Source of the DNA: a virus
Taxonomy: Duplodnaviria > Caudoviricetes
Length of the DNA stretch: 64,000 bases
Reading direction: 5' to 3' (one strand)
IMG/VR virus record: IMGVR_UViG_3300028591_000206
Coordinates: 1,941-65,940 of that record
The translations under genes were made by a program, and so were the position numbers. Below the pieces are notes generated by a model, which did not search any database, was not told the DNA's origin, and worked only from the letters and a program-made list of their open reading frames with translations. This document shows positions 1-64,000 of this stretch, one piece after another. Each line of letters begins with the position of its first letter. The stretch's first letter is position 1.

Positions 1-855
1 GTATTCGAGTTTATCAAAATATAAGAACCCAACTGGTTTGGAAGAACTTGCAACATTTGGATCGTTTATAAATTGTTCATTTGTTCCATCCCATTGATTA
101 GTAAGATTATTAATAAAGTTTGCAATCCTGTTATTAGTATTAGTAGTAGGTAGACCTTCATCGCTACATTTTAATTTAGTAGGAGTAATTTCGATACGAG
201 CAGGCCAACAATAATCTTCATTCGACATCGGATTAGGAACATTAGTAAATGGACTATTGTTCATATCATTTGAATTAAGATATGTACCAAATATTTCATG
301 ATAGTTCAATTCAAAATCATTAATGGTATAATCTAATTCTTGTACCATAGAAGCGTCTCTTGTGGTATAAGGCTCATAATGTACAGTATCAAGATAAACG
401 TTTCCTTTATATCCATCAGCATCTGAATATTCTATTGCTTTATCTTCGTCACCTTTTTTGGATACTATTTGTACAGTATCATAACTAACTTGTTTTTGAT
501 TAACATGACGTTCTGGATACCAACGAATAGTTCTATCTTGTCGTCCTAAACGACCAGAATATCCTTCTTCATCAGAATAATAAATAAATTTAGGAAAATA
601 TAAATCAGCAGATGGTTCTTCTCCATTTGGACCAGAAGCAACATCTGTTACTGTCATCCACTGTGTTTCTATTCTATGGTCTATAGTTTGCCTTGGAGGG
701 TCACTAGCAAGAATTTTTTCTGCATCAGTAGCAGTAGGATTAAAATAATAAGCAAGATTTACAGCATTTTTAGGAACCCTCTTTCCTATTCGGAGAGAGG
801 GTTCTTTATCATATCCTGTCACTGTATCTTTGAAAGGTTTTGTCGCTTTAAACAT
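1..855 (-). CDS. Large virion/fibre protein, 5' part only (runs off the window start; 285 codons seen)
   Basis: Not in the ORF track. Manual translation from ATG at 855 (AGGAG RBS overlapping the upstream TAG) is open to position 1: MFKATKPFKDTVTG...FDKLEY. Contains two Y-S-D-x-x-G-Y-x-G repeats. Confidence 0.85.
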   Translation of the reverse strand, partial: MFKATKPFKDTVTGYDKEPSLRIGKRVPKNAVNLAYYFNPTATDAEKILASDPPRQTIDHRIETQWMTVTDVASGPNGEEPSADLYFPKFIYYSDEEGYSGRLGRQDRTIRWYPERHVNQKQVSYDTVQIVSKKGDEDKAIEYSDADGYKGNVYLDTVHYEPYTTRDASMVQELDYTINDFELNYHEIFGTYLNSNDMNNSPFTNVPNPMSNEDYCWPARIEITPTKLKCSDEGLPTTNTNNRIANFINNLTNQWDGTNEQFINDPNVASSSKPVGFLYFDKLEY

Positions 856-865
856 TTGACTACTC

Positions 866-3800
866 CTATTCGTTAATAATCTCTACAGAAGACTCTATAA
901 CTGTACCATCACTTGTTATTGTACTAGCTGTAATAGTATCGTGACAAGCTTCAATAGCAGACTCATATATTAAGTGTATAACGCCATTCATATCAGTAAG
1001 ATGCTTAGAATTATCATCATCAAAATTAAGAATGCCAGCATCACAATCAACATTGATAGCTTTAGAAATAACAGGATTACCTTCATAATCAAGACATTCT
1101 ATTGATACATCTATCTTATCATAGCCACCAGCTTTAATGTATTTAGGATTTCTGTAAATGTTAATAGTATAAGGTTCGTTATGTTCATCTGTAAGATATA
1201 TAAAACCTTTATAATCAGTTCTATACACTGGATTCATACTAAGATTAGATGCGATAAATTTATTATTATTTTTGTTAGTTTCAAAATATACTTTATATCT
1301 ATGTTTAAGATTTAAAGCAGATATTTGTTCTTCTGTCATTGATTTAATCTGTTCTTCAATAGTAATAGTTTTATTTACTGTAGCAGTAACTTCTGGAATT
1401 AAGAAGTAAGTATCTTTTTGTGAACGAACACAGAAACCATAGTATACTGGTTGATTGAATATTCTCAATCTTTCTGAAGAATCAAAACGAGCTGTTAATT
1501 TAGAATCTTCATTCCAATGTTCTAAATCATCCCAGTTCGAGATTTTACATTGAATATCATCTTCTGTTTTAACAATAGACATTTTAATTCCATTAACCAT
1601 GTCATTCCAGTTAATATATCCATCATGTGATACATTTTTACTTGCTACAACAAATTCACCTATTCTAGCATAATCAAGAACAATAGCTGTGTTATTACCA
1701 TTAAATAAATAGTCATCTGCAAGAGATATTAAGTAGCTTAATGTATGATAAACGTTATCTGAATCTTTTATGTATCCAATAACAAAACCTATAACATCTT
1801 GGTCTGCATCTGTTGAATATGTTACTACTGACATATTATATGTATGTACTGGAGACATATTGTTAACAATGATAGAGAAATCATCTACGTTATATAAATA
1901 ACGTATTGCATTAAGTGATGTATCATATCTCCAGTTAGAATCTGGAGCTACATATTCTCTATTTATAGCTTGTTTAACACCATTCATATAGAACTGTCCT
2001 AAAGGAACAGGACCTTCTGTAATTGTATATTCAGTAACTATTGGTGTTAAAGTTTCTATGCCTTCACGTTTAATAATTTCTGAGTCATAGTCACTATATA
2101 TTGTCATTTGAGTTTTATCATTATCATAATCTATCTCAGTATAGAACGAATTTAAAATATTATATTTGACTTGAATCTTGTCGTTTATGTTCAGCTGTTC
2201 GTCAAAAATAATAAGATTATTAACCAATCTAAAATTAGTAAATTCATTATTGTTTAAGGTTATTGATAATGATTTAATATCAAAATCATTACGTGAAAGT
2301 TTTATATAATGTTTATCGTCTTCAGTAAGAATTTCTATGTCTTCTGTTTTTATTAACGTATCCGGGTCAACATCAAATACTTCTTTATATGGAATACCAT
2401 TTGTGTCTTCCATTGTAATAGGAGCATATTGTTGAGGAGTTCCTTTAGTAATCAATAAAACATCAAGCTTTTTAAGAGGGTCTACTGTTGCATATATAAA
2501 AGGAGTATTTTTTACAGATATTTCTGTTTCAAAATCAGCAGTAGCATAAATAGGTGTTTTTAAGTTTTCTAACGTAGGGAATTCATCTAAAACTTCAGAA
2601 GCATATTGTAATTGTATGTTATGTTCAGTTGAATTTATCCTTACGTAATGAATTTCATCTGCTGTAAATCCTTTTGCTTGTACATCACCAGAAATAATAT
2701 CATATATAGAAGGAAATACTTGATATTGATTACCATCAGTAGTAATTTCAAATGATTGTATTTCCTGGAAAGTATCATAAGTATCTACTGGTTCATAATC
2801 TCCAGACATACTGATTTCTTCGATGTAAGGTAATAATACACTTGTTTCTTTAGTTATTATTTTCTTATGTAACCAATATACTTTTTCCCCATAAGGAATA
2901 ACGATTCTATATCTTAAAAATCTTGTTGTAACAGTAGTATTGCTATCTGCTCTTGTCCATATTATGTTTTCTAGTAATAATCTATCTTTATTTGTACTTT
3001 CAGTTGCAATATATAAAGTACAATCATGTTTAAGATTTGACGCAAAAATGTCTAAACTAATAGTAGTTTCACATCCAAAATCTATAATTTTAGAATTAAA
3101 TATTCCATCTGATTCATACGGACCAGCTTGTAAATGGTCTGTAATAGTAACACAGTTAGTATGATTAGGAGTATCTCCATCATCAACCCAATCAAGATAA
3201 CAACATAAATAATCTTCTAATGATTTGGGATTATTAGTTGTACTTGCTGCTACAGTAAACTGTACTTGATAAGCACAGCTTAATGGAACATTAGGAACAG
3301 AATCATTAGCAAAACTTGTCCATTCTGACCATGCACCATTTTCTATACTATAGCTTCTTACTTGCATTGGAGGCATTTCAGAACCATCTTCAAAATGACA
3401 TTCCACTTTTAAAACACCAGCAGAAGTAAGTGTGTTAGGGAATATAATTACTGGAGAAACATATACATGAGCAGTATATTCTTTGTAATATTCTCCATCT
3501 ATTTTAGGTTTAATAGTTAAACCTTTACCATTAACCCATGTAAATTCTTTTTCGTTCTGTAATAATTCAGAACGAGTATTTTTCATGATGTCATAATGTT
3601 CTGGATTACCAGCTTTACGAAGAATATCTACATCAATAGTTGCATAGCCATTGATTGTTTTAAAATTATCTTCTGTATATTTTTCAAAGTCTGCTTCTAC
3701 ATTAAATTCTGAATAAGCATAGTATTCATGCTGATTTAAGTAATAATATCCATTATGAATATGAGGAGACCATTTTGTTGTAGCATTAACTACTCCTTTA

Positions 3801-6800
3801 AAATTGACTCCAAATTCTGCCTTACTATTTTCATCAAACACTATTTCTGAAGGATAATTTAATGCAAGTACGTCAGAATTATCAGAAAAAACTTCGATAT
3901 AGTAATGGTCATAAGTATATCGAGATAAAGGTTTATCTAATTCAAAATACTTAGGTACTGTTCTACTATCAAACAATTCGATAGGTTTGCTTGTTGTTGT
4001 TTGTAATAGTTCATTATAAACAACATCTTTATATGTAAGACTGTCAGAGCTAAATGTTACATAATCTCCATTAACGTTAGTAATACTATCTTTAATGCTA
4101 GACGGATGATCCCAAGCATAAGATACTAATGCAGTATCTGGATAAAATTCTGTAATGATAATATAAATTTTTATATTCTCAGCATCTATAGTTGTAGGTA
4201 AATTAAATTGTGGCGTAACAACTCTTAAATCTTTTTTACCAGATTTATTGTTTTCTCTATATCTACCATTAACATTTCCATAAAAACTATCCATACCTGG
4301 ATTTGGTTTTTCATCATAATATGGTCTAGTTTCATACATAGGTTTTGCTTGGAACCAAACATAGTCATCAATATATTCATCCCTAAAATATGTTTGCCCT
4401 TCAATACCTCTTGAATTTAAATAAAATGGAGAAAATCTGGTAGCTATATTATTATCGCCAAATGATTCAATATAGACAGAGCTATCACCACTTAATTTAT
4501 TTTCATCTTGTATGTAAATATTTCTAGCATAGTATATATGTACAAATACAATATTAAGATAAGGACTAAATGGGTCACAATCTGGTAATAACTCATAATA
4601 TGAAGTATATGCGTCTGGATCTTCATAATTAAATCTATAATTTAATATTGGAGATATATAATGTTCATCATTATGAGCAATAACATCTTGTGTTAAATGT
4701 TCAATTACAGGATATGTAACACCACGAACAATTTTATTAGTATCAGAAATATTAGTTCCTGGTGGTACAAATAATACCCAATCACCAGTACGTTTTAATT
4801 TATCTGTTCCTGTAATATAAATGTCATTATCCATATCTACAACATCAAGAGCATGTCTAATAACATTATTAGTTCCAGTATATTGAATATCATGTAAATT
4901 TGTACTGATACGTTTCTTTCTATTCCATAAATACTTTCTATAATCTTCTGAAGGAGATAATAATATTTCAGTCTGATGATTATTTGGATCGTTCATTCCA
5001 GGTTCATTATTAGCTGCATTTAATTCAAATGATTCTATTCTTTCTCCATCATAAATAATTGCATCTGTATATCCAGATAACCATACGTATTTATCTGGCC
5101 CAACAGCATATACATCATCTCCAAAATTAGAAGTATTTAATTTGTTAATGTCAGCATATACATTTATTGAACCAACGTAACCATCTTCGAGACCGTCATC
5201 ACCAAAATAAACATCTGGGATTTTATCTTCATCAGCATATTTATATGTATCTTTTATAATTAACCCACGAATAATATAATGTCCTTGTTTTTTATCTTCA
5301 TCAGAATATGCTTCTACAAGTTGATTATATCCAGATTTCCATTCATTAGTATTTCTGACTTCTGCAAGAATCATATCTTGAATAGAACGACTATCTACTT
5401 TAATAGGTCCTTGTCTAATTACACCAGCTTGGTCAAAATTTCTATCTCCAATAATTGAGTCTGATGGAATAATAGCTCTTTGTTCGTTTCTAGCATATAC
5501 AATTGGAGTCATAGTATCGTTAATAGTAATAGTCCAAGGGTCTTCATTTAATGGTGGTATATATACTCTGGCCCATTTACATTCATCAATGTTCCAGTTT
5601 GCGGTAAGTGTTATATCTTCTCCAGCGTCTTTCCATCCTTCAAACTCCCAACCATCAAAAACTTCTTCATAAGGATCATCTGTTCTATTACCAAATTCAT
5701 CAACATAATAGCTTTCACCTGAATTGCCAGATTGATAATCATCAATTAACTTTTTCAAACCATTCCACATGGAATTTAAAATATTATCAACAGTATATTG
5801 AGCATAAGCATATTTATCAATTTTTGTTGCATGTTGAACATGAATATCATATATATCTTTGTCCATTTCCCAAACAGCATTTGGAATACCTTGTCTCCAT
5901 ATAGCAGTTGGTTTGCTCCATGCATCATAATCTACATTATAATCAGCACCAAATAATGTATATATAGGAACATTGTGAGATTTTATAGTTTCATATGATG
6001 AATGTATTGATTGATATAACGTTTGATATGTCAAAGAGGGAATTTTAGCATATACTATATTATATGCTCCATATCTTCCGTTATATGTATTAGCAAAACC
6101 ATCAGTATAAAACATTTCTATTACAGCATTAGAAATGTTTTGAGCTGTCATCCAGTCAGTTAAACCAGCTTGATGATTAGTTGCATTATTGCAAGGAGTC
6201 CATCCCCAATCTGTTACTGTTCCTTGAACATCTCTACTAAAATCAAATCTTACACTTTCAATAACATGTTTAGCTATGGCCGCTGTTTGTACTACTTCAG
6301 ATTTTGCATCTTCTGCCCAGAAAGTTAAACAATATCTAACTTTACCAGCAAGAGGTACTCCTCCTTTTGAATACCCTTCTATTTGGTCTATTAATCTTAA
6401 AGCTGCATCTTTGACTATGTTCCATCTTCGTAATCCATTTGTTATCATTGTCATAGAACCAGAAATATCAAATGACAAGACAATAGTTAAATCACCATCA
6501 AATGGAGGGGCGTCTTCTTGTACTAAAGTATTTTCTATTCTTTTAGTCTGTTCTTCCCATACTGGCTCTTCAAGAGGGCATACTATTTCTTCAGTATTAT
6601 CATTGCGCTTCTTTAATAATACATCTGCTCTCATACGAGCACAGACAGTTACTGGTTGACAAGCATACATATAATCCTTAATAGAAACTTTTTCTATAGG
6701 ATATACGTCAATATCAAAAGTTACTTCTCCCTTTTGTTCTTCTACTGTTTCGATTGATTCAAGACAAACTTTATAATTAAATCCAACTGAATCATAACGT

Positions 6801-7651
6801 TTTTCTCTTTGTGTTCTTGCTCCTCTTAATTGTATATATGCCTTAAATTTTTGATAGAAATCAGCATCCATTTGCTTATAAACTTTAAGGTCATTATAAT
6901 CACCGATACCAGAATGAAATGCCTCAAGGTTTTCTTGAATTATTTCTCTTTCTGTATCATCAGAAGTATAATCATATACTTTTGGTATTTCATATTGTTC
7001 AAGTGATTGATCAATTGGAGATGTAGCTGTTCTTATTGTCGTAGCATGAGAAGGACCAGATGTTTGTTCGCTATTATAAGCAATCAAACGTCTGGTATAA
7101 TCTGTATCTGGTTCAAGACCAACTTCAACATAAGTATTTGTTCCAATAGGAATTTGTGCAATGATTTTATCTTGATGTTCTTCGGTATTAATATCTATAG
7201 CTTCTGAAACAAGATAATGAGCTTGTCCATCATCTTCCCATGACCAAATAATAGAATGATTGTCATAAGCCTTTCCAATAAGATTAGGTACTTGTAATTC
7301 ATCATATTTTGGATAGACATAGCATTTAATATTTGGTTCAAGTGATATTTGATTAGGGTCATCACCATCACCTGGTTCAAAATATACATCAACTCTATCA
7401 GTTAATGAGTTAATATTAAATTCGTCTATATCAATATTATTAACAGTAATTAAATGACTATCACAATAATCGTTAATTTCACGTTTAAATAAAGTAAACA
7501 TTTGTACTTTAGTAGCGATATTATGATAGTTATCATATAAATCTTTATCAGATAAGCCTTCTAATTCATAATCAAAATTCTTTTGAAATGTTTCAGTTTG
7601 ATCATTTGTAAGATTAACTATTGTAAGAATGATTTCATATGTTATTATCAT
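866..7651 (-). CDS. 2261-aa multidomain virion adhesin/baseplate-associated protein: FN3, vWA (MIDAS), thrombospondin-C-like lectin, C-terminal Ig-like domain
   Basis: FN3-like 'IIWSW...VGLEPDTDYTRRLIAYN' (~7030-7295); vWA 'IVLSFDISGSM...FYTDG' (~5800-6495); lectin-like 'STDADQDVIGFVIGY' (~1790); Big-type 'DYEGNPV...TDMNGVI' at the C-terminus; GGAG RBS. Confidence 0.75.
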   Translation of the reverse strand: MIITYEIILTIVNLTNDQTETFQKNFDYELEGLSDKDLYDNYHNIATKVQMFTLFKREINDYCDSHLITVNNIDIDEFNINSLTDRVDVYFEPGDGDDPNQISLEPNIKCYVYPKYDELQVPNLIGKAYDNHSIIWSWEDDGQAHYLVSEAIDINTEEHQDKIIAQIPIGTNTYVEVGLEPDTDYTRRLIAYNSEQTSGPSHATTIRTATSPIDQSLEQYEIPKVYDYTSDDTEREIIQENLEAFHSGIGDYNDLKVYKQMDADFYQKFKAYIQLRGARTQREKRYDSVGFNYKVCLESIETVEEQKGEVTFDIDVYPIEKVSIKDYMYACQPVTVCARMRADVLLKKRNDNTEEIVCPLEEPVWEEQTKRIENTLVQEDAPPFDGDLTIVLSFDISGSMTMITNGLRRWNIVKDAALRLIDQIEGYSKGGVPLAGKVRYCLTFWAEDAKSEVVQTAAIAKHVIESVRFDFSRDVQGTVTDWGWTPCNNATNHQAGLTDWMTAQNISNAVIEMFYTDGFANTYNGRYGAYNIVYAKIPSLTYQTLYQSIHSSYETIKSHNVPIYTLFGADYNVDYDAWSKPTAIWRQGIPNAVWEMDKDIYDIHVQHATKIDKYAYAQYTVDNILNSMWNGLKKLIDDYQSGNSGESYYVDEFGNRTDDPYEEVFDGWEFEGWKDAGEDITLTANWNIDECKWARVYIPPLNEDPWTITINDTMTPIVYARNEQRAIIPSDSIIGDRNFDQAGVIRQGPIKVDSRSIQDMILAEVRNTNEWKSGYNQLVEAYSDEDKKQGHYIIRGLIIKDTYKYADEDKIPDVYFGDDGLEDGYVGSINVYADINKLNTSNFGDDVYAVGPDKYVWLSGYTDAIIYDGERIESFELNAANNEPGMNDPNNHQTEILLSPSEDYRKYLWNRKKRISTNLHDIQYTGTNNVIRHALDVVDMDNDIYITGTDKLKRTGDWVLFVPPGTNISDTNKIVRGVTYPVIEHLTQDVIAHNDEHYISPILNYRFNYEDPDAYTSYYELLPDCDPFSPYLNIVFVHIYYARNIYIQDENKLSGDSSVYIESFGDNNIATRFSPFYLNSRGIEGQTYFRDEYIDDYVWFQAKPMYETRPYYDEKPNPGMDSFYGNVNGRYRENNKSGKKDLRVVTPQFNLPTTIDAENIKIYIIITEFYPDTALVSYAWDHPSSIKDSITNVNGDYVTFSSDSLTYKDVVYNELLQTTTSKPIELFDSRTVPKYFELDKPLSRYTYDHYYIEVFSDNSDVLALNYPSEIVFDENSKAEFGVNFKGVVNATTKWSPHIHNGYYYLNQHEYYAYSEFNVEADFEKYTEDNFKTINGYATIDVDILRKAGNPEHYDIMKNTRSELLQNEKEFTWVNGKGLTIKPKIDGEYYKEYTAHVYVSPVIIFPNTLTSAGVLKVECHFEDGSEMPPMQVRSYSIENGAWSEWTSFANDSVPNVPLSCAYQVQFTVAASTTNNPKSLEDYLCCYLDWVDDGDTPNHTNCVTITDHLQAGPYESDGIFNSKIIDFGCETTISLDIFASNLKHDCTLYIATESTNKDRLLLENIIWTRADSNTTVTTRFLRYRIVIPYGEKVYWLHKKIITKETSVLLPYIEEISMSGDYEPVDTYDTFQEIQSFEITTDGNQYQVFPSIYDIISGDVQAKGFTADEIHYVRINSTEHNIQLQYASEVLDEFPTLENLKTPIYATADFETEISVKNTPFIYATVDPLKKLDVLLITKGTPQQYAPITMEDTNGIPYKEVFDVDPDTLIKTEDIEILTEDDKHYIKLSRNDFDIKSLSITLNNNEFTNFRLVNNLIIFDEQLNINDKIQVKYNILNSFYTEIDYDNDKTQMTIYSDYDSEIIKREGIETLTPIVTEYTITEGPVPLGQFYMNGVKQAINREYVAPDSNWRYDTSLNAIRYLYNVDDFSIIVNNMSPVHTYNMSVVTYSTDADQDVIGFVIGYIKDSDNVYHTLSYLISLADDYLFNGNNTAIVLDYARIGEFVVASKNVSHDGYINWNDMVNGIKMSIVKTEDDIQCKISNWDDLEHWNEDSKLTARFDSSERLRIFNQPVYYGFCVRSQKDTYFLIPEVTATVNKTITIEEQIKSMTEEQISALNLKHRYKVYFETNKNNNKFIASNLSMNPVYRTDYKGFIYLTDEHNEPYTINIYRNPKYIKAGGYDKIDVSIECLDYEGNPVISKAINVDCDAGILNFDDDNSKHLTDMNGVIHLIYESAIEACHDTITASTITSDGTVIESSVEIINE

Positions 7652-7683
7652 TTTTGCACTCCTATCAGAAAGGTTTACTGATA

Positions 7684-7695
7684 TTATTATATAAT
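7684..7695 (-). promoter_or_regulatory. Candidate -10-only promoter element (TATAAT at 7691-7686) for the 2261-aa gene
   Basis: TATAAT just downstream of a hairpin with no consensus -35; the same 12-mer occurs at 52741-52752. Confidence 0.35.
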
Positions 7696-7697
7696 GA

Positions 7698-7731
7698 TAA
7701 AGGACTAATTAAAACTTTAATTAGTCCTTTA
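7698..7731 (-). terminator. 34-bp near-perfect inverted repeat (16-bp arms, 2-nt centre); probable terminator after the 110-aa gene
   Basis: taaaggactaattaaa-ac-tttaattagtccttta in the intergenic gap. Confidence 0.6.
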
Positions 7732-7744
7732 AATTACTTATATT

Positions 7745-8077
7745 TTATTCAAATATCTCAAAATCCCATTTGGTATTTAGATAAACACCTTCACGAATTT
7801 TATAAAAAGTACCATTTGGATAGCTATCAATTACTTTTTCTACATAAAGCATAGTTCCTTGTGGTATAAATCCAGCAACATTATTATTGATATTAGGAAC
7901 ACTTAAATATGGAGTAGTTGTTTTACAATATATTTTAATTTGTTTTTCTCTTGCTTTTGATTTGTCTAATGCTTCTTTAGCTGCTTTTTCTTTTAATTTA
8001 GTTAATAAATCTTTTTCTTGTATATTTGTAACATTAATAGTTTCTTTTTCTACAGTTTCTTTTTTCGTCTTTGCCAT
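7745..8077 (-). CDS. Small protein (110 aa) with charged N-terminus and SH3b-like C-terminal domain
   Basis: Start moved from 8125 to ATG 8077 (MAKTKKE) because of the AGGAGG RBS; 'YLSVPNINNNVAGFIPQGTMLYV...FYKIREGVYL' resembles SH3b. Confidence 0.55.
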   Translation of the reverse strand: MAKTKKETVEKETINVTNIQEKDLLTKLKEKAAKEALDKSKAREKQIKIYCKTTTPYLSVPNINNNVAGFIPQGTMLYVEKVIDSYPNGTFYKIREGVYLNTKWDFEIFE

Positions 8078-8090
8078 TTTAGCAATCCTC

Positions 8091-9539
8091 CTATTCTTGA
8101 TCAAATTCTTTAATAAGCATAGCATTTAATGCTTTTTTATATAAACATGTAATAAACCATTCGGTTGCATTTCTTACAGACAATCCTGTAAGTTTTGGAG
8201 CAATAAGTTTATAATGGCCAAATTTTATTGTATCAATAATATAATCTAATATCTTGTTCCAGTTAAAAAATCTTGCATCTCCAACCATACATATTTCATC
8301 AAATTCTTCTGTAACATCAATAACTGAGTGTAAATTTGGGTCAAAGTATAACATTTCAAAATCTTTATTTAAATGTTCTTGTCCTCCAGTATATACCATT
8401 ACAGCTACTTTATCATATAAAGTATATTCTTCATATGTATAACTTACAGTAAACCAATTTACACCAGTTTTACGTAATATTAAATCTGATGGCACAACTT
8501 GATAATTTCTTGGAGATAACAATTCTCTATTGTTATTAGGATGATATAAATAGACTCTGAAATCATCTAAGCTGATTTTATCTCCTACTTGACCACTTTC
8601 ACCTTCGTACCATGCATCTATATGAGACTTTGTTACTTCCCATGAAAATGGAACTCTAATTATGCATTTTAAATCATCTTTAACTATTTCAAAAACACCT
8701 AAGTTAATATTATTAATGATTGGTATATCTGTGAATTGCCATTCATTACTTGATAAAGGTGTTCTGTATTCAGAATACCCATCATATGTGACTAAGACAA
8801 CCATAATTTCACTTTGAAAAACATAGTCATTTAATTGTTTTTCTTTAACAGTATCTGGAATGCCATCACCATTAATATCTACTGATTGTCCAATATATGT
8901 TGCATTTAAACCAATCTCTTTAATTTTACCATTAACTATAATACTATCTGACCATGTTTGCTCTAAATCATCATCATAATAAGATACTGTGATTGTATTA
9001 TCATTAATATGTTCTATAGTAGATGGAGTTAATATAAAATCATTATATTTTTCATCTTCAAGAGTAAATTGTTTTGTTGTGTTATTAGAATATAATAATG
9101 TGACTTGAACATTTTCTCTTGGAATATTATCAGTTGCAGAGATAGCTTCTGTTGATAAATATTTAACGCTAAACTTTTGAATAAATGGGGCAAATGGAAT
9201 ATATTTATTAGTACATACATGAAAACAATTATATTGGCTTTGGTCAGCCATTTCTGATATATCAATAGAATCATCATATGTTGATACAATATATAAGTCT
9301 AATGTTAAATGACATCTTCTATTGAATGATATGCCTAAGTTTCCATCTTTATCAGAATATAATGTTTGTGCATGTTCAAGATTAGGTATAGATTTATCAT
9401 AAGTAATATCATATACAGCATAAAATTGTTTATTACTTACACGTATATTATTATTATCGTAGGCTCTTATTGTTAATGTAAAAGGATTATATTGAGTATC
9501 CCATGTTGATATATCTGGTTGTAATGTATAGTAGCTCAT
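8091..9539 (-). CDS. Baseplate/tail-associated beta-rich protein with repeated Ig-like modules
   Basis: 482 aa, translationally coupled to the upstream wedge gene; repeated 'V.L.Y.....' / 'F.VY.Y.P' Ig-like units; D-x-N-x-D-G calcium-loop-like 'VDINGDGIPD'. Confidence 0.5.
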   Translation of the reverse strand: MSYYTLQPDISTWDTQYNPFTLTIRAYDNNNIRVSNKQFYAVYDITYDKSIPNLEHAQTLYSDKDGNLGISFNRRCHLTLDLYIVSTYDDSIDISEMADQSQYNCFHVCTNKYIPFAPFIQKFSVKYLSTEAISATDNIPRENVQVTLLYSNNTTKQFTLEDEKYNDFILTPSTIEHINDNTITVSYYDDDLEQTWSDSIIVNGKIKEIGLNATYIGQSVDINGDGIPDTVKEKQLNDYVFQSEIMVVLVTYDGYSEYRTPLSSNEWQFTDIPIINNINLGVFEIVKDDLKCIIRVPFSWEVTKSHIDAWYEGESGQVGDKISLDDFRVYLYHPNNNRELLSPRNYQVVPSDLILRKTGVNWFTVSYTYEEYTLYDKVAVMVYTGGQEHLNKDFEMLYFDPNLHSVIDVTEEFDEICMVGDARFFNWNKILDYIIDTIKFGHYKLIAPKLTGLSVRNATEWFITCLYKKALNAMLIKEFDQE

Positions 9540-10654
9540 AATAACTGCCTTCTTTTAAACTTTTTAAATCCTTTTATAGAGCCATCATATAAGTGTTCTA
9601 TATATCCTATACCACTAACTTCTTCTTCATTTTGGTCCCAATAATGTTCATTCCAATGGAAGTGATCCCAAAATATTGGTGATTCAGATTCAAGAACATT
9701 AATATATTGTTCAAGTTTAGATTTTGGTTTACCTTCTACTGTAAATAATTCATTACGTAGTTTAATATCTTTCTCATTCCATAATTGATGCATTTCTAAT
9801 CCATAAACATATGTTACTTCTGAATTATTTTCCAAATCATCAATTGGAGTAAGTAATACACTACCTTCAGCTGTGAAATATATATGGTCTTGAGGATAAT
9901 AAGAACCATTAACTTTTATAGAATTAAGGACTATCATTGGGTCGTTTAGCTCTAAGTCTTTTGTTGTATTTTCCCATGATAATATTCTTCTGATAGCAAG
10001 TTCTCTTCCAATACCATTTATTAATCCATTTTTTGAAGCATTTGCTGGATTTTTAAAAACATCTTGAATACGTTTTTTATATTCTATGTTAGGTTCTTCT
10101 GGCAATCTTGGACAGGACATTAATGCTCCAAGTTCATCAAGATAGTTCCATACTTTATGAGGCATCAACGGCACACTATATATGGTATCATCATTTTTAT
10201 ATTTAATTTCGATTTTGCCATCATTATGAATTGCATCAGCATTAAATTTTTTACGTACATAAATAATATTACGTTGATAGTCTAAATAATAACTTTCAAA
10301 AGAATGTAATGTTTTATCTTCTATCATTTGAAGATCAATACCAAAAAATTCTTTTAAAGTTTTAGCTTCGTACAAACCAGAGTTATTTGCATGTACAGTT
10401 TCTATATTATAGACAGAATAAGGCATTGGTATAATCGCCTTATAGCAAAAGTCTATTTGTTTAATATCTATCGTATCTATGTAACATTGATTATATGCAT
10501 AATCAATAGTAAATAATGCATCATCTAATTCTAAACCAAATATGTTTAAATAATTTGCACCATTACTATCTTTTGATTTCTTACGCATCGAAAACCAATA
10601 CGGAAGTTTTTCTAATAAGATATTTGTATGGTCTGCATATGGAAGTTTTGCCAT
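9536..10654 (-). CDS. Baseplate wedge protein (P2 gpI / T4 gp7-like position)
   Basis: Directly follows the baseplate J-like gene; 'WNYLDELGALMSCPRLPEEPNIEYKKRI...NASKNGLINGI' is typical of wedge subunits. Confidence 0.6.
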   Translation of the reverse strand: MAKLPYADHTNILLEKLPYWFSMRKKSKDSNGANYLNIFGLELDDALFTIDYAYNQCYIDTIDIKQIDFCYKAIIPMPYSVYNIETVHANNSGLYEAKTLKEFFGIDLQMIEDKTLHSFESYYLDYQRNIIYVRKKFNADAIHNDGKIEIKYKNDDTIYSVPLMPHKVWNYLDELGALMSCPRLPEEPNIEYKKRIQDVFKNPANASKNGLINGIGRELAIRRILSWENTTKDLELNDPMIVLNSIKVNGSYYPQDHIYFTAEGSVLLTPIDDLENNSEVTYVYGLEMHQLWNEKDIKLRNELFTVEGKPKSKLEQYINVLESESPIFWDHFHWNEHYWDQNEEEVSGIGYIEHLYDGSIKGFKKFKRRQLL

Positions 10655-10666
10655 ATTAATTCCTCT

Positions 10667-11485
10667 TTATAGAACAACAACATTATCAACATCATTAGAT
10701 AATGTAAATCTTTCAAACCATCTTGATGTCTGATTAGTATATAGAGCTCTTTCATTATTAATATAAAATTCTTTATTTTGTTCTTGTATAATTAATGGAC
10801 TAATATCCATAATAATTTGAGTCATTTTATCTATATTAAATGTCTCACCTATTTTAAAGTTCGACAAATAATCCATTACTGCTTGTTGAACGCTATATTT
10901 AATATCTTGTTTTTCATTATCTGATGTATTAGAAGCAAAAGATAATTGTTGAGTAATTTTAATATAATTTAATGTAGGACTCACTACATTATATCTTATG
11001 CCATACCCATGTACATCTTTGAGTCTTTCATATACATTACTCAATATATTTTCTGGTGTAACATCTTTATTAGTTAATACAATAACAGTAAAAGAGCCAG
11101 CTCCCATTGAATATGGTTTTATAACAACATCCTCAACTCCATCAGTTGTTAAAGCAGTTAACCTAACGGCTGTATAATTTGATGTAGCAAGAGTAAGACA
11201 TTGATTAGTTATTCTGGTACGAAAATTATCATCAGATTCATTTTCTAATCTAAAACATTGTAATAATGAGCCAATGGCATCTAATGCATCATTGTCAGCA
11301 GTAGTTACAAATGCTCGTAAATGATTAATAGTAAGTGTCGTATATAAATCAGAAATACTAGAATTGACAATATTTAAAAATAATTTTGCAATACTTCCAG
11401 GGCTAGAATTAAAACCTATCGCATTAAGAGATTTAACACCTTCTTCTGAAAGTTCTTTAAATGTTTTTGTATTTAATACGATCAT
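10667..11485 (-). CDS. Baseplate J-like wedge protein
   Basis: 'TADNDALDAIG...ENESDDNFRTRI...VEDVVIKPYSMGAGSFTVIV' matches the Baseplate_J pattern (E-x-D-x-x-F/Y-R-x-R; G-x-G-x-x-x-V). Confidence 0.85.
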   Translation of the reverse strand: MIVLNTKTFKELSEEGVKSLNAIGFNSSPGSIAKLFLNIVNSSISDLYTTLTINHLRAFVTTADNDALDAIGSLLQCFRLENESDDNFRTRITNQCLTLATSNYTAVRLTALTTDGVEDVVIKPYSMGAGSFTVIVLTNKDVTPENILSNVYERLKDVHGYGIRYNVVSPTLNYIKITQQLSFASNTSDNEKQDIKYSVQQAVMDYLSNFKIGETFNIDKMTQIIMDISPLIIQEQNKEFYINNERALYTNQTSRWFERFTLSNDVDNVVVL

Positions 11486-11918
11486 ATTTTGGCTCCCATC
11501 CGTATCTAATTCTTACACCTTTTACTAAATCAATATCAGCAATTAATTCATATGAATAAGTGTCATCAGTATCTTTATCTTTGATTTTAAAATAAATATT
11601 ATATGTAATATTTATCATATTATTAATTGTCGCTTTAATTAATATTTCTTCTTGTTCCCACAAAGAATCAAATGTTAATTGTTGAGTTATAAGTAATTTA
11701 CCAGCTTCAGCTGTATCTCTATTACATGGTTGGCCGATTAAAGATTCTAGATTAGCTCCTATTTCATCTATAAACCAATTAGTAGATACAGATTTGATTC
11801 TGTTATAAGCTAATTGAATTCTTAAGTCATTATCCATTTTATGATGGATATCCCATGTTTCTGGATTCAGCATTAATTCGCCATTAGTATCTAAACTAAA
11901 ATCAAATCCTTGAACCAT
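11457..11918 (-). CDS. Baseplate wedge/sheath initiator, gp25/GPW-like
   Basis: 153 aa, immediately upstream of J; 'DLRIQLAYNRIKS...W...IGANLESLIGQP' is the gp25-like pattern. Confidence 0.7.
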   Translation of the reverse strand: MVQGFDFSLDTNGELMLNPETWDIHHKMDNDLRIQLAYNRIKSVSTNWFIDEIGANLESLIGQPCNRDTAEAGKLLITQQLTFDSLWEQEEILIKATINNMINITYNIYFKIKDKDTDDTYSYELIADIDLVKGVRIRYGWEPKYDRIKYKNI

Positions 11919-11935
11919 TTATTTATCCTCATAAA

Positions 11936-13780
11936 TTATTTTTCTCTATCCCAAAGGTCCATATCAAATTCATATTTTATATCATAATCAATATGATTAT
12001 TACTAAAACAGCTAGAACCATGATTTGATGAAGCAAAAAATCTTAGTTGTCTAATATCATCTGACCTATTATATGAATCTGTAATGGTCCACTGTTTAGT
12101 TGATAAGTTATCATTACTTAATGTAAAACCACCAAGAGATAATTTATATGAACCACCATTATAAATATCATTAGGAGAAATGTTACCAAGACTTATTTCT
12201 CTTCTAAGATTAGTAGCTGCACCAAAATCATATAATAAAATCATTTTTCCAGAAGATGTTCTACCAAATACAGCAAGTTCGTCTTTATCACTACCATGGC
12301 TATTTCCAGATTTATAATTATATGTAAATTGGGAAATCCAACACCCTGTAACTAAATTAGTCCATCCACTATCAAAATAAGATACAGTTGGATTGGTAGC
12401 ATATGTCATTGTTCCATCTGCTTTCATGCTACCATTTTCTCCCATTACTTTAATAATTTTATTAGCTGTAACTCTTTTATTATTGTATGTATGAACTACT
12501 GTAATTGGATAATAACCGATATTATTTATTTGAATTTTATTTTTATATGAAGTATTTGTTTCATCAGTAAATTTAGATAAGAAATTTACATTGTCACATG
12601 TTACTTCTCTTGTAACCAGACTATATCCATTTGATAAGTTACCACCATTAATAATAACAGTAACAATTTCTTTTCCATTTGTTAATCTACCGTTATTGTC
12701 ATATACCAAATCTAAGCTTATATCTGTAAGATTATATTCTTCAAATACTGCATATAATATATATGTACCGCCTTTATTTGTTAAATTGGTAGTAACTAAT
12801 TGACCAGGCTGATATGCAACATATGTAGCTTGTGGGTCTGGAGACCATCCTTTAAATTCGTGGTTTTCAACAAAAGGATGTGTGCCTATAATAGAAAATT
12901 GTTGATCATATTCAACTTGTTGCTGATATGCTGTTTGTCTTTGAGAATTTATAACGTAGATAATATTATATTTAGTAAATTCTTCTAGCGTTCCTGTAAC
13001 TCCAAAAATAGTAGTACCTTGTCTAATATTTTTAGGAATTAAATCTTCGTCACCATCTATGAATACACGACTCAATACATGATTATCATCTGGTTCTATA
13101 ATTTGTTCTTGTGTACTTGGATGACCATATTTTTCTTGTGTTTGTATTCTTATACGAGATTTATGAGAATGATAACCTATTGGAACTTCTTGTTCTGCGT
13201 ATTCTTCATCAAGAACTATATCACTATTCATATTTTGAATATGAATATTACCTACTATTCTTTGTCCTTTAGAATATCCTATTTTATTTTCAAGTATATC
13301 ATTAGCAGTAATATTAGCATCACTTGTAAAAGTTCCATTAACATTAAATATTTGAGAAGTATATCGTATATTTTCTGGAGTTAAATTAACATCACCTTTA
13401 AGAATTTGATCTCCTTCAAGATAATGTTTCATTGGAATAACAATATCAATTGTTGTAGGAATGTATGTATGACTAGGAAAAGAAACAATATTGCCTTCTA
13501 TTCTTTGCCCTTTTGAATATGCTATTTTACCAAACAAAATATCGTCACTACTAGCTGTTCCATCAGATGTATCTACTATATATGTTAAATTAGCATTGTC
13601 TCCAAATAATTCTTCATATACATGAAGTAATCTATAAAGAGCAACAACTAATTCATCGAAAGTCATATGTTTAACAAAGTAGTATTCTGGAGCACGCATC
13701 GCTGTAAATATTTGATTAATAATATCTCTTGCTTCAATAAACGAGTCTTTCATTAATTGATGGTCTCTATTAACGCTCAT
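11936..13780 (-). CDS. Tail fibre-like protein with 'DIL-x-x-K-x-x-YSKGQRI-x-GNI' repeats and a Listeria-Bacteroides (InlB B-like) repeat
   Basis: Two repeats (SDDILFGKIAYSKGQRIEGNI; ANDILENKIGYSKGQRIVGNI), 'LIPKNIRQGTTIFGVTG', and 'YNIIY...HEFKGWS...YQPGQ...LYAVF'. Confidence 0.6.
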   Translation of the reverse strand: MSVNRDHQLMKDSFIEARDIINQIFTAMRAPEYYFVKHMTFDELVVALYRLLHVYEELFGDNANLTYIVDTSDGTASSDDILFGKIAYSKGQRIEGNIVSFPSHTYIPTTIDIVIPMKHYLEGDQILKGDVNLTPENIRYTSQIFNVNGTFTSDANITANDILENKIGYSKGQRIVGNIHIQNMNSDIVLDEEYAEQEVPIGYHSHKSRIRIQTQEKYGHPSTQEQIIEPDDNHVLSRVFIDGDEDLIPKNIRQGTTIFGVTGTLEEFTKYNIIYVINSQRQTAYQQQVEYDQQFSIIGTHPFVENHEFKGWSPDPQATYVAYQPGQLVTTNLTNKGGTYILYAVFEEYNLTDISLDLVYDNNGRLTNGKEIVTVIINGGNLSNGYSLVTREVTCDNVNFLSKFTDETNTSYKNKIQINNIGYYPITVVHTYNNKRVTANKIIKVMGENGSMKADGTMTYATNPTVSYFDSGWTNLVTGCWISQFTYNYKSGNSHGSDKDELAVFGRTSSGKMILLYDFGAATNLRREISLGNISPNDIYNGGSYKLSLGGFTLSNDNLSTKQWTITDSYNRSDDIRQLRFFASSNHGSSCFSNNHIDYDIKYEFDMDLWDREK

Positions 13781-13781
13781 T

Positions 13782-14396
13782 TTATACTACTCCATAACCT
13801 TTAATTCTAAATGCTCTTCCAGTAAAATATAAATCATCTTCTTTTACGCCACCAGCAGGATAAGGTTTCTTATTTGATGCATGTATTATTCGATTATTAC
13901 CTTCATATATAACTACATGGTTGCCACTAGATTTAAATTTACATAAGATATCACCAGCTTGTTTGCTTTCCCAAGGAATTTCATAAAAATATCCAGACCC
14001 AGGTATAGATGCAACTGTAAGTCTACCAGCATTTTGAGGCATAAGCCCCATTTTTTTCATTAAGTAAGTAACAAATCCAGAACAATCAAAGCATAATCCT
14101 TTTTCGTCACTAATTTCTCCTTCAGCTCCCCATATATATGTATGTCCAATAAATGTTTTAGCCAATGCAATAAGGTCATTTGTTTCTTCCGTAGTCATTG
14201 CTGTTACATCAGAAACAGCAACAGCAATTTCACGAGAATTATCTATAAATTCATCATTGAATTGTTGAAATAATTTAATATATTGATCAATTTTTTCGTC
14301 TTCATCTATATCTAAATTATAAAATTCTTTTTTGAGATTTTTATATGTTTCTATTCTCGCTTTAATATCTTGAAATTGTGAAGAGTCATTTGCCAT
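13782..14396 (-). CDS. NlpC/P60 peptidoglycan endopeptidase (virion-associated)
   Basis: 'FIGHTYIWGA...FDCSGFVTY...AGDIL...GNHVVIY...IIHAS' contains the catalytic Cys and His. Confidence 0.9.
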   Translation of the reverse strand: MANDSSQFQDIKARIETYKNLKKEFYNLDIDEDEKIDQYIKLFQQFNDEFIDNSREIAVAVSDVTAMTTEETNDLIALAKTFIGHTYIWGAEGEISDEKGLCFDCSGFVTYLMKKMGLMPQNAGRLTVASIPGSGYFYEIPWESKQAGDILCKFKSSGNHVVIYEGNNRIIHASNKKPYPAGGVKEDDLYFTGRAFRIKGYGVV

Positions 14397-15226
14397 TATG
14401 ATTGATCTCCATTGATTTCTGTTGAATTTTGCATATCTTCTTCTATCAAATCAACATAACTATCTGTTTCTTTAATAATATCATAGGCTAAACATATTTT
14501 CATTATTTGGCCTACTTTAAGCTGAGTAGAAATAGAATGATCTGTTTTTTCAGATTCGCTAGTTGCTTTAGTAAATTCAATATCATTGCCATAAAATTTT
14601 ATATTTCCAGTGTCATTACATATACGAATTCCAGTATTTGCTCCAGTAAATATATCTATGTCACCATTATCTCTTAACTTAACAGTGCTTTTGTTTTTTA
14701 AGTTAGTCATACCAACTTCATTATCTTCGTATTTATCAAGACTAGTGATTAAATCCATTGATACTTGATTAACGTCAATATTAGTATAACGAGCAGTACT
14801 ATTTTCGTATTTACTTAAAGAGCCAGTATCATTTATCCAATCAAGGTTCATTGCGATGATATTTTCTGGAGTACCAACTTTCCATACAGTATCATCAGCA
14901 ATGTAAGCACCTTGATCAGTACAGTTTCTGTCTGAATAATAGCTTTCTGGTATTCCAGTAATTACAGGATTATAAATATTACTGTTAATAAAACCAACAG
15001 AACATTTTTGTCCAGCAAAGATACTACCAGAAGCAAATCCACCAGCATGGTTTGCAATCATTACATTGCCACGATAAATAAAACCAGACCCATTAGGGTT
15101 TAAATATTTAATTTTACACGTTTCTGTTGTTTTATCGTATTCTAGTATAGTTCCGGTAGTATCTGTAAATTGAGTTCGATTATTATTATTAATTTGTTCT
15201 TTTAAACTATCTTTAATAATACTCAT
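14396..15226 (-). CDS. Baseplate central spike (gpV/gp138-like, OB-fold plus beta-strand repeats)
   Basis: 'GTILEYD...CKIKY...NVMI...GQKCSVGFINSNIYNPVITG' followed by 'VKLRDNGDIDIF...IRI...GNIKFYG'; directly downstream of the hub gene. Confidence 0.7.
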   Translation of the reverse strand: MSIIKDSLKEQINNNNRTQFTDTTGTILEYDKTTETCKIKYLNPNGSGFIYRGNVMIANHAGGFASGSIFAGQKCSVGFINSNIYNPVITGIPESYYSDRNCTDQGAYIADDTVWKVGTPENIIAMNLDWINDTGSLSKYENSTARYTNIDVNQVSMDLITSLDKYEDNEVGMTNLKNKSTVKLRDNGDIDIFTGANTGIRICNDTGNIKFYGNDIEFTKATSESEKTDHSISTQLKVGQIMKICLAYDIIKETDSYVDLIEEDMQNSTEINGDQS

Positions 15227-18200
15227 TAGTTATCCTCAACTGAAAGTTCGTCTTGATCAGTTTCTACACCTTCTTCGCCAGTATTTTCTTCAGAGCCTGC
15301 ATTTTCATCATTTATTAGTAATATTTTTTCACCATCTTTAATACCAGCTATAAAAGGTTTCCCTTCCCACCATAATGGTAGCAATACACATACATTACGA
15401 TTTTCTACCCAAGAAGAAATAGTTGATATTGCAATTTCTAACATTATTGTAATAAGAACAGATACTGCAAATCCAATACCAAGTGTTTCTGGTGCTGATG
15501 CCGCTCCTATTGCCAATATCGTACCTTCCGCAGCTTCAAATTCTTTAGCAACATAATTAATAGATGAAATGACACGAACAACGACAAAGAAACTTTTGGC
15601 CGCAGTAAAGGTTTTAAATGAAGCATCTGCTGCTTTATATACTGAGTATATACTTTTTATTGCTTTAATAATACTTCCAGTATTTTGACAACATCTTATG
15701 AATTTATATACAGTCATTGCTATAGCTATATCTCCAGCTATAGTAGCAGTAGTATCTGCTGTATGCCATAGTTTCGTATTATTAAAAAGCTTATTTTGAG
15801 ATTGTAGTCCATTAATTCCAAGCTCTTCAAGTATTTGAGCTTTGTTCATTAATGTTACTAAATCAACATAACGTTCAACATTATCTTTCAATAATTTTCT
15901 GCTTTGAGCATATTTAGTAAATTCACCATATATCTTTAAAAAGACAGCTATTAATTCAATATTACCACTATCTTGTTCTGGACAGAATCCTATAACACCT
16001 GGAATTATTGACGTTGTAAAGCCAGTACGAGTATTAAATGAATGAATAACTTCTCTTGTTAAAGCTAAACCATTTAAAGCAGTATAAAAGTCATTAATCA
16101 TTAAATAATCATCTGGTTTTACTTGAGGTTGTCCAAGACAAAGTATTTGCCCTTGATACTGTTGTTGCCAACCATATAAAAGATTAGAAATACCTAATCT
16201 TCTTGCAGCTCTTTGTCCATGTCTAAATCCAATAAATTCATTAAAGGAATCCAAACCTAGATAATCTTGTACTATTGAAGAATCTATAATATGAGTTGAT
16301 TGTTTAGAATGATCAATCGTATCATCACTATGTATAACAGCTGTTGCTTTAGGAGTTTTACCACGAGTATATATTACTTTGGCATTTGTAAAACTACGTC
16401 TTGAAGATACAGATATTTGATTTTCAATAATAGATGTTAATGAGTCAATATAATGCATTTGAGTATTAGCTTTGCATTCTTGATATATTGTACCATTTAT
16501 AATGTCATATCTATATTTTGTAAGGTCAAATGGCAATCCATAATATAGTCTGGAGTCAAATTGATATTTTTCAACTTTTACTAAATACTCTGGAGCTGTT
16601 TGAGCACATAATTGAAAGACATCCCAAGGGGTCATATTATATTGATTAAACACTATATTAGCTTCTCCGTCATGACCTAAAGCTCCAGCAACGCTTGGAC
16701 TTGCATAAATATATCCAAAGTGTCTAGCTAAGTTAAAAAAGTCATCTTTATCATATGCCTTATATACATTCATTAATAAGTCATATTGTTCATAGATTCC
16801 AGTATCAACTCCTCCTTGTAAGAAATATCTTTCTCCATCATTAATATATAAACCAAAGTGTTCAATATTATATTTAGAACCTTCAAACCATTCTTTAGCA
16901 AAGAATAAGTGATTCATCCAACTAGTACGTTTAACCATGATTTCACTTATTATGTTTGAAGATTCTTGATTAGCGCCAAGTCCAAATAATCCTAATGCTC
17001 CATTATTTATATCTTTAGTTTTGTCACTAGTTACAGATTGAATAAGTTCGTGACCGTCTGAAGTAACAGTAATACTAATTTGGTCTCCCAATGTTAAACC
17101 AGAAATAGTACCGTTAATGATAGGAGCTAACGATAATGGGTCAGAACCATATCCCATTCTTAGATGTACTCTAGCACCTTCTCTGACTTTAGTATGATTA
17201 AATAAAATACTATGCATCTGAATTAAACGATTAGTAATCTTTAATCCACCTATTAACATTCCACAGTTTTTATATAACCATCTATTAATACTAAAATCTT
17301 TTCCAGTAGCATTACTAACCATATTATCAAGAACAGAATTGTATTCTTTATCTTTAGCAATACTATATTTTATTAAAGCAGCTGAACTTCTATCAAGATT
17401 ATGATATGTATTAGTGACTGTAATTTGTGCTGTTTCTGTTGGCATATCATTGGCGGCATGATATTGAATGTCTATTACTGGTTTATAAACATAATAATTT
17501 GTCCAAAGTTTTCTACCGTCATACCATTGAGCTTGGTCATCCAATATACAGAATAAAAATGTTGGGAATGCTTTAACTAGTCTTCCTTTTGCTGAATATT
17601 GACAATCATCAACAAATGCTGTATTTACTCTATTTAAATTGTTATTTATCTCAGCCCATTGTTTACCAACGCCACTATTATGAGTATCAAAATGTTTAGA
17701 TTTGATATATATTGGTTTACCAAATGCATTTGTATCTATTAAGTCAACAGCATTAATAGTGTATTTTCTTGCAACAGTAACACTATTACTTGATGCTTCA
17801 CTAACTCCATGTCCAGCAACATTATATCCAACAGAATAAGATTCTTCTTTTAATCCATAGAATATATGTTGATTTACTGAACCTATTTGTTCATATTTAT
17901 CATTTTTATATTTATTGGCATAGTTAGAATTATTCATACTTGTAAATGCAAGTACTTTATAATCTTTTTTCCAACGTGCTCCAGCCTGGAATACTCTTTG
18001 TACACAAGCTTTTGCTTCTTCAACATCTTTAATCTCTTGTACTGTTTTATCTACAGTAAAGTCACGATTTTTGATATATGCAGTAATACCATTACCTTTA
18101 TACTTACATTGAATAGAATCATAAATGTATTGAGTCATTGCCATTTTACAAGCAATGGTTTCTCCTTCACATTCAGTAGCAACTGTTAAAGCAATAGCAT

Positions 18201-21200
18201 TGAATTCATCTGTTGTCATATTCTTATATTCAGTAAGTGCAACAGAACCATTGGTCCATTCTGAACCATCATCTTCTATGTCTGGTAATGTTAAGTCACT
18301 AATACTTGCTTGGTCTAATTCTATGCGTTTTGTTATTTCTGCTAAATCTTCTGCTGTCTCTGCTCTATTTCTTCTTTCGTTTTCTTTCATTTTAATTGTA
18401 TTAGCATTATCAGTAACAGTGCTAGAACTTGTTCCAGCTGATCCACTGATATATTGAGCAGATAAATTTTTAGACATCTTATCCATAATTTTAGCAATTT
18501 TATTATGCCATTCTGGATCAGTAGCATATTCGTGACCGCTACTATTATGTCTCATTTGATTTAAAGTTTTCTGTTGATATTTACTATTGTAATAATGGTC
18601 AGCAATCCATTTAGCACCACCAATAATACCTTTATCTAAGCCAGAATCAAAAGTATGTGCAGATGCATAAGGAGAAGTATCAAATGCTCCGATTCCGAAG
18701 TAATTATTTTTCTTTCTTGCTATATTAGATGTTCCAGATGCAGATTCTAATATAGCATGAGCTAATATGTATCTAGGGTCTAATCCAGACTCTTCTCCAG
18801 CTTTAACAAACACATCTCCATGATTTTGAAATGGAGAGTCTGCTGGACAATATGAAGCAATAAAAGTATTTAATTCTGATGCAGATATTGGCGACCATAT
18901 ACCTAAGTCTTGGTCTATAGTTGCTTTTGAAGAATTTTGTTCTACTTCAGCTTTTTTCTTTTCTTCTTCAGCCTTCTTTTTATTTTCTTCTTCAGCTTTC
19001 TTTTTTTCTTCTTCTATTTTTTCTTCTTCTGTTTGTATAGCATCATCAATTTTTTGTTCAGAATCTTTTTCCTTATCTTTTTCATCTTTATTTTCTTCAG
19101 TAATATTTGTATCATTTGATGATGTGGTAGTTTCTGTTCCGTTATCTTTTCCATACGGATTTGCAGAAGTATATCCTTCAGTCGTTTCTAATAAAGATTT
19201 TTTCTTTTCTTCAATAGTTCCATTTTCATCTGGATATTGATTTCCATCACTATCATAAGGATTTGATTGATTAGTTCCTTGTTTTTCATAATCTCTTTGA
19301 AGAGGCATAATACGATAGACATATGCAATTTGAAAAGGAACTTGTTCTTCAAGAACTCCATTAACTTGATTTACATTTATAACAGCAAGATTGTTTTCTT
19401 TATCGTACCCAGTTGCTACACCAAACCATGATTTTGCATCGTTAGAGATAATATCTCCTCTTCTAATATCTTGTAAAGAAACTGCTTTAAAAATATCAAG
19501 AGAATCTACATCTTTTGCTTTGAGACGTTTAAAGTTATCTGGTAAAATACCCATGGTTTTAAGACCCCAAGTTATTAACCCAAGATCATCAAATTTTTCA
19601 CCACGATAATCACTAATTTCTCCTTCAGCAATAGCTTCGTAATGACATCCTATTTTCGTTCTTAAAAGATTAATAAAGCCAGTTGTTTTAGTATCTGTAT
19701 TTTCACCATCTCCATATGTAGGATTATATTTTTCTTTAATTATTCCACTTACACTTGTATTTCGTACTGGAGAAGAATATAAATTTGAAATTGACGAACC
19801 ATTACTTTGTTTTTCTTGATTCTCTTCTGCTTTTAATTCTTTATATATAGAAGTATATGTGTTTGGATAAAATACATAAAAATCTGGGTCAACAAATCCT
19901 TGATATACTGGTGATTCTGGAACGTTACCATTTTGATAAATTGTATTGCCACCAGCGTCTAACCAATTATTAGGAAGATTATTATTTGATTCACCTTTAC
20001 CATATGAAATATTTGATGGTTGTAATGGATAAGCTTCATAAGGTAATTGGTCTTTATTATTATATTTTCTAAAAGCATTTATGTTTGTTATTGCTTCATT
20101 TACTTCAGCATAAGTAGGAAGTCTTAAATCTGGGTATACTTCCATTCCAGTTCTTAACTTCCATTCAGCATAATTATCTTGATATATTTTAGTCATTAAG
20201 CCTTTTAATGACTGTTGTATGCATTGGTCTTTGTTATTACTACTTTCATTTTCAAGAGCTTCACCAGTTTTTTGTAATCCATCGATACTACTTTCTTTGC
20301 CATTAAATGGCATAAAACCATTTAATTCTTCTCTTCTGGATTGTGCAATATCATATGATACACATAGTAATCTAACTTGATATAATCCTGGAATACCTGG
20401 TACAGTATGTGTTTCAACTGATTCAATAGTACAGAACAAAGAACCACAGAAAGTAACAAAGTCAGATTCTATTTTAACAAATCCTATAGAGCCTCTAACT
20501 TTTGGATTACTACGGACCATTAAATCATTTTTGATTTGACATTTCTCTATTTTTCCAACAACAGTAACATCTGTAGTTTCAAATACAATATTAAATTGAG
20601 TATCAAGCCCTCCAAGATATTGTAAAGTTGGACTTGATGCTTCTGACATTTGAATAGATGTTAACATATTAGCGTAGCTACATTGAAATTCTGTTATGTG
20701 AACATCATAATCATTTGAATTAATAATTACATCATAATTTGATGGTTCAATTACTTGTGCAAGTATACTTTCTTCTTTTGTTACTGTAGCACTTGAATTA
20801 TTAACAATAGTAGCTAAAACATTTTCACTAAGTAAGCTTAATTTAAATGCTGTATGGTCACTATTAACTGGTAATGATTGAAGCTTTTTATATTCATGTT
20901 CTTCTGTAATAATACTTTGTATATAATACCTAAAAAGATCCCAATCTATTGTATGCTTAAACATCATATTAGGCATTTCAATATAAGGCATCATATCTAC
21001 TTCTTGTAATGTTAAGTGAGCAGTTAATGCATTTTGGAATCCTTCGATTGTTGAGATAACAATAGATTGTAAAGCAACGACAAAAATATTATATGAGTCA
21101 TTCAATAATTCATTACGTAATGGTAAGAAAGGTGTCAGTTTAAATTGAGCAAGCAAAGTCCTTAGACCGTCTACATAATAGAAATTAGAATAAGTATCTT

Positions 21201-21558
21201 TATCTTTATGTACTGGCCCAGGTACTTTATATCCATTGATTTCATCCATACCATCAAATACTAAATCTATTTGAATAGTACGTTTATGATATCCAGTTTT
21301 TTGCTTTTGAGAATTTTCTTGTCTTAATGTTTGGATATTTTGAGAAAATGACTCTGAAGAAACGTAAATAAATTCTGGTGGAATCATCATCGCAACATCG
21401 CCAATTGTTAAGTTATATTCATCATATAAATATCTATGATCATAACTTATATAATTGCTTTGCTCTAAAGGTTTAATCTGTCTCGCACTACTTGTGCGAG
21501 ACAGAGCATCAAACATTTCGAGACCTTGTTCAGTTGTAAAGTTAATTACATCAGACAT
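15226..21558 (-). CDS. 2110-aa baseplate hub / tail-associated lysin with degenerate NlpC/P60, GH73 glucosaminidase and SleB-like hydrolase domains
   Basis: GH73: 'GLDPRYILAHAILES...NNYFGIGAFD...YATDPEW' (~18480-18900); SleB-like 'IALTVATECEGE' (~18170); NlpC/P60-like 'FDDLG' (~19590); C-terminal hub-like region 'RVHLRMGYGSD...IINGTI...GQILCLGQPQVKPDDYLMIND'. Confidence 0.8.
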   Translation of the reverse strand: MSDVINFTTEQGLEMFDALSRTSSARQIKPLEQSNYISYDHRYLYDEYNLTIGDVAMMIPPEFIYVSSESFSQNIQTLRQENSQKQKTGYHKRTIQIDLVFDGMDEINGYKVPGPVHKDKDTYSNFYYVDGLRTLLAQFKLTPFLPLRNELLNDSYNIFVVALQSIVISTIEGFQNALTAHLTLQEVDMMPYIEMPNMMFKHTIDWDLFRYYIQSIITEEHEYKKLQSLPVNSDHTAFKLSLLSENVLATIVNNSSATVTKEESILAQVIEPSNYDVIINSNDYDVHITEFQCSYANMLTSIQMSEASSPTLQYLGGLDTQFNIVFETTDVTVVGKIEKCQIKNDLMVRSNPKVRGSIGFVKIESDFVTFCGSLFCTIESVETHTVPGIPGLYQVRLLCVSYDIAQSRREELNGFMPFNGKESSIDGLQKTGEALENESSNNKDQCIQQSLKGLMTKIYQDNYAEWKLRTGMEVYPDLRLPTYAEVNEAITNINAFRKYNNKDQLPYEAYPLQPSNISYGKGESNNNLPNNWLDAGGNTIYQNGNVPESPVYQGFVDPDFYVFYPNTYTSIYKELKAEENQEKQSNGSSISNLYSSPVRNTSVSGIIKEKYNPTYGDGENTDTKTTGFINLLRTKIGCHYEAIAEGEISDYRGEKFDDLGLITWGLKTMGILPDNFKRLKAKDVDSLDIFKAVSLQDIRRGDIISNDAKSWFGVATGYDKENNLAVINVNQVNGVLEEQVPFQIAYVYRIMPLQRDYEKQGTNQSNPYDSDGNQYPDENGTIEEKKKSLLETTEGYTSANPYGKDNGTETTTSSNDTNITEENKDEKDKEKDSEQKIDDAIQTEEEKIEEEKKKAEEENKKKAEEEKKKAEVEQNSSKATIDQDLGIWSPISASELNTFIASYCPADSPFQNHGDVFVKAGEESGLDPRYILAHAILESASGTSNIARKKNNYFGIGAFDTSPYASAHTFDSGLDKGIIGGAKWIADHYYNSKYQQKTLNQMRHNSSGHEYATDPEWHNKIAKIMDKMSKNLSAQYISGSAGTSSSTVTDNANTIKMKENERRNRAETAEDLAEITKRIELDQASISDLTLPDIEDDGSEWTNGSVALTEYKNMTTDEFNAIALTVATECEGETIACKMAMTQYIYDSIQCKYKGNGITAYIKNRDFTVDKTVQEIKDVEEAKACVQRVFQAGARWKKDYKVLAFTSMNNSNYANKYKNDKYEQIGSVNQHIFYGLKEESYSVGYNVAGHGVSEASSNSVTVARKYTINAVDLIDTNAFGKPIYIKSKHFDTHNSGVGKQWAEINNNLNRVNTAFVDDCQYSAKGRLVKAFPTFLFCILDDQAQWYDGRKLWTNYYVYKPVIDIQYHAANDMPTETAQITVTNTYHNLDRSSAALIKYSIAKDKEYNSVLDNMVSNATGKDFSINRWLYKNCGMLIGGLKITNRLIQMHSILFNHTKVREGARVHLRMGYGSDPLSLAPIINGTISGLTLGDQISITVTSDGHELIQSVTSDKTKDINNGALGLFGLGANQESSNIISEIMVKRTSWMNHLFFAKEWFEGSKYNIEHFGLYINDGERYFLQGGVDTGIYEQYDLLMNVYKAYDKDDFFNLARHFGYIYASPSVAGALGHDGEANIVFNQYNMTPWDVFQLCAQTAPEYLVKVEKYQFDSRLYYGLPFDLTKYRYDIINGTIYQECKANTQMHYIDSLTSIIENQISVSSRRSFTNAKVIYTRGKTPKATAVIHSDDTIDHSKQSTHIIDSSIVQDYLGLDSFNEFIGFRHGQRAARRLGISNLLYGWQQQYQGQILCLGQPQVKPDDYLMINDFYTALNGLALTREVIHSFNTRTGFTTSIIPGVIGFCPEQDSGNIELIAVFLKIYGEFTKYAQSRKLLKDNVERYVDLVTLMNKAQILEELGINGLQSQNKLFNNTKLWHTADTTATIAGDIAIAMTVYKFIRCCQNTGSIIKAIKSIYSVYKAADASFKTFTAAKSFFVVVRVISSINYVAKEFEAAEGTILAIGAASAPETLGIGFAVSVLITIMLEIAISTISSWVENRNVCVLLPLWWEGKPFIAGIKDGEKILLINDENAGSEENTGEEGVETDQDELSVEDN

Positions 21559-21563
21559 ATTAA

Positions 21564-24500
21564 TTACTCCATTAATTGTGCAAACTTGTTTTCAAGCCAA
21601 TTATCTGTAATTTTAGAATTATCTCTAGTTATATTGACTTGACCTCCGTTCAACCCAACCGTATTCATTATATTTTGATATGATTTTGAATGTAATTTAT
21701 CATAACTTTGTGCTGATACTTTAAAATTAAAACCAGAATGAGAATCATGATAAATAGTTTTATTTTGTAAAATAGAAGGCGGTGCAATTTTTGGTGCTTT
21801 TGTTTGCTTTTTAACTAACTTAGCATCAGTAGGTTCATTATCATATTCTAGGCCATTTTTGTTATTAATATTTTTAACTTCGTTTTCTACTGACTTAGGC
21901 ATTTCAACATTTTTACTGTCTTTACTGTTGAATAAAGCATGTCCAGCAAGTCCAAGTAATGCTGTTCCTCCAAGTACCATTCCACCTATTTTAATGGTTT
22001 GACGAGCATCTGGAGATAAACTTTGTATTGATTCTCCAATACCACTTGCTAAAGTTTTTCTCTTTGTCTTAGAAGTAGCTTGTCTAGCAGATTCAATAGC
22101 ATTTTCTTTAGCTTGGCCAAGAAGTTCTTCTCCAGCTTGTTCTCCAAAAGCTGTAGCTGCTTCTGGATTAAATATTGCTTTGTAACTAGTTAATAAAGTT
22201 TCTTCATTTTTAAAATTAAGCACAGTTCCAGGAGAAACATTTTTCATGTGACTTAATATTTCTTTAGTATTAGAAGCCGCTAAATATTCTATAGAATCTC
22301 TTGGTAATATTTTCAACGCTTCATCTATTTCATTATTAACTAATTGTTGTTGTACACTTACTAAGTCACGAACTCTAGCACCAGTAAATTGACCATAACC
22401 AATTCTTACATTTGAATCTATTGTAGCATCGCCAAGTTTAATTTTAAAGTTGTTGTCTCTTGTAAAAGCATTCCATCCGAATTTATGTAGCATTTCTTCT
22501 TGAGGATTAGATGCTTTTTTAATAGAATCAAAAATCTTTTTAGTAGATTCCTTGACCTCTTTTTGCCAAGCTTCTTTTGCACTTGTAAATGCATTAGTTA
22601 TTGAAGTTTGTTTTTGAATTGTACTATTATAAAAATCTTCCGCTATTTTATTAATATTAGTATCTCTAATATTGATAAAATCATTAATTTCTTGAGAAAT
22701 TGCATTTGATAATTCAATGTCTTGTACCGATCTTGTTAAAAAATCTCTATTACCAATAGTAGCTCCGCTACCTTCAAGATACTGCACTACTGTATCTAAT
22801 GCATTATCTCCAGTAATTACAGATTTTCTTGGATGCCTAGCGATATCTTTATTGATTGAACGAATCAATTCTTTTGCGTTTGTAGCTTTAGTATTTATAT
22901 TACCATGCTCAATTCCATATTGAATACGTTCATGAAGATCACGTATTCTACGTTGTAATGCATCAGCATCATTGCCAGCTATATCAGACATTACAGTTCC
23001 AAGTTTTTTGTTTATTCCTCCGTAGCCTGGTATAATTTGATTTTGTTTAATCATTCGATTAAACTCTGATTTAAATTTATTACTTTCAAAATTGTCAAAT
23101 AACCACTGTAAATTATCCTCAGTAGAGACTGCTGCTATACGTCTAGATATTGCTAACCTAGAATCTTTTGAAAGTGATAAATCTCTAATATTTAAGTTAT
23201 GTTCTGGAGTATTTGGATTAGTAACATCAAGTAATCTACGTTTATGATTAGTTTTTATATTTTCATTTAGTTCTCTAATAGTTATTGCTGGTTGACCTTT
23301 TCGTTGTCCTAAATAAATAGTTTGTTTATCTATTTCTCCAGTAGCAAAATCATAGCTAAATCCAAATGGTCTTGGAACACGATTTTTTTCACCAGTTTCT
23401 CTAAAGCCTTCAAAAATAATGCCTTCAAAACCTGTATCTGTTTGATAAGTTAATATATCTCCTTGCCTAATTGATCTACCAAACATCAAAAACTTATCAT
23501 CAGTACGTGTTTTATAAGCTTCAAGTAACATTTTTTTAGTAGGTAAGTCAAGATCGCTCCCTTGCATAAATTGTTCAAGTTTCTCTGGTGTCATATCTAA
23601 AAGACTAGGAGCAATATCTGGCATTCCATGTCTAAAAACACCTTGATAACCTTGATATGCATTTTTCATTTGAGACATTTCATACAATGCACTAATGTAT
23701 GCGCTACCTAAATCAGCATCGCTTACTGTCTTTCCCTCTTTAATAGCATCACCAACAAGTGCATTCCATTCATCAAATGTTTTAGATAAGATATGTTGCG
23801 ATATTTGATTATTAGACATTTCATTAAATGCATCACTAGTAAAAAATATTCTTCTTGACCCTTCAACTAAACTATCAAGAGCACTTAATCTTTTTTTGAT
23901 ATCAATATTTTCTGCACCATTTGCATTAGCAAATAATTTAGTTACACCTACTCTCCATGCACTTGAATTAGTAAGTTTTTCAGCATCATGAACGTGTTTA
24001 GTATCAATACCTTTTTGTTCAAGAATTGTAAGAAGCCCTCCTGGTTCATCGTTAAATGTATATAACATTTCACGAATTTGCCTTAATTTTGTCAGTTCAT
24101 CACTTCTATCTTCAGCTAGACTTTGCATATATTGCATAGCGTTTCTTATTTCAAGATTTGGTTTAGAGTAATTACCAATATACTCTTTAGCAAATCTTGC
24201 TTGAATCGCAGCTTTGATCATATCTGGATTATGTATTGAAGAACCTAACACTTCATCAAAAGCTTTATATGCTTTTCTCATACTAGATGAATGAGCAATT
24301 AAAAGTTCTTTTATATCACTATATTCATCTTTTTCAAGCACATCCAACATGTCTTTAGGCATAGCTCCAAGAAATTTTGAAGCCGCTCTATTATATTCTG
24401 TACTTTTAAGGTCTTTTAATAAACTAGCTTTGAAATATGCTTCATCGCCGTATCTATATTCTTTGATAGAATCTTTAAGTGAATTTGCAAAAACATTTAA

Positions 24501-27500
24501 GTTAAATGAATTCATTTTATCAAATTGTGCATTTAACCTAATAGCTTCTTCTGAATTTTTAGCAAGTAATCCACCATTAGCTAAGAATTTTATAAATTCA
24601 TTATCTCCATCAAAATCAAGGTTTTGAAAAACACTAAATTGAGGGCCAAGGAATCTTATTTCTTTGCCTTTTATAGTTTCATCAAAATATATTCTAACTG
24701 GAAGGATACCAGTTTCATTAAAGAAAGGATAACGACCAACCATTCCAAGTATGCCGACTTCTTTTGCATATCTTTTACCAAGGTCATCAAAAATAGATTG
24801 GACATCTAATAAAAACTTTCTCTTAGATTCTTCAGAAAGTTTTCTATTAAGTGATTTAACAACAGTATCATCAAGACTTTCAAGACTACTACTTACTTTA
24901 AAATTATCACTTTTAAGATAATCTTCTAGTCTTTTAAAGAATATATTAGTAGCTTTTATATGCCTTTCTCCATTTTGCATTTTAATATTAGGGTCTAATA
25001 ACTTATGCATCGCATCTCTTGTTTTATTCATCCATTCTTTATGTTCCGTACCATCAAATGTTTGAAAAAACTTTTCTTCAAATATCTTTTCAAATTCACT
25101 ATTACTAATAATAAAATCAGATATTTGTTTTTCAGTTCTGCTTAAAGCATCGTAATTTTTTAAACCTCTTTTCTGACTAGAGAAATAATCTCTTAAAATC
25201 TCCATGCCAATATTACCAGGGTCCATTTCTGTTCCACGAAGTATATCTTCTCCAACAACAATGGCATTTTCAATAACATTACCAACTAATTTACCGTTTT
25301 TATCAAAATGTCTTAGATATTGTTCATATAAACGATTATTAGATGTTATGTTTAATAGACTAACAACATCATCTGTTATTTCAGCATTTTTAATGCTCAT
25401 TTTAGTGGCATTAAGTAAGTCATATCTGTTTTTATTTAATTTTAAATATTTATCCCAATCATCTGGATTAATTGCTTGATTCATATCAAGAGCATGAGTA
25501 AGATTATATGTTGTTTCTCTAAGTTCTCTTATTTCAGACACTGGTAATTCTAATGTTGGAACTATAGCATCTTTAGCTAATGCACCCGATGAATTTGGCA
25601 TCTTCATTTTATAAAAGGCTTTAGTAACTAATGAATCTTTATTTCCAGTACTTAATTCATCATCATAAGCATCAAATAAATCATTCAATGCGTCTTGAAT
25701 AGCTTTTGAATTATCTGTATTAGGTTTTAAGTCTTGTAGTTTTCTAAAAAACCTCATTGTTTTTTTAGTAGACTCTCCAAGAAACATTTCTTCTGAATCT
25801 GTGCGGACATAATGAAATGGTAATACTATTCCAGTTAAGTTTTTGTTTCCTTTAAATTCAAATTTACCATAATCTGAAAGGTCTAAATAAAAACTATTAC
25901 TATTAAATGCTAATTGGACATTATTATTATTCTGAATAGCTAAAGCTTTAATGTAATCTGTTGGTTCAGAATTTACTTTAAAGATAAAGTTAGCATATGA
26001 TTCTGCGCCACCACCTTTTGGTATGTTAGATAATAAATCTTTAGCATTTACATTAATCATATTCTTTTTTGATACATCAAGAGCTCCATGAACATAATCA
26101 AAGGATTCTAATAATCCAGTGAACATATTCATCTCATCTTTAGGGCTTAATTTACCTCTTCTATTTCTTACGATATCAGCCCATACTTTATTGATTTGTT
26201 TATAATCTTTCTTATTATAAATTAAACCAGCAATATTTTTATCATATTCTCCACTCTGAATATTTTCTCTTATTAATTCTGCAAGTTCTGCTCCATAACG
26301 TTCTGCTTTTTTATCATATTTAATTTTATATGTAATTTTTCCATCTATTATTTCTCTTATATTTGTTCTATCTTGCATTGAAAGAGCTTGATAAAATCTT
26401 TGGTCAATTTTAAAAGCTTGACCTTGGAAAGTATTCATTTGTTGTCTTTGAATAGATTGCATTGCAATATTATTCTTTTCAAATGAATCTATAATATTAA
26501 TTGCTTCTTGAGCTTTAGAATCTTTACTTAGTCTTAATCTATCAGTAAGTTCGTCAAGAACATTTGTTGCACCATTATCTAATGGATTATCAAACATCAA
26601 TGCGTCCTGTACAGGGTTATATGATAAATGACTCATTAATGTAGAACCATCTTTAAATTTAATAGCTCCACTACGTCCATCAAAAGAGCCATCCATGAAT
26701 GAATATAAAGTATTAATATCTTCTTCACTCTTAAATACTGATCTAATAATGTTCCATCTAGAATCTATAGCTGTATCGCTTAAGTGTTTTATAATATTAT
26801 TATTGCCTATTAAAACAGTTTTTAATCTAGTATCATTTGTTCTTGTAAAAGCATCAAAAACAGCATCTGAATATTGATTCATTAACGCAACATTCTTTTT
26901 TAGAGAACCTTGGTTTTCTAAACCAATAGTCGTCATTAAATCAATAATTTCTTTTTCTCTTTTAGCTGGGTCTAATGAAGTATAATAAGATAATGTCTCA
27001 ATTGTTGCTTTTTCTTCTCCAAACATGCCTTTAAAACCTTCAAGCTGTCTTTCCATTACAGCCAAGGTTTTTCCCATATTTGCAAGTTCTTCAGCGTTTT
27101 GTTCTGTAAACTTATGTATAGTCTGACCATTATATATAATATCTTGCCAGTGTTTTGAACCATTTTTACTTTTTACAAGTCTACGTCCTATTACAGTTCC
27201 GTTTTCAACTTTATTACCAACAAGTCCAGATAATATTCCAGATGTTTCTCTTATTTCTGGTTCTGAACCTAATTCAAAAATAGAACGTACTTGTGGCGAT
27301 TTAACAGTTTTAGGATCGCCTAATGCGAAGAAATCTTGATTAGCAAGAGAAGGTCTCATATAAGCTTTGCCTTCATATGTATTAATGTCTTTTGCCATTC
27401 TATCATATAGTTCAGATAAAGCTTTTTGATTAAGATTCCCAAATTTATTTTGTAAAAATACTAATGCTTCATCTTTTCCATGTCTAATTTCAGCATCACT

Positions 27501-30500
27501 AATAGACTGTACTGCACCTATAATATTTCTACGAGATGCAGTACGAGCATTGAACTGTTCACCAGCAGCACTAATAACTTGTTTATCCATGCTTTCGATT
27601 GAATCGAAATATTGTTTTGATGTATATAAATCACCAAAATGTATTCCAAGATTATTTTCAAGTTCTTGAGGATTATCAAAGAACATTTCATCTAATCTAT
27701 AACTTCTATAATTATCCCTTTGTGAATATGTAGGACGCATTTGAAGAGATGACCTACTATTATTCATCATTGCTGGAGCATAATTAACAAGCATTGTAGT
27801 ATTATGTGCAAAAGACTCACTATAAACAGCATTTAAATGAACTCTATTAGCAATAACATCTAATCCATAAGCTACTTCATCAGAAACATATCCATTTGAT
27901 TCTGAAGCTTGTGCCATAATTTGTAACAAACTTTTATCTCTCAAAGCACGAATTGCGTCAACTTCTATTGGGTCAAGAGATTTATATTTATTATTTAAAA
28001 TATTTTGTATAACGTTAGAATCAGCTCCTATACCACCAGTTTGAATAGTTAAATGTTTTTGATAAAAACCTTTAAATGGTTCAGAATTATATACTTTTTC
28101 TAATGGATTTTTTAAATAAAGATTTTTAGTGTCATAATTATTATGTAAATCATATTGTTCTGCAAATGCTTTATAGATACCTCTAATAGCATTTTCTGCT
28201 TGTAATGATGACTCTGAAGAAGCAGCTGTATATGCTTTATCAGTTGTTAACAAACGCATAATATCTCTTATACCGATATTTCCCTCTCCAGGGTCAATAG
28301 CGATAGCATGAGCATAACTTACATCCTTTGTTGATACTGAATGCATTCTAGCTAATTCACCACGTAAATTATAAGTTCCACTTATTTGAGGTGAAGCTTC
28401 TTCTGTCATTCTAGAAATATTAGGATTATTAAACTTAGCATTAGCTAATCCAAAATTTTCTTCTGAAGTAGCTGCATAGGCTTCATCTGCTCTTTGTCTT
28501 ATACTTGTAACAAAAGAACTGCCTTGATCTTTTATGCCTCCTCTAAGTACGTCATCTTTTTCATATACATTAAAAGAAAATGTATCATATCTATAAAAAT
28601 CATCTCCTTGTTTTACAAACACAGCTCTAGCTCCATGTCCTTCGTGCAGAACTCCGTTTTTATCAATATACGAAGATAATGCTTTGATATCTGCGTCTTC
28701 ACCAAGATCAAATTGTTTAAGATATGGTATTTCAAAATAAGATGCCATGCCTGTTAAAGCATCTTTTACTTGTCTATTAGTAGCATTAGGCTTAAGATTG
28801 GATAATGTATCAACTGTTTTAGAATAATATTTATCTGTAGTAAAAATTGCAAATGCAGATGCTTCTTCTCCTTGAGAACGATAAAATAAAGGTCTAATTT
28901 GTTTACTAGGCTCTAATCCTTCATTAAAGTTTTTAATTGCTGACTTCCATGTACTTTTAGCATTAGAATAGTAAATCATTCCAAATTCTGAAATGGCCTG
29001 TTCATTATAACCCATGCCAGATAATGTATTTGATATCCTTGAAAAATCATTATCAAATGATCCAGAAATAAGAGTGGTTCCACTTAAATGCTCTATTACA
29101 TTATTGAAAGACGAAACTAATTCTTTAGAAAGAGAATTGCCACTGACATTACTCATTTCTGAAGTTGCACTTTCAATGAAACGTTTATTATCTTTATTGA
29201 TTAATTTATTGATTAAACTTTCATCAATGTTATAAGCTTCAGCTAATTCTTGTCTATTGAATACTTTTTCTTCAAGACTTTCTTGTATAAATCCTACAGT
29301 ATCATTTCCTAAATCAGTTACATCTGATAAGTCTGCACGTAAATGACTAACAATAGCATCTGCTGTATGGAAAGGATTTTCAACCGCTCCATAATTATCT
29401 TGAATAGTTTTAAAAGCTTCTTTGGATAATAAGTCTCTTTCACGTAAATTTTCTGCAACTTTAATAAGCCTTGCAGAATTCTGTTTTCCTGTAAGGTTCT
29501 TGTCTGTAAAAGCTCTTAATAATTGTGTTGCACCATTACTATTCTCACTAATGTCAATTCTCGCAGATGAGCCATTACCTTTATCAATTGATACACTGAA
29601 TAAATCATGTATACTATATGAATTCCATTTAGATGGAGTAGTACGTGTAACAGAATTAGATTCAATATATAATTTTTTTAATTCATTAAATGCTATTGTT
29701 TGAGAAAGACTATTATTTAAAGGTTCAAGATTTTTATATGAATATTCAAAAAAATCTTTGTTCTTCTCAAAAATATCAAAAGCATGTTCCATTTTAAGTG
29801 GAATGTCATATGCTTCAATAGCAAGGTCATGATGACTAAGTTTTGTAGAACGTTTAGTTGTACTAAATACATTAACTACATTAGTTAAATCATTCTCTCT
29901 TGCATATTTAATAATATTCTCAGCATTATTTTCAGCATTAATGTTTTTAAGTAATACTCTTGATGTATTAATCTTATTTCCATTAACATCAAAAACATTC
30001 ATGCTTGAAACAGCGTCATCTGATAATGATGCTAAGTCTTGATATGCTTTATAATATTTTTTAAAAGACGTAAATCCACCATCGTCTTTAGTTACTTGAC
30101 CATGTTCAAAGAATCCATCTATAACTCTTCTAGCAACATCTCTGTCATGAACTGCTGCTTGTAATCCAAGATTAGCTTCTGATTTATTAACTAAAGTAGT
30201 ATATTTTTCAAAATATCTCTGTGCGTCTTCTTCATTCGCGAATGCTTTATATAAAGTCATATCTTTATGATGCACAGATTGTAATTTTACAATATATTGA
30301 TTGGCTGTATCTTTTATTGTTTTAGTTTGTTTATTTACATCTTCTATACTAAATCCAGTATAATCAGATTGGCCAAATCCAGTAAAAGTCCAATATTCAT
30401 TAGAGACTTGATGGCCATTGGTTACTTTATCACTAACAACAAGTAAATCTTGATGTCTGATATTACCTTTAGCATTAATTTTTATATAAGAGTCTTCAAG

Positions 30501-31769
30501 CTTTAATGTATTTGGATTAGATTGAACGTTATGTATTACATCTAAAGCTTTATCCGTAATGTTAAAATGAGTAGCTCTTGAATAATTGTTGGTTTCAATA
30601 TCGTTACCTATGTTTTCTATAAATCGTAAAACAGCAAGGTTATCTTCATATGCTATGTGAGCTTGCCCTTCTGCGTAAGTAGTTCCGTTTAACATAGCTT
30701 CTGTAACAGCTTCAAGAGAATTTAATCTAGGATTAGTAACACTAGGATTGACTTGTTTTACAATTTCACTGGCCGCAATATTATTTTGCTGTGCATATGC
30801 TTTAGCAGCATGATATGTATCTGCATATTGCAAGTTTTCTTGTAGTTTTGTTAGATTATGCTTATTAGCATATCTATTTAAAGTCTTTACATCAAAAGAA
30901 AGATTTTGTCCAACTATTACGCTGTTCTTTTTTGTTGTAAAGTCATTTAAATATTCAATTAAACCTTTTATTTGATCATCTCTATCTGTATTATAATGAG
31001 CGGCCATTGCTTCTATACCAGATTTAATATCTTCAACACTATCTGGTTTAGAAACATTTAATTGTTCAATAAAAGTAAATGTTTTATTATTCCATTCTCT
31101 TTCAACAGTTCTAAATCCATTAGGACCTAATGTACTATGACGAGAAGCTCTTTCCATGGCTGATGCTTCTGTTGAAGTGAGAGTTTCTCCTTTTATTTTC
31201 TTTTGTAAAACATCTTCAAGCCATTGTTTTTGTTCAGAATCGATACCAAAAAAGAACGATCCTTGTGGGTCAGCAATTTGATGAGCTCTGCTAAAATTCT
31301 TACTTACATAACCTTTATGGTGTTTTATTGTAAAAGCAATTTCTGTAATACCAGCAACATCAATAGCTCTATTATGAGCTACTCCAGCTTCATCAAGATA
31401 ATTAGTAGCTTCATTTATAAAATCACCAATTGTCTCTGTATCAAGCGCAAGAATATTGCCTCCATTTTTTAAAATATTATCAAGGTCAAACCAAGCTTGT
31501 CTGTTACGCCATATATTAGAAACATCATAGTTTTTAACATAATTAAATTTATTTGGACCTTGAAAGTCTTTTAAATTACTAAAATTAGCAAGCTTTGTAG
31601 CCCAGAATACATCACGAGCTTTCCAATATTCTGTAAAATATTTATCTGGTTTAGCTCCAATGCTGTTATAAAAATATTCTTTATTCATCCAGTTTAAGCT
31701 AGGATTATTATCAGTATAAGCAAATGTATCTGGTGCTTCATATTGACTTCCAAATAAATTAATAGGCAT
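21564..31769 (-). CDS. ~3400-aa putative virion RNA polymerase (two-barrel/DPBB type, single chain) with N-terminal DEDDh exonuclease and C-terminal hydrophobic helix
   Basis: NLDFDGD at 24603-24623, preceded by GRYP at 24726-24737 (beta'-type R-x-P ... NADFDGD spacing); beta-like segments YEGKAYMRPSLA (~27345-27380) and FKGMFGEEKAT (~27005-27035); ExoI DTET (31431-31442), ExoII GQNLSFD, ExoIII HIAYED. Start moved from TTG 31784 to ATG 31769, which has a GAGGAG RBS. Confidence 0.75.
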   Translation of the reverse strand: MPINLFGSQYEAPDTFAYTDNNPSLNWMNKEYFYNSIGAKPDKYFTEYWKARDVFWATKLANFSNLKDFQGPNKFNYVKNYDVSNIWRNRQAWFDLDNILKNGGNILALDTETIGDFINEATNYLDEAGVAHNRAIDVAGITEIAFTIKHHKGYVSKNFSRAHQIADPQGSFFFGIDSEQKQWLEDVLQKKIKGETLTSTEASAMERASRHSTLGPNGFRTVEREWNNKTFTFIEQLNVSKPDSVEDIKSGIEAMAAHYNTDRDDQIKGLIEYLNDFTTKKNSVIVGQNLSFDVKTLNRYANKHNLTKLQENLQYADTYHAAKAYAQQNNIAASEIVKQVNPSVTNPRLNSLEAVTEAMLNGTTYAEGQAHIAYEDNLAVLRFIENIGNDIETNNYSRATHFNITDKALDVIHNVQSNPNTLKLEDSYIKINAKGNIRHQDLLVVSDKVTNGHQVSNEYWTFTGFGQSDYTGFSIEDVNKQTKTIKDTANQYIVKLQSVHHKDMTLYKAFANEEDAQRYFEKYTTLVNKSEANLGLQAAVHDRDVARRVIDGFFEHGQVTKDDGGFTSFKKYYKAYQDLASLSDDAVSSMNVFDVNGNKINTSRVLLKNINAENNAENIIKYARENDLTNVVNVFSTTKRSTKLSHHDLAIEAYDIPLKMEHAFDIFEKNKDFFEYSYKNLEPLNNSLSQTIAFNELKKLYIESNSVTRTTPSKWNSYSIHDLFSVSIDKGNGSSARIDISENSNGATQLLRAFTDKNLTGKQNSARLIKVAENLRERDLLSKEAFKTIQDNYGAVENPFHTADAIVSHLRADLSDVTDLGNDTVGFIQESLEEKVFNRQELAEAYNIDESLINKLINKDNKRFIESATSEMSNVSGNSLSKELVSSFNNVIEHLSGTTLISGSFDNDFSRISNTLSGMGYNEQAISEFGMIYYSNAKSTWKSAIKNFNEGLEPSKQIRPLFYRSQGEEASAFAIFTTDKYYSKTVDTLSNLKPNATNRQVKDALTGMASYFEIPYLKQFDLGEDADIKALSSYIDKNGVLHEGHGARAVFVKQGDDFYRYDTFSFNVYEKDDVLRGGIKDQGSSFVTSIRQRADEAYAATSEENFGLANAKFNNPNISRMTEEASPQISGTYNLRGELARMHSVSTKDVSYAHAIAIDPGEGNIGIRDIMRLLTTDKAYTAASSESSLQAENAIRGIYKAFAEQYDLHNNYDTKNLYLKNPLEKVYNSEPFKGFYQKHLTIQTGGIGADSNVIQNILNNKYKSLDPIEVDAIRALRDKSLLQIMAQASESNGYVSDEVAYGLDVIANRVHLNAVYSESFAHNTTMLVNYAPAMMNNSRSSLQMRPTYSQRDNYRSYRLDEMFFDNPQELENNLGIHFGDLYTSKQYFDSIESMDKQVISAAGEQFNARTASRRNIIGAVQSISDAEIRHGKDEALVFLQNKFGNLNQKALSELYDRMAKDINTYEGKAYMRPSLANQDFFALGDPKTVKSPQVRSIFELGSEPEIRETSGILSGLVGNKVENGTVIGRRLVKSKNGSKHWQDIIYNGQTIHKFTEQNAEELANMGKTLAVMERQLEGFKGMFGEEKATIETLSYYTSLDPAKREKEIIDLMTTIGLENQGSLKKNVALMNQYSDAVFDAFTRTNDTRLKTVLIGNNNIIKHLSDTAIDSRWNIIRSVFKSEEDINTLYSFMDGSFDGRSGAIKFKDGSTLMSHLSYNPVQDALMFDNPLDNGATNVLDELTDRLRLSKDSKAQEAINIIDSFEKNNIAMQSIQRQQMNTFQGQAFKIDQRFYQALSMQDRTNIREIIDGKITYKIKYDKKAERYGAELAELIRENIQSGEYDKNIAGLIYNKKDYKQINKVWADIVRNRRGKLSPKDEMNMFTGLLESFDYVHGALDVSKKNMINVNAKDLLSNIPKGGGAESYANFIFKVNSEPTDYIKALAIQNNNNVQLAFNSNSFYLDLSDYGKFEFKGNKNLTGIVLPFHYVRTDSEEMFLGESTKKTMRFFRKLQDLKPNTDNSKAIQDALNDLFDAYDDELSTGNKDSLVTKAFYKMKMPNSSGALAKDAIVPTLELPVSEIRELRETTYNLTHALDMNQAINPDDWDKYLKLNKNRYDLLNATKMSIKNAEITDDVVSLLNITSNNRLYEQYLRHFDKNGKLVGNVIENAIVVGEDILRGTEMDPGNIGMEILRDYFSSQKRGLKNYDALSRTEKQISDFIISNSEFEKIFEEKFFQTFDGTEHKEWMNKTRDAMHKLLDPNIKMQNGERHIKATNIFFKRLEDYLKSDNFKVSSSLESLDDTVVKSLNRKLSEESKRKFLLDVQSIFDDLGKRYAKEVGILGMVGRYPFFNETGILPVRIYFDETIKGKEIRFLGPQFSVFQNLDFDGDNEFIKFLANGGLLAKNSEEAIRLNAQFDKMNSFNLNVFANSLKDSIKEYRYGDEAYFKASLLKDLKSTEYNRAASKFLGAMPKDMLDVLEKDEYSDIKELLIAHSSSMRKAYKAFDEVLGSSIHNPDMIKAAIQARFAKEYIGNYSKPNLEIRNAMQYMQSLAEDRSDELTKLRQIREMLYTFNDEPGGLLTILEQKGIDTKHVHDAEKLTNSSAWRVGVTKLFANANGAENIDIKKRLSALDSLVEGSRRIFFTSDAFNEMSNNQISQHILSKTFDEWNALVGDAIKEGKTVSDADLGSAYISALYEMSQMKNAYQGYQGVFRHGMPDIAPSLLDMTPEKLEQFMQGSDLDLPTKKMLLEAYKTRTDDKFLMFGRSIRQGDILTYQTDTGFEGIIFEGFRETGEKNRVPRPFGFSYDFATGEIDKQTIYLGQRKGQPAITIRELNENIKTNHKRRLLDVTNPNTPEHNLNIRDLSLSKDSRLAISRRIAAVSTEDNLQWLFDNFESNKFKSEFNRMIKQNQIIPGYGGINKKLGTVMSDIAGNDADALQRRIRDLHERIQYGIEHGNINTKATNAKELIRSINKDIARHPRKSVITGDNALDTVVQYLEGSGATIGNRDFLTRSVQDIELSNAISQEINDFINIRDTNINKIAEDFYNSTIQKQTSITNAFTSAKEAWQKEVKESTKKIFDSIKKASNPQEEMLHKFGWNAFTRDNNFKIKLGDATIDSNVRIGYGQFTGARVRDLVSVQQQLVNNEIDEALKILPRDSIEYLAASNTKEILSHMKNVSPGTVLNFKNEETLLTSYKAIFNPEAATAFGEQAGEELLGQAKENAIESARQATSKTKRKTLASGIGESIQSLSPDARQTIKIGGMVLGGTALLGLAGHALFNSKDSKNVEMPKSVENEVKNINNKNGLEYDNEPTDAKLVKKQTKAPKIAPPSILQNKTIYHDSHSGFNFKVSAQSYDKLHSKSYQNIMNTVGLNGGQVNITRDNSKITDNWLENKFAQLME

Positions 31770-31780
31770 ATTATTTCTCC

Positions 31781-34700
31781 TCAATAATAGTTTAAATTTC
31801 TAATTTGATTAGAAACTTCATTTCGAGAATCTTCTTGAATATTAAAAGTAGAGAAATCGTTATTAATTCCATTCATATATGATACATTAACGTTATCCAT
31901 TCCAGTATTGTTTAATAAACGAGTAAGCTGTGCTTGAACTTTTTTTGGATCATTTTTTATATTTAATTTAGGTATAGGTATATTTGTTTCATCAGCTTCA
32001 CGTTTATTATCAGTCCAAATATCAAATTCACCTGGGTCTAAATTGTTTAAACCTACCATTTTAATTTTAACATGATCAAGATTGGATTCTTCATTCCATC
32101 CAGACCAGTTTTCATCTGGTAAAGCATGTTTCTGGAAATATTCTGTAAGAGAAGGTTTTTCATCAACATGCATACCCCATGAAGCCTGTAATGCTCTTCT
32201 TAAATAGCTAGGTGCAATTCTTAGTATTTTTTGTTTTTCTTCTTCTGGAGCTTCAACTAATTTGGAATAATACTGTCTTTCTTTTTTAGGTAATGCAGAC
32301 ATTATGTTTCTTATATCATCACCTGGTTCATATCCATACATGGTACGATCAGCTGCTTGTTTATAAGATATTGCTTTTATGGCATTTAATGGTAATTTTT
32401 CTACTTTTCTATCGTTAGAAATTTCAGCAAGTTCACGATTAATTGCCCTAATTACTTCTTTTTTAGATTGATCTTTTTCTTCGTATTTAGGACTTCCATA
32501 TTTAAAATTATAATTTCCACGATGTTTGAAATCAAGTTTCACAAGACGCTTATAATTGTTCAGCTCTTGTCGTTTAGCTTTATTATCTTTTCCTTTTTGT
32601 TCTTGTTTTTCTATATAAGCTTCAACATCAAAATGATCTCGTTTTTTAGCTAATTCTTTGTATTTATTATATAATTTAGTGTTTTTAACATATTTTAGTG
32701 TATCAATGTAAGTATTCATTTCTTCTTGTTGTCTACGTCTTTTTGGTCTAAATTCACGATCCTTGTCTGACATTAAATGATGTATAGTAGTTCCTATTGC
32801 TGGTATAGTTGCACCGAAAATAGCACCTACAAATTTACCATAAGGATTTTTACCAGTCATACTGCCAAGAAATGCTCCTACCATTATTGCTCCTATAGGA
32901 TGCATAGAAGATAATTCGTTTGTAGTAGGAATAACATAATCTCTTATTGGATGACTCCATGATTTAAAATCTTTATTATAAACTTCTCGTTTACGGTATT
33001 GTTCATAAGGACTACGTATCTGGAAAAATTTATCTCCGATAAATGGAAGTTTAGCAGCGCTATGTGTTAATGTTTCCATCATTGAACCAAAAGCAATACT
33101 TCCTTCAGAATATCTTGCATGGATACCAGCTGGAGAGTTATCATTTTCTTTTTCTTTAGCTAGGCCTTTTTTAAGCATACGTCTGTTAAGATTAGTTCCT
33201 TTAACATTAACAATAGCTCTGATTGATTGAGTAGAGTCTTTATTATATTTGTTTCTTTCGTCTGCATCATATTGAATAGTAATACTTTGACCAGGTTTAA
33301 GATATTTTCTCAATTCATCATTTGCAGCTTCATTCATAGTTTTGCCAGTACGTTTTGTACGCATCTTACCAGTTTTTTTATTTTTTTCTTTTTTTTCTTT
33401 TACTGTAGGAGCATATAATGTACTATTTGATTCAGAAACATTAATACCAGCAAATTTAATAGCATGTTCTTTACCATATTCATTAACGATAATGGTATTA
33501 TTATCAATAATATCTTTAACAGTAACTTTTTCTGATTTTAAATTAGATGTTTTAAATTTATAATCATATACTCTTAAAGGTTCTTTTTGTTCTTGCATAC
33601 GTTCACGCGCTGCTTTAACTTCTCTCTTTTCTTTTTCTGTTAAATGAGCGTGTGATATTTGAGACGAAATATCTTTAAACTCTTGAGAATATGGTGCTGT
33701 GTCAGCTAATATTTTATATTTATCAACAAGAGAATATAAATCTCCTCTTGAAATTTCACCAGATTTAATACCGTTATAGATATCCATTTTTGCATCATTA
33801 AGATTTTGGATACTTGAACGTAAATCTTTTTTATTAAATTTTATTCGTGCTTTATATAATTCTTCTGGATTATCTTGATTGTAATAATAAATATAGCCTC
33901 TACCTTTAGTATTCTTCATAGCGTATAAATCATAATTCATTTCATAATAATCTTGATTTCTTACGTTATGGCCTTTTTTAAGAGTTTCAAATTCTTTAGA
34001 ATCAACACCACGAATATTAATTAAAGTTTTACCAGTACTTGAATGATAATCTTTTATTACAGCATCAACAACGCCAGTAATATCATGTTGTTCATCATGG
34101 AATTTTGTTCTTGCTTTTAATAAAACTTTATTATCTCTAAAATTATCTAAAATTCTAGATACAAATTCTTCTATTGGATGTAAATCTTGTATTTCATATT
34201 TATCATTTATGATTTCTTGTGGTCTTTTATCTTTCTTTAATGCTTTTATATTGTTTTCTTGTTCATATGTTAAATTTGTATCTTGATGTAAAAAGTGTCT
34301 TACATGAGCTGAACGTGAATTAACAAGCATACTTGCACTAATGTTAAATGAAAAATCAATATTATTTAATTTTTCATAAGCATCTCCTGGTAGTCTTTCT
34401 TCACCATTCATTATTTTAGAATATGGGTCTCCATGTAAATAATCAATAAAATAATTAGAACCTGGCATCCAAGTAGGCATTGTATTTCTAATAGGATTAA
34501 GATATTCTGTATTCTTATCTTTTTTGTGTATAAAACGTCTAGCAATTTCAGAAAGCTCTCCTCCTAATCCTCCAAGATTTGTATCCCAAAATGAACGATT
34601 AGCGCTATATGTATAGCTTGAATTTTCTACTTTTACAGAACCTACATTTTGAGTTCCAGTAAACATTGATTGAATTAAAAATCCTTTAAGACCATATATA

Positions 34701-37700
34701 TTACCAATGTCGTTAAATTCTTCTCCTATATTCCATAAAATATCATTATTTGCTTTTATAGGTTCTTGTTGTTGATATCCTCTTTCGTATTCATTAATAT
34801 CAACTCGTTGATTAGTACCATATATTTTATTTAATGAATAGTGTTTTATTTCTTCATTTACTTTATAAAGATTAAGATTTTCTGGAACATCAACAATAGA
34901 AATACTACCAGATGGTGTAACGTATACATCTAATGCAGTATTATAACGGTCATAATCTCTATAAGGTAATGATGATGTTTGTAATGGACTAGAATATTCT
35001 TTAGCTTTAGTAAATAAAGTTTGTCTAAAGTTATCAAGATTAGAATATGGTAATGTACGAACCGGTGTAGCTTGTCCATTATTATAAGCAACAGTATATG
35101 AACGTAATGCATTATCGTATAAAGGAGTTTGTTTAAACGATGAAAATGTATTATTTACAGGAACAGCATTAGTAGAATTATTTAAAATTTGTTGAACTAA
35201 GAACAAATCTTGTAGTCTTAATCCAGCTGCTTTATGATATTGTTCTTGTGTTCTTGCATTAATTTGATTAAATGTACTTGTATCTACAAATGCTCTTTCT
35301 ATAGCTTTTTGTATATCAGAAATAAACCCACCTTTTGCTTCTGCAAAATTGGATGATTGCCCAGTCATTAATAATTGACTAGGTTTTTCATCTTGTGGAT
35401 TTACTGGTTTTAAAGTACCGTCTGGATTCCAGTACTCTTTGTGCATTTTTTTACGATATATTTGACCTATAGTACCAGAAACTAAAGGACCAATTAATGG
35501 TATATTCTCACCTTTAGGTGCTGTCTCTGGATAAGGTCTATCGTTTCTATGTTTCTTATCCCAATGATGAGGATCAGTAATAAAGTGTCTAATCGGAGCT
35601 AATGGACTAACTAAATTAGGATACCATACGTTTTGATAGTATTCTTTTCTAGAACCATACATTGTATCACTAAATTTAGTATCAGCTTCTATACGACGAT
35701 ATATATTTGGTCTCCAATGGTCTATTTTTGCACCAGTAAATGGAGTATTTGAAACAGACCAATAACGATTTTTACGTATTGGATCATAACCTTTTTCTAT
35801 GTATTCTTTTCTTTCTTCTGCTGTTTGTCCTAAACCAAGTTGATATATAATAGGTAATTCAGTAAAGTTATCAGAACCTGGAGTCATTTCTTGAAGATAT
35901 TTAAAGATTTTTGTAAATCCTAATGTATCACCTATTCCATGTATACCAATATCTATAGGTTTAACAATATCACGCATTAATGTTTTAGTAAGTGTATCTG
36001 TTTTGCCTTCTTTTTTTTCTTTATTGTTAGTAAATATTGGTTCAGAAAAATAATCTATCATTCCAGGAACTTGTGTTAGCATATATACAGGCAATGCTCT
36101 TTTTAGCAATAAATTTTGTACTAAGTCTTTAGTAGAATGTTTAGAATCAAGACTAAGTCCTAAATTTACAGTAGCTAATCCAGTATCAAGAGCGTTAAAA
36201 ACATCATATAACATTGAAGAACTTTCATTGAAATACTTATTCATATTTCCTTCTGCATCAAATCCAGCAAAAAGTTGTCCAACGAATTCTTTTATATCTT
36301 CTGTAAATTTTTCTGTATTTTTATCAGTAATGTCTTGAAATAAGTCTTGTATATTTTTACCTTGTTTAGTAATAACAATATTTTTACCACGAATTTTTAC
36401 GCCATTTTTAGTAATATAATCATCAAAACCTTTACCAAATGCCATATTATATGATTTATCTCTAATTTCAGACAATGCTGTATCATAGTCTTTAAATTGG
36501 AAATTGTTAGTTCTAAATGCATTTGATCGTGTTGCGTTGTATAATAAGTCATCAAACAAATTATCTACATTGGACATTTCTCCATAGTCAAAGTACATAC
36601 TGCTTTTCAAATCTTGAACATTTTTAAATTCTTGAAAGCCAATATCAAAATGTCTACCGAATTTATTTCTTATTCTTTCTATTGGTGACATTGTAAAACC
36701 AGATACTGCTTCATATTCTTCTGCTGTTAAATTTGGCGAATAATATTTTTTAGCTTTATCACCAATTTGTTTTACTGTATCACTTACAGCTTCATTCATA
36801 CTATCTCTATTTAAGTCATATCCGCCCATCGTACGCATTATAGCCACAGAATGAGGTAACTTAAATTCTTTATCAGCATTTGTAATATCCCATGCATGAT
36901 ATCCAGAACCAAGAAACTCTTCGGTTCCTTCTGTTCCTAAAGCATATAAATTTCCACGAGAAAATAACAGATGAAATGTTTCATCTGGTTTATTAAACTT
37001 TTTTTGTAAAGATGTACTTATATCATCGCCAAGACGACTACCTTGACCAGAAATATATGGAGAATATGCATCAACACCATTTATTAATGCAAATGGAACA
37101 TCTCTTCGATGAAATATATTATCAAACGGAGTAACTTTAATCATACTATCTATTGGGTTAAATCCAAGCACTGGCAGACCAAAATCTTTTCTTAATGAGT
37201 CAGAAAAAAAAGATAGTGCATCTTTGCCCATCATATAGTTTATGATTTTATCCTGTTGTTCATTTATATTAATTGATTTATCAATGATAAATCTTTTCCA
37301 AACATCATCGAAATTACCAAGAGTACCAATACGATTGCCATCAGCATATTTATGTCTAGCATCAGATAAAAATTCTTCTATTGTACTTTTAATAGTTTTA
37401 CCGTTTTGCCCTATTGTTTCATTAATGTTAAGATTGTATTTATCAAATAAGATTTTTTCATTAAGGCCTTCTTTAAATACCAGTTCGTGTTTTTGTTTAT
37501 CAAAAGTTTCAAAAATATCTCCTAAAAGAAGAGCTCTATAATTTGTTCGTTTTAATTGTGCTTGAGCTGTTTCATCACTTAAAGATAATGATTCTACAAA
37601 ATCTTTCATTAAGTTAGCACTTGCTTTATTACCAGCACTACCTAACTTATTATTAGAAATATCTTGTGTAATATTATTCATTGTTAAGATGCTTTGAACA

Positions 37701-38347
37701 ATATCAGATTTTCTAAGACTAGTATTTCTTGTTTTAATATATCGTTCACCAGTTTTTTGAAGTTCTTGTATACGTTCTTTAACGATTTTATCTATCTCAT
37801 TTTGTGAATGACCTTGACCAGCAAGAGATTCTTCTATTGTTTTACGAATATTAATAATTTGTGCTTGTGAATATCCTTTAGTTTCTTTTTGTAGCATTTG
37901 AGTAAGTATATTAACATCTGTTACAGTATCGTTAATAACTCTTCTTATATTGGTAGTATATAATTCTTTTCTAGCAAAAGATTCTTTTAAGTCTTGCCAT
38001 AAATCATATCCTAAAGAAGATACTTTTTTAGAATTAAATAAACTATGATCTGGACGCAAAAATTCTTTTGTATTACCTAAAGCCCAGTCTTTCATAACTT
38101 TAGAACGACGATATCCTTCGTTAGAAGACATTTCTGCAAATGCTGCACCAGCTTCTTTTAAAGAGCCAAAAACAGTACGTAAAACACCACTCCTGTATAA
38201 ACCATAACCGCCACCTATAACAAGACCAGCAATAATTGCGTTCTCAAGAGTACTGTTTTTATTTGTATTTTGTTTATCTTTAACAGTTTGTTTATTTAAT
38301 AAATCGTGATCATGTTTCTGTTTTAATTTTTTGTTTTCTAAAGCCAT
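31781..38347 (-). CDS. 2188-aa tape-measure/ejection-like protein with degenerate PD-(D/E)XK and thermonuclease (SNase) domains
   Basis: Follows the two tail chaperone genes; N-terminal hydrophobic 'AIIAGLVIGGGYGLY' and C-terminal glycine-zipper 'IGAIMVGAFLGS...FVGAIFGATIPAIG'; 'ITGVVDAVI' (~34065) and 'IIDNNTI...IKFAGINVSE...NLNRRMLKKGLA' (~33155-33535). Confidence 0.65.
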   Translation of the reverse strand: MALENKKLKQKHDHDLLNKQTVKDKQNTNKNSTLENAIIAGLVIGGGYGLYRSGVLRTVFGSLKEAGAAFAEMSSNEGYRRSKVMKDWALGNTKEFLRPDHSLFNSKKVSSLGYDLWQDLKESFARKELYTTNIRRVINDTVTDVNILTQMLQKETKGYSQAQIINIRKTIEESLAGQGHSQNEIDKIVKERIQELQKTGERYIKTRNTSLRKSDIVQSILTMNNITQDISNNKLGSAGNKASANLMKDFVESLSLSDETAQAQLKRTNYRALLLGDIFETFDKQKHELVFKEGLNEKILFDKYNLNINETIGQNGKTIKSTIEEFLSDARHKYADGNRIGTLGNFDDVWKRFIIDKSININEQQDKIINYMMGKDALSFFSDSLRKDFGLPVLGFNPIDSMIKVTPFDNIFHRRDVPFALINGVDAYSPYISGQGSRLGDDISTSLQKKFNKPDETFHLLFSRGNLYALGTEGTEEFLGSGYHAWDITNADKEFKLPHSVAIMRTMGGYDLNRDSMNEAVSDTVKQIGDKAKKYYSPNLTAEEYEAVSGFTMSPIERIRNKFGRHFDIGFQEFKNVQDLKSSMYFDYGEMSNVDNLFDDLLYNATRSNAFRTNNFQFKDYDTALSEIRDKSYNMAFGKGFDDYITKNGVKIRGKNIVITKQGKNIQDLFQDITDKNTEKFTEDIKEFVGQLFAGFDAEGNMNKYFNESSSMLYDVFNALDTGLATVNLGLSLDSKHSTKDLVQNLLLKRALPVYMLTQVPGMIDYFSEPIFTNNKEKKEGKTDTLTKTLMRDIVKPIDIGIHGIGDTLGFTKIFKYLQEMTPGSDNFTELPIIYQLGLGQTAEERKEYIEKGYDPIRKNRYWSVSNTPFTGAKIDHWRPNIYRRIEADTKFSDTMYGSRKEYYQNVWYPNLVSPLAPIRHFITDPHHWDKKHRNDRPYPETAPKGENIPLIGPLVSGTIGQIYRKKMHKEYWNPDGTLKPVNPQDEKPSQLLMTGQSSNFAEAKGGFISDIQKAIERAFVDTSTFNQINARTQEQYHKAAGLRLQDLFLVQQILNNSTNAVPVNNTFSSFKQTPLYDNALRSYTVAYNNGQATPVRTLPYSNLDNFRQTLFTKAKEYSSPLQTSSLPYRDYDRYNTALDVYVTPSGSISIVDVPENLNLYKVNEEIKHYSLNKIYGTNQRVDINEYERGYQQQEPIKANNDILWNIGEEFNDIGNIYGLKGFLIQSMFTGTQNVGSVKVENSSYTYSANRSFWDTNLGGLGGELSEIARRFIHKKDKNTEYLNPIRNTMPTWMPGSNYFIDYLHGDPYSKIMNGEERLPGDAYEKLNNIDFSFNISASMLVNSRSAHVRHFLHQDTNLTYEQENNIKALKKDKRPQEIINDKYEIQDLHPIEEFVSRILDNFRDNKVLLKARTKFHDEQHDITGVVDAVIKDYHSSTGKTLINIRGVDSKEFETLKKGHNVRNQDYYEMNYDLYAMKNTKGRGYIYYYNQDNPEELYKARIKFNKKDLRSSIQNLNDAKMDIYNGIKSGEISRGDLYSLVDKYKILADTAPYSQEFKDISSQISHAHLTEKEKREVKAARERMQEQKEPLRVYDYKFKTSNLKSEKVTVKDIIDNNTIIVNEYGKEHAIKFAGINVSESNSTLYAPTVKEKKEKNKKTGKMRTKRTGKTMNEAANDELRKYLKPGQSITIQYDADERNKYNKDSTQSIRAIVNVKGTNLNRRMLKKGLAKEKENDNSPAGIHARYSEGSIAFGSMMETLTHSAAKLPFIGDKFFQIRSPYEQYRKREVYNKDFKSWSHPIRDYVIPTTNELSSMHPIGAIMVGAFLGSMTGKNPYGKFVGAIFGATIPAIGTTIHHLMSDKDREFRPKRRRQQEEMNTYIDTLKYVKNTKLYNKYKELAKKRDHFDVEAYIEKQEQKGKDNKAKRQELNNYKRLVKLDFKHRGNYNFKYGSPKYEEKDQSKKEVIRAINRELAEISNDRKVEKLPLNAIKAISYKQAADRTMYGYEPGDDIRNIMSALPKKERQYYSKLVEAPEEEKQKILRIAPSYLRRALQASWGMHVDEKPSLTEYFQKHALPDENWSGWNEESNLDHVKIKMVGLNNLDPGEFDIWTDNKREADETNIPIPKLNIKNDPKKVQAQLTRLLNNTGMDNVNVSYMNGINNDFSTFNIQEDSRNEVSNQIRNLNYY

Positions 38348-39014
38348 CTAACAGCTCCTTGTTATTCCATGATTTACCTATAATAAATGGATTATCTATA
38401 ATATTATTATTAAGATTAACTTCTTTTTGTATTTCTTCTTTAAAAAAGATTAACGGATTTATTTTTTGTTTGATAACATTATTAACATCATTTTCATTAT
38501 GAATACTAGGAGTTTGTATATTAGCATCTTCATTTTTTGTAATATGATAGTCATAGCCTTGAAGCTTTGCTATATTTTCTGCTCTTACTGTCATATCCAT
38601 TAACTTTTGCCAAGTCCAATCTTCCATTTCTTCATATGTATAATCACCTATAAATGCTTTGATTAAATCCATACATTGTTGATAAAGATTGCTAGATGCT
38701 TTTGCTAAATCATACTCTGCAAATATGTCTTGTGGATTTTCAAAATCAGATAATCTTTTTATATATCCAGTAACAACAGAAGGTAATACACCAAATTCAC
38801 ATTCAGAAAAGTCATAATCTTCTGGATATACACATGACATATTACATATTGCAGTTTCTTGTTTAAACTGATCAGAATACATTCTCATTATCATTTCGTA
38901 TTCTTTAACGGTTAATGTTCTAAAAACAAAATCTTCATTTGAAAAACGGACATAAATTAATTTATGTCCGTTATATTCTTCCTTATAATATTGTAATTTT
39001 TGGTCACTAATCAT
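38310..39014 (-). CDS. Tail assembly chaperone-like protein (paralogue 2)
   Basis: Between the tube-like genes and the tape measure; 'FVFRTLTVKEY...ICNMSCVYP' parallels the upstream gene. Confidence 0.65.
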   Translation of the reverse strand: MISDQKLQYYKEEYNGHKLIYVRFSNEDFVFRTLTVKEYEMIMRMYSDQFKQETAICNMSCVYPEDYDFSECEFGVLPSVVTGYIKRLSDFENPQDIFAEYDLAKASSNLYQQCMDLIKAFIGDYTYEEMEDWTWQKLMDMTVRAENIAKLQGYDYHITKNEDANIQTPSIHNENDVNNVIKQKINPLIFFKEEIQKEVNLNNNIIDNPFIIGKSWNNKELLDGFRKQKIKTET

Positions 39015-39595
39015 TATAAAACCTCGATTCCATAGTCATTAGTAAAACCAGAATTTTCCATTATGATTTGTGCAAGAGTTCCTGGATATCCAGCATCATC
39101 TTTTCCCATTGCGGCATAATCATAGTTATAAGGCCATAATACGCAAGTTTTACAAATCAATTCTTCGTTTGTTAAAGAATCGAGAGCAAGAGATGCTATT
39201 TGCTCATATTCTGCACGATTTAATGTTCTAAATAAGAAATGTCTTTCTAGTATTTTAGTATGATAAATTTTTGAGACTCCATATTGTTTTTTCCATAATT
39301 GAACTTTGGAAATACCTGGTCCTCCAGTAAATATTGGAGCATCATTAGGGTCTATGTAATAGTCATCTTCTTTATCATACTGATTTTTTTCTGGATTTAT
39401 ATCTGGTTTGTTATTATAATCTATTGTTCTGTTAATATTTGGTATGCTTTGTGTTTGATTTTCAGTATCATTTACTTCTTCTTTGATTGAAGCATAGATA
39501 TCTTCTTGTGTTGGTTGTTCTTGTGATAATGTTCCGTTTTGTTCAAATTCTAATTTTTGTTTGGCAGCTTTCATTAAATCATCGTATTCACTCAT
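39014..39595 (-). CDS. Tail assembly chaperone-like protein (paralogue 1)
   Basis: 'WKKQYG...FLFRTLNRAEY...ICKTCVLWP...GYPGTLAQIIMENSGF'; TAATG overlap with the next gene. Confidence 0.7.
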   Translation of the reverse strand: MSEYDDLMKAAKQKLEFEQNGTLSQEQPTQEDIYASIKEEVNDTENQTQSIPNINRTIDYNNKPDINPEKNQYDKEDDYYIDPNDAPIFTGGPGISKVQLWKKQYGVSKIYHTKILERHFLFRTLNRAEYEQIASLALDSLTNEELICKTCVLWPYNYDYAAMGKDDAGYPGTLAQIIMENSGFTNDYGIEVL

Positions 39596-39606
39596 ATTAG
39601 TCCTCT

Positions 39607-40014
39607 TTAATAATTATTACTTGTAAACTCTTGAGATTGTATTTCTTCTATTTTTGCATTCAATGTTGCGATATCTTGTTCGCATTCTTCGATATCTTCA
39701 GCTAATTGAATGTTTTGATCATATATTCCTAACTCTTTTTTAAGTTTCAATAAATCTTGTTGACGAGTTGTTTTTTCAGCTTCTATATGTTCCCATTTAG
39801 CCATTGTAAGATAAAATCCTACATATATACCACCAATACCAAAGATAGAAATAATTAATTGAGGTAATGAGCTTAAATCATGTTGCATGTGCATTTCATA
39901 CATCGTATATATAATTATTACTGCAAGAAAAATAGCAATAAAAATACCAATTAATTTAGACATCGCCGTAAAACGAGATAACTGTGATGGCGTTTTATTA
40001 TCGTTGCTTTGCAT
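39607..40014 (-). CDS. Two-TM membrane protein with C-terminal coiled coil (holin-like or injection-associated)
   Basis: Start moved to ATG 40014 (AAAGGAGG RBS), giving 135 aa; TMs 'LIGIFIAIFLAVIIIY' and 'LIISIFGIGGIYVGFYL'. Confidence 0.55.
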   Translation of the reverse strand: MQSNDNKTPSQLSRFTAMSKLIGIFIAIFLAVIIIYTMYEMHMQHDLSSLPQLIISIFGIGGIYVGFYLTMAKWEHIEAEKTTRQQDLLKLKKELGIYDQNIQLAEDIEECEQDIATLNAKIEEIQSQEFTSNNY

Positions 40015-40033
40015 AAACGTTACCTCCTTTGTA

Positions 40034-40702
40034 TTATTTATCTTTAAATAAAGTATCAAAAGAATATTTAATATCAGAAGATGCAGACAATGCTGATTCT
40101 TCTCCTATATATTTAGCGCTATCTTCAGTTGCATCTGATTCTTTAATATCTCTAGCGATAAAATTATAAACTTCAGAAATAGGATTGCCAGAAGTATCTA
40201 CTTGAACAGAAACACTACGCATAAAAACATCTTTTATTATTTTTACATGGTCATTATCACCTAACGATATAATAATATCTTTATGATTTTTGCGATATAT
40301 TTTACTACTGTTATTTAAGAAAAATGGGTCGTAATGTGCGTCATAAATCGCACTCTCAATTGATGCATTATTATTATTACTATTATTGTCTTCTGTTACT
40401 TCATCTTCTGTAGTATTTTGAGCTTTATTAACAATAAATTTTAATAAATCGTCTGTAAGAATGCCTGTAGCATCTAAATTATTTTGCTTTTGAAAATTTA
40501 ATATTATATCTCTAAAAGTTGAACCAACAGCACTTACTCTTGTATTAGTAACATTTCCACCAGCTTTTGCTATTAAGTCAATGACAGATTGAACTAATGG
40601 TCCAGAATAATTGTTACCAGTAGAGTTGTAACGTAACTCTGAATATTTACCATCAGTTAAGTCTTTTATTGTGCTATTTTCATCAATAATTTTATTAGCC
40701 AT
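40034..40702 (-). CDS. PG-binding domain plus C-terminal half of a tail-tube-like fold
   Basis: 'ILNFQKQNNLDATGIL' (PG_binding_1); 'DIIISLG...IKDVFM...DTSGNPISEVYNFIARDI' parallels the tube C-terminal 'FDITLTFG...IYDVDI...WIARR'. Confidence 0.55.
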   Translation of the reverse strand: MANKIIDENSTIKDLTDGKYSELRYNSTGNNYSGPLVQSVIDLIAKAGGNVTNTRVSAVGSTFRDIILNFQKQNNLDATGILTDDLLKFIVNKAQNTTEDEVTEDNNSNNNNASIESAIYDAHYDPFFLNNSSKIYRKNHKDIIISLGDNDHVKIIKDVFMRSVSVQVDTSGNPISEVYNFIARDIKESDATEDSAKYIGEESALSASSDIKYSFDTLFKDK

Positions 40703-41477
40703 TGATCGTTATTCCTTTTATATAATACTTACTACCAGTATCATCCATTATATAATATATATCTTCATCTTCTTTTTTAATCGTTTCAAGTATTAATGCA
40801 TTACCATATAATGTTTTAGCACCACGAGTTAAACCTAAATCGTTATAGCCAGTAATACCAGCAAGTTCTATTTCTTTAGCATTTAATTGGTTAAATTTAG
40901 CGTTTAATGTATTTAATGTAATAGAATTTAAAAAAGTAGCGCTAATATTATTATCTTTTTGAAATTGTTTTAATGCTTTTTGATATTGTTGAGTAGTTGC
41001 GTTTGCATCAACGTCATAACCTAGAGCTGTAAGTTTCACTAATACTTCTGCATCTATGTTTTGATTTTCATAATTTTCTATATTTCTTACAGTAGAACCA
41101 AACCATTCAGTATTATATAAATTGTTTTCTTCTTCGGTATTATATTCATTAATTCCAGCACTTAATTCGTTATTAGAAGACGTTTCTGTATCTTTAAAGA
41201 ATTCTTGAGGTGCTTTATTTTTTATTGGAACTGTAAATGTTCCTGTGACTATACGGTTTCCAATAACAACATCATCAAATGTTCTTGAATTATATCCATA
41301 TACTGGTTTTAATTGTTCTTGTATTTCATATTGAATAAATCCTATTTCTGTTTGTTCTTCATCATCCATATAGATTTTTGTATCTGTACTAGAATAATAT
41401 TCTTCTCTATATAGATTAGCTTCACGATGATCTACTGTAGGAGTATATGAATAATTAAATGAAGGTTCTTTTGCCAT
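40695..41477 (-). CDS. N-terminal half of a tail-tube-like fold plus PG-binding domain
   Basis: 'YYSSTDT...IGFIQYEIQEQLKPVYGYNSRTFDDVVIGNRIVTGTF' parallels tube 'SFSGAD...IGELQQISW...APVF...RGKRGIAGSM'; 'LTALGY...ALKQFQKDNNI'. Confidence 0.6.
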   Translation of the reverse strand: MAKEPSFNYSYTPTVDHREANLYREEYYSSTDTKIYMDDEEQTEIGFIQYEIQEQLKPVYGYNSRTFDDVVIGNRIVTGTFTVPIKNKAPQEFFKDTETSSNNELSAGINEYNTEEENNLYNTEWFGSTVRNIENYENQNIDAEVLVKLTALGYDVDANATTQQYQKALKQFQKDNNISATFLNSITLNTLNAKFNQLNAKEIELAGITGYNDLGLTRGAKTLYGNALILETIKKEDEDIYYIMDDTGSKYYIKGITING

Positions 41478-41483
41478 AATTTA

Positions 41484-43103
41484 TCATCCTTTGAATTGAA
41501 AATGCCATTTATAAGGTATACTTCCATAAGGATATATAATGTAATAAACATCTATTGGAGTAAGATTTTGAGGATCATCTTTAAACATATTAATAAATTC
41601 AGAAACAGAATGTGTTTGTGAATTTGTTATAGTAATAACTTTAGAGTCCGTTTTAGTGTTACCATTTTTATAAACAGATAATATTGAGTATTTTACTTGC
41701 TGAGGATTATTAACTGTAATTGTATTTTCAAATTCAGTTAAAATATCAAGATTGCTTAATGTATATAATCCAGGTTCTTTCGTTGTTTGTATATCAGTAT
41801 GATTTAAAATATAGTGTCTATATGATGTATTAGTTTGAGACTCTAATATTTCCCAAGTGTAATTGTCACACATTCCAGTTTCTACAAGGTCATTTTCTTG
41901 TTGAAATCTTTTAATGTAACTTTCTGTTTTTGAATCAAAAGTACCATTTTCATAATCTTTAAAATTTTCATATAATGTTGATAATGCATTTTGTAATATA
42001 GTTACTTGAGCACCAGTATCACCATATTTTAATAATTCAAATGTATATGAATCTTTATTATTATCTAAATAATGATAAACGTCATTTAATGCAACATATC
42101 CATCTTTTGTTTGATAAAAGGTTTCTAAATCATTATTGACTTTACTAAATACTTCAACAGAAGCCAAATATGCTAATGTTTGTGTAATAGAAGAATTGCG
42201 GTCTGGAGAATGATAAACTAAAGCTCCAGATTTATTAATTACTTGTACAAATTGACTATCAGTACCAAATTTTGTGTATTGTAATAATTTAGTATATACT
42301 CCATTATCAACAATACCATCTACAATTAATCCTTGAGTAGATTGAAAATCACGAACAGCTTGGTCTGTAATTCTATCAAATTTATAAGTAATAGGCATTT
42401 CTCTATTTAGAGCAATGTTTAGAAGTTGTTGGACACCAGCAATATCGCTACCCATCATTGGTCTATTATTAGTAATTAAATATAAAACTCTATTTAAAGG
42501 TTTTATTTCTTGATTATCATTATAAGCATCACTTTGTCTAGCTTGTTCATCAACATAAAAGTTATTTAAAACACCAGTGCTTGTTGTATATAAAGTTTTA
42601 TCTGTTTTAGATGCAGTTATAACGTTTTTATCAAAAACAGAAATTTCTCTAGCTACAAACTTAAATACATTCTCAGTAAATAAATCTTCTATGGAAAGAG
42701 TTTGAGCTTCATCTGTAAAATCTATTCCATAAATGAACATACTACAAGAACTACCATATTCATTTGAAGACACGATCATAATATCAAATAATGGTAATTC
42801 ATCTACTTTTAAAGTAGGATAGTTACTTAAATAAGGAGCTGAATCTTGTAATTCTCTTAACCAATGTTTATTAATAAGAGTAAAAACCATAGTGCCAGCA
42901 TATATTCTTGAGCCTCTGGTAATACCGTTAATATTAGTACGACCTATATTTATTACTGGTACTTTGTTTCTATACATTGAGTAGCTTATTGTTGTTAAAG
43001 AACCAATAACTATTGGTTTAAGTCCTGGAAACATTAAAAAGGCAATGGTATCTGTACCAGAGAAAGATTGATAAAACTTAGAAACAGAAGTACCTTTTTC
43101 CAT
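41484..43103 (-). CDS. Tail-tube-fold protein (tube initiator-like) fused to PG-binding, SH3-like and second PG-binding domains
   Basis: N-terminal 'SFSGTD...IGSLTTISYS...RGSRIYAGTMVF...LPLFDI...FVAREI' mirrors the tube gene; 'VRDFQSTQGLIVDGIVD' and 'LKYGDTGAQVTILQNAL...FQQENDLVETG'. Confidence 0.7.
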   Translation of the reverse strand: MEKGTSVSKFYQSFSGTDTIAFLMFPGLKPIVIGSLTTISYSMYRNKVPVINIGRTNINGITRGSRIYAGTMVFTLINKHWLRELQDSAPYLSNYPTLKVDELPLFDIMIVSSNEYGSSCSMFIYGIDFTDEAQTLSIEDLFTENVFKFVAREISVFDKNVITASKTDKTLYTTSTGVLNNFYVDEQARQSDAYNDNQEIKPLNRVLYLITNNRPMMGSDIAGVQQLLNIALNREMPITYKFDRITDQAVRDFQSTQGLIVDGIVDNGVYTKLLQYTKFGTDSQFVQVINKSGALVYHSPDRNSSITQTLAYLASVEVFSKVNNDLETFYQTKDGYVALNDVYHYLDNNKDSYTFELLKYGDTGAQVTILQNALSTLYENFKDYENGTFDSKTESYIKRFQQENDLVETGMCDNYTWEILESQTNTSYRHYILNHTDIQTTKEPGLYTLSNLDILTEFENTITVNNPQQVKYSILSVYKNGNTKTDSKVITITNSQTHSVSEFINMFKDDPQNLTPIDVYYIIYPYGSIPYKWHFQFKG

Positions 43104-43129
43104 GTTATCTTTCTCTCCTTTCTTTTAAA

Positions 43130-43158
43130 ATTATAACAAAGGATAATATTTAATACAA
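43130..43158 (-). promoter_or_regulatory. Sigma-A-like promoter TTGTAT-N17-TATAAT with extended TG
   Basis: Minus strand ttgtat taaatattatcctttgt tataat, between the tube terminator and the RBS of the 539-aa gene. Confidence 0.55.
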
Positions 43159-43169
43159 GAAAATAAGGC

Positions 43170-43205
43170 GAGCCCTACATGTGAAGTACAACACATGTAG
43201 GGCTC
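43170..43205 (-). terminator. Hairpin terminator after the major tail tube gene
   Basis: 14-bp perfect stem gagccctacatgtg / cacatgtagggctc, 8-nt loop, followed on the minus strand by gccttattttctt. Confidence 0.7.
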
Positions 43206-43245
43206 AATATATTTATGAGAGGTATGAAAAAATTAGATTTTTACT

Positions 43246-44175
43246 TTAAACACCACTCATGTTGGTATCACTTGTAACGTCATTTACAAGTTTACCAATG
43301 ATAGTACCATTGCTCTCACGAGTATAAACGCCACGAATTAATGGACTTAATCTACGAGCAATCCATGTAAGCTGTCTGCTCATGATTACAGTATCAACTG
43401 ATGCGCCAGAACTCTCGTTAAGAATATCAACGTCATAAATCTTCTGGAAAGCTGTATGACCATATTCAGAACCAAATGTAAGAGTAATATCAAATGGTGG
43501 TAATGTATCAGCATAAATTACGTTTTGTCCACGAATAGGAGCAAAACCAGCTGGAACATTGATTGTATCAGCAGCATCGTTATCCCAAGACTCTGGATGT
43601 GGATCAACGAAACCATTCGAATCAATTGTAGGCTTGTTATTTGAACCAGGTGCTGTTTGTGCTTTAATATTGTTGCTATATGCACCAGAACGTCCAGTTC
43701 CTTGTGATGTAGTTGTATTAGAGAATGAGAATCCATATCCAGCTCTATCGTTTGTAGAAACAGCATTTTGTTCATAGATAGGATTGTTATTATCTGAAAT
43801 GCCGTTAGCTGTATATGTTACTGTCTGATTCCATTTAATCATATCCATAGCATTTGTAAAATCTTCTGAACGAGATAATACATTGTTTGCAGCAGCTGTA
43901 AACATAGCTGATGGAGCGATGTCTTGCCATACTGTCTGTAAAGCTTCTACTAAGGAATCATGATCAAATACTGCAAATACCATAGACCCTGCAATACCTC
44001 TTTTTCCTCTTGAGAAAGAACGAGCGTCTGCTGAACCACATGTAAATACAGGAGCTTTATCTCTTTGTACAGCCCAAGAAATCTGCTGTAACTCACCAAT
44101 GGCTTTATTAGCAAAGGTAGCAACAAGGTCTGCACCAGAAAAGCTAGTTAATGTGCTAATGGTTGGACTTGCCAT
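43246..44175 (-). CDS. Major tail tube protein
   Basis: Immediately downstream of the sheath; strong RBS; flanked by hairpins; 'SFSGAD...RGKRGIAGSMVF...LPPFDITLTF'. Confidence 0.8.
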   Translation of the reverse strand: MASPTISTLTSFSGADLVATFANKAIGELQQISWAVQRDKAPVFTCGSADARSFSRGKRGIAGSMVFAVFDHDSLVEALQTVWQDIAPSAMFTAAANNVLSRSEDFTNAMDMIKWNQTVTYTANGISDNNNPIYEQNAVSTNDRAGYGFSFSNTTTSQGTGRSGAYSNNIKAQTAPGSNNKPTIDSNGFVDPHPESWDNDAADTINVPAGFAPIRGQNVIYADTLPPFDITLTFGSEYGHTAFQKIYDVDILNESSGASVDTVIMSRQLTWIARRLSPLIRGVYTRESNGTIIGKLVNDVTSDTNMSGV

Positions 44176-44205
44176 ATCTTTTCCTCCTTGAATTATTTTA
44201 TGTAT

Positions 44206-44237
44206 GTCTAAGCGGTTAATTAATTAACCGCTTAGAC
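44206..44237. repeat. Perfect 32-bp palindrome between the sheath and tube genes
   Basis: gtctaagcggttaattaattaaccgcttagac equals its own reverse complement; no U-tract on either side. Confidence 0.85.
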
Positions 44238-44256
44238 GGGATAATTTGTGATTATA

Positions 44257-46926
44257 TTACTCAGCTGCTCTAAGAGCTACTACAGTAGTAATTCTCTTTA
44301 AGGTCATTGCTGGGATGATAGTAAGAGCAATACTTGCTTCGCCAAGTAATTGTTGCTGAATTGTAGCACTTACTTCGAATTCATAGCTTTGAATCTCACC
44401 AAGTTCAACAAGTTTTGCTAATCTCTTAGAGATTAAAGCTGAAAGAGCATTACGCTGTTCAACAGTATTTTGCTCACCAATAAATGGATCAGCTACTTGT
44501 CTTACATTATCTACTACATCAGTTACTATCTTAACGATAGCAATATCTGAATAATCACATCCAGGTGCGCCAGCTGTTACTCCATCTACTACATAAGGAA
44601 TAGAAGAAGCTGTTGATGTTGCACCCTCGTTCTTCAGTTTGAAGCAAACCATTCTGCTACCAACAATAGCATTCATTTGTTTGTTAGAGAACTTAAATTT
44701 AATTCCACTAACATTTCTAAGAGCCTTGTTAAGAGGAGAAGATTGTGGCTGTAACTGAGCATTAAGTGCTGCGTAAGCTATTGCTGGTGAGCCATAGTAT
44801 GTTCCAAGAGTATCAGAATTCATAACTACTTCTGGACCAACAACAACAGATGTATACCAACCAATATCCATTGGTTTGTTATTAGTATCATAGATAACAT
44901 CACCATTCTGATCAGTCATGTAGTAAATATTTGTATGAGTATTAACAAGTTTAGCTACATAAGCATCAATGCCAACCATTGTAGTATTACTATTAGGTTT
45001 AACATCAATAAATCCATGTGTCATCTTTGTTCTGTATGTTAATACAGCACAAACAAGTGCTAATTCTCTCTGGAAATCAGAATGAGGATTTACCGTTTGA
45101 ACAGCATCTGCATATACACCAGCTGGATAAATATAGTCAACATTGTAGTTTTCAAGAATCTGATATGCACCCTGAGTCTTAAGATATCCAATCATATCTT
45201 CTGTAACTACAGCATCAGAGTAAGCTGAAATAGGTTGACCTACATCATCAATTGTATATCTTTCACCAGATAATGCGATGAATAACTGATTATTTGTAAG
45301 TTTAATACCATCTTCTCCGCCTTCTGAAAGAGCAGTAACTGGAGTAACTGAAAGCTGGTCAAGAGAATCTGTTCCTTCACCATGAACAATTTCGATTTCG
45401 AACATATTAAGGTTGTTCGAATCGTTCTTCATTGCAAGGATAAGATCATCTACAGTTGGATAATATTTAGAAGAATATGAATAGCTCTTTGCAATTTTAG
45501 CTGTAGGTCTTGTAAATATTACTTCTGTATATGTTTTGTTATCTGTTGCATCAAGAACTTTCTTAACTTCAACAGTTGCGTCCTTGTATAAAGAACCACC
45601 CCATTGAGATTTAATTTTTAACTCAAGGTCAGATAATATAGGCTTCATATATGTATATGTAGCCTTAATTACGCTACCAACTGCAAAATTAGAAGAGTCT
45701 TTAACAATAAGGCTTGAGCCATTAACTTCAAATGTTGTATTGAAATCACTATTTGGATCGTTGTCTACTACAAAAGATGTTGAAGTTGATGTTAATAAAT
45801 CTGTAACAGTAACAAGCTTTAATACTGCTCTATCTTTAGTATCTAATGCTGAGATATCTAAAGAAGATTGAGGAACATCTGAATTGAATGAATCATGGAA
45901 TGTTCTTGTTACAGTTACCATCTGATATGGATAATAAGTTAAAGTAAATTCATCACCATCAGCAATACTAGCTGGAGCATTAGTAAATGTTACAGTATAA
46001 GTTGTACCATCAGAAGATAATACGCCAGTATAATCAGCTGGATCAATAGCACCAGCAGCATTTGAAAGTTTAAAACCTTCTGCATTAAATGATGCATCGA
46101 TATCTGGAAGTAGTGAGCAAATATTCTTGTCTTGTGCAACAAAGTTTGTAGGACTCTCTACACTAAGAGTAAATGCAACACTAAAAGTATTATTACCTGT
46201 ATCTTCTACAACTTGTGCAGTATCAGAAGCATGAGAAACAATACCATCAGCATCATCGTTTTGAGAACCTTGGAATTCAAAGCCTTCACAATGAACACTG
46301 ATATCATTTACCATTGTATAAGAGTTTTCTTTAATCTTAAATCCTCTATATGCAAGCCATTCAGCTTTGTCACTAAGAGTGCCAAGACCAACATCAACAC
46401 CATTAATAGTAATTGTATTATCAATACCATCAATGTATGCTTTTGAAACAAGAATTTTGTCTGGGATTGTTCCATCATCATTAGCTGGCGGATTAGTAAA
46501 GTCATACTGGAATTCTGGATTACCAAGAATATGTCCATTATCTTCGCCTTCAGCTGGTACTACGCTATCAGTAACTTGTTCTTCATCAATTTGCTCGTCA
46601 CCATAAATAGTAGTATAAGCTTGTGATCCAGAAATTCTCATGCAACGAACATCATCAAATCCGTTCTTAAATGCTTGTTTAGCATATTTAGTAAGAGTAG
46701 TACCATTAGGATATCCATCGCTGTTAACTTCCTTACCAAATACTTGAGATACAGTTGTCGCATCTATTTTCACAGGTTCATAGATAGGACCATCTGTAGC
46801 TGTACCAAGAATTAATAAACTCTTGGTAGAAGCTGTATCTGTTGCTCTAGATGTCAACTGTAATCCACCATCCTTGAACTCTACAAGATGTCCAGGGAGA
46901 TTAGAGTATAAATTTGTTACAGCCAT
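44257..46926 (-). CDS. Major tail sheath protein (889 aa, with large acidic insertion)
   Basis: 'LPGHLVEFKD...LILGTATDGPIYEP' N-terminus; C-terminal 'VVDGVT...VKIVTDVVDNVRQVADPFIGEQN...LGEASIALTIIP'; AAAGGAGG RBS. Confidence 0.9.
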   Translation of the reverse strand: MAVTNLYSNLPGHLVEFKDGGLQLTSRATDTASTKSLLILGTATDGPIYEPVKIDATTVSQVFGKEVNSDGYPNGTTLTKYAKQAFKNGFDDVRCMRISGSQAYTTIYGDEQIDEEQVTDSVVPAEGEDNGHILGNPEFQYDFTNPPANDDGTIPDKILVSKAYIDGIDNTITINGVDVGLGTLSDKAEWLAYRGFKIKENSYTMVNDISVHCEGFEFQGSQNDDADGIVSHASDTAQVVEDTGNNTFSVAFTLSVESPTNFVAQDKNICSLLPDIDASFNAEGFKLSNAAGAIDPADYTGVLSSDGTTYTVTFTNAPASIADGDEFTLTYYPYQMVTVTRTFHDSFNSDVPQSSLDISALDTKDRAVLKLVTVTDLLTSTSTSFVVDNDPNSDFNTTFEVNGSSLIVKDSSNFAVGSVIKATYTYMKPILSDLELKIKSQWGGSLYKDATVEVKKVLDATDNKTYTEVIFTRPTAKIAKSYSYSSKYYPTVDDLILAMKNDSNNLNMFEIEIVHGEGTDSLDQLSVTPVTALSEGGEDGIKLTNNQLFIALSGERYTIDDVGQPISAYSDAVVTEDMIGYLKTQGAYQILENYNVDYIYPAGVYADAVQTVNPHSDFQRELALVCAVLTYRTKMTHGFIDVKPNSNTTMVGIDAYVAKLVNTHTNIYYMTDQNGDVIYDTNNKPMDIGWYTSVVVGPEVVMNSDTLGTYYGSPAIAYAALNAQLQPQSSPLNKALRNVSGIKFKFSNKQMNAIVGSRMVCFKLKNEGATSTASSIPYVVDGVTAGAPGCDYSDIAIVKIVTDVVDNVRQVADPFIGEQNTVEQRNALSALISKRLAKLVELGEIQSYEFEVSATIQQQLLGEASIALTIIPAMTLKRITTVVALRAAE

Positions 46927-46947
46927 CGTTTTTCCTCCTTTATGAGA

Positions 46948-47787
46948 TTATTTGTAAGTTATTCCGTTGTCTCCATCAAAAAAATCTAATTCAATCACAT
47001 CTCTTTTTTCTTTTGATTCTAGCAACGTTTTAACTTCTGTAGAAGTGACTTGATTAGCACCGATTTTAGCATTAATTGTATTGATAGTGCTTACCTTAAC
47101 TGGTGTTACACTTTCAAACCTTACATAATATAATATACAGCGCATAGGAGTGTTTTCGCTAAAATTCAAAGAACTTTTTGGAGAAATTTCACGTAAAAAG
47201 AAAATTTCTGCTAATCCTTTACGTTTTAAATATCCAGAATATACCATTATAAGCTGTTCAAAGCGTTGTAATAGTTCTCTACATTCTTTATTATTTCTAG
47301 CAAAGATATCAAATTCTATATTTGCATCAAACCATTGCCTATACATTAGATAAGATTCTCCAGTTTCTTTTCCAGTTGAATCTTTTTCTATTTGTACATC
47401 CATAAGCATAGGTTTTAATGGGAATCCTTCTGTAATATCTCTAGTGTTAATATCAATAAGAATTTGTGGAAGAACAATATTAGCACTATTTTCTCCAGTT
47501 TTTATATCTAATGAAAGTTCTCCCCAATCATCACCCCATGCAGCGTTACATAATTCTTTTAATATTCTAGCTAAATCTTCTACATTAGAAATATTACCAT
47601 CTGCCTTATTATAATAACTTACTTCATGATCAGTACCAATTGCACTTTCAGTAACATGAACACGAGCAGCATCAGAATTTTTAAATACTTTTTGATTGCC
47701 AGAAATAATTGCTTGAGATGCATTTTCTGTGTCATTTAAGTCTTTAAAATAATTATTATATATTTCTTCATTAGTTAATTTATGCAT
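46948..47787 (-). CDS. Tail terminator/completion-like protein
   Basis: Position between the sheath paralogues; 'QWFDANIEFDIFARNNKECRELLQRFEQLI' is typical of tail-completion folds. Confidence 0.55.
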   Translation of the reverse strand: MHKLTNEEIYNNYFKDLNDTENASQAIISGNQKVFKNSDAARVHVTESAIGTDHEVSYYNKADGNISNVEDLARILKELCNAAWGDDWGELSLDIKTGENSANIVLPQILIDINTRDITEGFPLKPMLMDVQIEKDSTGKETGESYLMYRQWFDANIEFDIFARNNKECRELLQRFEQLIMVYSGYLKRKGLAEIFFLREISPKSSLNFSENTPMRCILYYVRFESVTPVKVSTINTINAKIGANQVTSTEVKTLLESKEKRDVIELDFFDGDNGITYK

Positions 47788-47801
47788 AAGTAATCTCCGT
47801 T

Positions 47802-49388
47802 TTATTCTTCAGGTTCTATATTAATAATCGAATTAATTTTTACAGATTTAGTCATAAAATTTGTAATCATGTCTAAATTAACTATCAGTGTTCCTTCTTG
47901 GTAATTAGGTTCTAAAGTAAAATGATAGTTTGTAATGACATTCTTTGAAACAAGAACACTTAATATATTTTCAATATTATTATTAATAATACTTTTTTCT
48001 ATTAATTCTCTAAGATTTAAACCAATATAAAATTGAAATAAACGGTTAAGAAAAGATATACACATTTGTATCATTCGAACATTACAATATAATACAAATT
48101 GAGATTCTTTTCGTGTTGTTGCAGTAATTCCATCATACACAACAACTGTGTTATATAAAGGACTATGCCTAAAAGTAACTATTCCATTATTTGCAAGGTC
48201 AGTTAATACTTCTTCTGAAAATTCATTATATAATCTAATATTATTAGATATTGGTATATTAGTGTTTCCAACATTTAATTGAATAGAAGCATTAAAAGCT
48301 CCATAAGCTAAATACCCATTATCTATAATTGTGTTATGATTATATCCTATATCTCCAGCAACACATGACACTAAAAAGCTATATGCTGGATTAATACACA
48401 TATGTCTATTATATTCAAGACATCTTTTATACATAACAGCAACTTCATCTGATTCATATAGATAATCTGTTGTATAAGATTTTACTGAATTAAAACCTAA
48501 GATTCCTGTTGTTACACATCCAAAGTTCAGTTGCTTAATGCAAAATTCAATTAGCTGATTCATGAACGATCTTGGGTTTCCAAAAGTATCTGGGGTAAGA
48601 TAATCTTTAGTAGACTGATAGTATTTCATGTTATATTGCCACTCTTGAGCATCAGAATCATCTGGGTATAAATCATCAAGAAATGCATCAACTGGTATAA
48701 CAATATCTATCGGAAGAGATTCTAATATATTGTAAGTACGATCAAGACAAGTATATAATAAATTCTTTGTATATCCAAGCCCACATTGACCACCATATAA
48801 ACATACTATATCTGGATTACATACATAAAATGCATCTTTTGTTTTTGTACTTGGGTCAACCATGTAATTTGCATTAATATAGCTACGTTTATTTTTAGTA
48901 TCTTTATTAATGGCATTTGCAAGTAATTCTATAGTGTAATATTTATTAAAGTCATATGTTAATCTATGTTGAGGAACATTTAAATCGTCTGGGAATACAA
49001 TTGTTAATGAATCTATATCAATTTCTATTTTTACATCATTATATATTTCATTAGACTCAGAAGCCATCAATATAAAAGCATTACTAATGATTTCTTCGTC
49101 TATAATATTTACATTTAAATAAGCAATGGCATGTTCTCCAGTAGTTTTTACTAAATATACTTCATTGTCTTTTGTTGTATATTTAACTGCATGAAATGCA
49201 TCTATTAACGTGCCTGTTTTACCAAATTTATTATATAATCCAATAGTAGATTTTATTTTTATAGGTTCGTTTGTTGGTCCATATTCAGCTGAACCAATAA
49301 GATATAATTTTTTGCCATGAAGTTTATCGCTCATAATATCTTGTATTAAAGAGCGAATTTGAGAATTTAATGAAGATCCGATGGCCAT
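47802..49388 (-). CDS. Second tail-sheath-like protein (528 aa)
   Basis: 'LYLIGSAEYGPTNEP...FGKTGTLIDAF' and 'VVVYDGIT...NVRMIQ...FYIG...VITNYHF' align by eye with the major sheath. Confidence 0.75.
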   Translation of the reverse strand: MAIGSSLNSQIRSLIQDIMSDKLHGKKLYLIGSAEYGPTNEPIKIKSTIGLYNKFGKTGTLIDAFHAVKYTTKDNEVYLVKTTGEHAIAYLNVNIIDEEIISNAFILMASESNEIYNDVKIEIDIDSLTIVFPDDLNVPQHRLTYDFNKYYTIELLANAINKDTKNKRSYINANYMVDPSTKTKDAFYVCNPDIVCLYGGQCGLGYTKNLLYTCLDRTYNILESLPIDIVIPVDAFLDDLYPDDSDAQEWQYNMKYYQSTKDYLTPDTFGNPRSFMNQLIEFCIKQLNFGCVTTGILGFNSVKSYTTDYLYESDEVAVMYKRCLEYNRHMCINPAYSFLVSCVAGDIGYNHNTIIDNGYLAYGAFNASIQLNVGNTNIPISNNIRLYNEFSEEVLTDLANNGIVTFRHSPLYNTVVVYDGITATTRKESQFVLYCNVRMIQMCISFLNRLFQFYIGLNLRELIEKSIINNNIENILSVLVSKNVITNYHFTLEPNYQEGTLIVNLDMITNFMTKSVKINSIINIEPEE

Positions 49389-49960
49389 ATATATTTACCT
49401 CCCTTCAGTAATTCCTTTATAGCTTTACGAGGTAATGTTTTTATAGTCTTTGAAAAAGTATCTATTAAATCAGTACGATTATTAGTTAAACAAGCAAAGA
49501 ATTCTGTTCTTCCATTGTCACCACGAGTATCCCAAATATTGATTAATTCTAATACTTTAACAACATCAACAGGATTTTGTTCTTTGTCCCATGTAACTTT
49601 AATAATAAAATCTCTTTCTTTTGGAGTATATTGATATTTAAGATAATAAATTTCGTTCTTTTGGTCAGTAACACCTATTGGAAGTTTATTAATATTATTT
49701 GTAGAAGAATAAGGTGAATTACTAGATTCTATTGCTGGTATCATTTGAATAGAATTAAAATATCCAGAGCCATGACAATATGGACAATTAGTTTTTCCTG
49801 TTTTATTTAGATCGTCAAAACATTTACATTTAACAAATTTATTATTTCTGATATAAAGCACATTAATCCCAAATTCTTCTGTAAGAATCTGGGTTTCATG
49901 TCGCAAATCAATATTTACGTTTCTAAATTCGGTTCCTATTTTATCAGAAAAAATATACAT
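49367..49960 (-). CDS. Head-closure/neck protein with Zn-finger-like CxC...CxxC
   Basis: Position between adaptor and tail genes; 'KCKCF...CPYCHGSGY'. Confidence 0.5.
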   Translation of the reverse strand: MYIFSDKIGTEFRNVNIDLRHETQILTEEFGINVLYIRNNKFVKCKCFDDLNKTGKTNCPYCHGSGYFNSIQMIPAIESSNSPYSSTNNINKLPIGVTDQKNEIYYLKYQYTPKERDFIIKVTWDKEQNPVDVVKVLELINIWDTRGDNGRTEFFACLTNNRTDLIDTFSKTIKTLPRKAIKELLKGGKYIWPSDLH

Positions 49961-49981
49961 ATTATAAACCTATTATAAAAT

Positions 49982-50827
49982 TTACCACGTAGTATCTCTG
50001 CCCCAATCATCATCATACTTATAATTAGTTCCAGCCTTAATTGCAGAAGCAACTACATTTGTGCCTCTTATAACTTTATCAGCTTCATCTAATCTTTTTT
50101 TAAGTAAATCCAATAAATTATCTATATAAGGCAATTTTGTGGTTTTTTCAATTTTAATATCACCAATATTTTTTAATTCACTACCGTATTTATAAGATAT
50201 TCCAAAGTAACGAGCAAGTGTTAAATCAATATCTGTTTTATATCTTACCCAGTTATTAACAGCTTTATAAGTAGTTGTATAAATTCCATCTTCATCTTGT
50301 TCATACGTTACATTTTCAATTGGAGTTTCTAAAGCAGCAAGAGAATCAATTAAATCAATGACAGCAAGACTATTATCATATATTTTACTGTTAATGTATT
50401 CTTCAGTAAAACCATCTATAAATTCTCCTATGTCTTCATATATCTTTTTAGAACTTGTAAACATAGGATTTCTTTTAGAATTAAATGTCCATTCATAAAC
50501 ATCTTTATCTATTGCAATACCAATATGATATTTATTATTTTCATTTAATCTAATATTTGAATCAAATCTAGTTAAAATCGAATTAGTATTAGTTTTACCT
50601 AAATTAATTAATGATTTATTTGTATCAGTAACATAATTTAATAATACTTCTGAATTATCTGGTATATCAATAGCAAAGACTACTTTGCCGTTTTCAACAA
50701 AGTAGTCTTCGTTTTCTGTAAGTAAATTGCCATTAAAAAATACGGACTTAATATCAGATAAATTATAATTTGATATAATGTTATTCTTTTTTGTTACTTT
50801 TGTTTCGCTTATTGAATATTGTTTCAT
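49982..50827 (-). CDS. Head-tail adaptor/neck protein
   Basis: 'PMFTSSKKI...KIYDNSL...ELKNIGDIKIEK' helical adaptor-like pattern; position upstream of the closure and sheath genes. Confidence 0.5.
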   Translation of the reverse strand: MKQYSISETKVTKKNNIISNYNLSDIKSVFFNGNLLTENEDYFVENGKVVFAIDIPDNSEVLLNYVTDTNKSLINLGKTNTNSILTRFDSNIRLNENNKYHIGIAIDKDVYEWTFNSKRNPMFTSSKKIYEDIGEFIDGFTEEYINSKIYDNSLAVIDLIDSLAALETPIENVTYEQDEDGIYTTTYKAVNNWVRYKTDIDLTLARYFGISYKYGSELKNIGDIKIEKTTKLPYIDNLLDLLKKRLDEADKVIRGTNVVASAIKAGTNYKYDDDWGRDTTW

Positions 50828-51519
50828 ATAGCTTTACCTTGTTCGTCATCATCTTTAATAGCTTTTTGATTTCTTTTAACTTTTACTAATTCATCAAGTT
50901 CTTTTGCTTTTTCATCAGAAATAACTGGTAATTTAATTGATTGCTCATAGCCAGCTTTTGCATGAGAATTTCCACCCATTGCTTGATAAGGAATATAGAT
51001 ACTATCAAGAGTAGCTTTTTCTTTTATAGTAATTGCTCCTCGTTCAATGATCTTGTCAGTCATAAATACCAACTTATCATGAGCAAGTCCTACAACTGCT
51101 TTACATAGTTCATTTTGACTATTAGCAATTTTATTTAAAGCTTGTTCTACTTTTAAATCATTGGACTTAAATTGTTCTAATGTATCAAGCAATTTTTTTA
51201 AGTCTTCGTTATGATTTTTTATTAAGTTTTTTATATTACTATCGTGAATATTAAATCTTTCAGCGCCTGTTTTTTCACGTTCATCAAGACCTTCTTGTAT
51301 TTTTTTCTCTAATTTATTAAATCTTTCAACGCCTGTTTTTTCACGTTCTTCAAGACCGCTTTGTATTTTTTTCTCTAGTTGGTCAAATCGTTCATTAATA
51401 TTCTTATCTTCTTTTGAGTCTTTTCTTTGAATTAAAAATTGAAGAAAAGAGAAAAATGCTCCAGAGCCAAGAATAGTTAAAACAATTTGCATTGTTATAG
51501 CATTATCCATACTACTCAC
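50824..51519 (-). CDS. Membrane-anchored coiled-coil protein (holin-like family common in Firmicutes phages)
   Basis: N-terminal TM 'IVLTILGSGAFFSFLQFLI'; C-terminal 'LDSIYIPYQAMGGNSHAK'; internal 22-aa duplication. Confidence 0.55.
   Translation of the reverse strand: MSSMDNAITMQIVLTILGSGAFFSFLQFLIQRKDSKEDKNINERFDQLEKKIQSGLEEREKTGVERFNKLEKKIQEGLDEREKTGAERFNIHDSNIKNLIKNHNEDLKKLLDTLEQFKSNDLKVEQALNKIANSQNELCKAVVGLAHDKLVFMTDKIIERGAITIKEKATLDSIYIPYQAMGGNSHAKAGYEQSIKLPVISDEKAKELDELVKVKRNQKAIKDDDEQGKAI
51251..51382. repeat. Tandem 66-bp duplication (22-aa repeat) within the holin-like gene
   Basis: ttaaatctttcagcgcctgttttttcacgttc... at 51251 repeats at 51317 with a few substitutions; protein ERF(D/N)(Q/K)LEKKIQ(S/E)GL(E/D)EREKTG(V/A) twice. 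Confidence 0.9.
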
Positions 51520-51553
51520 ATATTACCCCTTCATGTTAAACACATTGCAAATA

Positions 51554-52726
51554 TTAATCTCCATTATTATTTGAAGGAGTTTCAGCCCAATCAACTTGTA
51601 CAAAATTGTTTAATACGCTAACAAGAATACCAGCAAGTTGGCTTTCAGAAATAAATTTGTTTGCAGATAAATTATCTCCATTTGTATCTGTTGGGTCATA
51701 TGGAGAAGCATTAGGCTGATTAATTGCATCGATTGCAGCTAATACAATCGCTTCATAGTTTGCAGCTGTTTTAGAAGATTTGTTTACATTAACAGAAATC
51801 TTCTTTGTATGGCCTGTAAGGTCTGTAGGGTCATCAGTAACAATGGTTTCAGCAGTATCTGTTGTAGAACCAGTATATATATTCATTAATGTATGAAGAT
51901 TAACGAATACACACTGATCTCCATCATTTTCAGATTCATCATATTCTGCACCGGTCTGGCACATAAATACAAGACCAATATCTCCTTCATGGTCTGCATT
52001 TGTAATAGAAGCTGTTAATGATGTACTATTAACTGTGTCTACAAAACATGTAATTTCACCAGCTGTAATTTCAGCTGATGTAATAACATGACTTTCTACT
52101 TTCTTAAAGAAAGAAATATCAAGAATAGACTGATTGTTAATAACAGAATTAACAAACTCAGATACAGCGCCAGATGTCATAAGAGTAGTATCGTCACCAG
52201 TAAAATTAGCACCAATAGATGCATCATCTGAATGAATAGTATTATTTAATACATAGTTTGTCATGTAAGTTGTAAAAATACTTAATGACAGTTCTTGTGG
52301 AACAGAATTGTTATTTGTTACCCAAATAGAACCAGCTTTTGCTGTATGTGTTACTGGTGGTGTCTGTCCATCGGTAATAGTACAATCTGCTGTTACAAAA
52401 TAGAAATTTTCTGGTTTTAAATCATCAGCTACCATATTAGTAGAAACCATATTAAATTTACTAGCATCTCCACCAAATAATGGAGTGTCACCTAAGTATC
52501 CAACACCACCTTTATCAAATAAATAAAAAGTATATGGGTCATGAAGATGTGTTGTTGAATCAACTAAGGAATCATAAGTGGATTTACATGCAGCTTCTGT
52601 TGCGCCTGTAACGATTTTAAATTGGAACTTAGCCATTATAGAGACCTCCTTCTCTTGTGATAATAATGTCTTATTGTCACTAGTTACTAAAGTTTTGCCA
52701 TCGGAGGTAACAAAGGTTTTTTTCAT
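51554..52726 (-). CDS. Acidic virion/decoration-like protein with two in-frame starts (390 aa and 360 aa)
   Basis: AGGAGG RBS upstream of both ATG 52726 and ATG 52636; no recognisable catalytic motif. Confidence 0.55.
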   Translation of the reverse strand: MKKTFVTSDGKTLVTSDNKTLLSQEKEVSIMAKFQFKIVTGATEAACKSTYDSLVDSTTHLHDPYTFYLFDKGGVGYLGDTPLFGGDASKFNMVSTNMVADDLKPENFYFVTADCTITDGQTPPVTHTAKAGSIWVTNNNSVPQELSLSIFTTYMTNYVLNNTIHSDDASIGANFTGDDTTLMTSGAVSEFVNSVINNQSILDISFFKKVESHVITSAEITAGEITCFVDTVNSTSLTASITNADHEGDIGLVFMCQTGAEYDESENDGDQCVFVNLHTLMNIYTGSTTDTAETIVTDDPTDLTGHTKKISVNVNKSSKTAANYEAIVLAAIDAINQPNASPYDPTDTNGDNLSANKFISESQLAGILVSVLNNFVQVDWAETPSNNNGD

Positions 52727-52781
52727 GAAAGTACCTCCTTTTATTATATAATATATAGTAATATTTTATGTTTTGCTTATT

Positions 52782-52819
52782 AAAAAACTGTCTTCACTAA
52801 AATTTTAGTAAAGACAGTT
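52782..52819 (-). terminator. Intrinsic terminator after the RT gene
   Basis: Minus strand aactgtcttt-actaaaattttagt-gaagacagtt followed by a run of T. Confidence 0.8.
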
Positions 52820-52849
52820 AGCTCTATTTTTATTTTATAATATAACTAT

Positions 52850-53839
52850 TTAACTTGCAAGCAAGTCATCTAATTCTAATGAACGTAAAAGATTATAAGA
52901 ATTTGAATGTTTTAGCCAGCCTTTTGTTGATGCTATTTGTTGTCTTAGTTTTTCTTTATCATAATCCTTTATTTGTCTAATTTTCTTAAAGCGCTTCTTA
53001 ATACGTTTTACAGTAGATTTTCTCATTAATACATATTTTTTAAAATGTCTATATCCACAAAAATCAACACCCTGTTTTGTATTAAATAGATTTGCTTTTG
53101 AAAATTGTAGCTCTAGCTCATTTTTTAAAAATTGTTCTATTTGAGTTTTACAATAATTAAGATATTTCTTGTCATTGGAAAACAACATAAAATCATCACA
53201 ATATCTTTCATAACTTCCACATTTTAATGTATGTAATACAAAATTATCTAAAAATGACAAATAAAAATTTCCTAACCATTGTGATAAATAATTACCAATT
53301 GGACAATTAGTATCACCAGGAAAGGAGTATATAATGTTGTCTATTATAGACATAAATTGTTTATCTTTAATTATTCTATGAAGTTTTTTAGAAAGAATAT
53401 TATGATTTATAGATGGATAAAATTTACGAATATCACATTTAAGGCAGTATTTATATTTACGAACATATTCAGAACATTTAATACTTGCAGTTAATTGCCC
53501 TCTTCCTTCTATACAAGAAAAAGTATTTTCGATAAATAGATTAGTTAATATTGGCTTGAGTACATTAACTATTGCATGTTGAACTATTCTATCTGGCATG
53601 AAAGGAAGAATATAAATTTCTCTTTCTTTCGGTTCATATATAGTTTTTGAACGATATTTACTAGTACAAAATTCGCCAGTTATTACAAGCTGACGAACAG
53701 TTTCTAAATTATTTTCTTGATCTTTTAAATACGTTATAACTTGTTTTTGTTTACGTTTACCTTTTAGTGCGTGTTTTTCTGCAAGTTCAAAATTTTCTTT
53801 TGATGTAAATTTTTCACAAAGATGTTTATATGTTTTCAC
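52850..53839 (-). CDS. DGR reverse transcriptase (329 aa, GTG start)
   Basis: 'PDRIVQHAI', 'CDIRKFYPSI', 'CPIGNYLSQWLGNFYL' (DGR IGN-x-x-SQ signature), catalytic 'RYCDDF', 'GVDFCGY'; no maturase or endonuclease extension. Confidence 0.96.
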   Translation of the reverse strand: MKTYKHLCEKFTSKENFELAEKHALKGKRKQKQVITYLKDQENNLETVRQLVITGEFCTSKYRSKTIYEPKEREIYILPFMPDRIVQHAIVNVLKPILTNLFIENTFSCIEGRGQLTASIKCSEYVRKYKYCLKCDIRKFYPSINHNILSKKLHRIIKDKQFMSIIDNIIYSFPGDTNCPIGNYLSQWLGNFYLSFLDNFVLHTLKCGSYERYCDDFMLFSNDKKYLNYCKTQIEQFLKNELELQFSKANLFNTKQGVDFCGYRHFKKYVLMRKSTVKRIKKRFKKIRQIKDYDKEKLRQQIASTKGWLKHSNSYNLLRSLELDDLLAS

Positions 53840-54108
53840 AAATTAAAAAGAGGAACGTTCACTATTTCTAGTTACCAGAACCTCTTTTACCTCTTTTCGT
53901 ATTTTGGTTGCTTTAAACCATTGATACAGAATCAGCTGAACATAGCGAGCATAGAGGTTTAGCGTATGCTATGCTCATATCGAACTACGAGAACCGTTGT
54001 TGTCATTCACATTAGAACGAGAATTGTTCGAATTACGTGAACGTGACCTACAAGAAGAGGTGTTATTCCAGTTACCTCCAGCGTTGACAAACTCACATCC
54101 TGTATCAA
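53840..54108 (-). ncRNA. Inferred DGR template RNA (5' arm + TR + 3' spacer)
   Basis: Starts just after the -10 box; 54097-54108 is complementary to 53921-53932 (12 bp, one G-U); hairpin 53947-53976 lies immediately 3' of the TR. Boundaries are inferred. Confidence 0.6.
53980..54090 (-). repeat. DGR template repeat (TR), 111 bp
   Basis: Aligns gap-free with 54171-54281; 22 mismatches, all at TR adenines (minus strand); in the target frame it reads VNAGGNWNNTSSCRSRSRNSNNSRSNVNDNNGSRSS with 11 AAY codons. Confidence 0.97.
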
Positions 54109-54113
54109 AATGT

Positions 54114-54141
54114 ATTATAGTAAATTTATAAATTATGTCAA
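54114..54141 (-). promoter_or_regulatory. Perfect-consensus sigma-A/sigma-70 promoter TTGACA-N16-TATAAT driving TR-RT
   Basis: Minus strand ttgaca taatttataaatttac tataat, 10 bp after the target stop codon. Confidence 0.8.
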
Positions 54142-54150
54142 GTATAATTT

Positions 54151-55371
54151 TTATTTTTTGTTGATTCGGCTCGAACCACGAGAACCGATGCTGCCAGCCA
54201 CATCAGAACGAGAAAGGTCCGAAGCACGCGAACGCGACCCACAAGAAGAGGCGCTACCCCAGTCACCCCCAGCGCTGACAACGTTCGGCTCTCCATATTC
54301 TTGTCCGAATGATCTTTTACCATCTGTTGTTCTCCAATTTGTAGTTCCATTTGGGCCTATTTCATCTAACCATTGCCATAAATAACCACAACATTCTTCA
54401 CAACCAATAGCTGATATCATTCTACGTCCATTAGTATCAGAATGGCCTCCTACTGTAGTTGCATCAGCGGCATTAATAATACTAGTACATTCGTTTGAAC
54501 CTAATGCTATAGAAGTAAATTCTACATCTGTAAGCATTTTCTTACCAACTTGTAAGAAATCAGCTAAATGATTTATTGGTTGTCTTGAAACAGTATGTGC
54601 AACATTATATTTAGATGTTGTTTTTTCTCCAGTACCAGATTGTAAATAAATATCTACACAAATATCTGTTGCTCTGTCATAAACCATCGCATCTTCAATT
54701 AAACAATCTGGATTCCAGTTTAAACAGAATACTGATTCTGGAAGAATATCTCCAGCTTCAAATCCAGATAAAGGATGTTCACAAGTAATAACATCATATG
54801 GAGAACCAACTTCTACAGCTGTAATAATTTTATTATAAAAAGCATAAAAGTCTGGGTCTTCATATGCTCTATATGGTTTAACAAGATAAGTATAATTAAC
54901 AGCATAATCAGAATGAGAACTTGCTGGTGCTATCATTGTAACATTATCACCAACAGAAACACACAGCGTATGAAATCTTCCAATTTGTACTTTATCAGAA
55001 GCTAATTGTTTAGTAGCAGAAGCTGTAATATTTTTTTCATTATCAATATATACAAAATAATCAGTACCTTCTTGAGTAATCATACTTGATAAATCAATTG
55101 GTGTACTTTCTTCATAAACTGCTTGTTCTCCATTAGCAAGAGTAATTGAAGTTCCAGCTGTAATAATTAATCCTTTTTTATTTTGTGGATCAAATCTTAA
55201 CCATCTAGAAGTAGCACTAGTACTTGAACCAACTAATGTACTGCTTAATCCATAAACAGCACTTTTGTTTTCAAGTGTTTGTATTCTGTTTTCATGCATA
55301 CCAACACTGTCTAATTTAGCTTCTATTTGTTCTCCAGTATATTTAGAAACATATTTATCAGAATCAGCCAT
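54151..55371 (-). CDS. DGR target protein: fibre/adhesin with C-terminal C-type-lectin (FGE-sulfatase-like, Mtd-like) variable domain
   Basis: N-terminal 'YVSKYTGEQIEAKL' fibre-type anchor; 'VDIYLQS...KKMLTDVEF...GCEECCGYLWQWL...AGGDW...CGSRSR'; VR occupies the last codons. Confidence 0.92.
   Translation of the reverse strand: MADSDKYVSKYTGEQIEAKLDSVGMHENRIQTLENKSAVYGLSSTLVGSSTSATSRWLRFDPQNKKGLIITAGTSITLANGEQAVYEESTPIDLSSMITQEGTDYFVYIDNEKNITASATKQLASDKVQIGRFHTLCVSVGDNVTMIAPASSHSDYAVNYTYLVKPYRAYEDPDFYAFYNKIITAVEVGSPYDVITCEHPLSGFEAGDILPESVFCLNWNPDCLIEDAMVYDRATDICVDIYLQSGTGEKTTSKYNVAHTVSRQPINHLADFLQVGKKMLTDVEFTSIALGSNECTSIINAADATTVGGHSDTNGRRMISAIGCEECCGYLWQWLDEIGPNGTTNWRTTDGKRSFGQEYGEPNVVSAGGDWGSASSCGSRSRASDLSRSDVAGSIGSRGSSRINKK
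54171..54281 (-). repeat. DGR variable repeat (VR), 111 bp
   Basis: Encodes VSAGGDWGSASSCGSRSRASDLSRSDVAGSIGSRGS; differs from the TR only at TR adenines. Confidence 0.97.
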
Positions 55372-55401
55372 ATAGATTTCCTCCTTTATTTTTAATAAAT
55401 G

Positions 55402-56064
55402 CTAGTCATGTTTAGTAGTAAATGGTTTGTTATCTTTTGTCATAAATAATTTATTGTCTTTTGTATAGAATCCATATTGTACTTCAGTATCATCTGTTCC
55501 AGTTCCACTAGAGCCACCAGAGCCTGGATTGATTTCTCCTGTTTCAATCATTTCTTGTATGGCTTGTTTTACAAGTTGTTTCATTTGTTCTTCTGTATAT
55601 CCTCCAGAAGAACCAGAATCACTTGCAGAACCTAAATTACCTATTAGAACAAAAGCTGCACCATTATATCTTAAAAGATACGAACCTTTTTCTAATAACA
55701 AATCAGTAATAGTATTAGAATCTCTATAAATAATATCTTTTGCATCTTCATCATTTATTTTCAGTCTAGCTCTTGTAGTACTATTGCCATTAACAAATTT
55801 TACAATAACAGTAACACCAGATATTAATGTAAAATTATTAAGTAAAATAACTTTATCTTGTTCTTCTGCTTCAGTAAAACAATCAGCATATAAAGTACCA
55901 GATGCGCCAAGAGGTACGTTATTATAGGTCATTGCACCATTTTGTTCACCTATTTTAGCTAAATAATTCCTATTAGAAAATAAACTTAAGATCCATTGTT
56001 TGAATCTTAAGTTATTTTCATAAATAGCCTCTTTTATATTTTGTTTACTTGCAACTTTACTCAT
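55402..56064 (-). CDS. Fibre-associated protein with tail-fibre beta domain, Gly/Ser linker and C-terminal T-x-D-N-K repeats
   Basis: 'FTLISGVTVIVKFVNGN...RLKIND..AKDI...LLRYNGAAFVL' is a common phage fibre module; ends 'FYTKDNKLFMTKDNKPFTTKHD'. Confidence 0.6.
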   Translation of the reverse strand: MSKVASKQNIKEAIYENNLRFKQWILSLFSNRNYLAKIGEQNGAMTYNNVPLGASGTLYADCFTEAEEQDKVILLNNFTLISGVTVIVKFVNGNSTTRARLKINDEDAKDIIYRDSNTITDLLLEKGSYLLRYNGAAFVLIGNLGSASDSGSSGGYTEEQMKQLVKQAIQEMIETGEINPGSGGSSGTGTDDTEVQYGFYTKDNKLFMTKDNKPFTTKHD

Positions 56065-56978
56065 TTATTTTCTTCTTCATAATCTTCATCAATAGGTTCA
56101 AATGTTTCTGATAAGATTTCTCTAACAGTATCTTGAAACTCTGGTTTTACTAAGTAATATAAATAATACTTTGATAAATAATAATCATGAGCAGTTCTAC
56201 CGTTAATTTTAAACACATTAAAGCCAGCGGGAACATATTTGCTATATAAGTCTTCGACAGTGATTACTTTCTTAGACTTTAATAACTCGTTTATATCAAC
56301 AGAGTCATTTGCTTTATAAGGACATTCAAATGCTTCTGTCATGCTCTTTTTATTAGCATTGATATCAGATATGTTCTTGTAATGCTCGGCTTCGTATGGA
56401 CATTTAGGAACACATTGAGGATTTAATAATATCTCGTATTTTTCTTTGTTTTTAATCTTAAGCATCTGAGCAGTATTATTAAAGTTATAGCCAAGAACTA
56501 ATAGATCATATTCATTTTCTTTTACTTTAAGTTCGGTAATATTACTATTAAATTCAGACGTAATAGATGCTATGAACTTGATATCGTATTCAGCATAATG
56601 ATTATGTATGTATTGTTTTAAGTTTTCATCAGCAACGATTATTTTGTTAATATCAAGTCTATTTATGATATTTCTAATATCTTCGTTACAGTAATAGTCT
56701 CCAAAGTCAAATGGCTCAAGAGAAGTATTTGTAAACGTATATATGATGCCTATGTCAAGACCGTTATATAATTCAATAAGGTCTTTACGTTCTTGTTCAT
56801 CAGAAGTCATAGCATTAATATTCCTTCCACCATTAAACAGAGAAGGAGTAAAACATCCATATACACCACTGATAGTAATATCGTCATAGAAGTATTCTGG
56901 ATGTTCTTCTAACGTCGTAATTAAAGTCATGTTAAGATCGTGATGTCTTTTAATTCCTGGTATGTGAAATTTAATCAT
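56061..56978 (-). CDS. U32-family (PrtC/RlhA/TrhP/UbiU-V-like) TIM-barrel protein, probable Fe-S enzyme
   Basis: 'EILLNPQCVPKCPYEAEHY...FECP...GFNVFKINGR' resembles the U32 Cys cluster and terminal FKI-x-GR motif. Confidence 0.55.
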   Translation of the reverse strand: MIKFHIPGIKRHHDLNMTLITTLEEHPEYFYDDITISGVYGCFTPSLFNGGRNINAMTSDEQERKDLIELYNGLDIGIIYTFTNTSLEPFDFGDYYCNEDIRNIINRLDINKIIVADENLKQYIHNHYAEYDIKFIASITSEFNSNITELKVKENEYDLLVLGYNFNNTAQMLKIKNKEKYEILLNPQCVPKCPYEAEHYKNISDINANKKSMTEAFECPYKANDSVDINELLKSKKVITVEDLYSKYVPAGFNVFKINGRTAHDYYLSKYYLYYLVKPEFQDTVREILSETFEPIDEDYEEENK

Positions 56979-57976
56979 TGTATCCTCCTGTAAAATGGTA
57001 TGATAATATTTAGTACTTGTGTCTTACCACTATTATAAACTACAACTATGTTATATTCACCAGAATTAGTAATAGAGCCTTTAATCTTGTTAGAAGCATA
57101 GGTTACGCCATTTGGCAAATTAGAAGCATTTTCAACGTTAGATAATTCAATTTCAAAGAACTCGTTCTTTTGAAATACTAACGACACATCTCCTACTGTT
57201 TGATCTATTACAACATCTACTTTTGAATCCACGGTTATACTTACTGATTTGAATTTGATTTCGTCAGACCAGTATTTCGGATCATATACATGTGTACTGA
57301 ACACATTTTGTTTAATAGCAGCAGGAAATTTTCTATATTGTACGAATGCTTTATTATTGCTTTGTATATTAACTTTAGCAATATATTCAGTACTTGGTAT
57401 TACATCACATTTTACGCAAGTATAAGGCCAGTTATTGTATCTGATAATGTTTCTTATATTAGTTATTCTAAAAGATTTACTATAAAACGAATAATGATTT
57501 CGTCTTAAATCTTTTGTTCCAGTAAACTTATAATACCGAAATGTCTGATAAAATTCTGGTATTATAGTTCTGTTAATAGTAGCCTTAATACCTTCGTCTT
57601 TAAAGGCATTATTACTGCGATTAGTACGTTTGATATCTATATAATAGTTTGTTTCATCTCTACATAAATCTTGTATTTTAACAGGAAAATTTATGTTATA
57701 TATAGATGGATCATGTTCTCTTAATATAACAATAGAATTATCTTCTAATAAATTTTTTTTATAGTAATCTACCCTTGATATTTGAAATTGTTTAATCTGA
57801 GGTTCTGCTTCTGGTTCGAATATATATGGCTTGAATATAATGTCACCAGAAACTCTGCCACCTCTTCTAAATAGAATAATATGAGCGTCATTAAGTTCAT
57901 CTTTAGAAAAGGTAGCAGATGTATATGATTTATATGGTCCGTGAGGAACGCTATAAGTTTTGTACGATACTCTCAT
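56975..57976 (-). CDS. Virion-associated protein with C-terminal Ig-like (He_PIG-type) domain
   Basis: 'NLPNGVTYASNKIKGSITNSGEYNIVV'; coupled to neighbours by ATGA overlaps. Confidence 0.5.
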   Translation of the reverse strand: MRVSYKTYSVPHGPYKSYTSATFSKDELNDAHIILFRRGGRVSGDIIFKPYIFEPEAEPQIKQFQISRVDYYKKNLLEDNSIVILREHDPSIYNINFPVKIQDLCRDETNYYIDIKRTNRSNNAFKDEGIKATINRTIIPEFYQTFRYYKFTGTKDLRRNHYSFYSKSFRITNIRNIIRYNNWPYTCVKCDVIPSTEYIAKVNIQSNNKAFVQYRKFPAAIKQNVFSTHVYDPKYWSDEIKFKSVSITVDSKVDVVIDQTVGDVSLVFQKNEFFEIELSNVENASNLPNGVTYASNKIKGSITNSGEYNIVVVYNSGKTQVLNIIIPFYRRIQ

Positions 57977-59523
57977 GATTCATTGACATACTTTGGATAG
58001 ATTGTTATAGGTGCAGCACCAGTTATTGTTAAAGGAACATCTACTTCTTGTGTATAAGTGATATTAATATCTCTTCTTCTTGTATCTGTAAAGTAAGCAG
58101 GCCCCTCAACTACAAGTTCAAATACGCCAGTAGCTTCGACACCAAGATATGTCTTGGCACTGAATGTAATATGTGTAGCAATATCACTACCAGTATATTC
58201 ATAATAGTTTCTTTCGAACTTAATATCAACTTCTTGAGCATCACTTAAGTTAGCAAGATGTACAGAACCGTCTAGTTTAAGATACCATAATCTTCCTGTT
58301 TCATCTAAGCCTACATCATAGATAGAAGCAAGTTCCACACCAGTATATACATATTTTTCCTGTTGAGTACTGAATTTATATATCTGGAAACCACGTTTAA
58401 ACGCTATGATCAAAGTATTCATACTATCATCAAGAAGATAACCATTGATCTGTCTGGTAGAATCGATGTTATCGTAATTTAAGAACGTTAAGTTTTCGTT
58501 ATCTTCCATTTCAAATGTATAAATACCCTGATACGGAATATAATTAGTATTTTCAAAGTTATGATTATGCACGAACATGTGCATATACTTTTTATTTCCG
58601 ACTTGTCTAACAATATTTCTATAATAAGTCGAAACACTATGAGTTGCCGTATTGTAATCAATCCTTGTTTTGTCAAGATTCCATGTAATAGTACAAGGAG
58701 TATATTTACAAGCAGTAGCGAACGTAGTATTAAAGTTAGCGGTTACATCTACAGAATAAATACCCAATGGTTGCTCTGGTTCACCGAGGTTATATACATA
58801 AGCGCCATATTCGTTAGGACCGATTTGTACGGGAGAAAGTAACTGACTACAATTGTAGTTACCAGTTGTAGTCATCTGACCACGATATGTTGTTGTTGTT
58901 ATTTGAGTATTGTTAGTGATGTCATATCGTGTAATAGCAATATTATTATCGCTATATGATACGAAAAAGAAGAAAGCAGCATCTTTATATACTAATAATG
59001 GTGCAGGCTGTGAATATGTATATCCTAAACTGAAGCAAGTAGTATTTGTATGTGCCACTTTGTCATATCTCATAAGATACCATGTCTTATTAGATTGTGT
59101 TATGAAATATAAATACTGTTCAGTTTGATCTACATAAGATAAGAACTGATGATCACCGTAGTTAATAATGTCTTTCATAAGGGTACACGTTGAATCTTTT
59201 TCAAGAACAACGTTTAAGTGCAACCTTCTTTCTGCTGATATATATCCAGAATGTGTAAAGACATAGTATTTTCCAGATACGAATTCATCTTGAACAATAG
59301 TATTTTCTATGTTCTTTCTGTTCCATGAATATGTATCGCAATATAAGCTTTTCTTTAAGTTTAAGTGATATGGAGATCCATATACACTGGTGAATTCAAA
59401 TGGTACTGGAGAAAGATTATTTTTTAAATAATATTGGGTATTGAGTAAAAAACCGTTACCTACTTCCATTACTTTTGGTCTTAAACCATCGATAAGCGTA
59501 TAACGTGGATTAAAGATTTTCAT
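57973..59523 (-). CDS. Beta-propeller-like virion protein with C-terminal Ig-like domain (paralogue A)
   Basis: Tyr-rich repeated beta blades; N- and C-termini parallel those of 59537..61159. Confidence 0.5.
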   Translation of the reverse strand: MKIFNPRYTLIDGLRPKVMEVGNGFLLNTQYYLKNNLSPVPFEFTSVYGSPYHLNLKKSLYCDTYSWNRKNIENTIVQDEFVSGKYYVFTHSGYISAERRLHLNVVLEKDSTCTLMKDIINYGDHQFLSYVDQTEQYLYFITQSNKTWYLMRYDKVAHTNTTCFSLGYTYSQPAPLLVYKDAAFFFFVSYSDNNIAITRYDITNNTQITTTTYRGQMTTTGNYNCSQLLSPVQIGPNEYGAYVYNLGEPEQPLGIYSVDVTANFNTTFATACKYTPCTITWNLDKTRIDYNTATHSVSTYYRNIVRQVGNKKYMHMFVHNHNFENTNYIPYQGIYTFEMEDNENLTFLNYDNIDSTRQINGYLLDDSMNTLIIAFKRGFQIYKFSTQQEKYVYTGVELASIYDVGLDETGRLWYLKLDGSVHLANLSDAQEVDIKFERNYYEYTGSDIATHITFSAKTYLGVEATGVFELVVEGPAYFTDTRRRDINITYTQEVDVPLTITGAAPITIYPKYVNES

Positions 59524-59536
59524 AATTTCCTCCCGT

Positions 59537-61159
59537 TTATAAAGCAGATACAGTGATTTCAGCTTCCGCTTTTATATTTGTCGTTGCTGTTATATTTACC
59601 GTTACTTCTAATGGCCCACCAGTAGAAGTCATAAAATCTTTCTGAGTAGTACCATCTTGGAATTCAAGACCTTCAGAAAGTCTTATAACTACTTTTTCCG
59701 ATGTATATTCATTAAAATAATCTTTAGACCAGTAACATAATGTTGCAGTATTCTGATTTTCGGCTATTACTTTTTCTTTGAAATACGCTTTTAATGTAGC
59801 AGTTTCTGCTTTATCTATCATTTCTAATCCATAATCGGCATATTGCATATATATTCTATATTGTTCGTCCATTCCATACCAATAGAAATGTCCAGCTTTT
59901 TCATAAGTAACTATATATTTTTCTTGTTCATAATCAAATTTCCAGAATTTAATACTATCTCTATGAAGAGTTAATAATATATCAGCATGACCTTCTTCTT
60001 CGTAGTAAGATAATACTCCTTTACAAGGATCACCTGAAAAATTAACTACTTGTTTGACAATAGCTTTATCTTCTTCAAGTTTAAGTACTACAAGTTTATG
60101 TTGAGTAGGATACCAATTTCCATTTGGCTGGCTTCTTGCGACTGTAACGATATATTTATAACCATTATTTAAAATAATAGTTTTAGATTCATGAGAAAGG
60201 GGATGCGTTACATTCGCCATAGCGATATTACTAGGATCAATATCCATTTGTTTATTATCTTCTATTGATATATATTCATATTCAGCGGTACTTTCTTCAA
60301 ATCTTACTCTGCATAATTGATATCCGTAATGACCGGTTCTTTTATATTCATCAACATAATAATAATACCAGTCATCTATTTGAACAGGATTACCGCTTAT
60401 TTGTACACCAGTTTCTGCGTTATCATATATAGTAGTAACAGCACCACTAATTGAATCATAACGTATAATATAATGCTTGAGAAGATATTGTATATACACA
60501 TAATCATAATGCATCATATGTTTAAGATAATAGTAGTTATATGATGCATCTTCTAGTCTATGTGCTTCATGAATTGTTGTCATTCCAAAGGTTTCTTTAT
60601 TGTATCTAAATAATATATTATTGTTACTACCCCAATCTTTCCATTCATACATATCGTTTATATTAGGATAGTTATATTTACCAATAATATAATCATCATT
60701 TTGATACATTATTTCATAATCGCCGCAATGAAAATGTCCATTACATACAGCAACAGATTCTCCTACGGACGTATTATATAAGAGTTTGTAATAATACTTG
60801 CCAGTTTCTTCGTCTTTGCATTCTTCATATTCTCTAAACCAAGCACCACAAGTATTCTTTTGTGTCATAAGATAGAATCTATTAGGATAAGAACTATCTT
60901 CAACAAAATGATAATGTAAGTTTTTAACTTGCAGTTGAAAATATCTTTGGGCATAATCATAGCAAGTATTTATACATCTTCTAAGAATAGGACCCCATGA
61001 TGAAAAACTTAAATCAGTTAAATCTACTGATTCAAATTTTAATGGATTAAGATTGGTCTTATCATATAGTTGACCATTGATAATTAGAAATTTAGGAGTT
61101 TCTATTATCTTAGGCGTATATCCATCACTTGATCTCTCTATTTTCTTAAGTATTTCCAT
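59537..61159 (-). CDS. Beta-propeller-like virion protein with C-terminal Ig-like domain (paralogue B)
   Basis: 'DGYTPKIIE...NGQLYDKTNLNPLKFE' versus 'DGLRPKVME...NTQYYLKNNLSPVPFE' in paralogue A. Confidence 0.5.
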   Translation of the reverse strand: MEILKKIERSSDGYTPKIIETPKFLIINGQLYDKTNLNPLKFESVDLTDLSFSSWGPILRRCINTCYDYAQRYFQLQVKNLHYHFVEDSSYPNRFYLMTQKNTCGAWFREYEECKDEETGKYYYKLLYNTSVGESVAVCNGHFHCGDYEIMYQNDDYIIGKYNYPNINDMYEWKDWGSNNNILFRYNKETFGMTTIHEAHRLEDASYNYYYLKHMMHYDYVYIQYLLKHYIIRYDSISGAVTTIYDNAETGVQISGNPVQIDDWYYYYVDEYKRTGHYGYQLCRVRFEESTAEYEYISIEDNKQMDIDPSNIAMANVTHPLSHESKTIILNNGYKYIVTVARSQPNGNWYPTQHKLVVLKLEEDKAIVKQVVNFSGDPCKGVLSYYEEEGHADILLTLHRDSIKFWKFDYEQEKYIVTYEKAGHFYWYGMDEQYRIYMQYADYGLEMIDKAETATLKAYFKEKVIAENQNTATLCYWSKDYFNEYTSEKVVIRLSEGLEFQDGTTQKDFMTSTGGPLEVTVNITATTNIKAEAEITVSAL

Positions 61160-61173
61160 AAATAAACCTCGTA

Positions 61174-61884
61174 TTAGATATAGGTTATTCTCATGTATAG
61201 TTTTACGTTTCCATTAGCATATACTTTCAAAGAAGTAGCATTACCAAGATCGTACTGTTGTATTTCTAATTTATCAAGAGATACAGTCATGGTTGTTATG
61301 TCATGCTCTGATGTCATAAATTCAGCCGTATTATTATTAGACTTATTTTCTACTAAAATCCTAACGTTAAGTATAACATAGTCAATTGGGCTTATCAATA
61401 AAGAGGTATCTGCCGCAAGAGCCATCTGGTTAGTATTATCTTCATATGTGAATTCCCTTACTTTAGTAAGATCACAACTTAATTCTAATAACTTATCAGA
61501 GATGATATTTATATTCTCGTTAATGTTATAGACTTCAGTATCTATACGGTTGTTTATAGTATTGATATCAGAAATATGTGCAACATTAAGTTCTTTTTGA
61601 ACATAATAGCCATCGTATTTCTTGACAAGAGCATTATTAGAGTCACTTGAGATTAAAAACGATTGTACGAAATATCCATTGGGCAGTTTTTTAAGAGCAT
61701 TATTTGCATTAGGAGAAATTACAATATCATCAGAGAGTACATTTTTCCATGTATCACCCTGTTTATATTGCAATTTCTGGTTACTTATCCTAAGCCCGTG
61801 TACTCCATTTTCACTAACAGCTGTTAGAAAAGTATGAAGCGCAAAGTTAGTATCTATTTTTATAATAGAAGAGTTTGTATTCAT
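61174..61884 (-). CDS. Fibre-associated protein with 'NNAL-x-K-x-x-(N/D)GY-(F/Y)-V' repeats
   Basis: 'NANNALKKLPNGYFV' and 'DSNNALVKKYDGYYV'. Confidence 0.5.
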   Translation of the reverse strand: MNTNSSIIKIDTNFALHTFLTAVSENGVHGLRISNQKLQYKQGDTWKNVLSDDIVISPNANNALKKLPNGYFVQSFLISSDSNNALVKKYDGYYVQKELNVAHISDINTINNRIDTEVYNINENINIISDKLLELSCDLTKVREFTYEDNTNQMALAADTSLLISPIDYVILNVRILVENKSNNNTAEFMTSEHDITTMTVSLDKLEIQQYDLGNATSLKVYANGNVKLYMRITYI

Positions 61885-63686
61885 TCTTCATCGCTCCATA
61901 TTTCATCTATAATTTCTACCATTTCGTCGTAATCATAATATTCTAAGTCAGTTGGTGTAGGAGGTGTAGTTCCACCGCCAGAGTTCATATCTTTATAGTA
62001 ATTCGCTCTTTGTATATTTATTATAATACTGTCTTGTATTTTAATGGCAATAGGTTTATATATTCTCACTGGTTCATTTGTTAACGTACCAGGTTGCGTA
62101 TCTGATAAATATAATACTGTGCCGTCTGGATAAGTATCGAATTGATTGGTCATAAATTGACCAGATATCGTAATTACAAAATTATCTTCATCGACTACTT
62201 CTGTGACAAGACCGATTGTTTCTATCTTGATACTATCTTCAGCATATGACTTTTTATATAACCCATCTGTATCACAATATACAGGATCACCGACTTTTAA
62301 CTGATGATTTGGTTGTTCTATTTCTAGTATACTACTTGCTCCAGAACCACCAGAACCACCAGAACCACCAGTACAGAATAATCCGTCAACACGTTTTTCT
62401 ATTCTGTTTTCTTCGTCATTAGCTAATTTAACTTCTGCTTTTAATGCACCTTTCCCTTTGAAATAGATATCAGTAAAATATGAATATGCTTGAGATTTAT
62501 TACAATATCCATATTGAACTTTACCTACGAATAAATACCCCCAGGAATATTCTGTTAAATCTATTGATATTGTTGTAGCTAAATTTATTGTTGTACTATT
62601 CCAATTTGATACTGCACAACTTACGATTGTTCCTTGTTTTTCAGCTTCTACAGTAATAAAATTATTACCACTCCATCCGCTACCAATAGCTGGTAATGTT
62701 GCATCTCCCATACCAGTATTTCCTCTAGTAAATAATATTTGCTGGTCTGGTAAAGCCATGTCATAAACAAGAGCGTATGTCCACACGCCTACGTGGTTTT
62801 CAGCATTTCTATTTACTAAAACTGATAATGTATGAGGTTTACCTTGTTCGTCTTTTGCATAAGCAATAACAAGACCATTTGCATCATTATCTGAATCTGT
62901 AGAACGACATGTTACACGATGAACATAGGTTCTATATTTAATAGTAGATACAAAACCAGTAAAAGTATCCGTATTTATTGGTTGTACAAAAGAATCTAAA
63001 TCTGAGTCAAAATACCATGCATTTGCTTCTGTTGCATTTTGAATATTTTCCCATGAATCACTACGATGTGAAAATACTTTACCGTTATTAAACATTTCTT
63101 CAAGGGTTTCTGCTCTACCCTCAAAGTAAAAATGTACAGTATTAGTATCTTCTATATCAAGATCAAAATATTTATCTACAAATAATCCATTCCTACGTAT
63201 CTCAAGTGCGTTTTCAGTAGAATTGATTATTTTAATTTCTCCAGTAACATTAGTATGATTTACTTCAAAATCTATTGTTCTTGAATCAATAAAATTAGTA
63301 GGTAAATTTTTTATTGTTTCATCTAATATTTGTAAATCTTGACTATATTCTGGAGCATAAAGTCCATCTTCTTTAATAATAAGTGAGTTAGGTCTTTGAA
63401 TTTGATGTTCTTCATCTTCTCCAACAACATCAATAAATTCACTTACTTTGACATTACTTGTTAAAGTACGATTTTCAAGGTCATGTTCAAAATGAATTGT
63501 TTCAGTATCATTAAATTGATTTGGTAATTCAGCAATATCTTTATTAATTTTTTCTAGAGTTTCTTCAAGATCGGTAATAGCAGAAATTGGGTGTTGGTCT
63601 GCAACATTTCTATTTTCTAATAAGTTATGGTCAGTAGTAAAATTTGATGCAGATTCTATTGGATATTTTACAAGCCTTACACCCAT
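61881..63686 (-). CDS. Fibre protein: 'QHPISAI' anchor, thrombospondin-C-like lectin domain, GGS linker, C-terminal cement-like domain
   Basis: 'DHNLLENRNVADQHPISAITDL'; 'STDSDNDANGLVIAY...HTLSVL'; (GGS)3 encoded by 9-bp repeats at 62341-62370; 'HQLKVGDPVY...IGLVTEV...LYLSDTQPGTLT'. Confidence 0.65.
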   Translation of the reverse strand: MGVRLVKYPIESASNFTTDHNLLENRNVADQHPISAITDLEETLEKINKDIAELPNQFNDTETIHFEHDLENRTLTSNVKVSEFIDVVGEDEEHQIQRPNSLIIKEDGLYAPEYSQDLQILDETIKNLPTNFIDSRTIDFEVNHTNVTGEIKIINSTENALEIRRNGLFVDKYFDLDIEDTNTVHFYFEGRAETLEEMFNNGKVFSHRSDSWENIQNATEANAWYFDSDLDSFVQPINTDTFTGFVSTIKYRTYVHRVTCRSTDSDNDANGLVIAYAKDEQGKPHTLSVLVNRNAENHVGVWTYALVYDMALPDQQILFTRGNTGMGDATLPAIGSGWSGNNFITVEAEKQGTIVSCAVSNWNSTTINLATTISIDLTEYSWGYLFVGKVQYGYCNKSQAYSYFTDIYFKGKGALKAEVKLANDEENRIEKRVDGLFCTGGSGGSGGSGASSILEIEQPNHQLKVGDPVYCDTDGLYKKSYAEDSIKIETIGLVTEVVDEDNFVITISGQFMTNQFDTYPDGTVLYLSDTQPGTLTNEPVRIYKPIAIKIQDSIIINIQRANYYKDMNSGGGTTPPTPTDLEYYDYDEMVEIIDEIWSDEE

Positions 63687-63700
63687 TGGACAGACTCCTT

Positions 63701-64000
63701 TTATTCTATTAATAATTTAAATCTGTATTTATTAGTTACTGAATAAAATTCTTGTTTAGGTATATCAGAAAGTTTCATAATTAATTCTACACCAGTATGA
63801 GCTCTTAATTCTGGAATAGTTATACTATTGCTATATGGAAGATTTTCAAGAACATCATTTGAATGATCTGAATCTTCAAGGTTTCTTTCGTTTATAGCAA
63901 TTTGTACAACTTCTCCACCACTATAATATTCAGAATAAGCAATGATTGATATTTTTACTAATTCTAAATCAACATCATCATTGTTAAATACAACAACATT
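63701..64000 (-). CDS. 3' end of a gene entering from beyond the window (99 codons plus stop)
   Basis: Manual translation is open from 64000: NVVVFNNDD...KYRFKLLIE, stop TAA at 63703-63701; not in the ORF track. Confidence 0.75.
   Translation of the reverse strand, partial: NVVVFNNDDVDLELVKISIIAYSEYYSGGEVVQIAINERNLEDSDHSNDVLENLPYSNSITIPELRAHTGVELIMKLSDIPKQEFYSVTNKYRFKLLIE

Follow-up and report, generated by a model that had tools for sequence, protein, structure and literature searches.

A giant tail-module protein of a 0305phi8-36-related jumbo phage with a predicted single-chain two-barrel RNA polymerase core

The giant gene and its tail module

The 64-kb stretch of DNA analysed here (the window) makes up most of a 65.9-kb IMG/VR viral contig that is estimated to be 31% complete, has a GC content of ~0.30 and carries all its large ORFs on the minus strand. 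The source is an uncultured gut phage of ~210 kb. The gene of interest and its two neighbours, which are also giant, are as follows.

31781..38347, minus: upstream gene, 2,188 aa, homologue of gp145 of Bacillus phage 0305phi8-36 (BLASTP, 31% identity over 1,581 columns, E 0)
21564..31769, minus: giant gene, read from the ATG at 31769 through the stop codon, 3,401 aa
15226..21558, minus: downstream gene, 2,110 aa, baseplate hub/tail lysin with a glucosaminidase domain, homologue of gp147 of 0305phi8-36

The real start of the giant gene is the ATG at 31769, which lies 8 nt past a GGAG and directly past the TGA of the upstream gene, and not the alternative listed start, a TTG at 31784 that gives a 3,406-aa reading. 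The database copy of the protein has 3,401 aa, the same as the ATG reading. Residue numbers throughout refer to the 3,406-aa TTG reading (P0001) and not to the 3,401-aa form.

Comparison of the window with PHROGs revealed two sheath paralogues, tube-like proteins and a baseplate wedge protein, which identify the phage as a myovirus, in agreement with the initial annotation. Judged by sheath and hub, its nearest cultured relatives are the Bacillus phages 0305phi8-36, KLEB27-3, WH1 and Edson and the Moorella phage MTATph1. The phage is a distant relative of the Bacillus jumbo myophage 0305phi8-36. The corresponding genes of the latter run in the order sheath paralogue, sheath, tube, tube paralogue, chaperonins, gp145, gp146 and the gp147 hub. 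With a gp145 homologue upstream and a gp147 homologue downstream, the giant fills the slot of gp146. Both gp145 and gp146 are annotated as virion proteins on the basis of mass spectrometry, the latter as 'hypothetical tape measure protein; identified as virion protein by mass spectrometry', and gp146 was called the tape measure by Hardies et al. from the tail length (PMC2147016).

The gp146 protein resembles the giant in its slot, its giant size and a motif at the extreme C-terminus (see below). Unlike the giant, it has no DxDxD and matches neither the core profile (A4) nor the full-length family HMM, which includes the exonuclease region. Distant homologues of the giant were found by an unfiltered HMM search in two other cultured phages, KLEB27-3 (gp034, 2,434 aa) and WH1 (gp095, 2,515 aa), and the same gene is present in Edson. 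The two proteins carry RYP...DYDGD and RYP...DHDGD, respectively, as well as the exonuclease domain (E 5e-7 in gp034 and 8e-5 in gp095); the lysine motif of the beta-like barrel is not recognisable in either. They are labelled 'structural protein' (gp034) and 'virion structural protein' (gp095), with no basis given for the labels. None of the homologues in KLEB27-3, WH1 and Edson is annotated as a polymerase; we found no paper describing one as such and no paper on KLEB27-3 or WH1. A filtered genome search with the core profile missed KLEB27-3, which was recovered by an unfiltered hmmsearch with the full-length profile; the negative result of the core-profile search for 0305phi8-36 and Moorella MTATph1 is thus weak, although the unfiltered search likewise detected no core in these two phages.

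A search of BFVD returned a probable member of the homologue group of the giant (E 4.6e-10), followed by a 'minor tail protein' of an uncultured siphovirus (6e-6), a protein of Acinetobacter phage ME3 (1.7e-4) and crAss-like giants. The tail-slot proteins ME3_35, ME3_36 and ME3_37 of Acinetobacter phage ME3 were considered as homologues and rejected, having neither DxDGD nor an HMM match.

The predicted polymerase core

The initial annotation had pointed out several short motifs in the giant, all of which proved to be present: NLDFDGD at 24603-24623 (residues 2388-2394), a GRYP (2350-2353) whose R2351 lies 39 residues ahead of D2390, YEGKAYMRPSLA at 27342-27377 (residues 1470-1481) and FKGMFGEEKAT at 27003-27035 (residues 1584-1594). 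Together with the family alignment and the structural model described below, they delineate the following predicted features.

26985..27383, minus: beta-like barrel (DPBB-B), ~residues 1468-1600, with YEGK (1470-1473), D1490 and a two-lysine hairpin
27009..27032, minus: K1585...K1592 (KGMFGEEK), the two lysines of the hairpin
25653..26984, minus: inter-barrel connector in a clamp-like position, residues 1601-2044, in which K1666/H1667 and R1796 are invariant
25560..25652, minus: opening strands of DPBB-A, the beta'-like barrel, residues 2045-2075, carrying K2049, S2051, P2063 and S2065
24768..25559, minus: helical insertion in DPBB-A, ~265 aa, residues 2076-2339, from the secondary structure of the model
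24585..24767, minus: catalytic half of DPBB-A, residues 2340-2400, with R-Y-P at 24726-24734 and DFDGD at 24603-24617
23985..24227, minus: helical region past DPBB-A, residues 2520-2600, in which K2533/G2537/S2540 and E2589/Q2590/D2594/K2596/H2597 are invariant

A word-index search yielded 29 homologues of 3,146-3,648 aa on contigs of up to 213 kb. When 1.84 billion representatives were searched exhaustively with a profile, the family grew to 83 clusters (defined at 50% identity), nearly all of them of 3,000-3,800 aa, with the core at ~residues 1,400-2,700 throughout; the sources are ruminant-gut and other metagenomes. For the conservation counts, 89 members with a length of 2,000 aa or more, many of them only 20-25% identical to the window protein, were aligned to the core HMM with hmmalign. 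Lack of conservation of DFDGD among homologues had been named at the outset as grounds for abandoning the polymerase assignment; the Asp triad D2390, D2392 and D2394 is present in 88/88 aligned rows, as are R2351 and P2353. In the beta-like barrel, K1585 is found in 86/86 rows and E1591 and K1592 in 85/86, and the D1490 column holds Asp in 64 rows and Glu in 15. The residues K1666/H1667, R1796, K2049, S2065, G2537, S2540, E2589, Q2590 and K2596 are near-invariant too. Since these motifs are kept across the family, including members that are only 20-25% identical, they are not chance occurrences.

The invariant residues of two-barrel RNAPs are the Asp triad, an Arg and a Pro in the Rpb1-type barrel and one Asp and two basic residues in the Rpb2-type barrel (PMC2919709); for every one of them, a conserved candidate exists in the family. 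The DxDxD with an R-x-P ~33-45 residues upstream is the hallmark of beta'-type DPBBs, and it is there that beta'/Rpb1 chains and isolated DPBBs align to the model. For Rpb2 K979, K987 and D837, the beta-like barrel offers putative counterparts: K1585 and K1592 are candidate counterparts of Rpb2 K979/K987 and of QDE-1 R738/K743, and D1490 is a candidate metal-B acidic residue. Residues 2520-2600, into which the alignments of RNAPs extend (model residues 1139-1194), are where equivalents of the bridge helix and trigger loop would be expected, and probably contain them.

Sequence comparisons were far less telling. The giant had no informative match in Pfam, PHROGs, phmmer searches of the PDB or PDB profile searches with the whole-length alignment, and the core had none in megablast and tblastn searches against 50,697 phage records. 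With hhalign, the family profile showed no significant relationship to phi14:2 gp66 (E 0.41), to 0305phi8-36 gp146 or to the YonO-like RNAPs of the same phages (E 0.13), although the last alignment fell on RYP...DFDGD versus RSP...DFDGD. The search of 1.84 billion representatives retrieved the family only and no bridge to canonical RNAPs. The sole hint at the sequence level is a weak match of Pfam RNA_pol_Rpb1_2 (12.6 bits, E 0.017) in a homologue of 23% identity, covering '...IRFLNPAMSVYTNVDFDGDTTFLHL', the same segment as the catalytic half of DPBB-A. This lack of a sequence link agrees with the finding that families of two-barrel polymerases have little in common beyond the DxDxD region (PMC10770324).

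With 26 family sequences as input, AlphaFold2 modelled residues 1441-2640 with a mean pLDDT of 75.8 and a pTM of 0.75. Foldseek of this model against the PDB gave nothing below E 1e-3; the best 50 matches, all with E >1e-3, are bacterial RNAP beta' chains or QDE-1. In an exhaustive VIA-align comparison with 48,161 representative chains, ranks 1-16 are all two-barrel RNAPs, among them the following (paired values as given by the search).

Pol II Rpb1: 9.3 / 312
QDE-1: 9.3 / 255, rmsd 3.8
Vaccinia Rpo147: 9.1 / 303
Pol I: 9.1 / 334
Archaeal A': 8.9 / 272
RDR2: 8.6 / 299
M. tuberculosis beta': 8.3 / 337
ASFV: 8.1 / 283
P74-26 gp62: 7.6 / 262

The beta'/Rpb1 chains of multisubunit enzymes align only from model residue ~459 on. 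The single-chain QDE-1, RDR2, P74-26 gp62, phi14:2 gp66 and P23-45 gp96 align from model residues 23-30 to 1161-1183, a range that takes in the N-terminal beta-rich segment with YEGK and the two lysines and thus both predicted barrels, in line with the earlier suggestion that the two barrels reside in one chain. Isolated DPBB domains (Cdc48-N and designed DPBBs) align to model residues 623-988, i.e. residues 2063-2428, so that the beta'-type barrel appears to consist of strands 2063-2075 and 2340-2400 with the ~265-aa helical insertion between them. No sequence method connects the family to a known polymerase; the AlphaFold model provides the link to the two-barrel RNAPs. We consider it very likely that the two-barrel RNAP core is real.

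Flanking regions of the giant

Ahead of the core, the giant has a further recognisable region, and two more features are found near its C-terminus. No domain was assigned to ~residues 430-1300 and 2640-3240.

30615..31487, minus: DEDDh (DnaQ/RNase T-like) exonuclease-like domain, ~residues 100-390, with three Exo motifs
21930..22001, minus: Gly-rich hydrophobic helix, residues 3262-3285, from a hydropathy scan
21567..21767, minus: conserved C-terminal domain, last ~60-65 residues, ending in D-N-S-K-I-T-D-N-W-L-E-N-K-F

The N-terminal region shows the Exo motifs in the order typical of DEDDh enzymes (RNase_T/DnaQ, PF00929), with D115/E117 (ExoI), N294/D298 (ExoII) and H376-x4-D381 (ExoIII). All of the 26 family members compared have D115/E117, D298 and H376/D381, and the DEDDh residues are also invariant in eight sequences that include the Bacillus phage homologues. 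The region has no Pfam match. Alignment to E. coli DnaQ by hhalign was weak (E 0.015) and confined to ExoII, and the sub-threshold matches in the PDB were to a 3'-5' exonuclease, DnaQ and RNase T (E 0.4-0.9). In the Atlas feature search, five clusters were listed at 0.92-0.93, of which four have RNase_T on 19-99% of members and the fifth lacks a common family; by the tally of the search, the ten best family-bearing matches all belonged to the RNase_T family or its clan. The profile evidence is weak but concordant, and we regard the N-terminus of the giant as a DEDDh 3'-5' exonuclease-like domain. Its role could be processing of genome ends, degradation of host nucleic acid or proofreading of transcripts.

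At the other end of the protein, the motif D-x-S-x-x-[DN]-x-x-W-L-x-x-[KQ]-F is common to the window family, KLEB27-3 gp034, WH1 gp095 and 0305phi8-36 gp146. The individual matches are weak (E 0.057 and E 0.019); gp034 matched the motif in the HMM search and gp095 has a looser form of it. This sharing is consistent with the statement that conservation of orf146 among relatives is confined to its final 60 residues (PMC2147016). According to the same hydropathy scan, a Gly-rich hydrophobic helix is also carried by both giant neighbour proteins.

Proposed delivery, alternative readings and known systems

A separate YonO/RdRP-type RNAP (PF05183) is encoded by each of the four complete relatives, whose genomes measure 208-218 kb and in two cases have terminal repeats, and also by 0305phi8-36. 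None of the four has a T7-type gene or a match to Rpb1_2 over the Pfam cut-off, and the sole sub-threshold Rpb1_2 match among them falls in the homologue of the giant itself. There is no YonO-like gene on the contig of the window, which is a fragment. A hairpin motif, GCGACC-TATC-GGTCGC...GATGAA, from the putative early region (7.2-13.6 kb) of one relative does not occur in this window.

The reading that we favour, with a probability of roughly 0.6, is that the giant is a virion protein with a central single-chain two-barrel RNAP that is delivered by the tail and transcribes early genes. The polymerase would occupy the central third of the protein (~residues 1440-2640). Its beta-like barrel would supply K1585, K1592 and the acidic D1490 and would be followed by the ~450-residue connector, a beta'-like barrel with R2351-x-P2353 and the putatively Mg-binding D2390-F-D-G-D2394, and the helical segment that probably provides the bridge-helix and trigger-loop equivalents. 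Through its C-terminal part, the giant would be built into the interior of the tail or baseplate, and contraction of the sheath would expel it along with the DNA. It would then transcribe the first phage genes without the host RNAP, probably including the gene for the YonO-like RNAP. Early transcription and this relay to the YonO-like enzyme are inferences; the relay would be similar to the step from gp96 to gp64 in P23-45. Synteny, precedent, the hydrophobic helix and the C-terminal module common to the slot proteins make virion association and ejection probable. What the data show are the motifs with their conservation, the synteny and the predicted fold; catalysis, packaging and ejection, and the choice of genes transcribed, are inferred.

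The most serious alternative, to which we give a minor but appreciable weight, is that the giant is a genuine two-barrel RNAP that is not packaged: a non-virion transcriptase or primase made in infection whose place in the tail module is incidental. The protein of this slot that is backed by mass spectrometry, gp146 of 0305phi8-36, lacks the DxDxD, there is no direct virion evidence for RNAP-bearing members, and a globular core of ~1,200 aa is an awkward cargo for a tail. However, the giant is co-oriented and tightly packed between the gp145 and gp147 homologues, it has the C-terminal motif of the slot's virion protein and shares the Gly-rich hydrophobic helix with its two giant neighbours. 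Moreover, the relatives already have a YonO-like RNAP, the usual non-virion type, and packaging of two-barrel RNAPs has precedents in P23-45 and crAss-like phages.

Somewhat less probable still is that the core polymerises something other than mRNA, as a proofreading DNA polymerase or primase (cf. PolD) or as an RNA-dependent RNA polymerase like QDE-1 and RDR2. Neither PolD nor the T7/N4-type polymerases are among the 50 best structural matches, which is weak evidence and no proof of absence. The known phage enzymes of this fold (YonO, gp66, gp96 and gp64) are DNA-dependent RNAPs, and a site in the tail module suits early transcription better than replication. Finally, an ordinary tape measure or internal tail protein, with DFDGD and fold matches that are fortuitous or relics of an inactivated enzyme, is very improbable: the eight catalytic positions are essentially invariant in 88 members of 20-50% identity, which implies selection on catalysis and is hard to reconcile with a relic, the core is predicted to be compact mixed alpha/beta and not an extended helix, and the top structural matches are all RNAPs.

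The tail-delivered polymerase that we favour would not be without parallel. To our knowledge, virion-packaged two-barrel RNAPs are known in few systems, namely the multisubunit enzymes of phiKZ/AR9, the crAss-like gp66 and P23-45 gp96. The closest in concept is gp96, a virion RNAP of a Thermus phage that is fused to the tape measure (PMC10770324; PDB 8H2M), so that there is a precedent for virion delivery of a single-chain two-barrel RNAP and even for its fusion to a tape measure. There is no detectable sequence similarity between gp96 and the giant. The phages differ as well: P23-45 has a Gram-negative thermophile as host and is a siphovirus, and the phage described here belongs to the 0305phi8-36 lineage of jumbo phages with contractile tails. 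The RNAP is N-terminal in gp96 (DFDGD at 779) and central in the giant (DFDGD at 2390), where, unlike in gp96, it is preceded by the exonuclease-like domain and ~1,000 residues without assigned function. Further, gp96 is clampless and flat, whereas the giant has the 450-aa connector and the 265-aa insertion. In the P23-45 scheme, the tape-measure-fused virion RNAP transcribes the gene of a smaller non-virion RNAP, which the two-polymerase set of the present phages mirrors.

The relationship to other enzymes of the fold is more distant. Apart from showing no hhalign relationship to the giant, phi14:2 gp66 (PDB 6VR4) belongs to a podovirus-like member of the Crassvirales of Bacteroidota, lacks a DEDDh domain and is encoded outside the tape-measure slot. 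The profile of the YonO/RdRP family (PF05183; SPbeta YonO, 0305phi8-36 gp99 and QDE-1) has no match in the giant, and the R-to-D spacing is 39 in the giant versus 45 in the YonO-like proteins. We know of no description of an exonuclease fused to the two-barrel RNAP fold. What is new here is a sequence-independent family in contractile-tailed jumbo phages of the 0305phi8-36 lineage, with a central predicted polymerase core and a fused DEDDh-like domain.

More tentatively, and with distinctly less confidence than in delivery as such, the 0305phi8-36-like jumbo myophages, including KLEB27-3, WH1 and Edson, might share a family of tail-delivered enzymes in which the protein of the tape-measure slot combines the two-barrel RNAP with a live DEDDh exonuclease. 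Such an enzyme would enter with the DNA end on contraction; the incoming genome or nucleic acid of the host would be the substrate of its exonuclease, and its RNAP would start a host-independent relay to the YonO-like polymerase. If so, contractile-tailed phages of Gram-positive hosts would have their first known virion RNAP of this fold, and no two-barrel RNAP with a dedicated exonuclease would have been known before.

The packaged two-barrel RNAPs would thereby gain an independent sequence family of 83 clusters, and a cellular-type RNAP in the tape-measure slot would be no peculiarity of Thermus siphoviruses. A two-polymerase relay, from the giant to the YonO-like enzyme, would be implied in phages where YonO-like enzymes were thought to be the sole phage RNAP. 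Packaging would also raise the mechanical question of how a folded polymerase core of ~130 kDa travels through, or sits in, a contractile tail. As distant homologues of the giant are present in cultured Bacillus phages, the hypothesis is directly testable.

Homologues in phages and a second polymerase

Distant homologues of the giant are found in three cultured Bacillus jumbo phages (KLEB27-3, WH1 and Edson), where the existing annotation lists them only as structural or hypothetical proteins:

L013:11463-18767, KLEB27-3 gp034
L014:11285-18832, WH1 gp095
PV796108.1 93203-100594, Edson homologue

All three carry the exonuclease motifs and RYP...D[YH]DGD, and share the WL..KF motif at the C-terminus; the second β-barrel lysine is unrecognisable in each of them. 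Searching BFVD with the AlphaFold2 model of the core (residues 1441–2640) matched a Siphoviridae sp. ctnpt50 entry named 'Minor tail protein' (E = 6e-6), an uncharacterised protein of Acinetobacter phage ME3 (E = 1.7e-4) and a protein of Microcystis phage MaMV-DC (E = 5e-3). These model-based matches hint at a wider spread of tail-associated two-barrel cores. Of the ME3 genes in the tail slot, ME3_35, ME3_36 and ME3_37 were inspected, and none has a DxDGD.

Besides the giant, every complete relative (genomes G001 to G004) encodes a separate single-chain RNAP of the YonO/RdRP type (PF05183), ∼ 900–1750 aa long, with FRSP...GADFDGD; G004 has two PF05183-matching ORFs. Thus, this phage lineage has two unrelated-looking two-barrel polymerases.

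PF05183 RNAP loci: L016 (G002), L017 (G001), L018 (G003), L019-L021 (G004) and L015 (Bacillus jumbo myophage 0305phi8-36)

A hairpin motif in one relative

A hairpin of sequence TTGCGACC-TATC-GGTCGC, with (A/G)ATG(A/G)A after it, is present five times in G001 and may serve one of the phage RNAPs as promoter or terminator:

L024 (G001:C1) 7240-13592, hairpin motif copies, all on one strand

All of them are confined to the interval 7.2–13.6 kb (genome length 210 kb), which is occupied by small genes and adjoins the YonO-like gene. The motif was not found in the rest of G001, bar one match with two mismatches, or in the 64-kb window.

Tail genes and an invariant motif

Window 31781-38347, minus strand, 2188-aa gene upstream of the giant, homologue of 0305phi8-36 gp145
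Window 40034-49388, minus strand, duplicated sheath and tube genes
Window 27717-27737, minus strand, invariant R1350-P1351-T-x-x-Q1355 motif ('MRPTYSQR'; residues 1350-1356)

The product of the upstream gene has Gly-rich hydrophobic segments at residues 38–56 and 1812–1855. It is a clear homologue of the virion protein gp145 (31% identity over 1581 columns), not the counterpart of the tape measure. The sheath paralogues comprise 528 and 889 aa. Of the tube-like proteins, one has 309 aa and the other, which includes a peptidoglycan-binding/endolysin-type segment, has 539 aa. Sheath and tube genes are likewise duplicated in 0305phi8-36 (ORF137/139 and ORF140/141).

'MRPTYSQR' lies ∼ 120 residues upstream of the β-like barrel of the giant, in a stretch modelled with pLDDT < 50, and resembles the 'MRPSLA' directly after YEGK.

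Probable environmental source

The sequencing runs containing the window DNA are labelled sheep gut metagenomes. All sampled words of the window occur in one such run, from which the DNA probably came; in a second study the share is 0.29–0.46, and in bovine gut runs it is small.

Follow-up and report, generated by a model that had tools for sequence, protein, structure and literature searches.

A single giant protein from the tail module of an uncultured contractile-tailed phage of ~200 kb very probably carries an active-looking 3'-5' exonuclease of the DEDDh class together with a polymerase, an assessment that does not extend to the substrate of the exonuclease. The protein is encoded within a stretch of 64,000 nucleotides that was analysed as a whole (the window), and the combination of exonuclease and catalytic barrel is kept in related phages of at least 84 lineages. 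RNA polymerases delivered by phages are known from N4-like, crAss-like, phiKZ-like and P23-45-like phages, and to our knowledge none has been reported with a nuclease. One tail-borne protein thus appears to combine, consistently across a family, an apparently live exonuclease of the DnaQ type and a polymerase centre of the cellular type.

The gene lies on the minus strand, as do all the features described below, at positions 21564-31769 of the window (stop codon included). Translation starts from the ATG at 31769, which has a GGAG ribosome-binding site ahead of it at 31780-31777; the product is therefore 3,401 aa long, and it is identical to database protein P0002. A mechanical listing of open reading frames gave 21564-31784, beginning at a TTG at 31784, and the residue numbers used here count from that TTG. 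Gene order corresponds one-to-one with gp137-gp147 of Bacillus phage 0305phi8-36, the giant gene occupying the gp146 slot as the second of two giants in the interval bounded by the tail assembly chaperones and the baseplate hub. Upstream lies a 2,188-aa gene (31781-38347) orthologous to gp145, a virion protein of 0305phi8-36 (blastp, 33% identity over 1,056 aa, E 6e-165). The 2,110-aa gene downstream (15226-21558) specifies a baseplate hub or lysin of the gp147 type (phrog_20474, E 4e-229; blastp to the gp147 N-terminus, E 3e-9), and its relatives bear Glucosaminidase or lysozyme Pfam domains. The giant protein itself ends in a module with a Gly-rich hydrophobic segment (aa 3240-3406; 21567-22067) that is homologous to the C-terminus of gp146, its HMM matching gp146 aa 2386-2528 with an E of 4.5e-11 in a search of 13 tail proteins. 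As judged from these comparisons of sequence and gene order, the protein is a tail-module giant of a jumbo myovirus related to 0305phi8-36, and the flanking gp145 and gp147 orthologues, taken together with the gp146-like C-terminus, make it probable that the tail delivers it as an RNA polymerase equipped with a live exonuclease. Its presence in the virion is inferred from the distant gp146, which according to GenBank was found in virions by mass spectrometry and which has only the C-terminus in common with it; no cultivated family member is known. On positional grounds, together with its C-terminus, the protein can be called tape-measure-like, and either of the two giants might be the true tape measure. 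Neither this position nor the C-terminus figured in the initial annotation of the window.

Evidence for the exonuclease begins with its motifs, all three of which fall within one minus-strand ORF: LALDTET (ExoI, from aa 112, with D115 and E117; 31431-31451), VGQNLSFD (ExoII, from aa 291, with N294 and D298; 30891-30914) and AHIAYED (ExoIII, from aa 375, with H376 and D381; 30642-30662). The catalytic set (D115, E117, D298, H376 and D381) is therein complete, and ExoIII is of the H-x-A-x-x-D type, which assigns the domain to the DEDDh rather than the DEDDy group. All five catalytic residues are invariant in 24 of 24 close homologues. In a wider sample of 84 representatives of 50%-identity clusters, with a mean overall identity of only ~20%, D115, E117 and N294 are each found in 84 of 84, H376 and D381 each in 83, and position 298 is D in 82 and E in the remaining 2. 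The domain also holds 8 of the 28 invariant columns in a full-length alignment of 58 sequences. Given this conservation among relatives, the motif set is not a chance occurrence, and the DEDDh active site is complete and kept by strong purifying selection, the 3'-5' exonuclease activity itself being inferred.

Sequence searches alone are insufficient for a significant assignment of this domain. The sole sequence profile to reach such a level was PHROG 192, 'DNA polymerase exonuclease subunit' (E 8e-6). Pfam searches with the exonuclease region returned DNA_pol_A_exo1 (E 0.004-0.012) and RNase_T (E 0.15), both under the cut-off, PDB profile searches with it gave no relevant match, and hhalign paired ExoII with the N-x-x-F-D of E. 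coli epsilon ('vihNaaFD') at an E of 0.029. Membership of the DEDDh family therefore rests on fold and motifs. An AF2 model of aa 84-425 (30510-31535), built from an 11-sequence alignment, has a pLDDT of 85.4 and a pTM of 0.85; it places ExoI on strand beta1 and D298 after strand 205-209 of the model, in the position of the ExoII aspartate, which opens the helix that follows strand beta4. As in DnaQ-like exonucleases, an I-T-E-I strand is conserved after ExoI; extra helices and a beta-hairpin are inserted between ExoI and ExoII, where the family conserves the insert GSFFFGID...SAMERASRHST. The best Foldseek matches (Orn, RNase T and DnaQ domains) are all DEDDh enzymes, at a probability of 1.0, and the 50 matches listed by VIA-align are without exception 3'-5' exonucleases of the DnaQ fold (Z 12.2-8.1), with a DNA polymerase chain on the best row (Z 12.2), Cas2-DEDDh at Z 11.4 over 164/164 residues and epsilon at Z 11.3 over 172/174. 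Some of these structural neighbours act on DNA and others on RNA, and the type of substrate is not distinguished. The initial annotation had proposed an intact DEDDh exonuclease with its motifs at these positions, and had made its case depend on an RNase H-like fold; both points are borne out by the near-invariance of the five residues in 84 relatives and by the model (pLDDT 85.4, Z up to 12.2). The extent given to the domain, 30620-31460, was rightly located, but the model makes it slightly wider. No free-standing relative of the domain was found, the only match of nearly its length being a fragment on a 1.9-kb contig; at ~340 aa it is compact and expressible.

The polymerase region is less firmly identified. 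Among ~89 divergent sequences, the best-conserved part of the 3,400-aa protein is the R-Y-P...N-L-D-F-D-G-D stretch, which belongs to a candidate beta'-like double-psi barrel (DPBB-A; aa 2344-2400, 24585-24755; G-R-Y-P ... Q-N-L-D-F-D-G-D) proposed from conservation and hhalign, with G2344, R2351, P2353, D2390, D2392 and D2394 invariant. Its putative metal-binding motif, DFDGD (aa 2390-2394; 24603-24617), was found as N-x-D-F-D-G-D in most relatives by a simple pattern search, and the three aspartates fit the beta'-type metal site D-x-D-x-D (Rpb1 D479, D481 and D483). An R-x-P upstream of the metal site is invariant in two-barrel RNA polymerases (Rpb1 R446 and P448; PMC2919709); here R-x-P is likewise invariant, ~39 residues ahead of N-x-D-F-D-G-D, and R2351 and P2353 align with the N-R-A-P of beta'. 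With hhalign, the candidate aligned to E. coli beta' 422-468 (E 5e-4) and to P23-45 gp96 721-787 (E 2e-3), both in register with the active site, at probabilities that are low (6-31%). Beyond the barrel, conserved motifs at aa 2525-2600 (AAIQARFAKEYIGNYSKPNLEIR and LEQKGIDTKH; 23985-24212), in which K2533, I2536, G2537, S2540, E2589, Q2590 and K2596 show little or no variation, may correspond to the bridge helix and to the first part of the trigger loop, an inference from the order of elements in PMC10770324. The second barrel, sought as two invariant basic residues plus an acidic one (Rpb2 K979, K987 and D837), could not be placed confidently with hhalign against beta; highly conserved or invariant candidates exist (G-N-K2049...K2055; K1585/E1591/K1592), for which no alignment to beta was obtained. 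The region is thus a two-barrel catalytic centre of an RNA polymerase at the level of motifs and weak profile alignments only, and RNA synthesis is inferred; P23-45 gp96 was itself first recognised from this kind of motif alone (PMC10770324).

How regularly do the two modules occur together? In 84 of 85 long family members both are present, with the exonuclease spanning aa ~57-450 and the barrel lying further on, at ~aa 2,000-2,700. Nearly all of the 78 cluster representatives counted are found on proteins 2,900-4,200 aa long; the contigs that bear family members range, among those listed, from ~10 kb to 218 kb. The co-occurrence of DEDDh and DFDGD that the initial annotation had put forward as a check is therefore met, and its supposition that the fusion was undescribed still stands, in that no report was found in the searchable literature and the word 'exonuclease' is absent from the key papers on virion RNA polymerases. 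Its description of an exonuclease fused to the N-terminus of a putative RNA polymerase needs qualifying: the two share one polypeptide, but the barrel lies ~1,900 residues downstream and is not adjacent, and the polymerase, whose DFDGD region can indeed be aligned with the active-site barrel of beta', retains an identity at motif level. One complete relative, of 210 kb, encodes in addition a YonO-like polymerase of 904 aa that resembles 0305phi8-36 ORF099. It also has a DnaE-type polymerase of its own (PF07733, E 1e-71), which implies that the giant protein is not the replicase; no separate epsilon-like exonuclease for this DnaE was found there (PF00929, no match).

What might an exonuclease be doing on such a protein? 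By inference, the virion carries the protein, which exits the tail with or just before the DNA, as shown for gp96 of Thermus phage P23-45 (PMC10770324). Its polymerase would then transcribe the first-entering genes, and the small YonO-like enzyme, in the complete relative, could take over later. The exonuclease would act on the phage DNA at its leading end, removing the 3'-ended strand and exposing a single-stranded template; with terminal repeats, such 3' trimming could also yield annealable ends. Work at the DNA end is favoured because related single-chain polymerases need a single-stranded template, phi14:2 gp66 transcribing DNA when it is single-stranded or denatured, native phage dsDNA only weakly and M13 dsDNA not at all (bioRxiv 10.1101/2020.03.07.982082), and because a PolC-type DNA proofreading domain is among the highest identities of the structural matches listed (23%). 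Against it stands the obvious cost of a nuclease directed at the phage's own DNA end, and the proposal, a matter of inferred function throughout, is tentative and somewhat short of an even chance. Were it correct, it would help to explain how single-chain polymerases that prefer single-stranded DNA gain access to the template strand.

It is also possible, if rather unlikely, that the exonuclease proofreads transcripts or rescues backtracked complexes: where the polymerase that shares its polypeptide stalls or misincorporates, the exonuclease would trim the extruded 3' end of the nascent RNA, standing in for Gre/TFIIS-assisted cleavage much as nsp14 serves the coronavirus replicase and DP1 serves PolD. 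This idea finds support in the joint presence of exonuclease and barrel in 84 of 85 long relatives, with both active sites equally invariant, in the RNA exonucleases among the structural neighbours (Orn, RNase T, 3'hExo, REXO2), and in the precedent of PolD, which pairs a two-barrel polymerase with an exonuclease (PMC4996933). However, the modules are ~1,900 residues apart and there are no contact data, P23-45 gp96 and crAss-like gp66 function without an exonuclease, the few pre-early transcripts would hardly need high fidelity, and the closest identities are to DNA proofreading domains. An editor of 3' ends acting in cis would offer a new solution to transcript proofreading and would define the first RNA polymerase lineage of the multisubunit type with a built-in DnaQ proofreader, a prospect that must be regarded as doubtful; a rarer form of the same idea, an injected PolD-like DNA polymerase core with DnaQ proofreading, is not excluded.

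Still less support exists for a role, independent of the polymerase, in counter-defence or host takeover at entry, whereby the targets of the enzyme would be host nucleic acids, RNAs or DNAs of defence systems, or short signalling oligonucleotides. Delivery would precede all phage gene expression if, as inferred, the protein is ejected, and the DEDDh enzymes Orn and CBASS-associated Cap18, both among the structural matches, work on short oligonucleotides. Yet a tethered enzyme present as a single copy per tail is ill-suited to bulk degradation, no defence-related family was matched (PADLOC lay outside the search), and the fact that enzyme and polymerase strictly occur together in this family speaks for a shared task. 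That the DFDGD region is no polymerase at all, and the protein merely a tape-measure-like structural protein bearing an exonuclease, is improbable: the absence of any Pfam, PHROG or PDB profile match for that region, the low hhalign probabilities and the unidentified second barrel would permit it, but R-x-P ... N-x-D-F-D-G-D would not then be expected as the best-conserved part of ~89 divergent sequences, aligned in register with the beta' and gp96 active sites and followed by invariant motifs where a bridge helix should be. Scarcely credible is an injected DNA polymerase or primer maker of the PolD kind with the DnaQ domain as its proofreader, for although such domains are classic partners of DNA polymerases and supply the best structural matches here, PolD shows that a two-barrel core can copy DNA, and the complete relative lacks a PF00929 match that could serve its DnaE, that relative already has a dedicated DnaE-type replicase, the gene is part of a tail module and its product has a C-terminus in common with that of a virion protein, and all phage single-chain two-barrel enzymes tested to date make RNA.

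Whether the exonuclease readies the incoming DNA end, as preferred here, or edits RNA, the 2024 tape-measure/polymerase discovery, which concerned a few Thermus siphoviruses, is widened to take in a large group of jumbo myoviruses that have a Bacillus phage as a relative. Like P23-45 gp96 (and its counterparts in P74-26, G20c and TSP4), the window protein is a giant of the tail module with a DFDGD two-barrel centre (PMC10770324), and in both cases the genome encodes another, small phage polymerase at a different locus; unlike it, the window protein comes from a myovirus and has the DEDDh domain first and the core at ~aa 2,000-2,600, whereas siphoviral gp96 has an N-terminal polymerase, a metallopeptidase and no exonuclease, and no similarity between the two was found outside the barrel. 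With 0305phi8-36 gp146, annotated as a 'hypothetical tape measure protein' (EF583821.1), it shares the slot between gp145 and gp147 and ~140 homologous C-terminal residues, but gp146 is 2,537 aa long and has no D-x-D-x-D motif anywhere, and the family profile found nothing significant in it outside the C-terminus. Exonuclease-like motifs seen in the middle of gp146 are not significant. Large virion-delivered polymerases in multi-domain ejection proteins are known also from the podoviruses phi14:2 (crAss-like; gp66) and N4 (gp50), in both cases without an exonuclease domain; gp66 is a single-chain two-barrel enzyme, like the core proposed here, although no alignment of it to the giant-protein family was obtained, and N4 gp50 is a T7-like, right-hand polymerase.

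The exonuclease domain, for its part, resembles Pol III epsilon, the exonuclease domain of PolC, the N-terminal domain of S. aureus DinG, Cas2-DEDDh, TREX1, RNase T and oligoribonuclease in fold (Z 10-12) and in the placement of the DxE, NxxFD and HxAxxD motifs on the expected secondary-structure elements, but differs in its low identity (10-23%), in the extra conserved insert between ExoI and ExoII, and in residing in a tail protein rather than in a replisome or an RNA-decay pathway. A polymerase paired with a dedicated 3'-5' exonuclease is found in archaeal PolD (a two-barrel core in DP2, plus DP1) and in the coronavirus system with nsp14 ExoN. In titles and abstracts, DP1 appears only as a subunit that supplies the proofreading exonuclease from a chain of its own. 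The nsp14 enzyme is also DEDDh, but serves a right-hand RNA-dependent polymerase, and DP1 has a fold different from DnaQ, being Mre11-like. Unlike the window protein, neither PolD nor nsp14 is borne in a virion tail.

The three exonuclease motifs picked out by the initial annotation, LALDTET (ExoI, residue 112), VGQNLSFD (ExoII, residue 291) and AHIAYED (ExoIII, residue 375), were found with a complete set of catalytic residues in the translation of one minus-strand ORF (window 21564-31784), which also carries DFDGD at residue 2390. The gene is preceded by the TGA stop codon of its neighbor, a GGAG and a 7-base spacer leading to an ATG at 31769; because the start is placed at this ATG, the product (the giant protein) is 3,401 aa long and equals the identical database entry P0002. 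Residue numbers here follow the ORF translation P0001, in which the TTG at 31784 is position 1. The observation is confirmed and its interpretation as a DEDDh exonuclease on a polymerase is supported, with a qualification: the exonuclease does reside on the same polypeptide as the putative RNA polymerase, but some 1,900 residues separate it from the polymerase barrel. When a profile of the polymerase region was searched against 1.84 billion representative proteins (cut-off E <= 1e-3), 78 proteins matched, nearly all of them 2,900-4,200 aa in length, and iterated HMM searches placed an N-terminal exonuclease in 84 of the 85 long family members, bearing out the co-occurrence that the annotation had proposed to check; the sole exception (2,730 aa) has an apparently truncated N-terminus. 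The active site is directly seen to be intact and conserved, with D115, E117 and N294 present in all 84 sequences, position 298 occupied by Asp in 82 and Glu in 2, and H376 and D381 each retained in 83. In a 58-sequence full-length alignment with a mean column identity of only 16%, 8 of the 28 invariant columns fall in the exonuclease domain. This pattern fits a functioning enzyme rather than a relic, activity itself being inferred from the sequences. No relative among cultured phages was recovered when the N-terminus and the polymerase region were compared by tblastn with 50,697 phage records; an IMG/VR search returned one relative (G001). Members in public databases are named 'hypothetical protein' or not at all.

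Sequence models alone do not establish the exonuclease. In Pfam, DNA_pol_A_exo1 (E 0.004-0.012) and RNase_T (E 0.15) both failed the cut-off, phmmer and profile hmmsearch against the PDB gave irrelevant matches only, and hhalign against E. coli DnaQ aligned ExoII alone, and weakly; PHROG 192 ('DNA polymerase exonuclease subunit') does match aa 259-428 (E 8e-6). A search for free-standing relatives of the domain turned up only one gene fragment. Of 24 homologues collected (3,319-3,648 aa, 31-56% identical over the exonuclease region), DNA was fetched for ten, and these were aligned with aa 84-425 of the giant protein (alignment A1) as input to AlphaFold2. The resulting model reached a pLDDT of 85.4 and a pTM of 0.85, whereas the single sequence without the alignment gave an uninformative one (pLDDT 37). 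Foldseek against the PDB ranked oligoribonuclease, RNase T, DnaQ domains, Exonuclease I, REXO2 and Cas2-DEDDh first (E ~2e-3, probability 1.0), and the best 50 matches listed by VIA-align against 48,161 representative chains were DnaQ-fold exonucleases only, including a DNA polymerase chain (Z 12.2), the S. aureus DinG exonuclease domain (Z 11.7), Cas2-DEDDh (Z 11.4, 164/164 residues), E. coli epsilon (Z 11.3, 172/174 residues) and TREX1 (Z 11.1). The best viral structure matches include a UniProt fragment with the automatic name 'YprB ribonuclease H-like domain-containing protein'. In the model, ExoI lies on the first strand, ExoII starts the helix after strand 205-209 and ExoIII starts helix 295-307, which is the canonical placement of these motifs in the DnaQ fold. 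Model and structure matches together directly give that fold; the absence of an RNase H-like fold, which would have refuted the assignment, can be set aside.

What, then, supports a polymerase elsewhere in the protein? Its best-conserved 50-residue stretch (aa 2351-2400) reads RYPFF...LPVR...G.E.RFLGPQFS..QNLDFDGD, and over 89 sequences of the region G2344, R2351, P2353, D2390, D2392 and D2394 are invariant. This signature is a direct observation; of the eight residues invariant across all two-barrel polymerases (PMC2919709), R-x-P and the D-x-D-x-D after it supply five. By hhalign the stretch aligns with E. coli beta' 422-468, the barrel bearing NADFDGD (E 0.003 with 11 sequences, 5e-4 with 58), and with residues 721-787 of gp96, the tape-measure-fused virion RNA polymerase of Thermus phage P23-45, around its DFDGD at residue 779 (E 2e-3); no alignment was obtained with gp66, the polymerase of crAss-like phage phi14:2, or with E. 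coli beta. The region matched no Pfam, PHROG or PDB profile, and the ESM Atlas had no structure for the giant protein; its leads were weak, with PF05183 RdRP (score 0.81) on the closest cluster that had a name. The literature treats such profile silence as usual in families of this kind; gp96 was itself first recognized by its conserved DFDGD alone (PMC10770324). Invariant motifs at aa 2533-2547 and 2589-2597, C-terminal to the barrel, would lie, by analogy with the order of elements in gp96 (PMC10770324), at the expected places of the bridge helix and the start of the trigger loop. The second barrel was not located, K2049/K2055 and K1585/E1591/K1592 being candidates for it. Judged from sequence, the DFDGD region very probably belongs to a polymerase, although neither a full core fold nor RNA synthesis has been shown.

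The gene sits in the tail module, as is directly apparent from its neighbors. The phage encodes a tail sheath (phrog_16991, E 1e-148); among cultured phages it is most closely related to Bacillus phage 0305phi8-36 (EF583821.1) and Moorella phage MTATph1 (sheath identity ~30% each). By blastp, the window tail genes correspond one-to-one with those of 0305phi8-36: the sheath paralogue with gp137, gene 46948-47787 with gp138, the sheath with gp139, the tail tube with gp140 (47% identity), the tube paralogue (window 41484-43103, minus strand) with gp141, two ORFs (40034-41477, minus) with the 558-aa gp142 (40695-41477 with its N-terminal and 40034-40702 with its C-terminal end), and two chaperone-like genes (38310-39595, minus; 234 and 193 aa) with gp144 and gp143 'tail chaperonin'. 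The gp141 counterpart has a C-terminal peptidoglycan-binding/endolysin-like segment (aa 351-445, several PHROG endolysin matches; Pfam PG_binding_1 in relatives), and the adjacent chaperone-like genes are paralogous (PHROGs 29368 and 29362, mutually cross-matching). A reverse transcriptase gene (52850-53839, minus; phrog_1423, E 5e-105) lies amid tail-fiber genes, consistent with a diversity-generating retroelement. Since the 2,188-aa gene upstream matches gp145 (33% over 1,056 aa, E 6e-165) and the 2,110-aa gene downstream the N-terminus of gp147 (E 3e-9; phrog_20474, E 4e-229), the giant gene occupies the slot of gp146, labeled in GenBank 'hypothetical tape measure protein; identified as virion protein by mass spectrometry'. 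This three-giant cassette is present in all relatives whose DNA was fetched.

Homology with gp146 itself was directly detected at the C-terminus, where a profile built from the final ~165 residues matched gp146 at aa 2386-2528 (E 4.5e-11 in a search of 13 proteins), covering a Gly-rich hydrophobic segment, which a strict-threshold hydrophobicity scan did not flag as a membrane helix, and a terminal ...D.S..T.NWLE.KF motif. Neither gp145 nor gp146 gave a significant match to the full-length family HMM, and the A2 profile matched nothing in the 0305phi8-36 genome. Unlike the giant protein with its DFDGD, gp146 lacks any D-x-D-x-D motif. It (L013:32736-40349) does contain LDIETTG (aa ~1222), GQNVADAD (~1439) and HLARAD (~1683) in the order ExoI, ExoII, ExoIII, but profile support is non-significant and the motifs are not cleanly colinear, and an exonuclease domain is not claimed. 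With no other cultured homologues of gp146 in which to check their conservation, the motifs are only a lead toward an exonuclease in a cultivable system. The giant protein may be read as the counterpart of gp146 that bears a polymerase center and a clear exonuclease, which in gp146 are absent or degenerate.

What might the exonuclease do? By analogy with P23-45, the giant protein would be delivered into the cell and transcribe early genes. The reading that we favor, tentatively and with neither substrate nor role shown, is that the exonuclease acts on the entering DNA end. The phi14:2 polymerase gp66 copies single-stranded or denatured DNA, native phi14:2 dsDNA only weakly and M13 dsDNA not at all, a template preference shared with QDE-1 (bioRxiv 10.1101/2020.03.07.982082). 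A 3'-5' exonuclease working on a duplex end would leave the 5'-ended strand single-stranded, and it is this strand that serves as template when transcription runs towards the end. The left-terminal-repeat genes of 0305phi8-36 do point towards the terminus. Tape-measure C-termini sit at the tail tip, and the N-terminal domain would therefore adjoin the DNA end. By sequence identity, a PolC-type DNA proofreading domain (23%) ranks among the highest of the structural matches. That the domain instead trims RNA 3' ends, in proofreading or backtrack rescue, is a less likely possibility to be kept in mind; it is supported by the two active sites strictly occurring together, and weakened by the 1,900 residues between them and by the known exonuclease-free precedents. 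A counter-defense enzyme is more doubtful again, though possible. That the core is an injected, PolD-like DNA polymerase accompanied by its DnaQ domain is only remotely possible, and is weakened by the dedicated DnaE-type replicase of the complete relative G001 (L020, G001 50817-54284, plus strand; Pol III alpha, 1,155-aa ORF; PF07733, E 1e-71).

The record from which the window is taken is fragmentary (65.9 kb, 31% complete). G001 (IMG/VR, 210,314 bp) is rated 100% complete, and its contig ends (L021 1-208 and the last ~170 bases of L031) are joined by a direct repeat of ~105-108 bp, which points to an assembly that is circular or has terminal redundancy. Polymerases of families A and B are missing from G001, and PF00929 across its whole genome gave no other RNase_T-type and no separate epsilon-like exonuclease. 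Near one contig end (L021:3147-5861, plus strand), a 904-aa ORF with FRSP...GGADFDGD and an N-terminal SAP/Rho-N-like helix pair matches PHROG 8308 and ORF099 of 0305phi8-36, a 'hypothetical DNA-directed RNA polymerase' (E 1e-19) and probably the same as the YonO-like enzyme recorded in that phage (PMC7824862, PMC2919709). By these resemblances the 904-aa ORF is probably a YonO-like second, non-virion polymerase, so that the lineage would possess a small polymerase in addition to the tail-borne one.

A full-text literature search for the combination of an exonuclease with a virion RNA polymerase, tape measure or DPBB found no description, and the word 'exonuclease' is absent from the gp66 preprint, the P23-45 paper and the 2026 N4 paper; the suspicion that no two-barrel RNA polymerase carrying such a domain had been described has thus survived these searches. 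A parallel for the pairing of a small with a tail-borne polymerase is P23-45, whose tape-measure-fused enzyme transcribes the first-entering genes, that of its second polymerase included (PMC10770324). A phage RNA polymerase delivered with the tail or virion is already known as a kind; the DnaQ-type exonuclease added to it is the new element.
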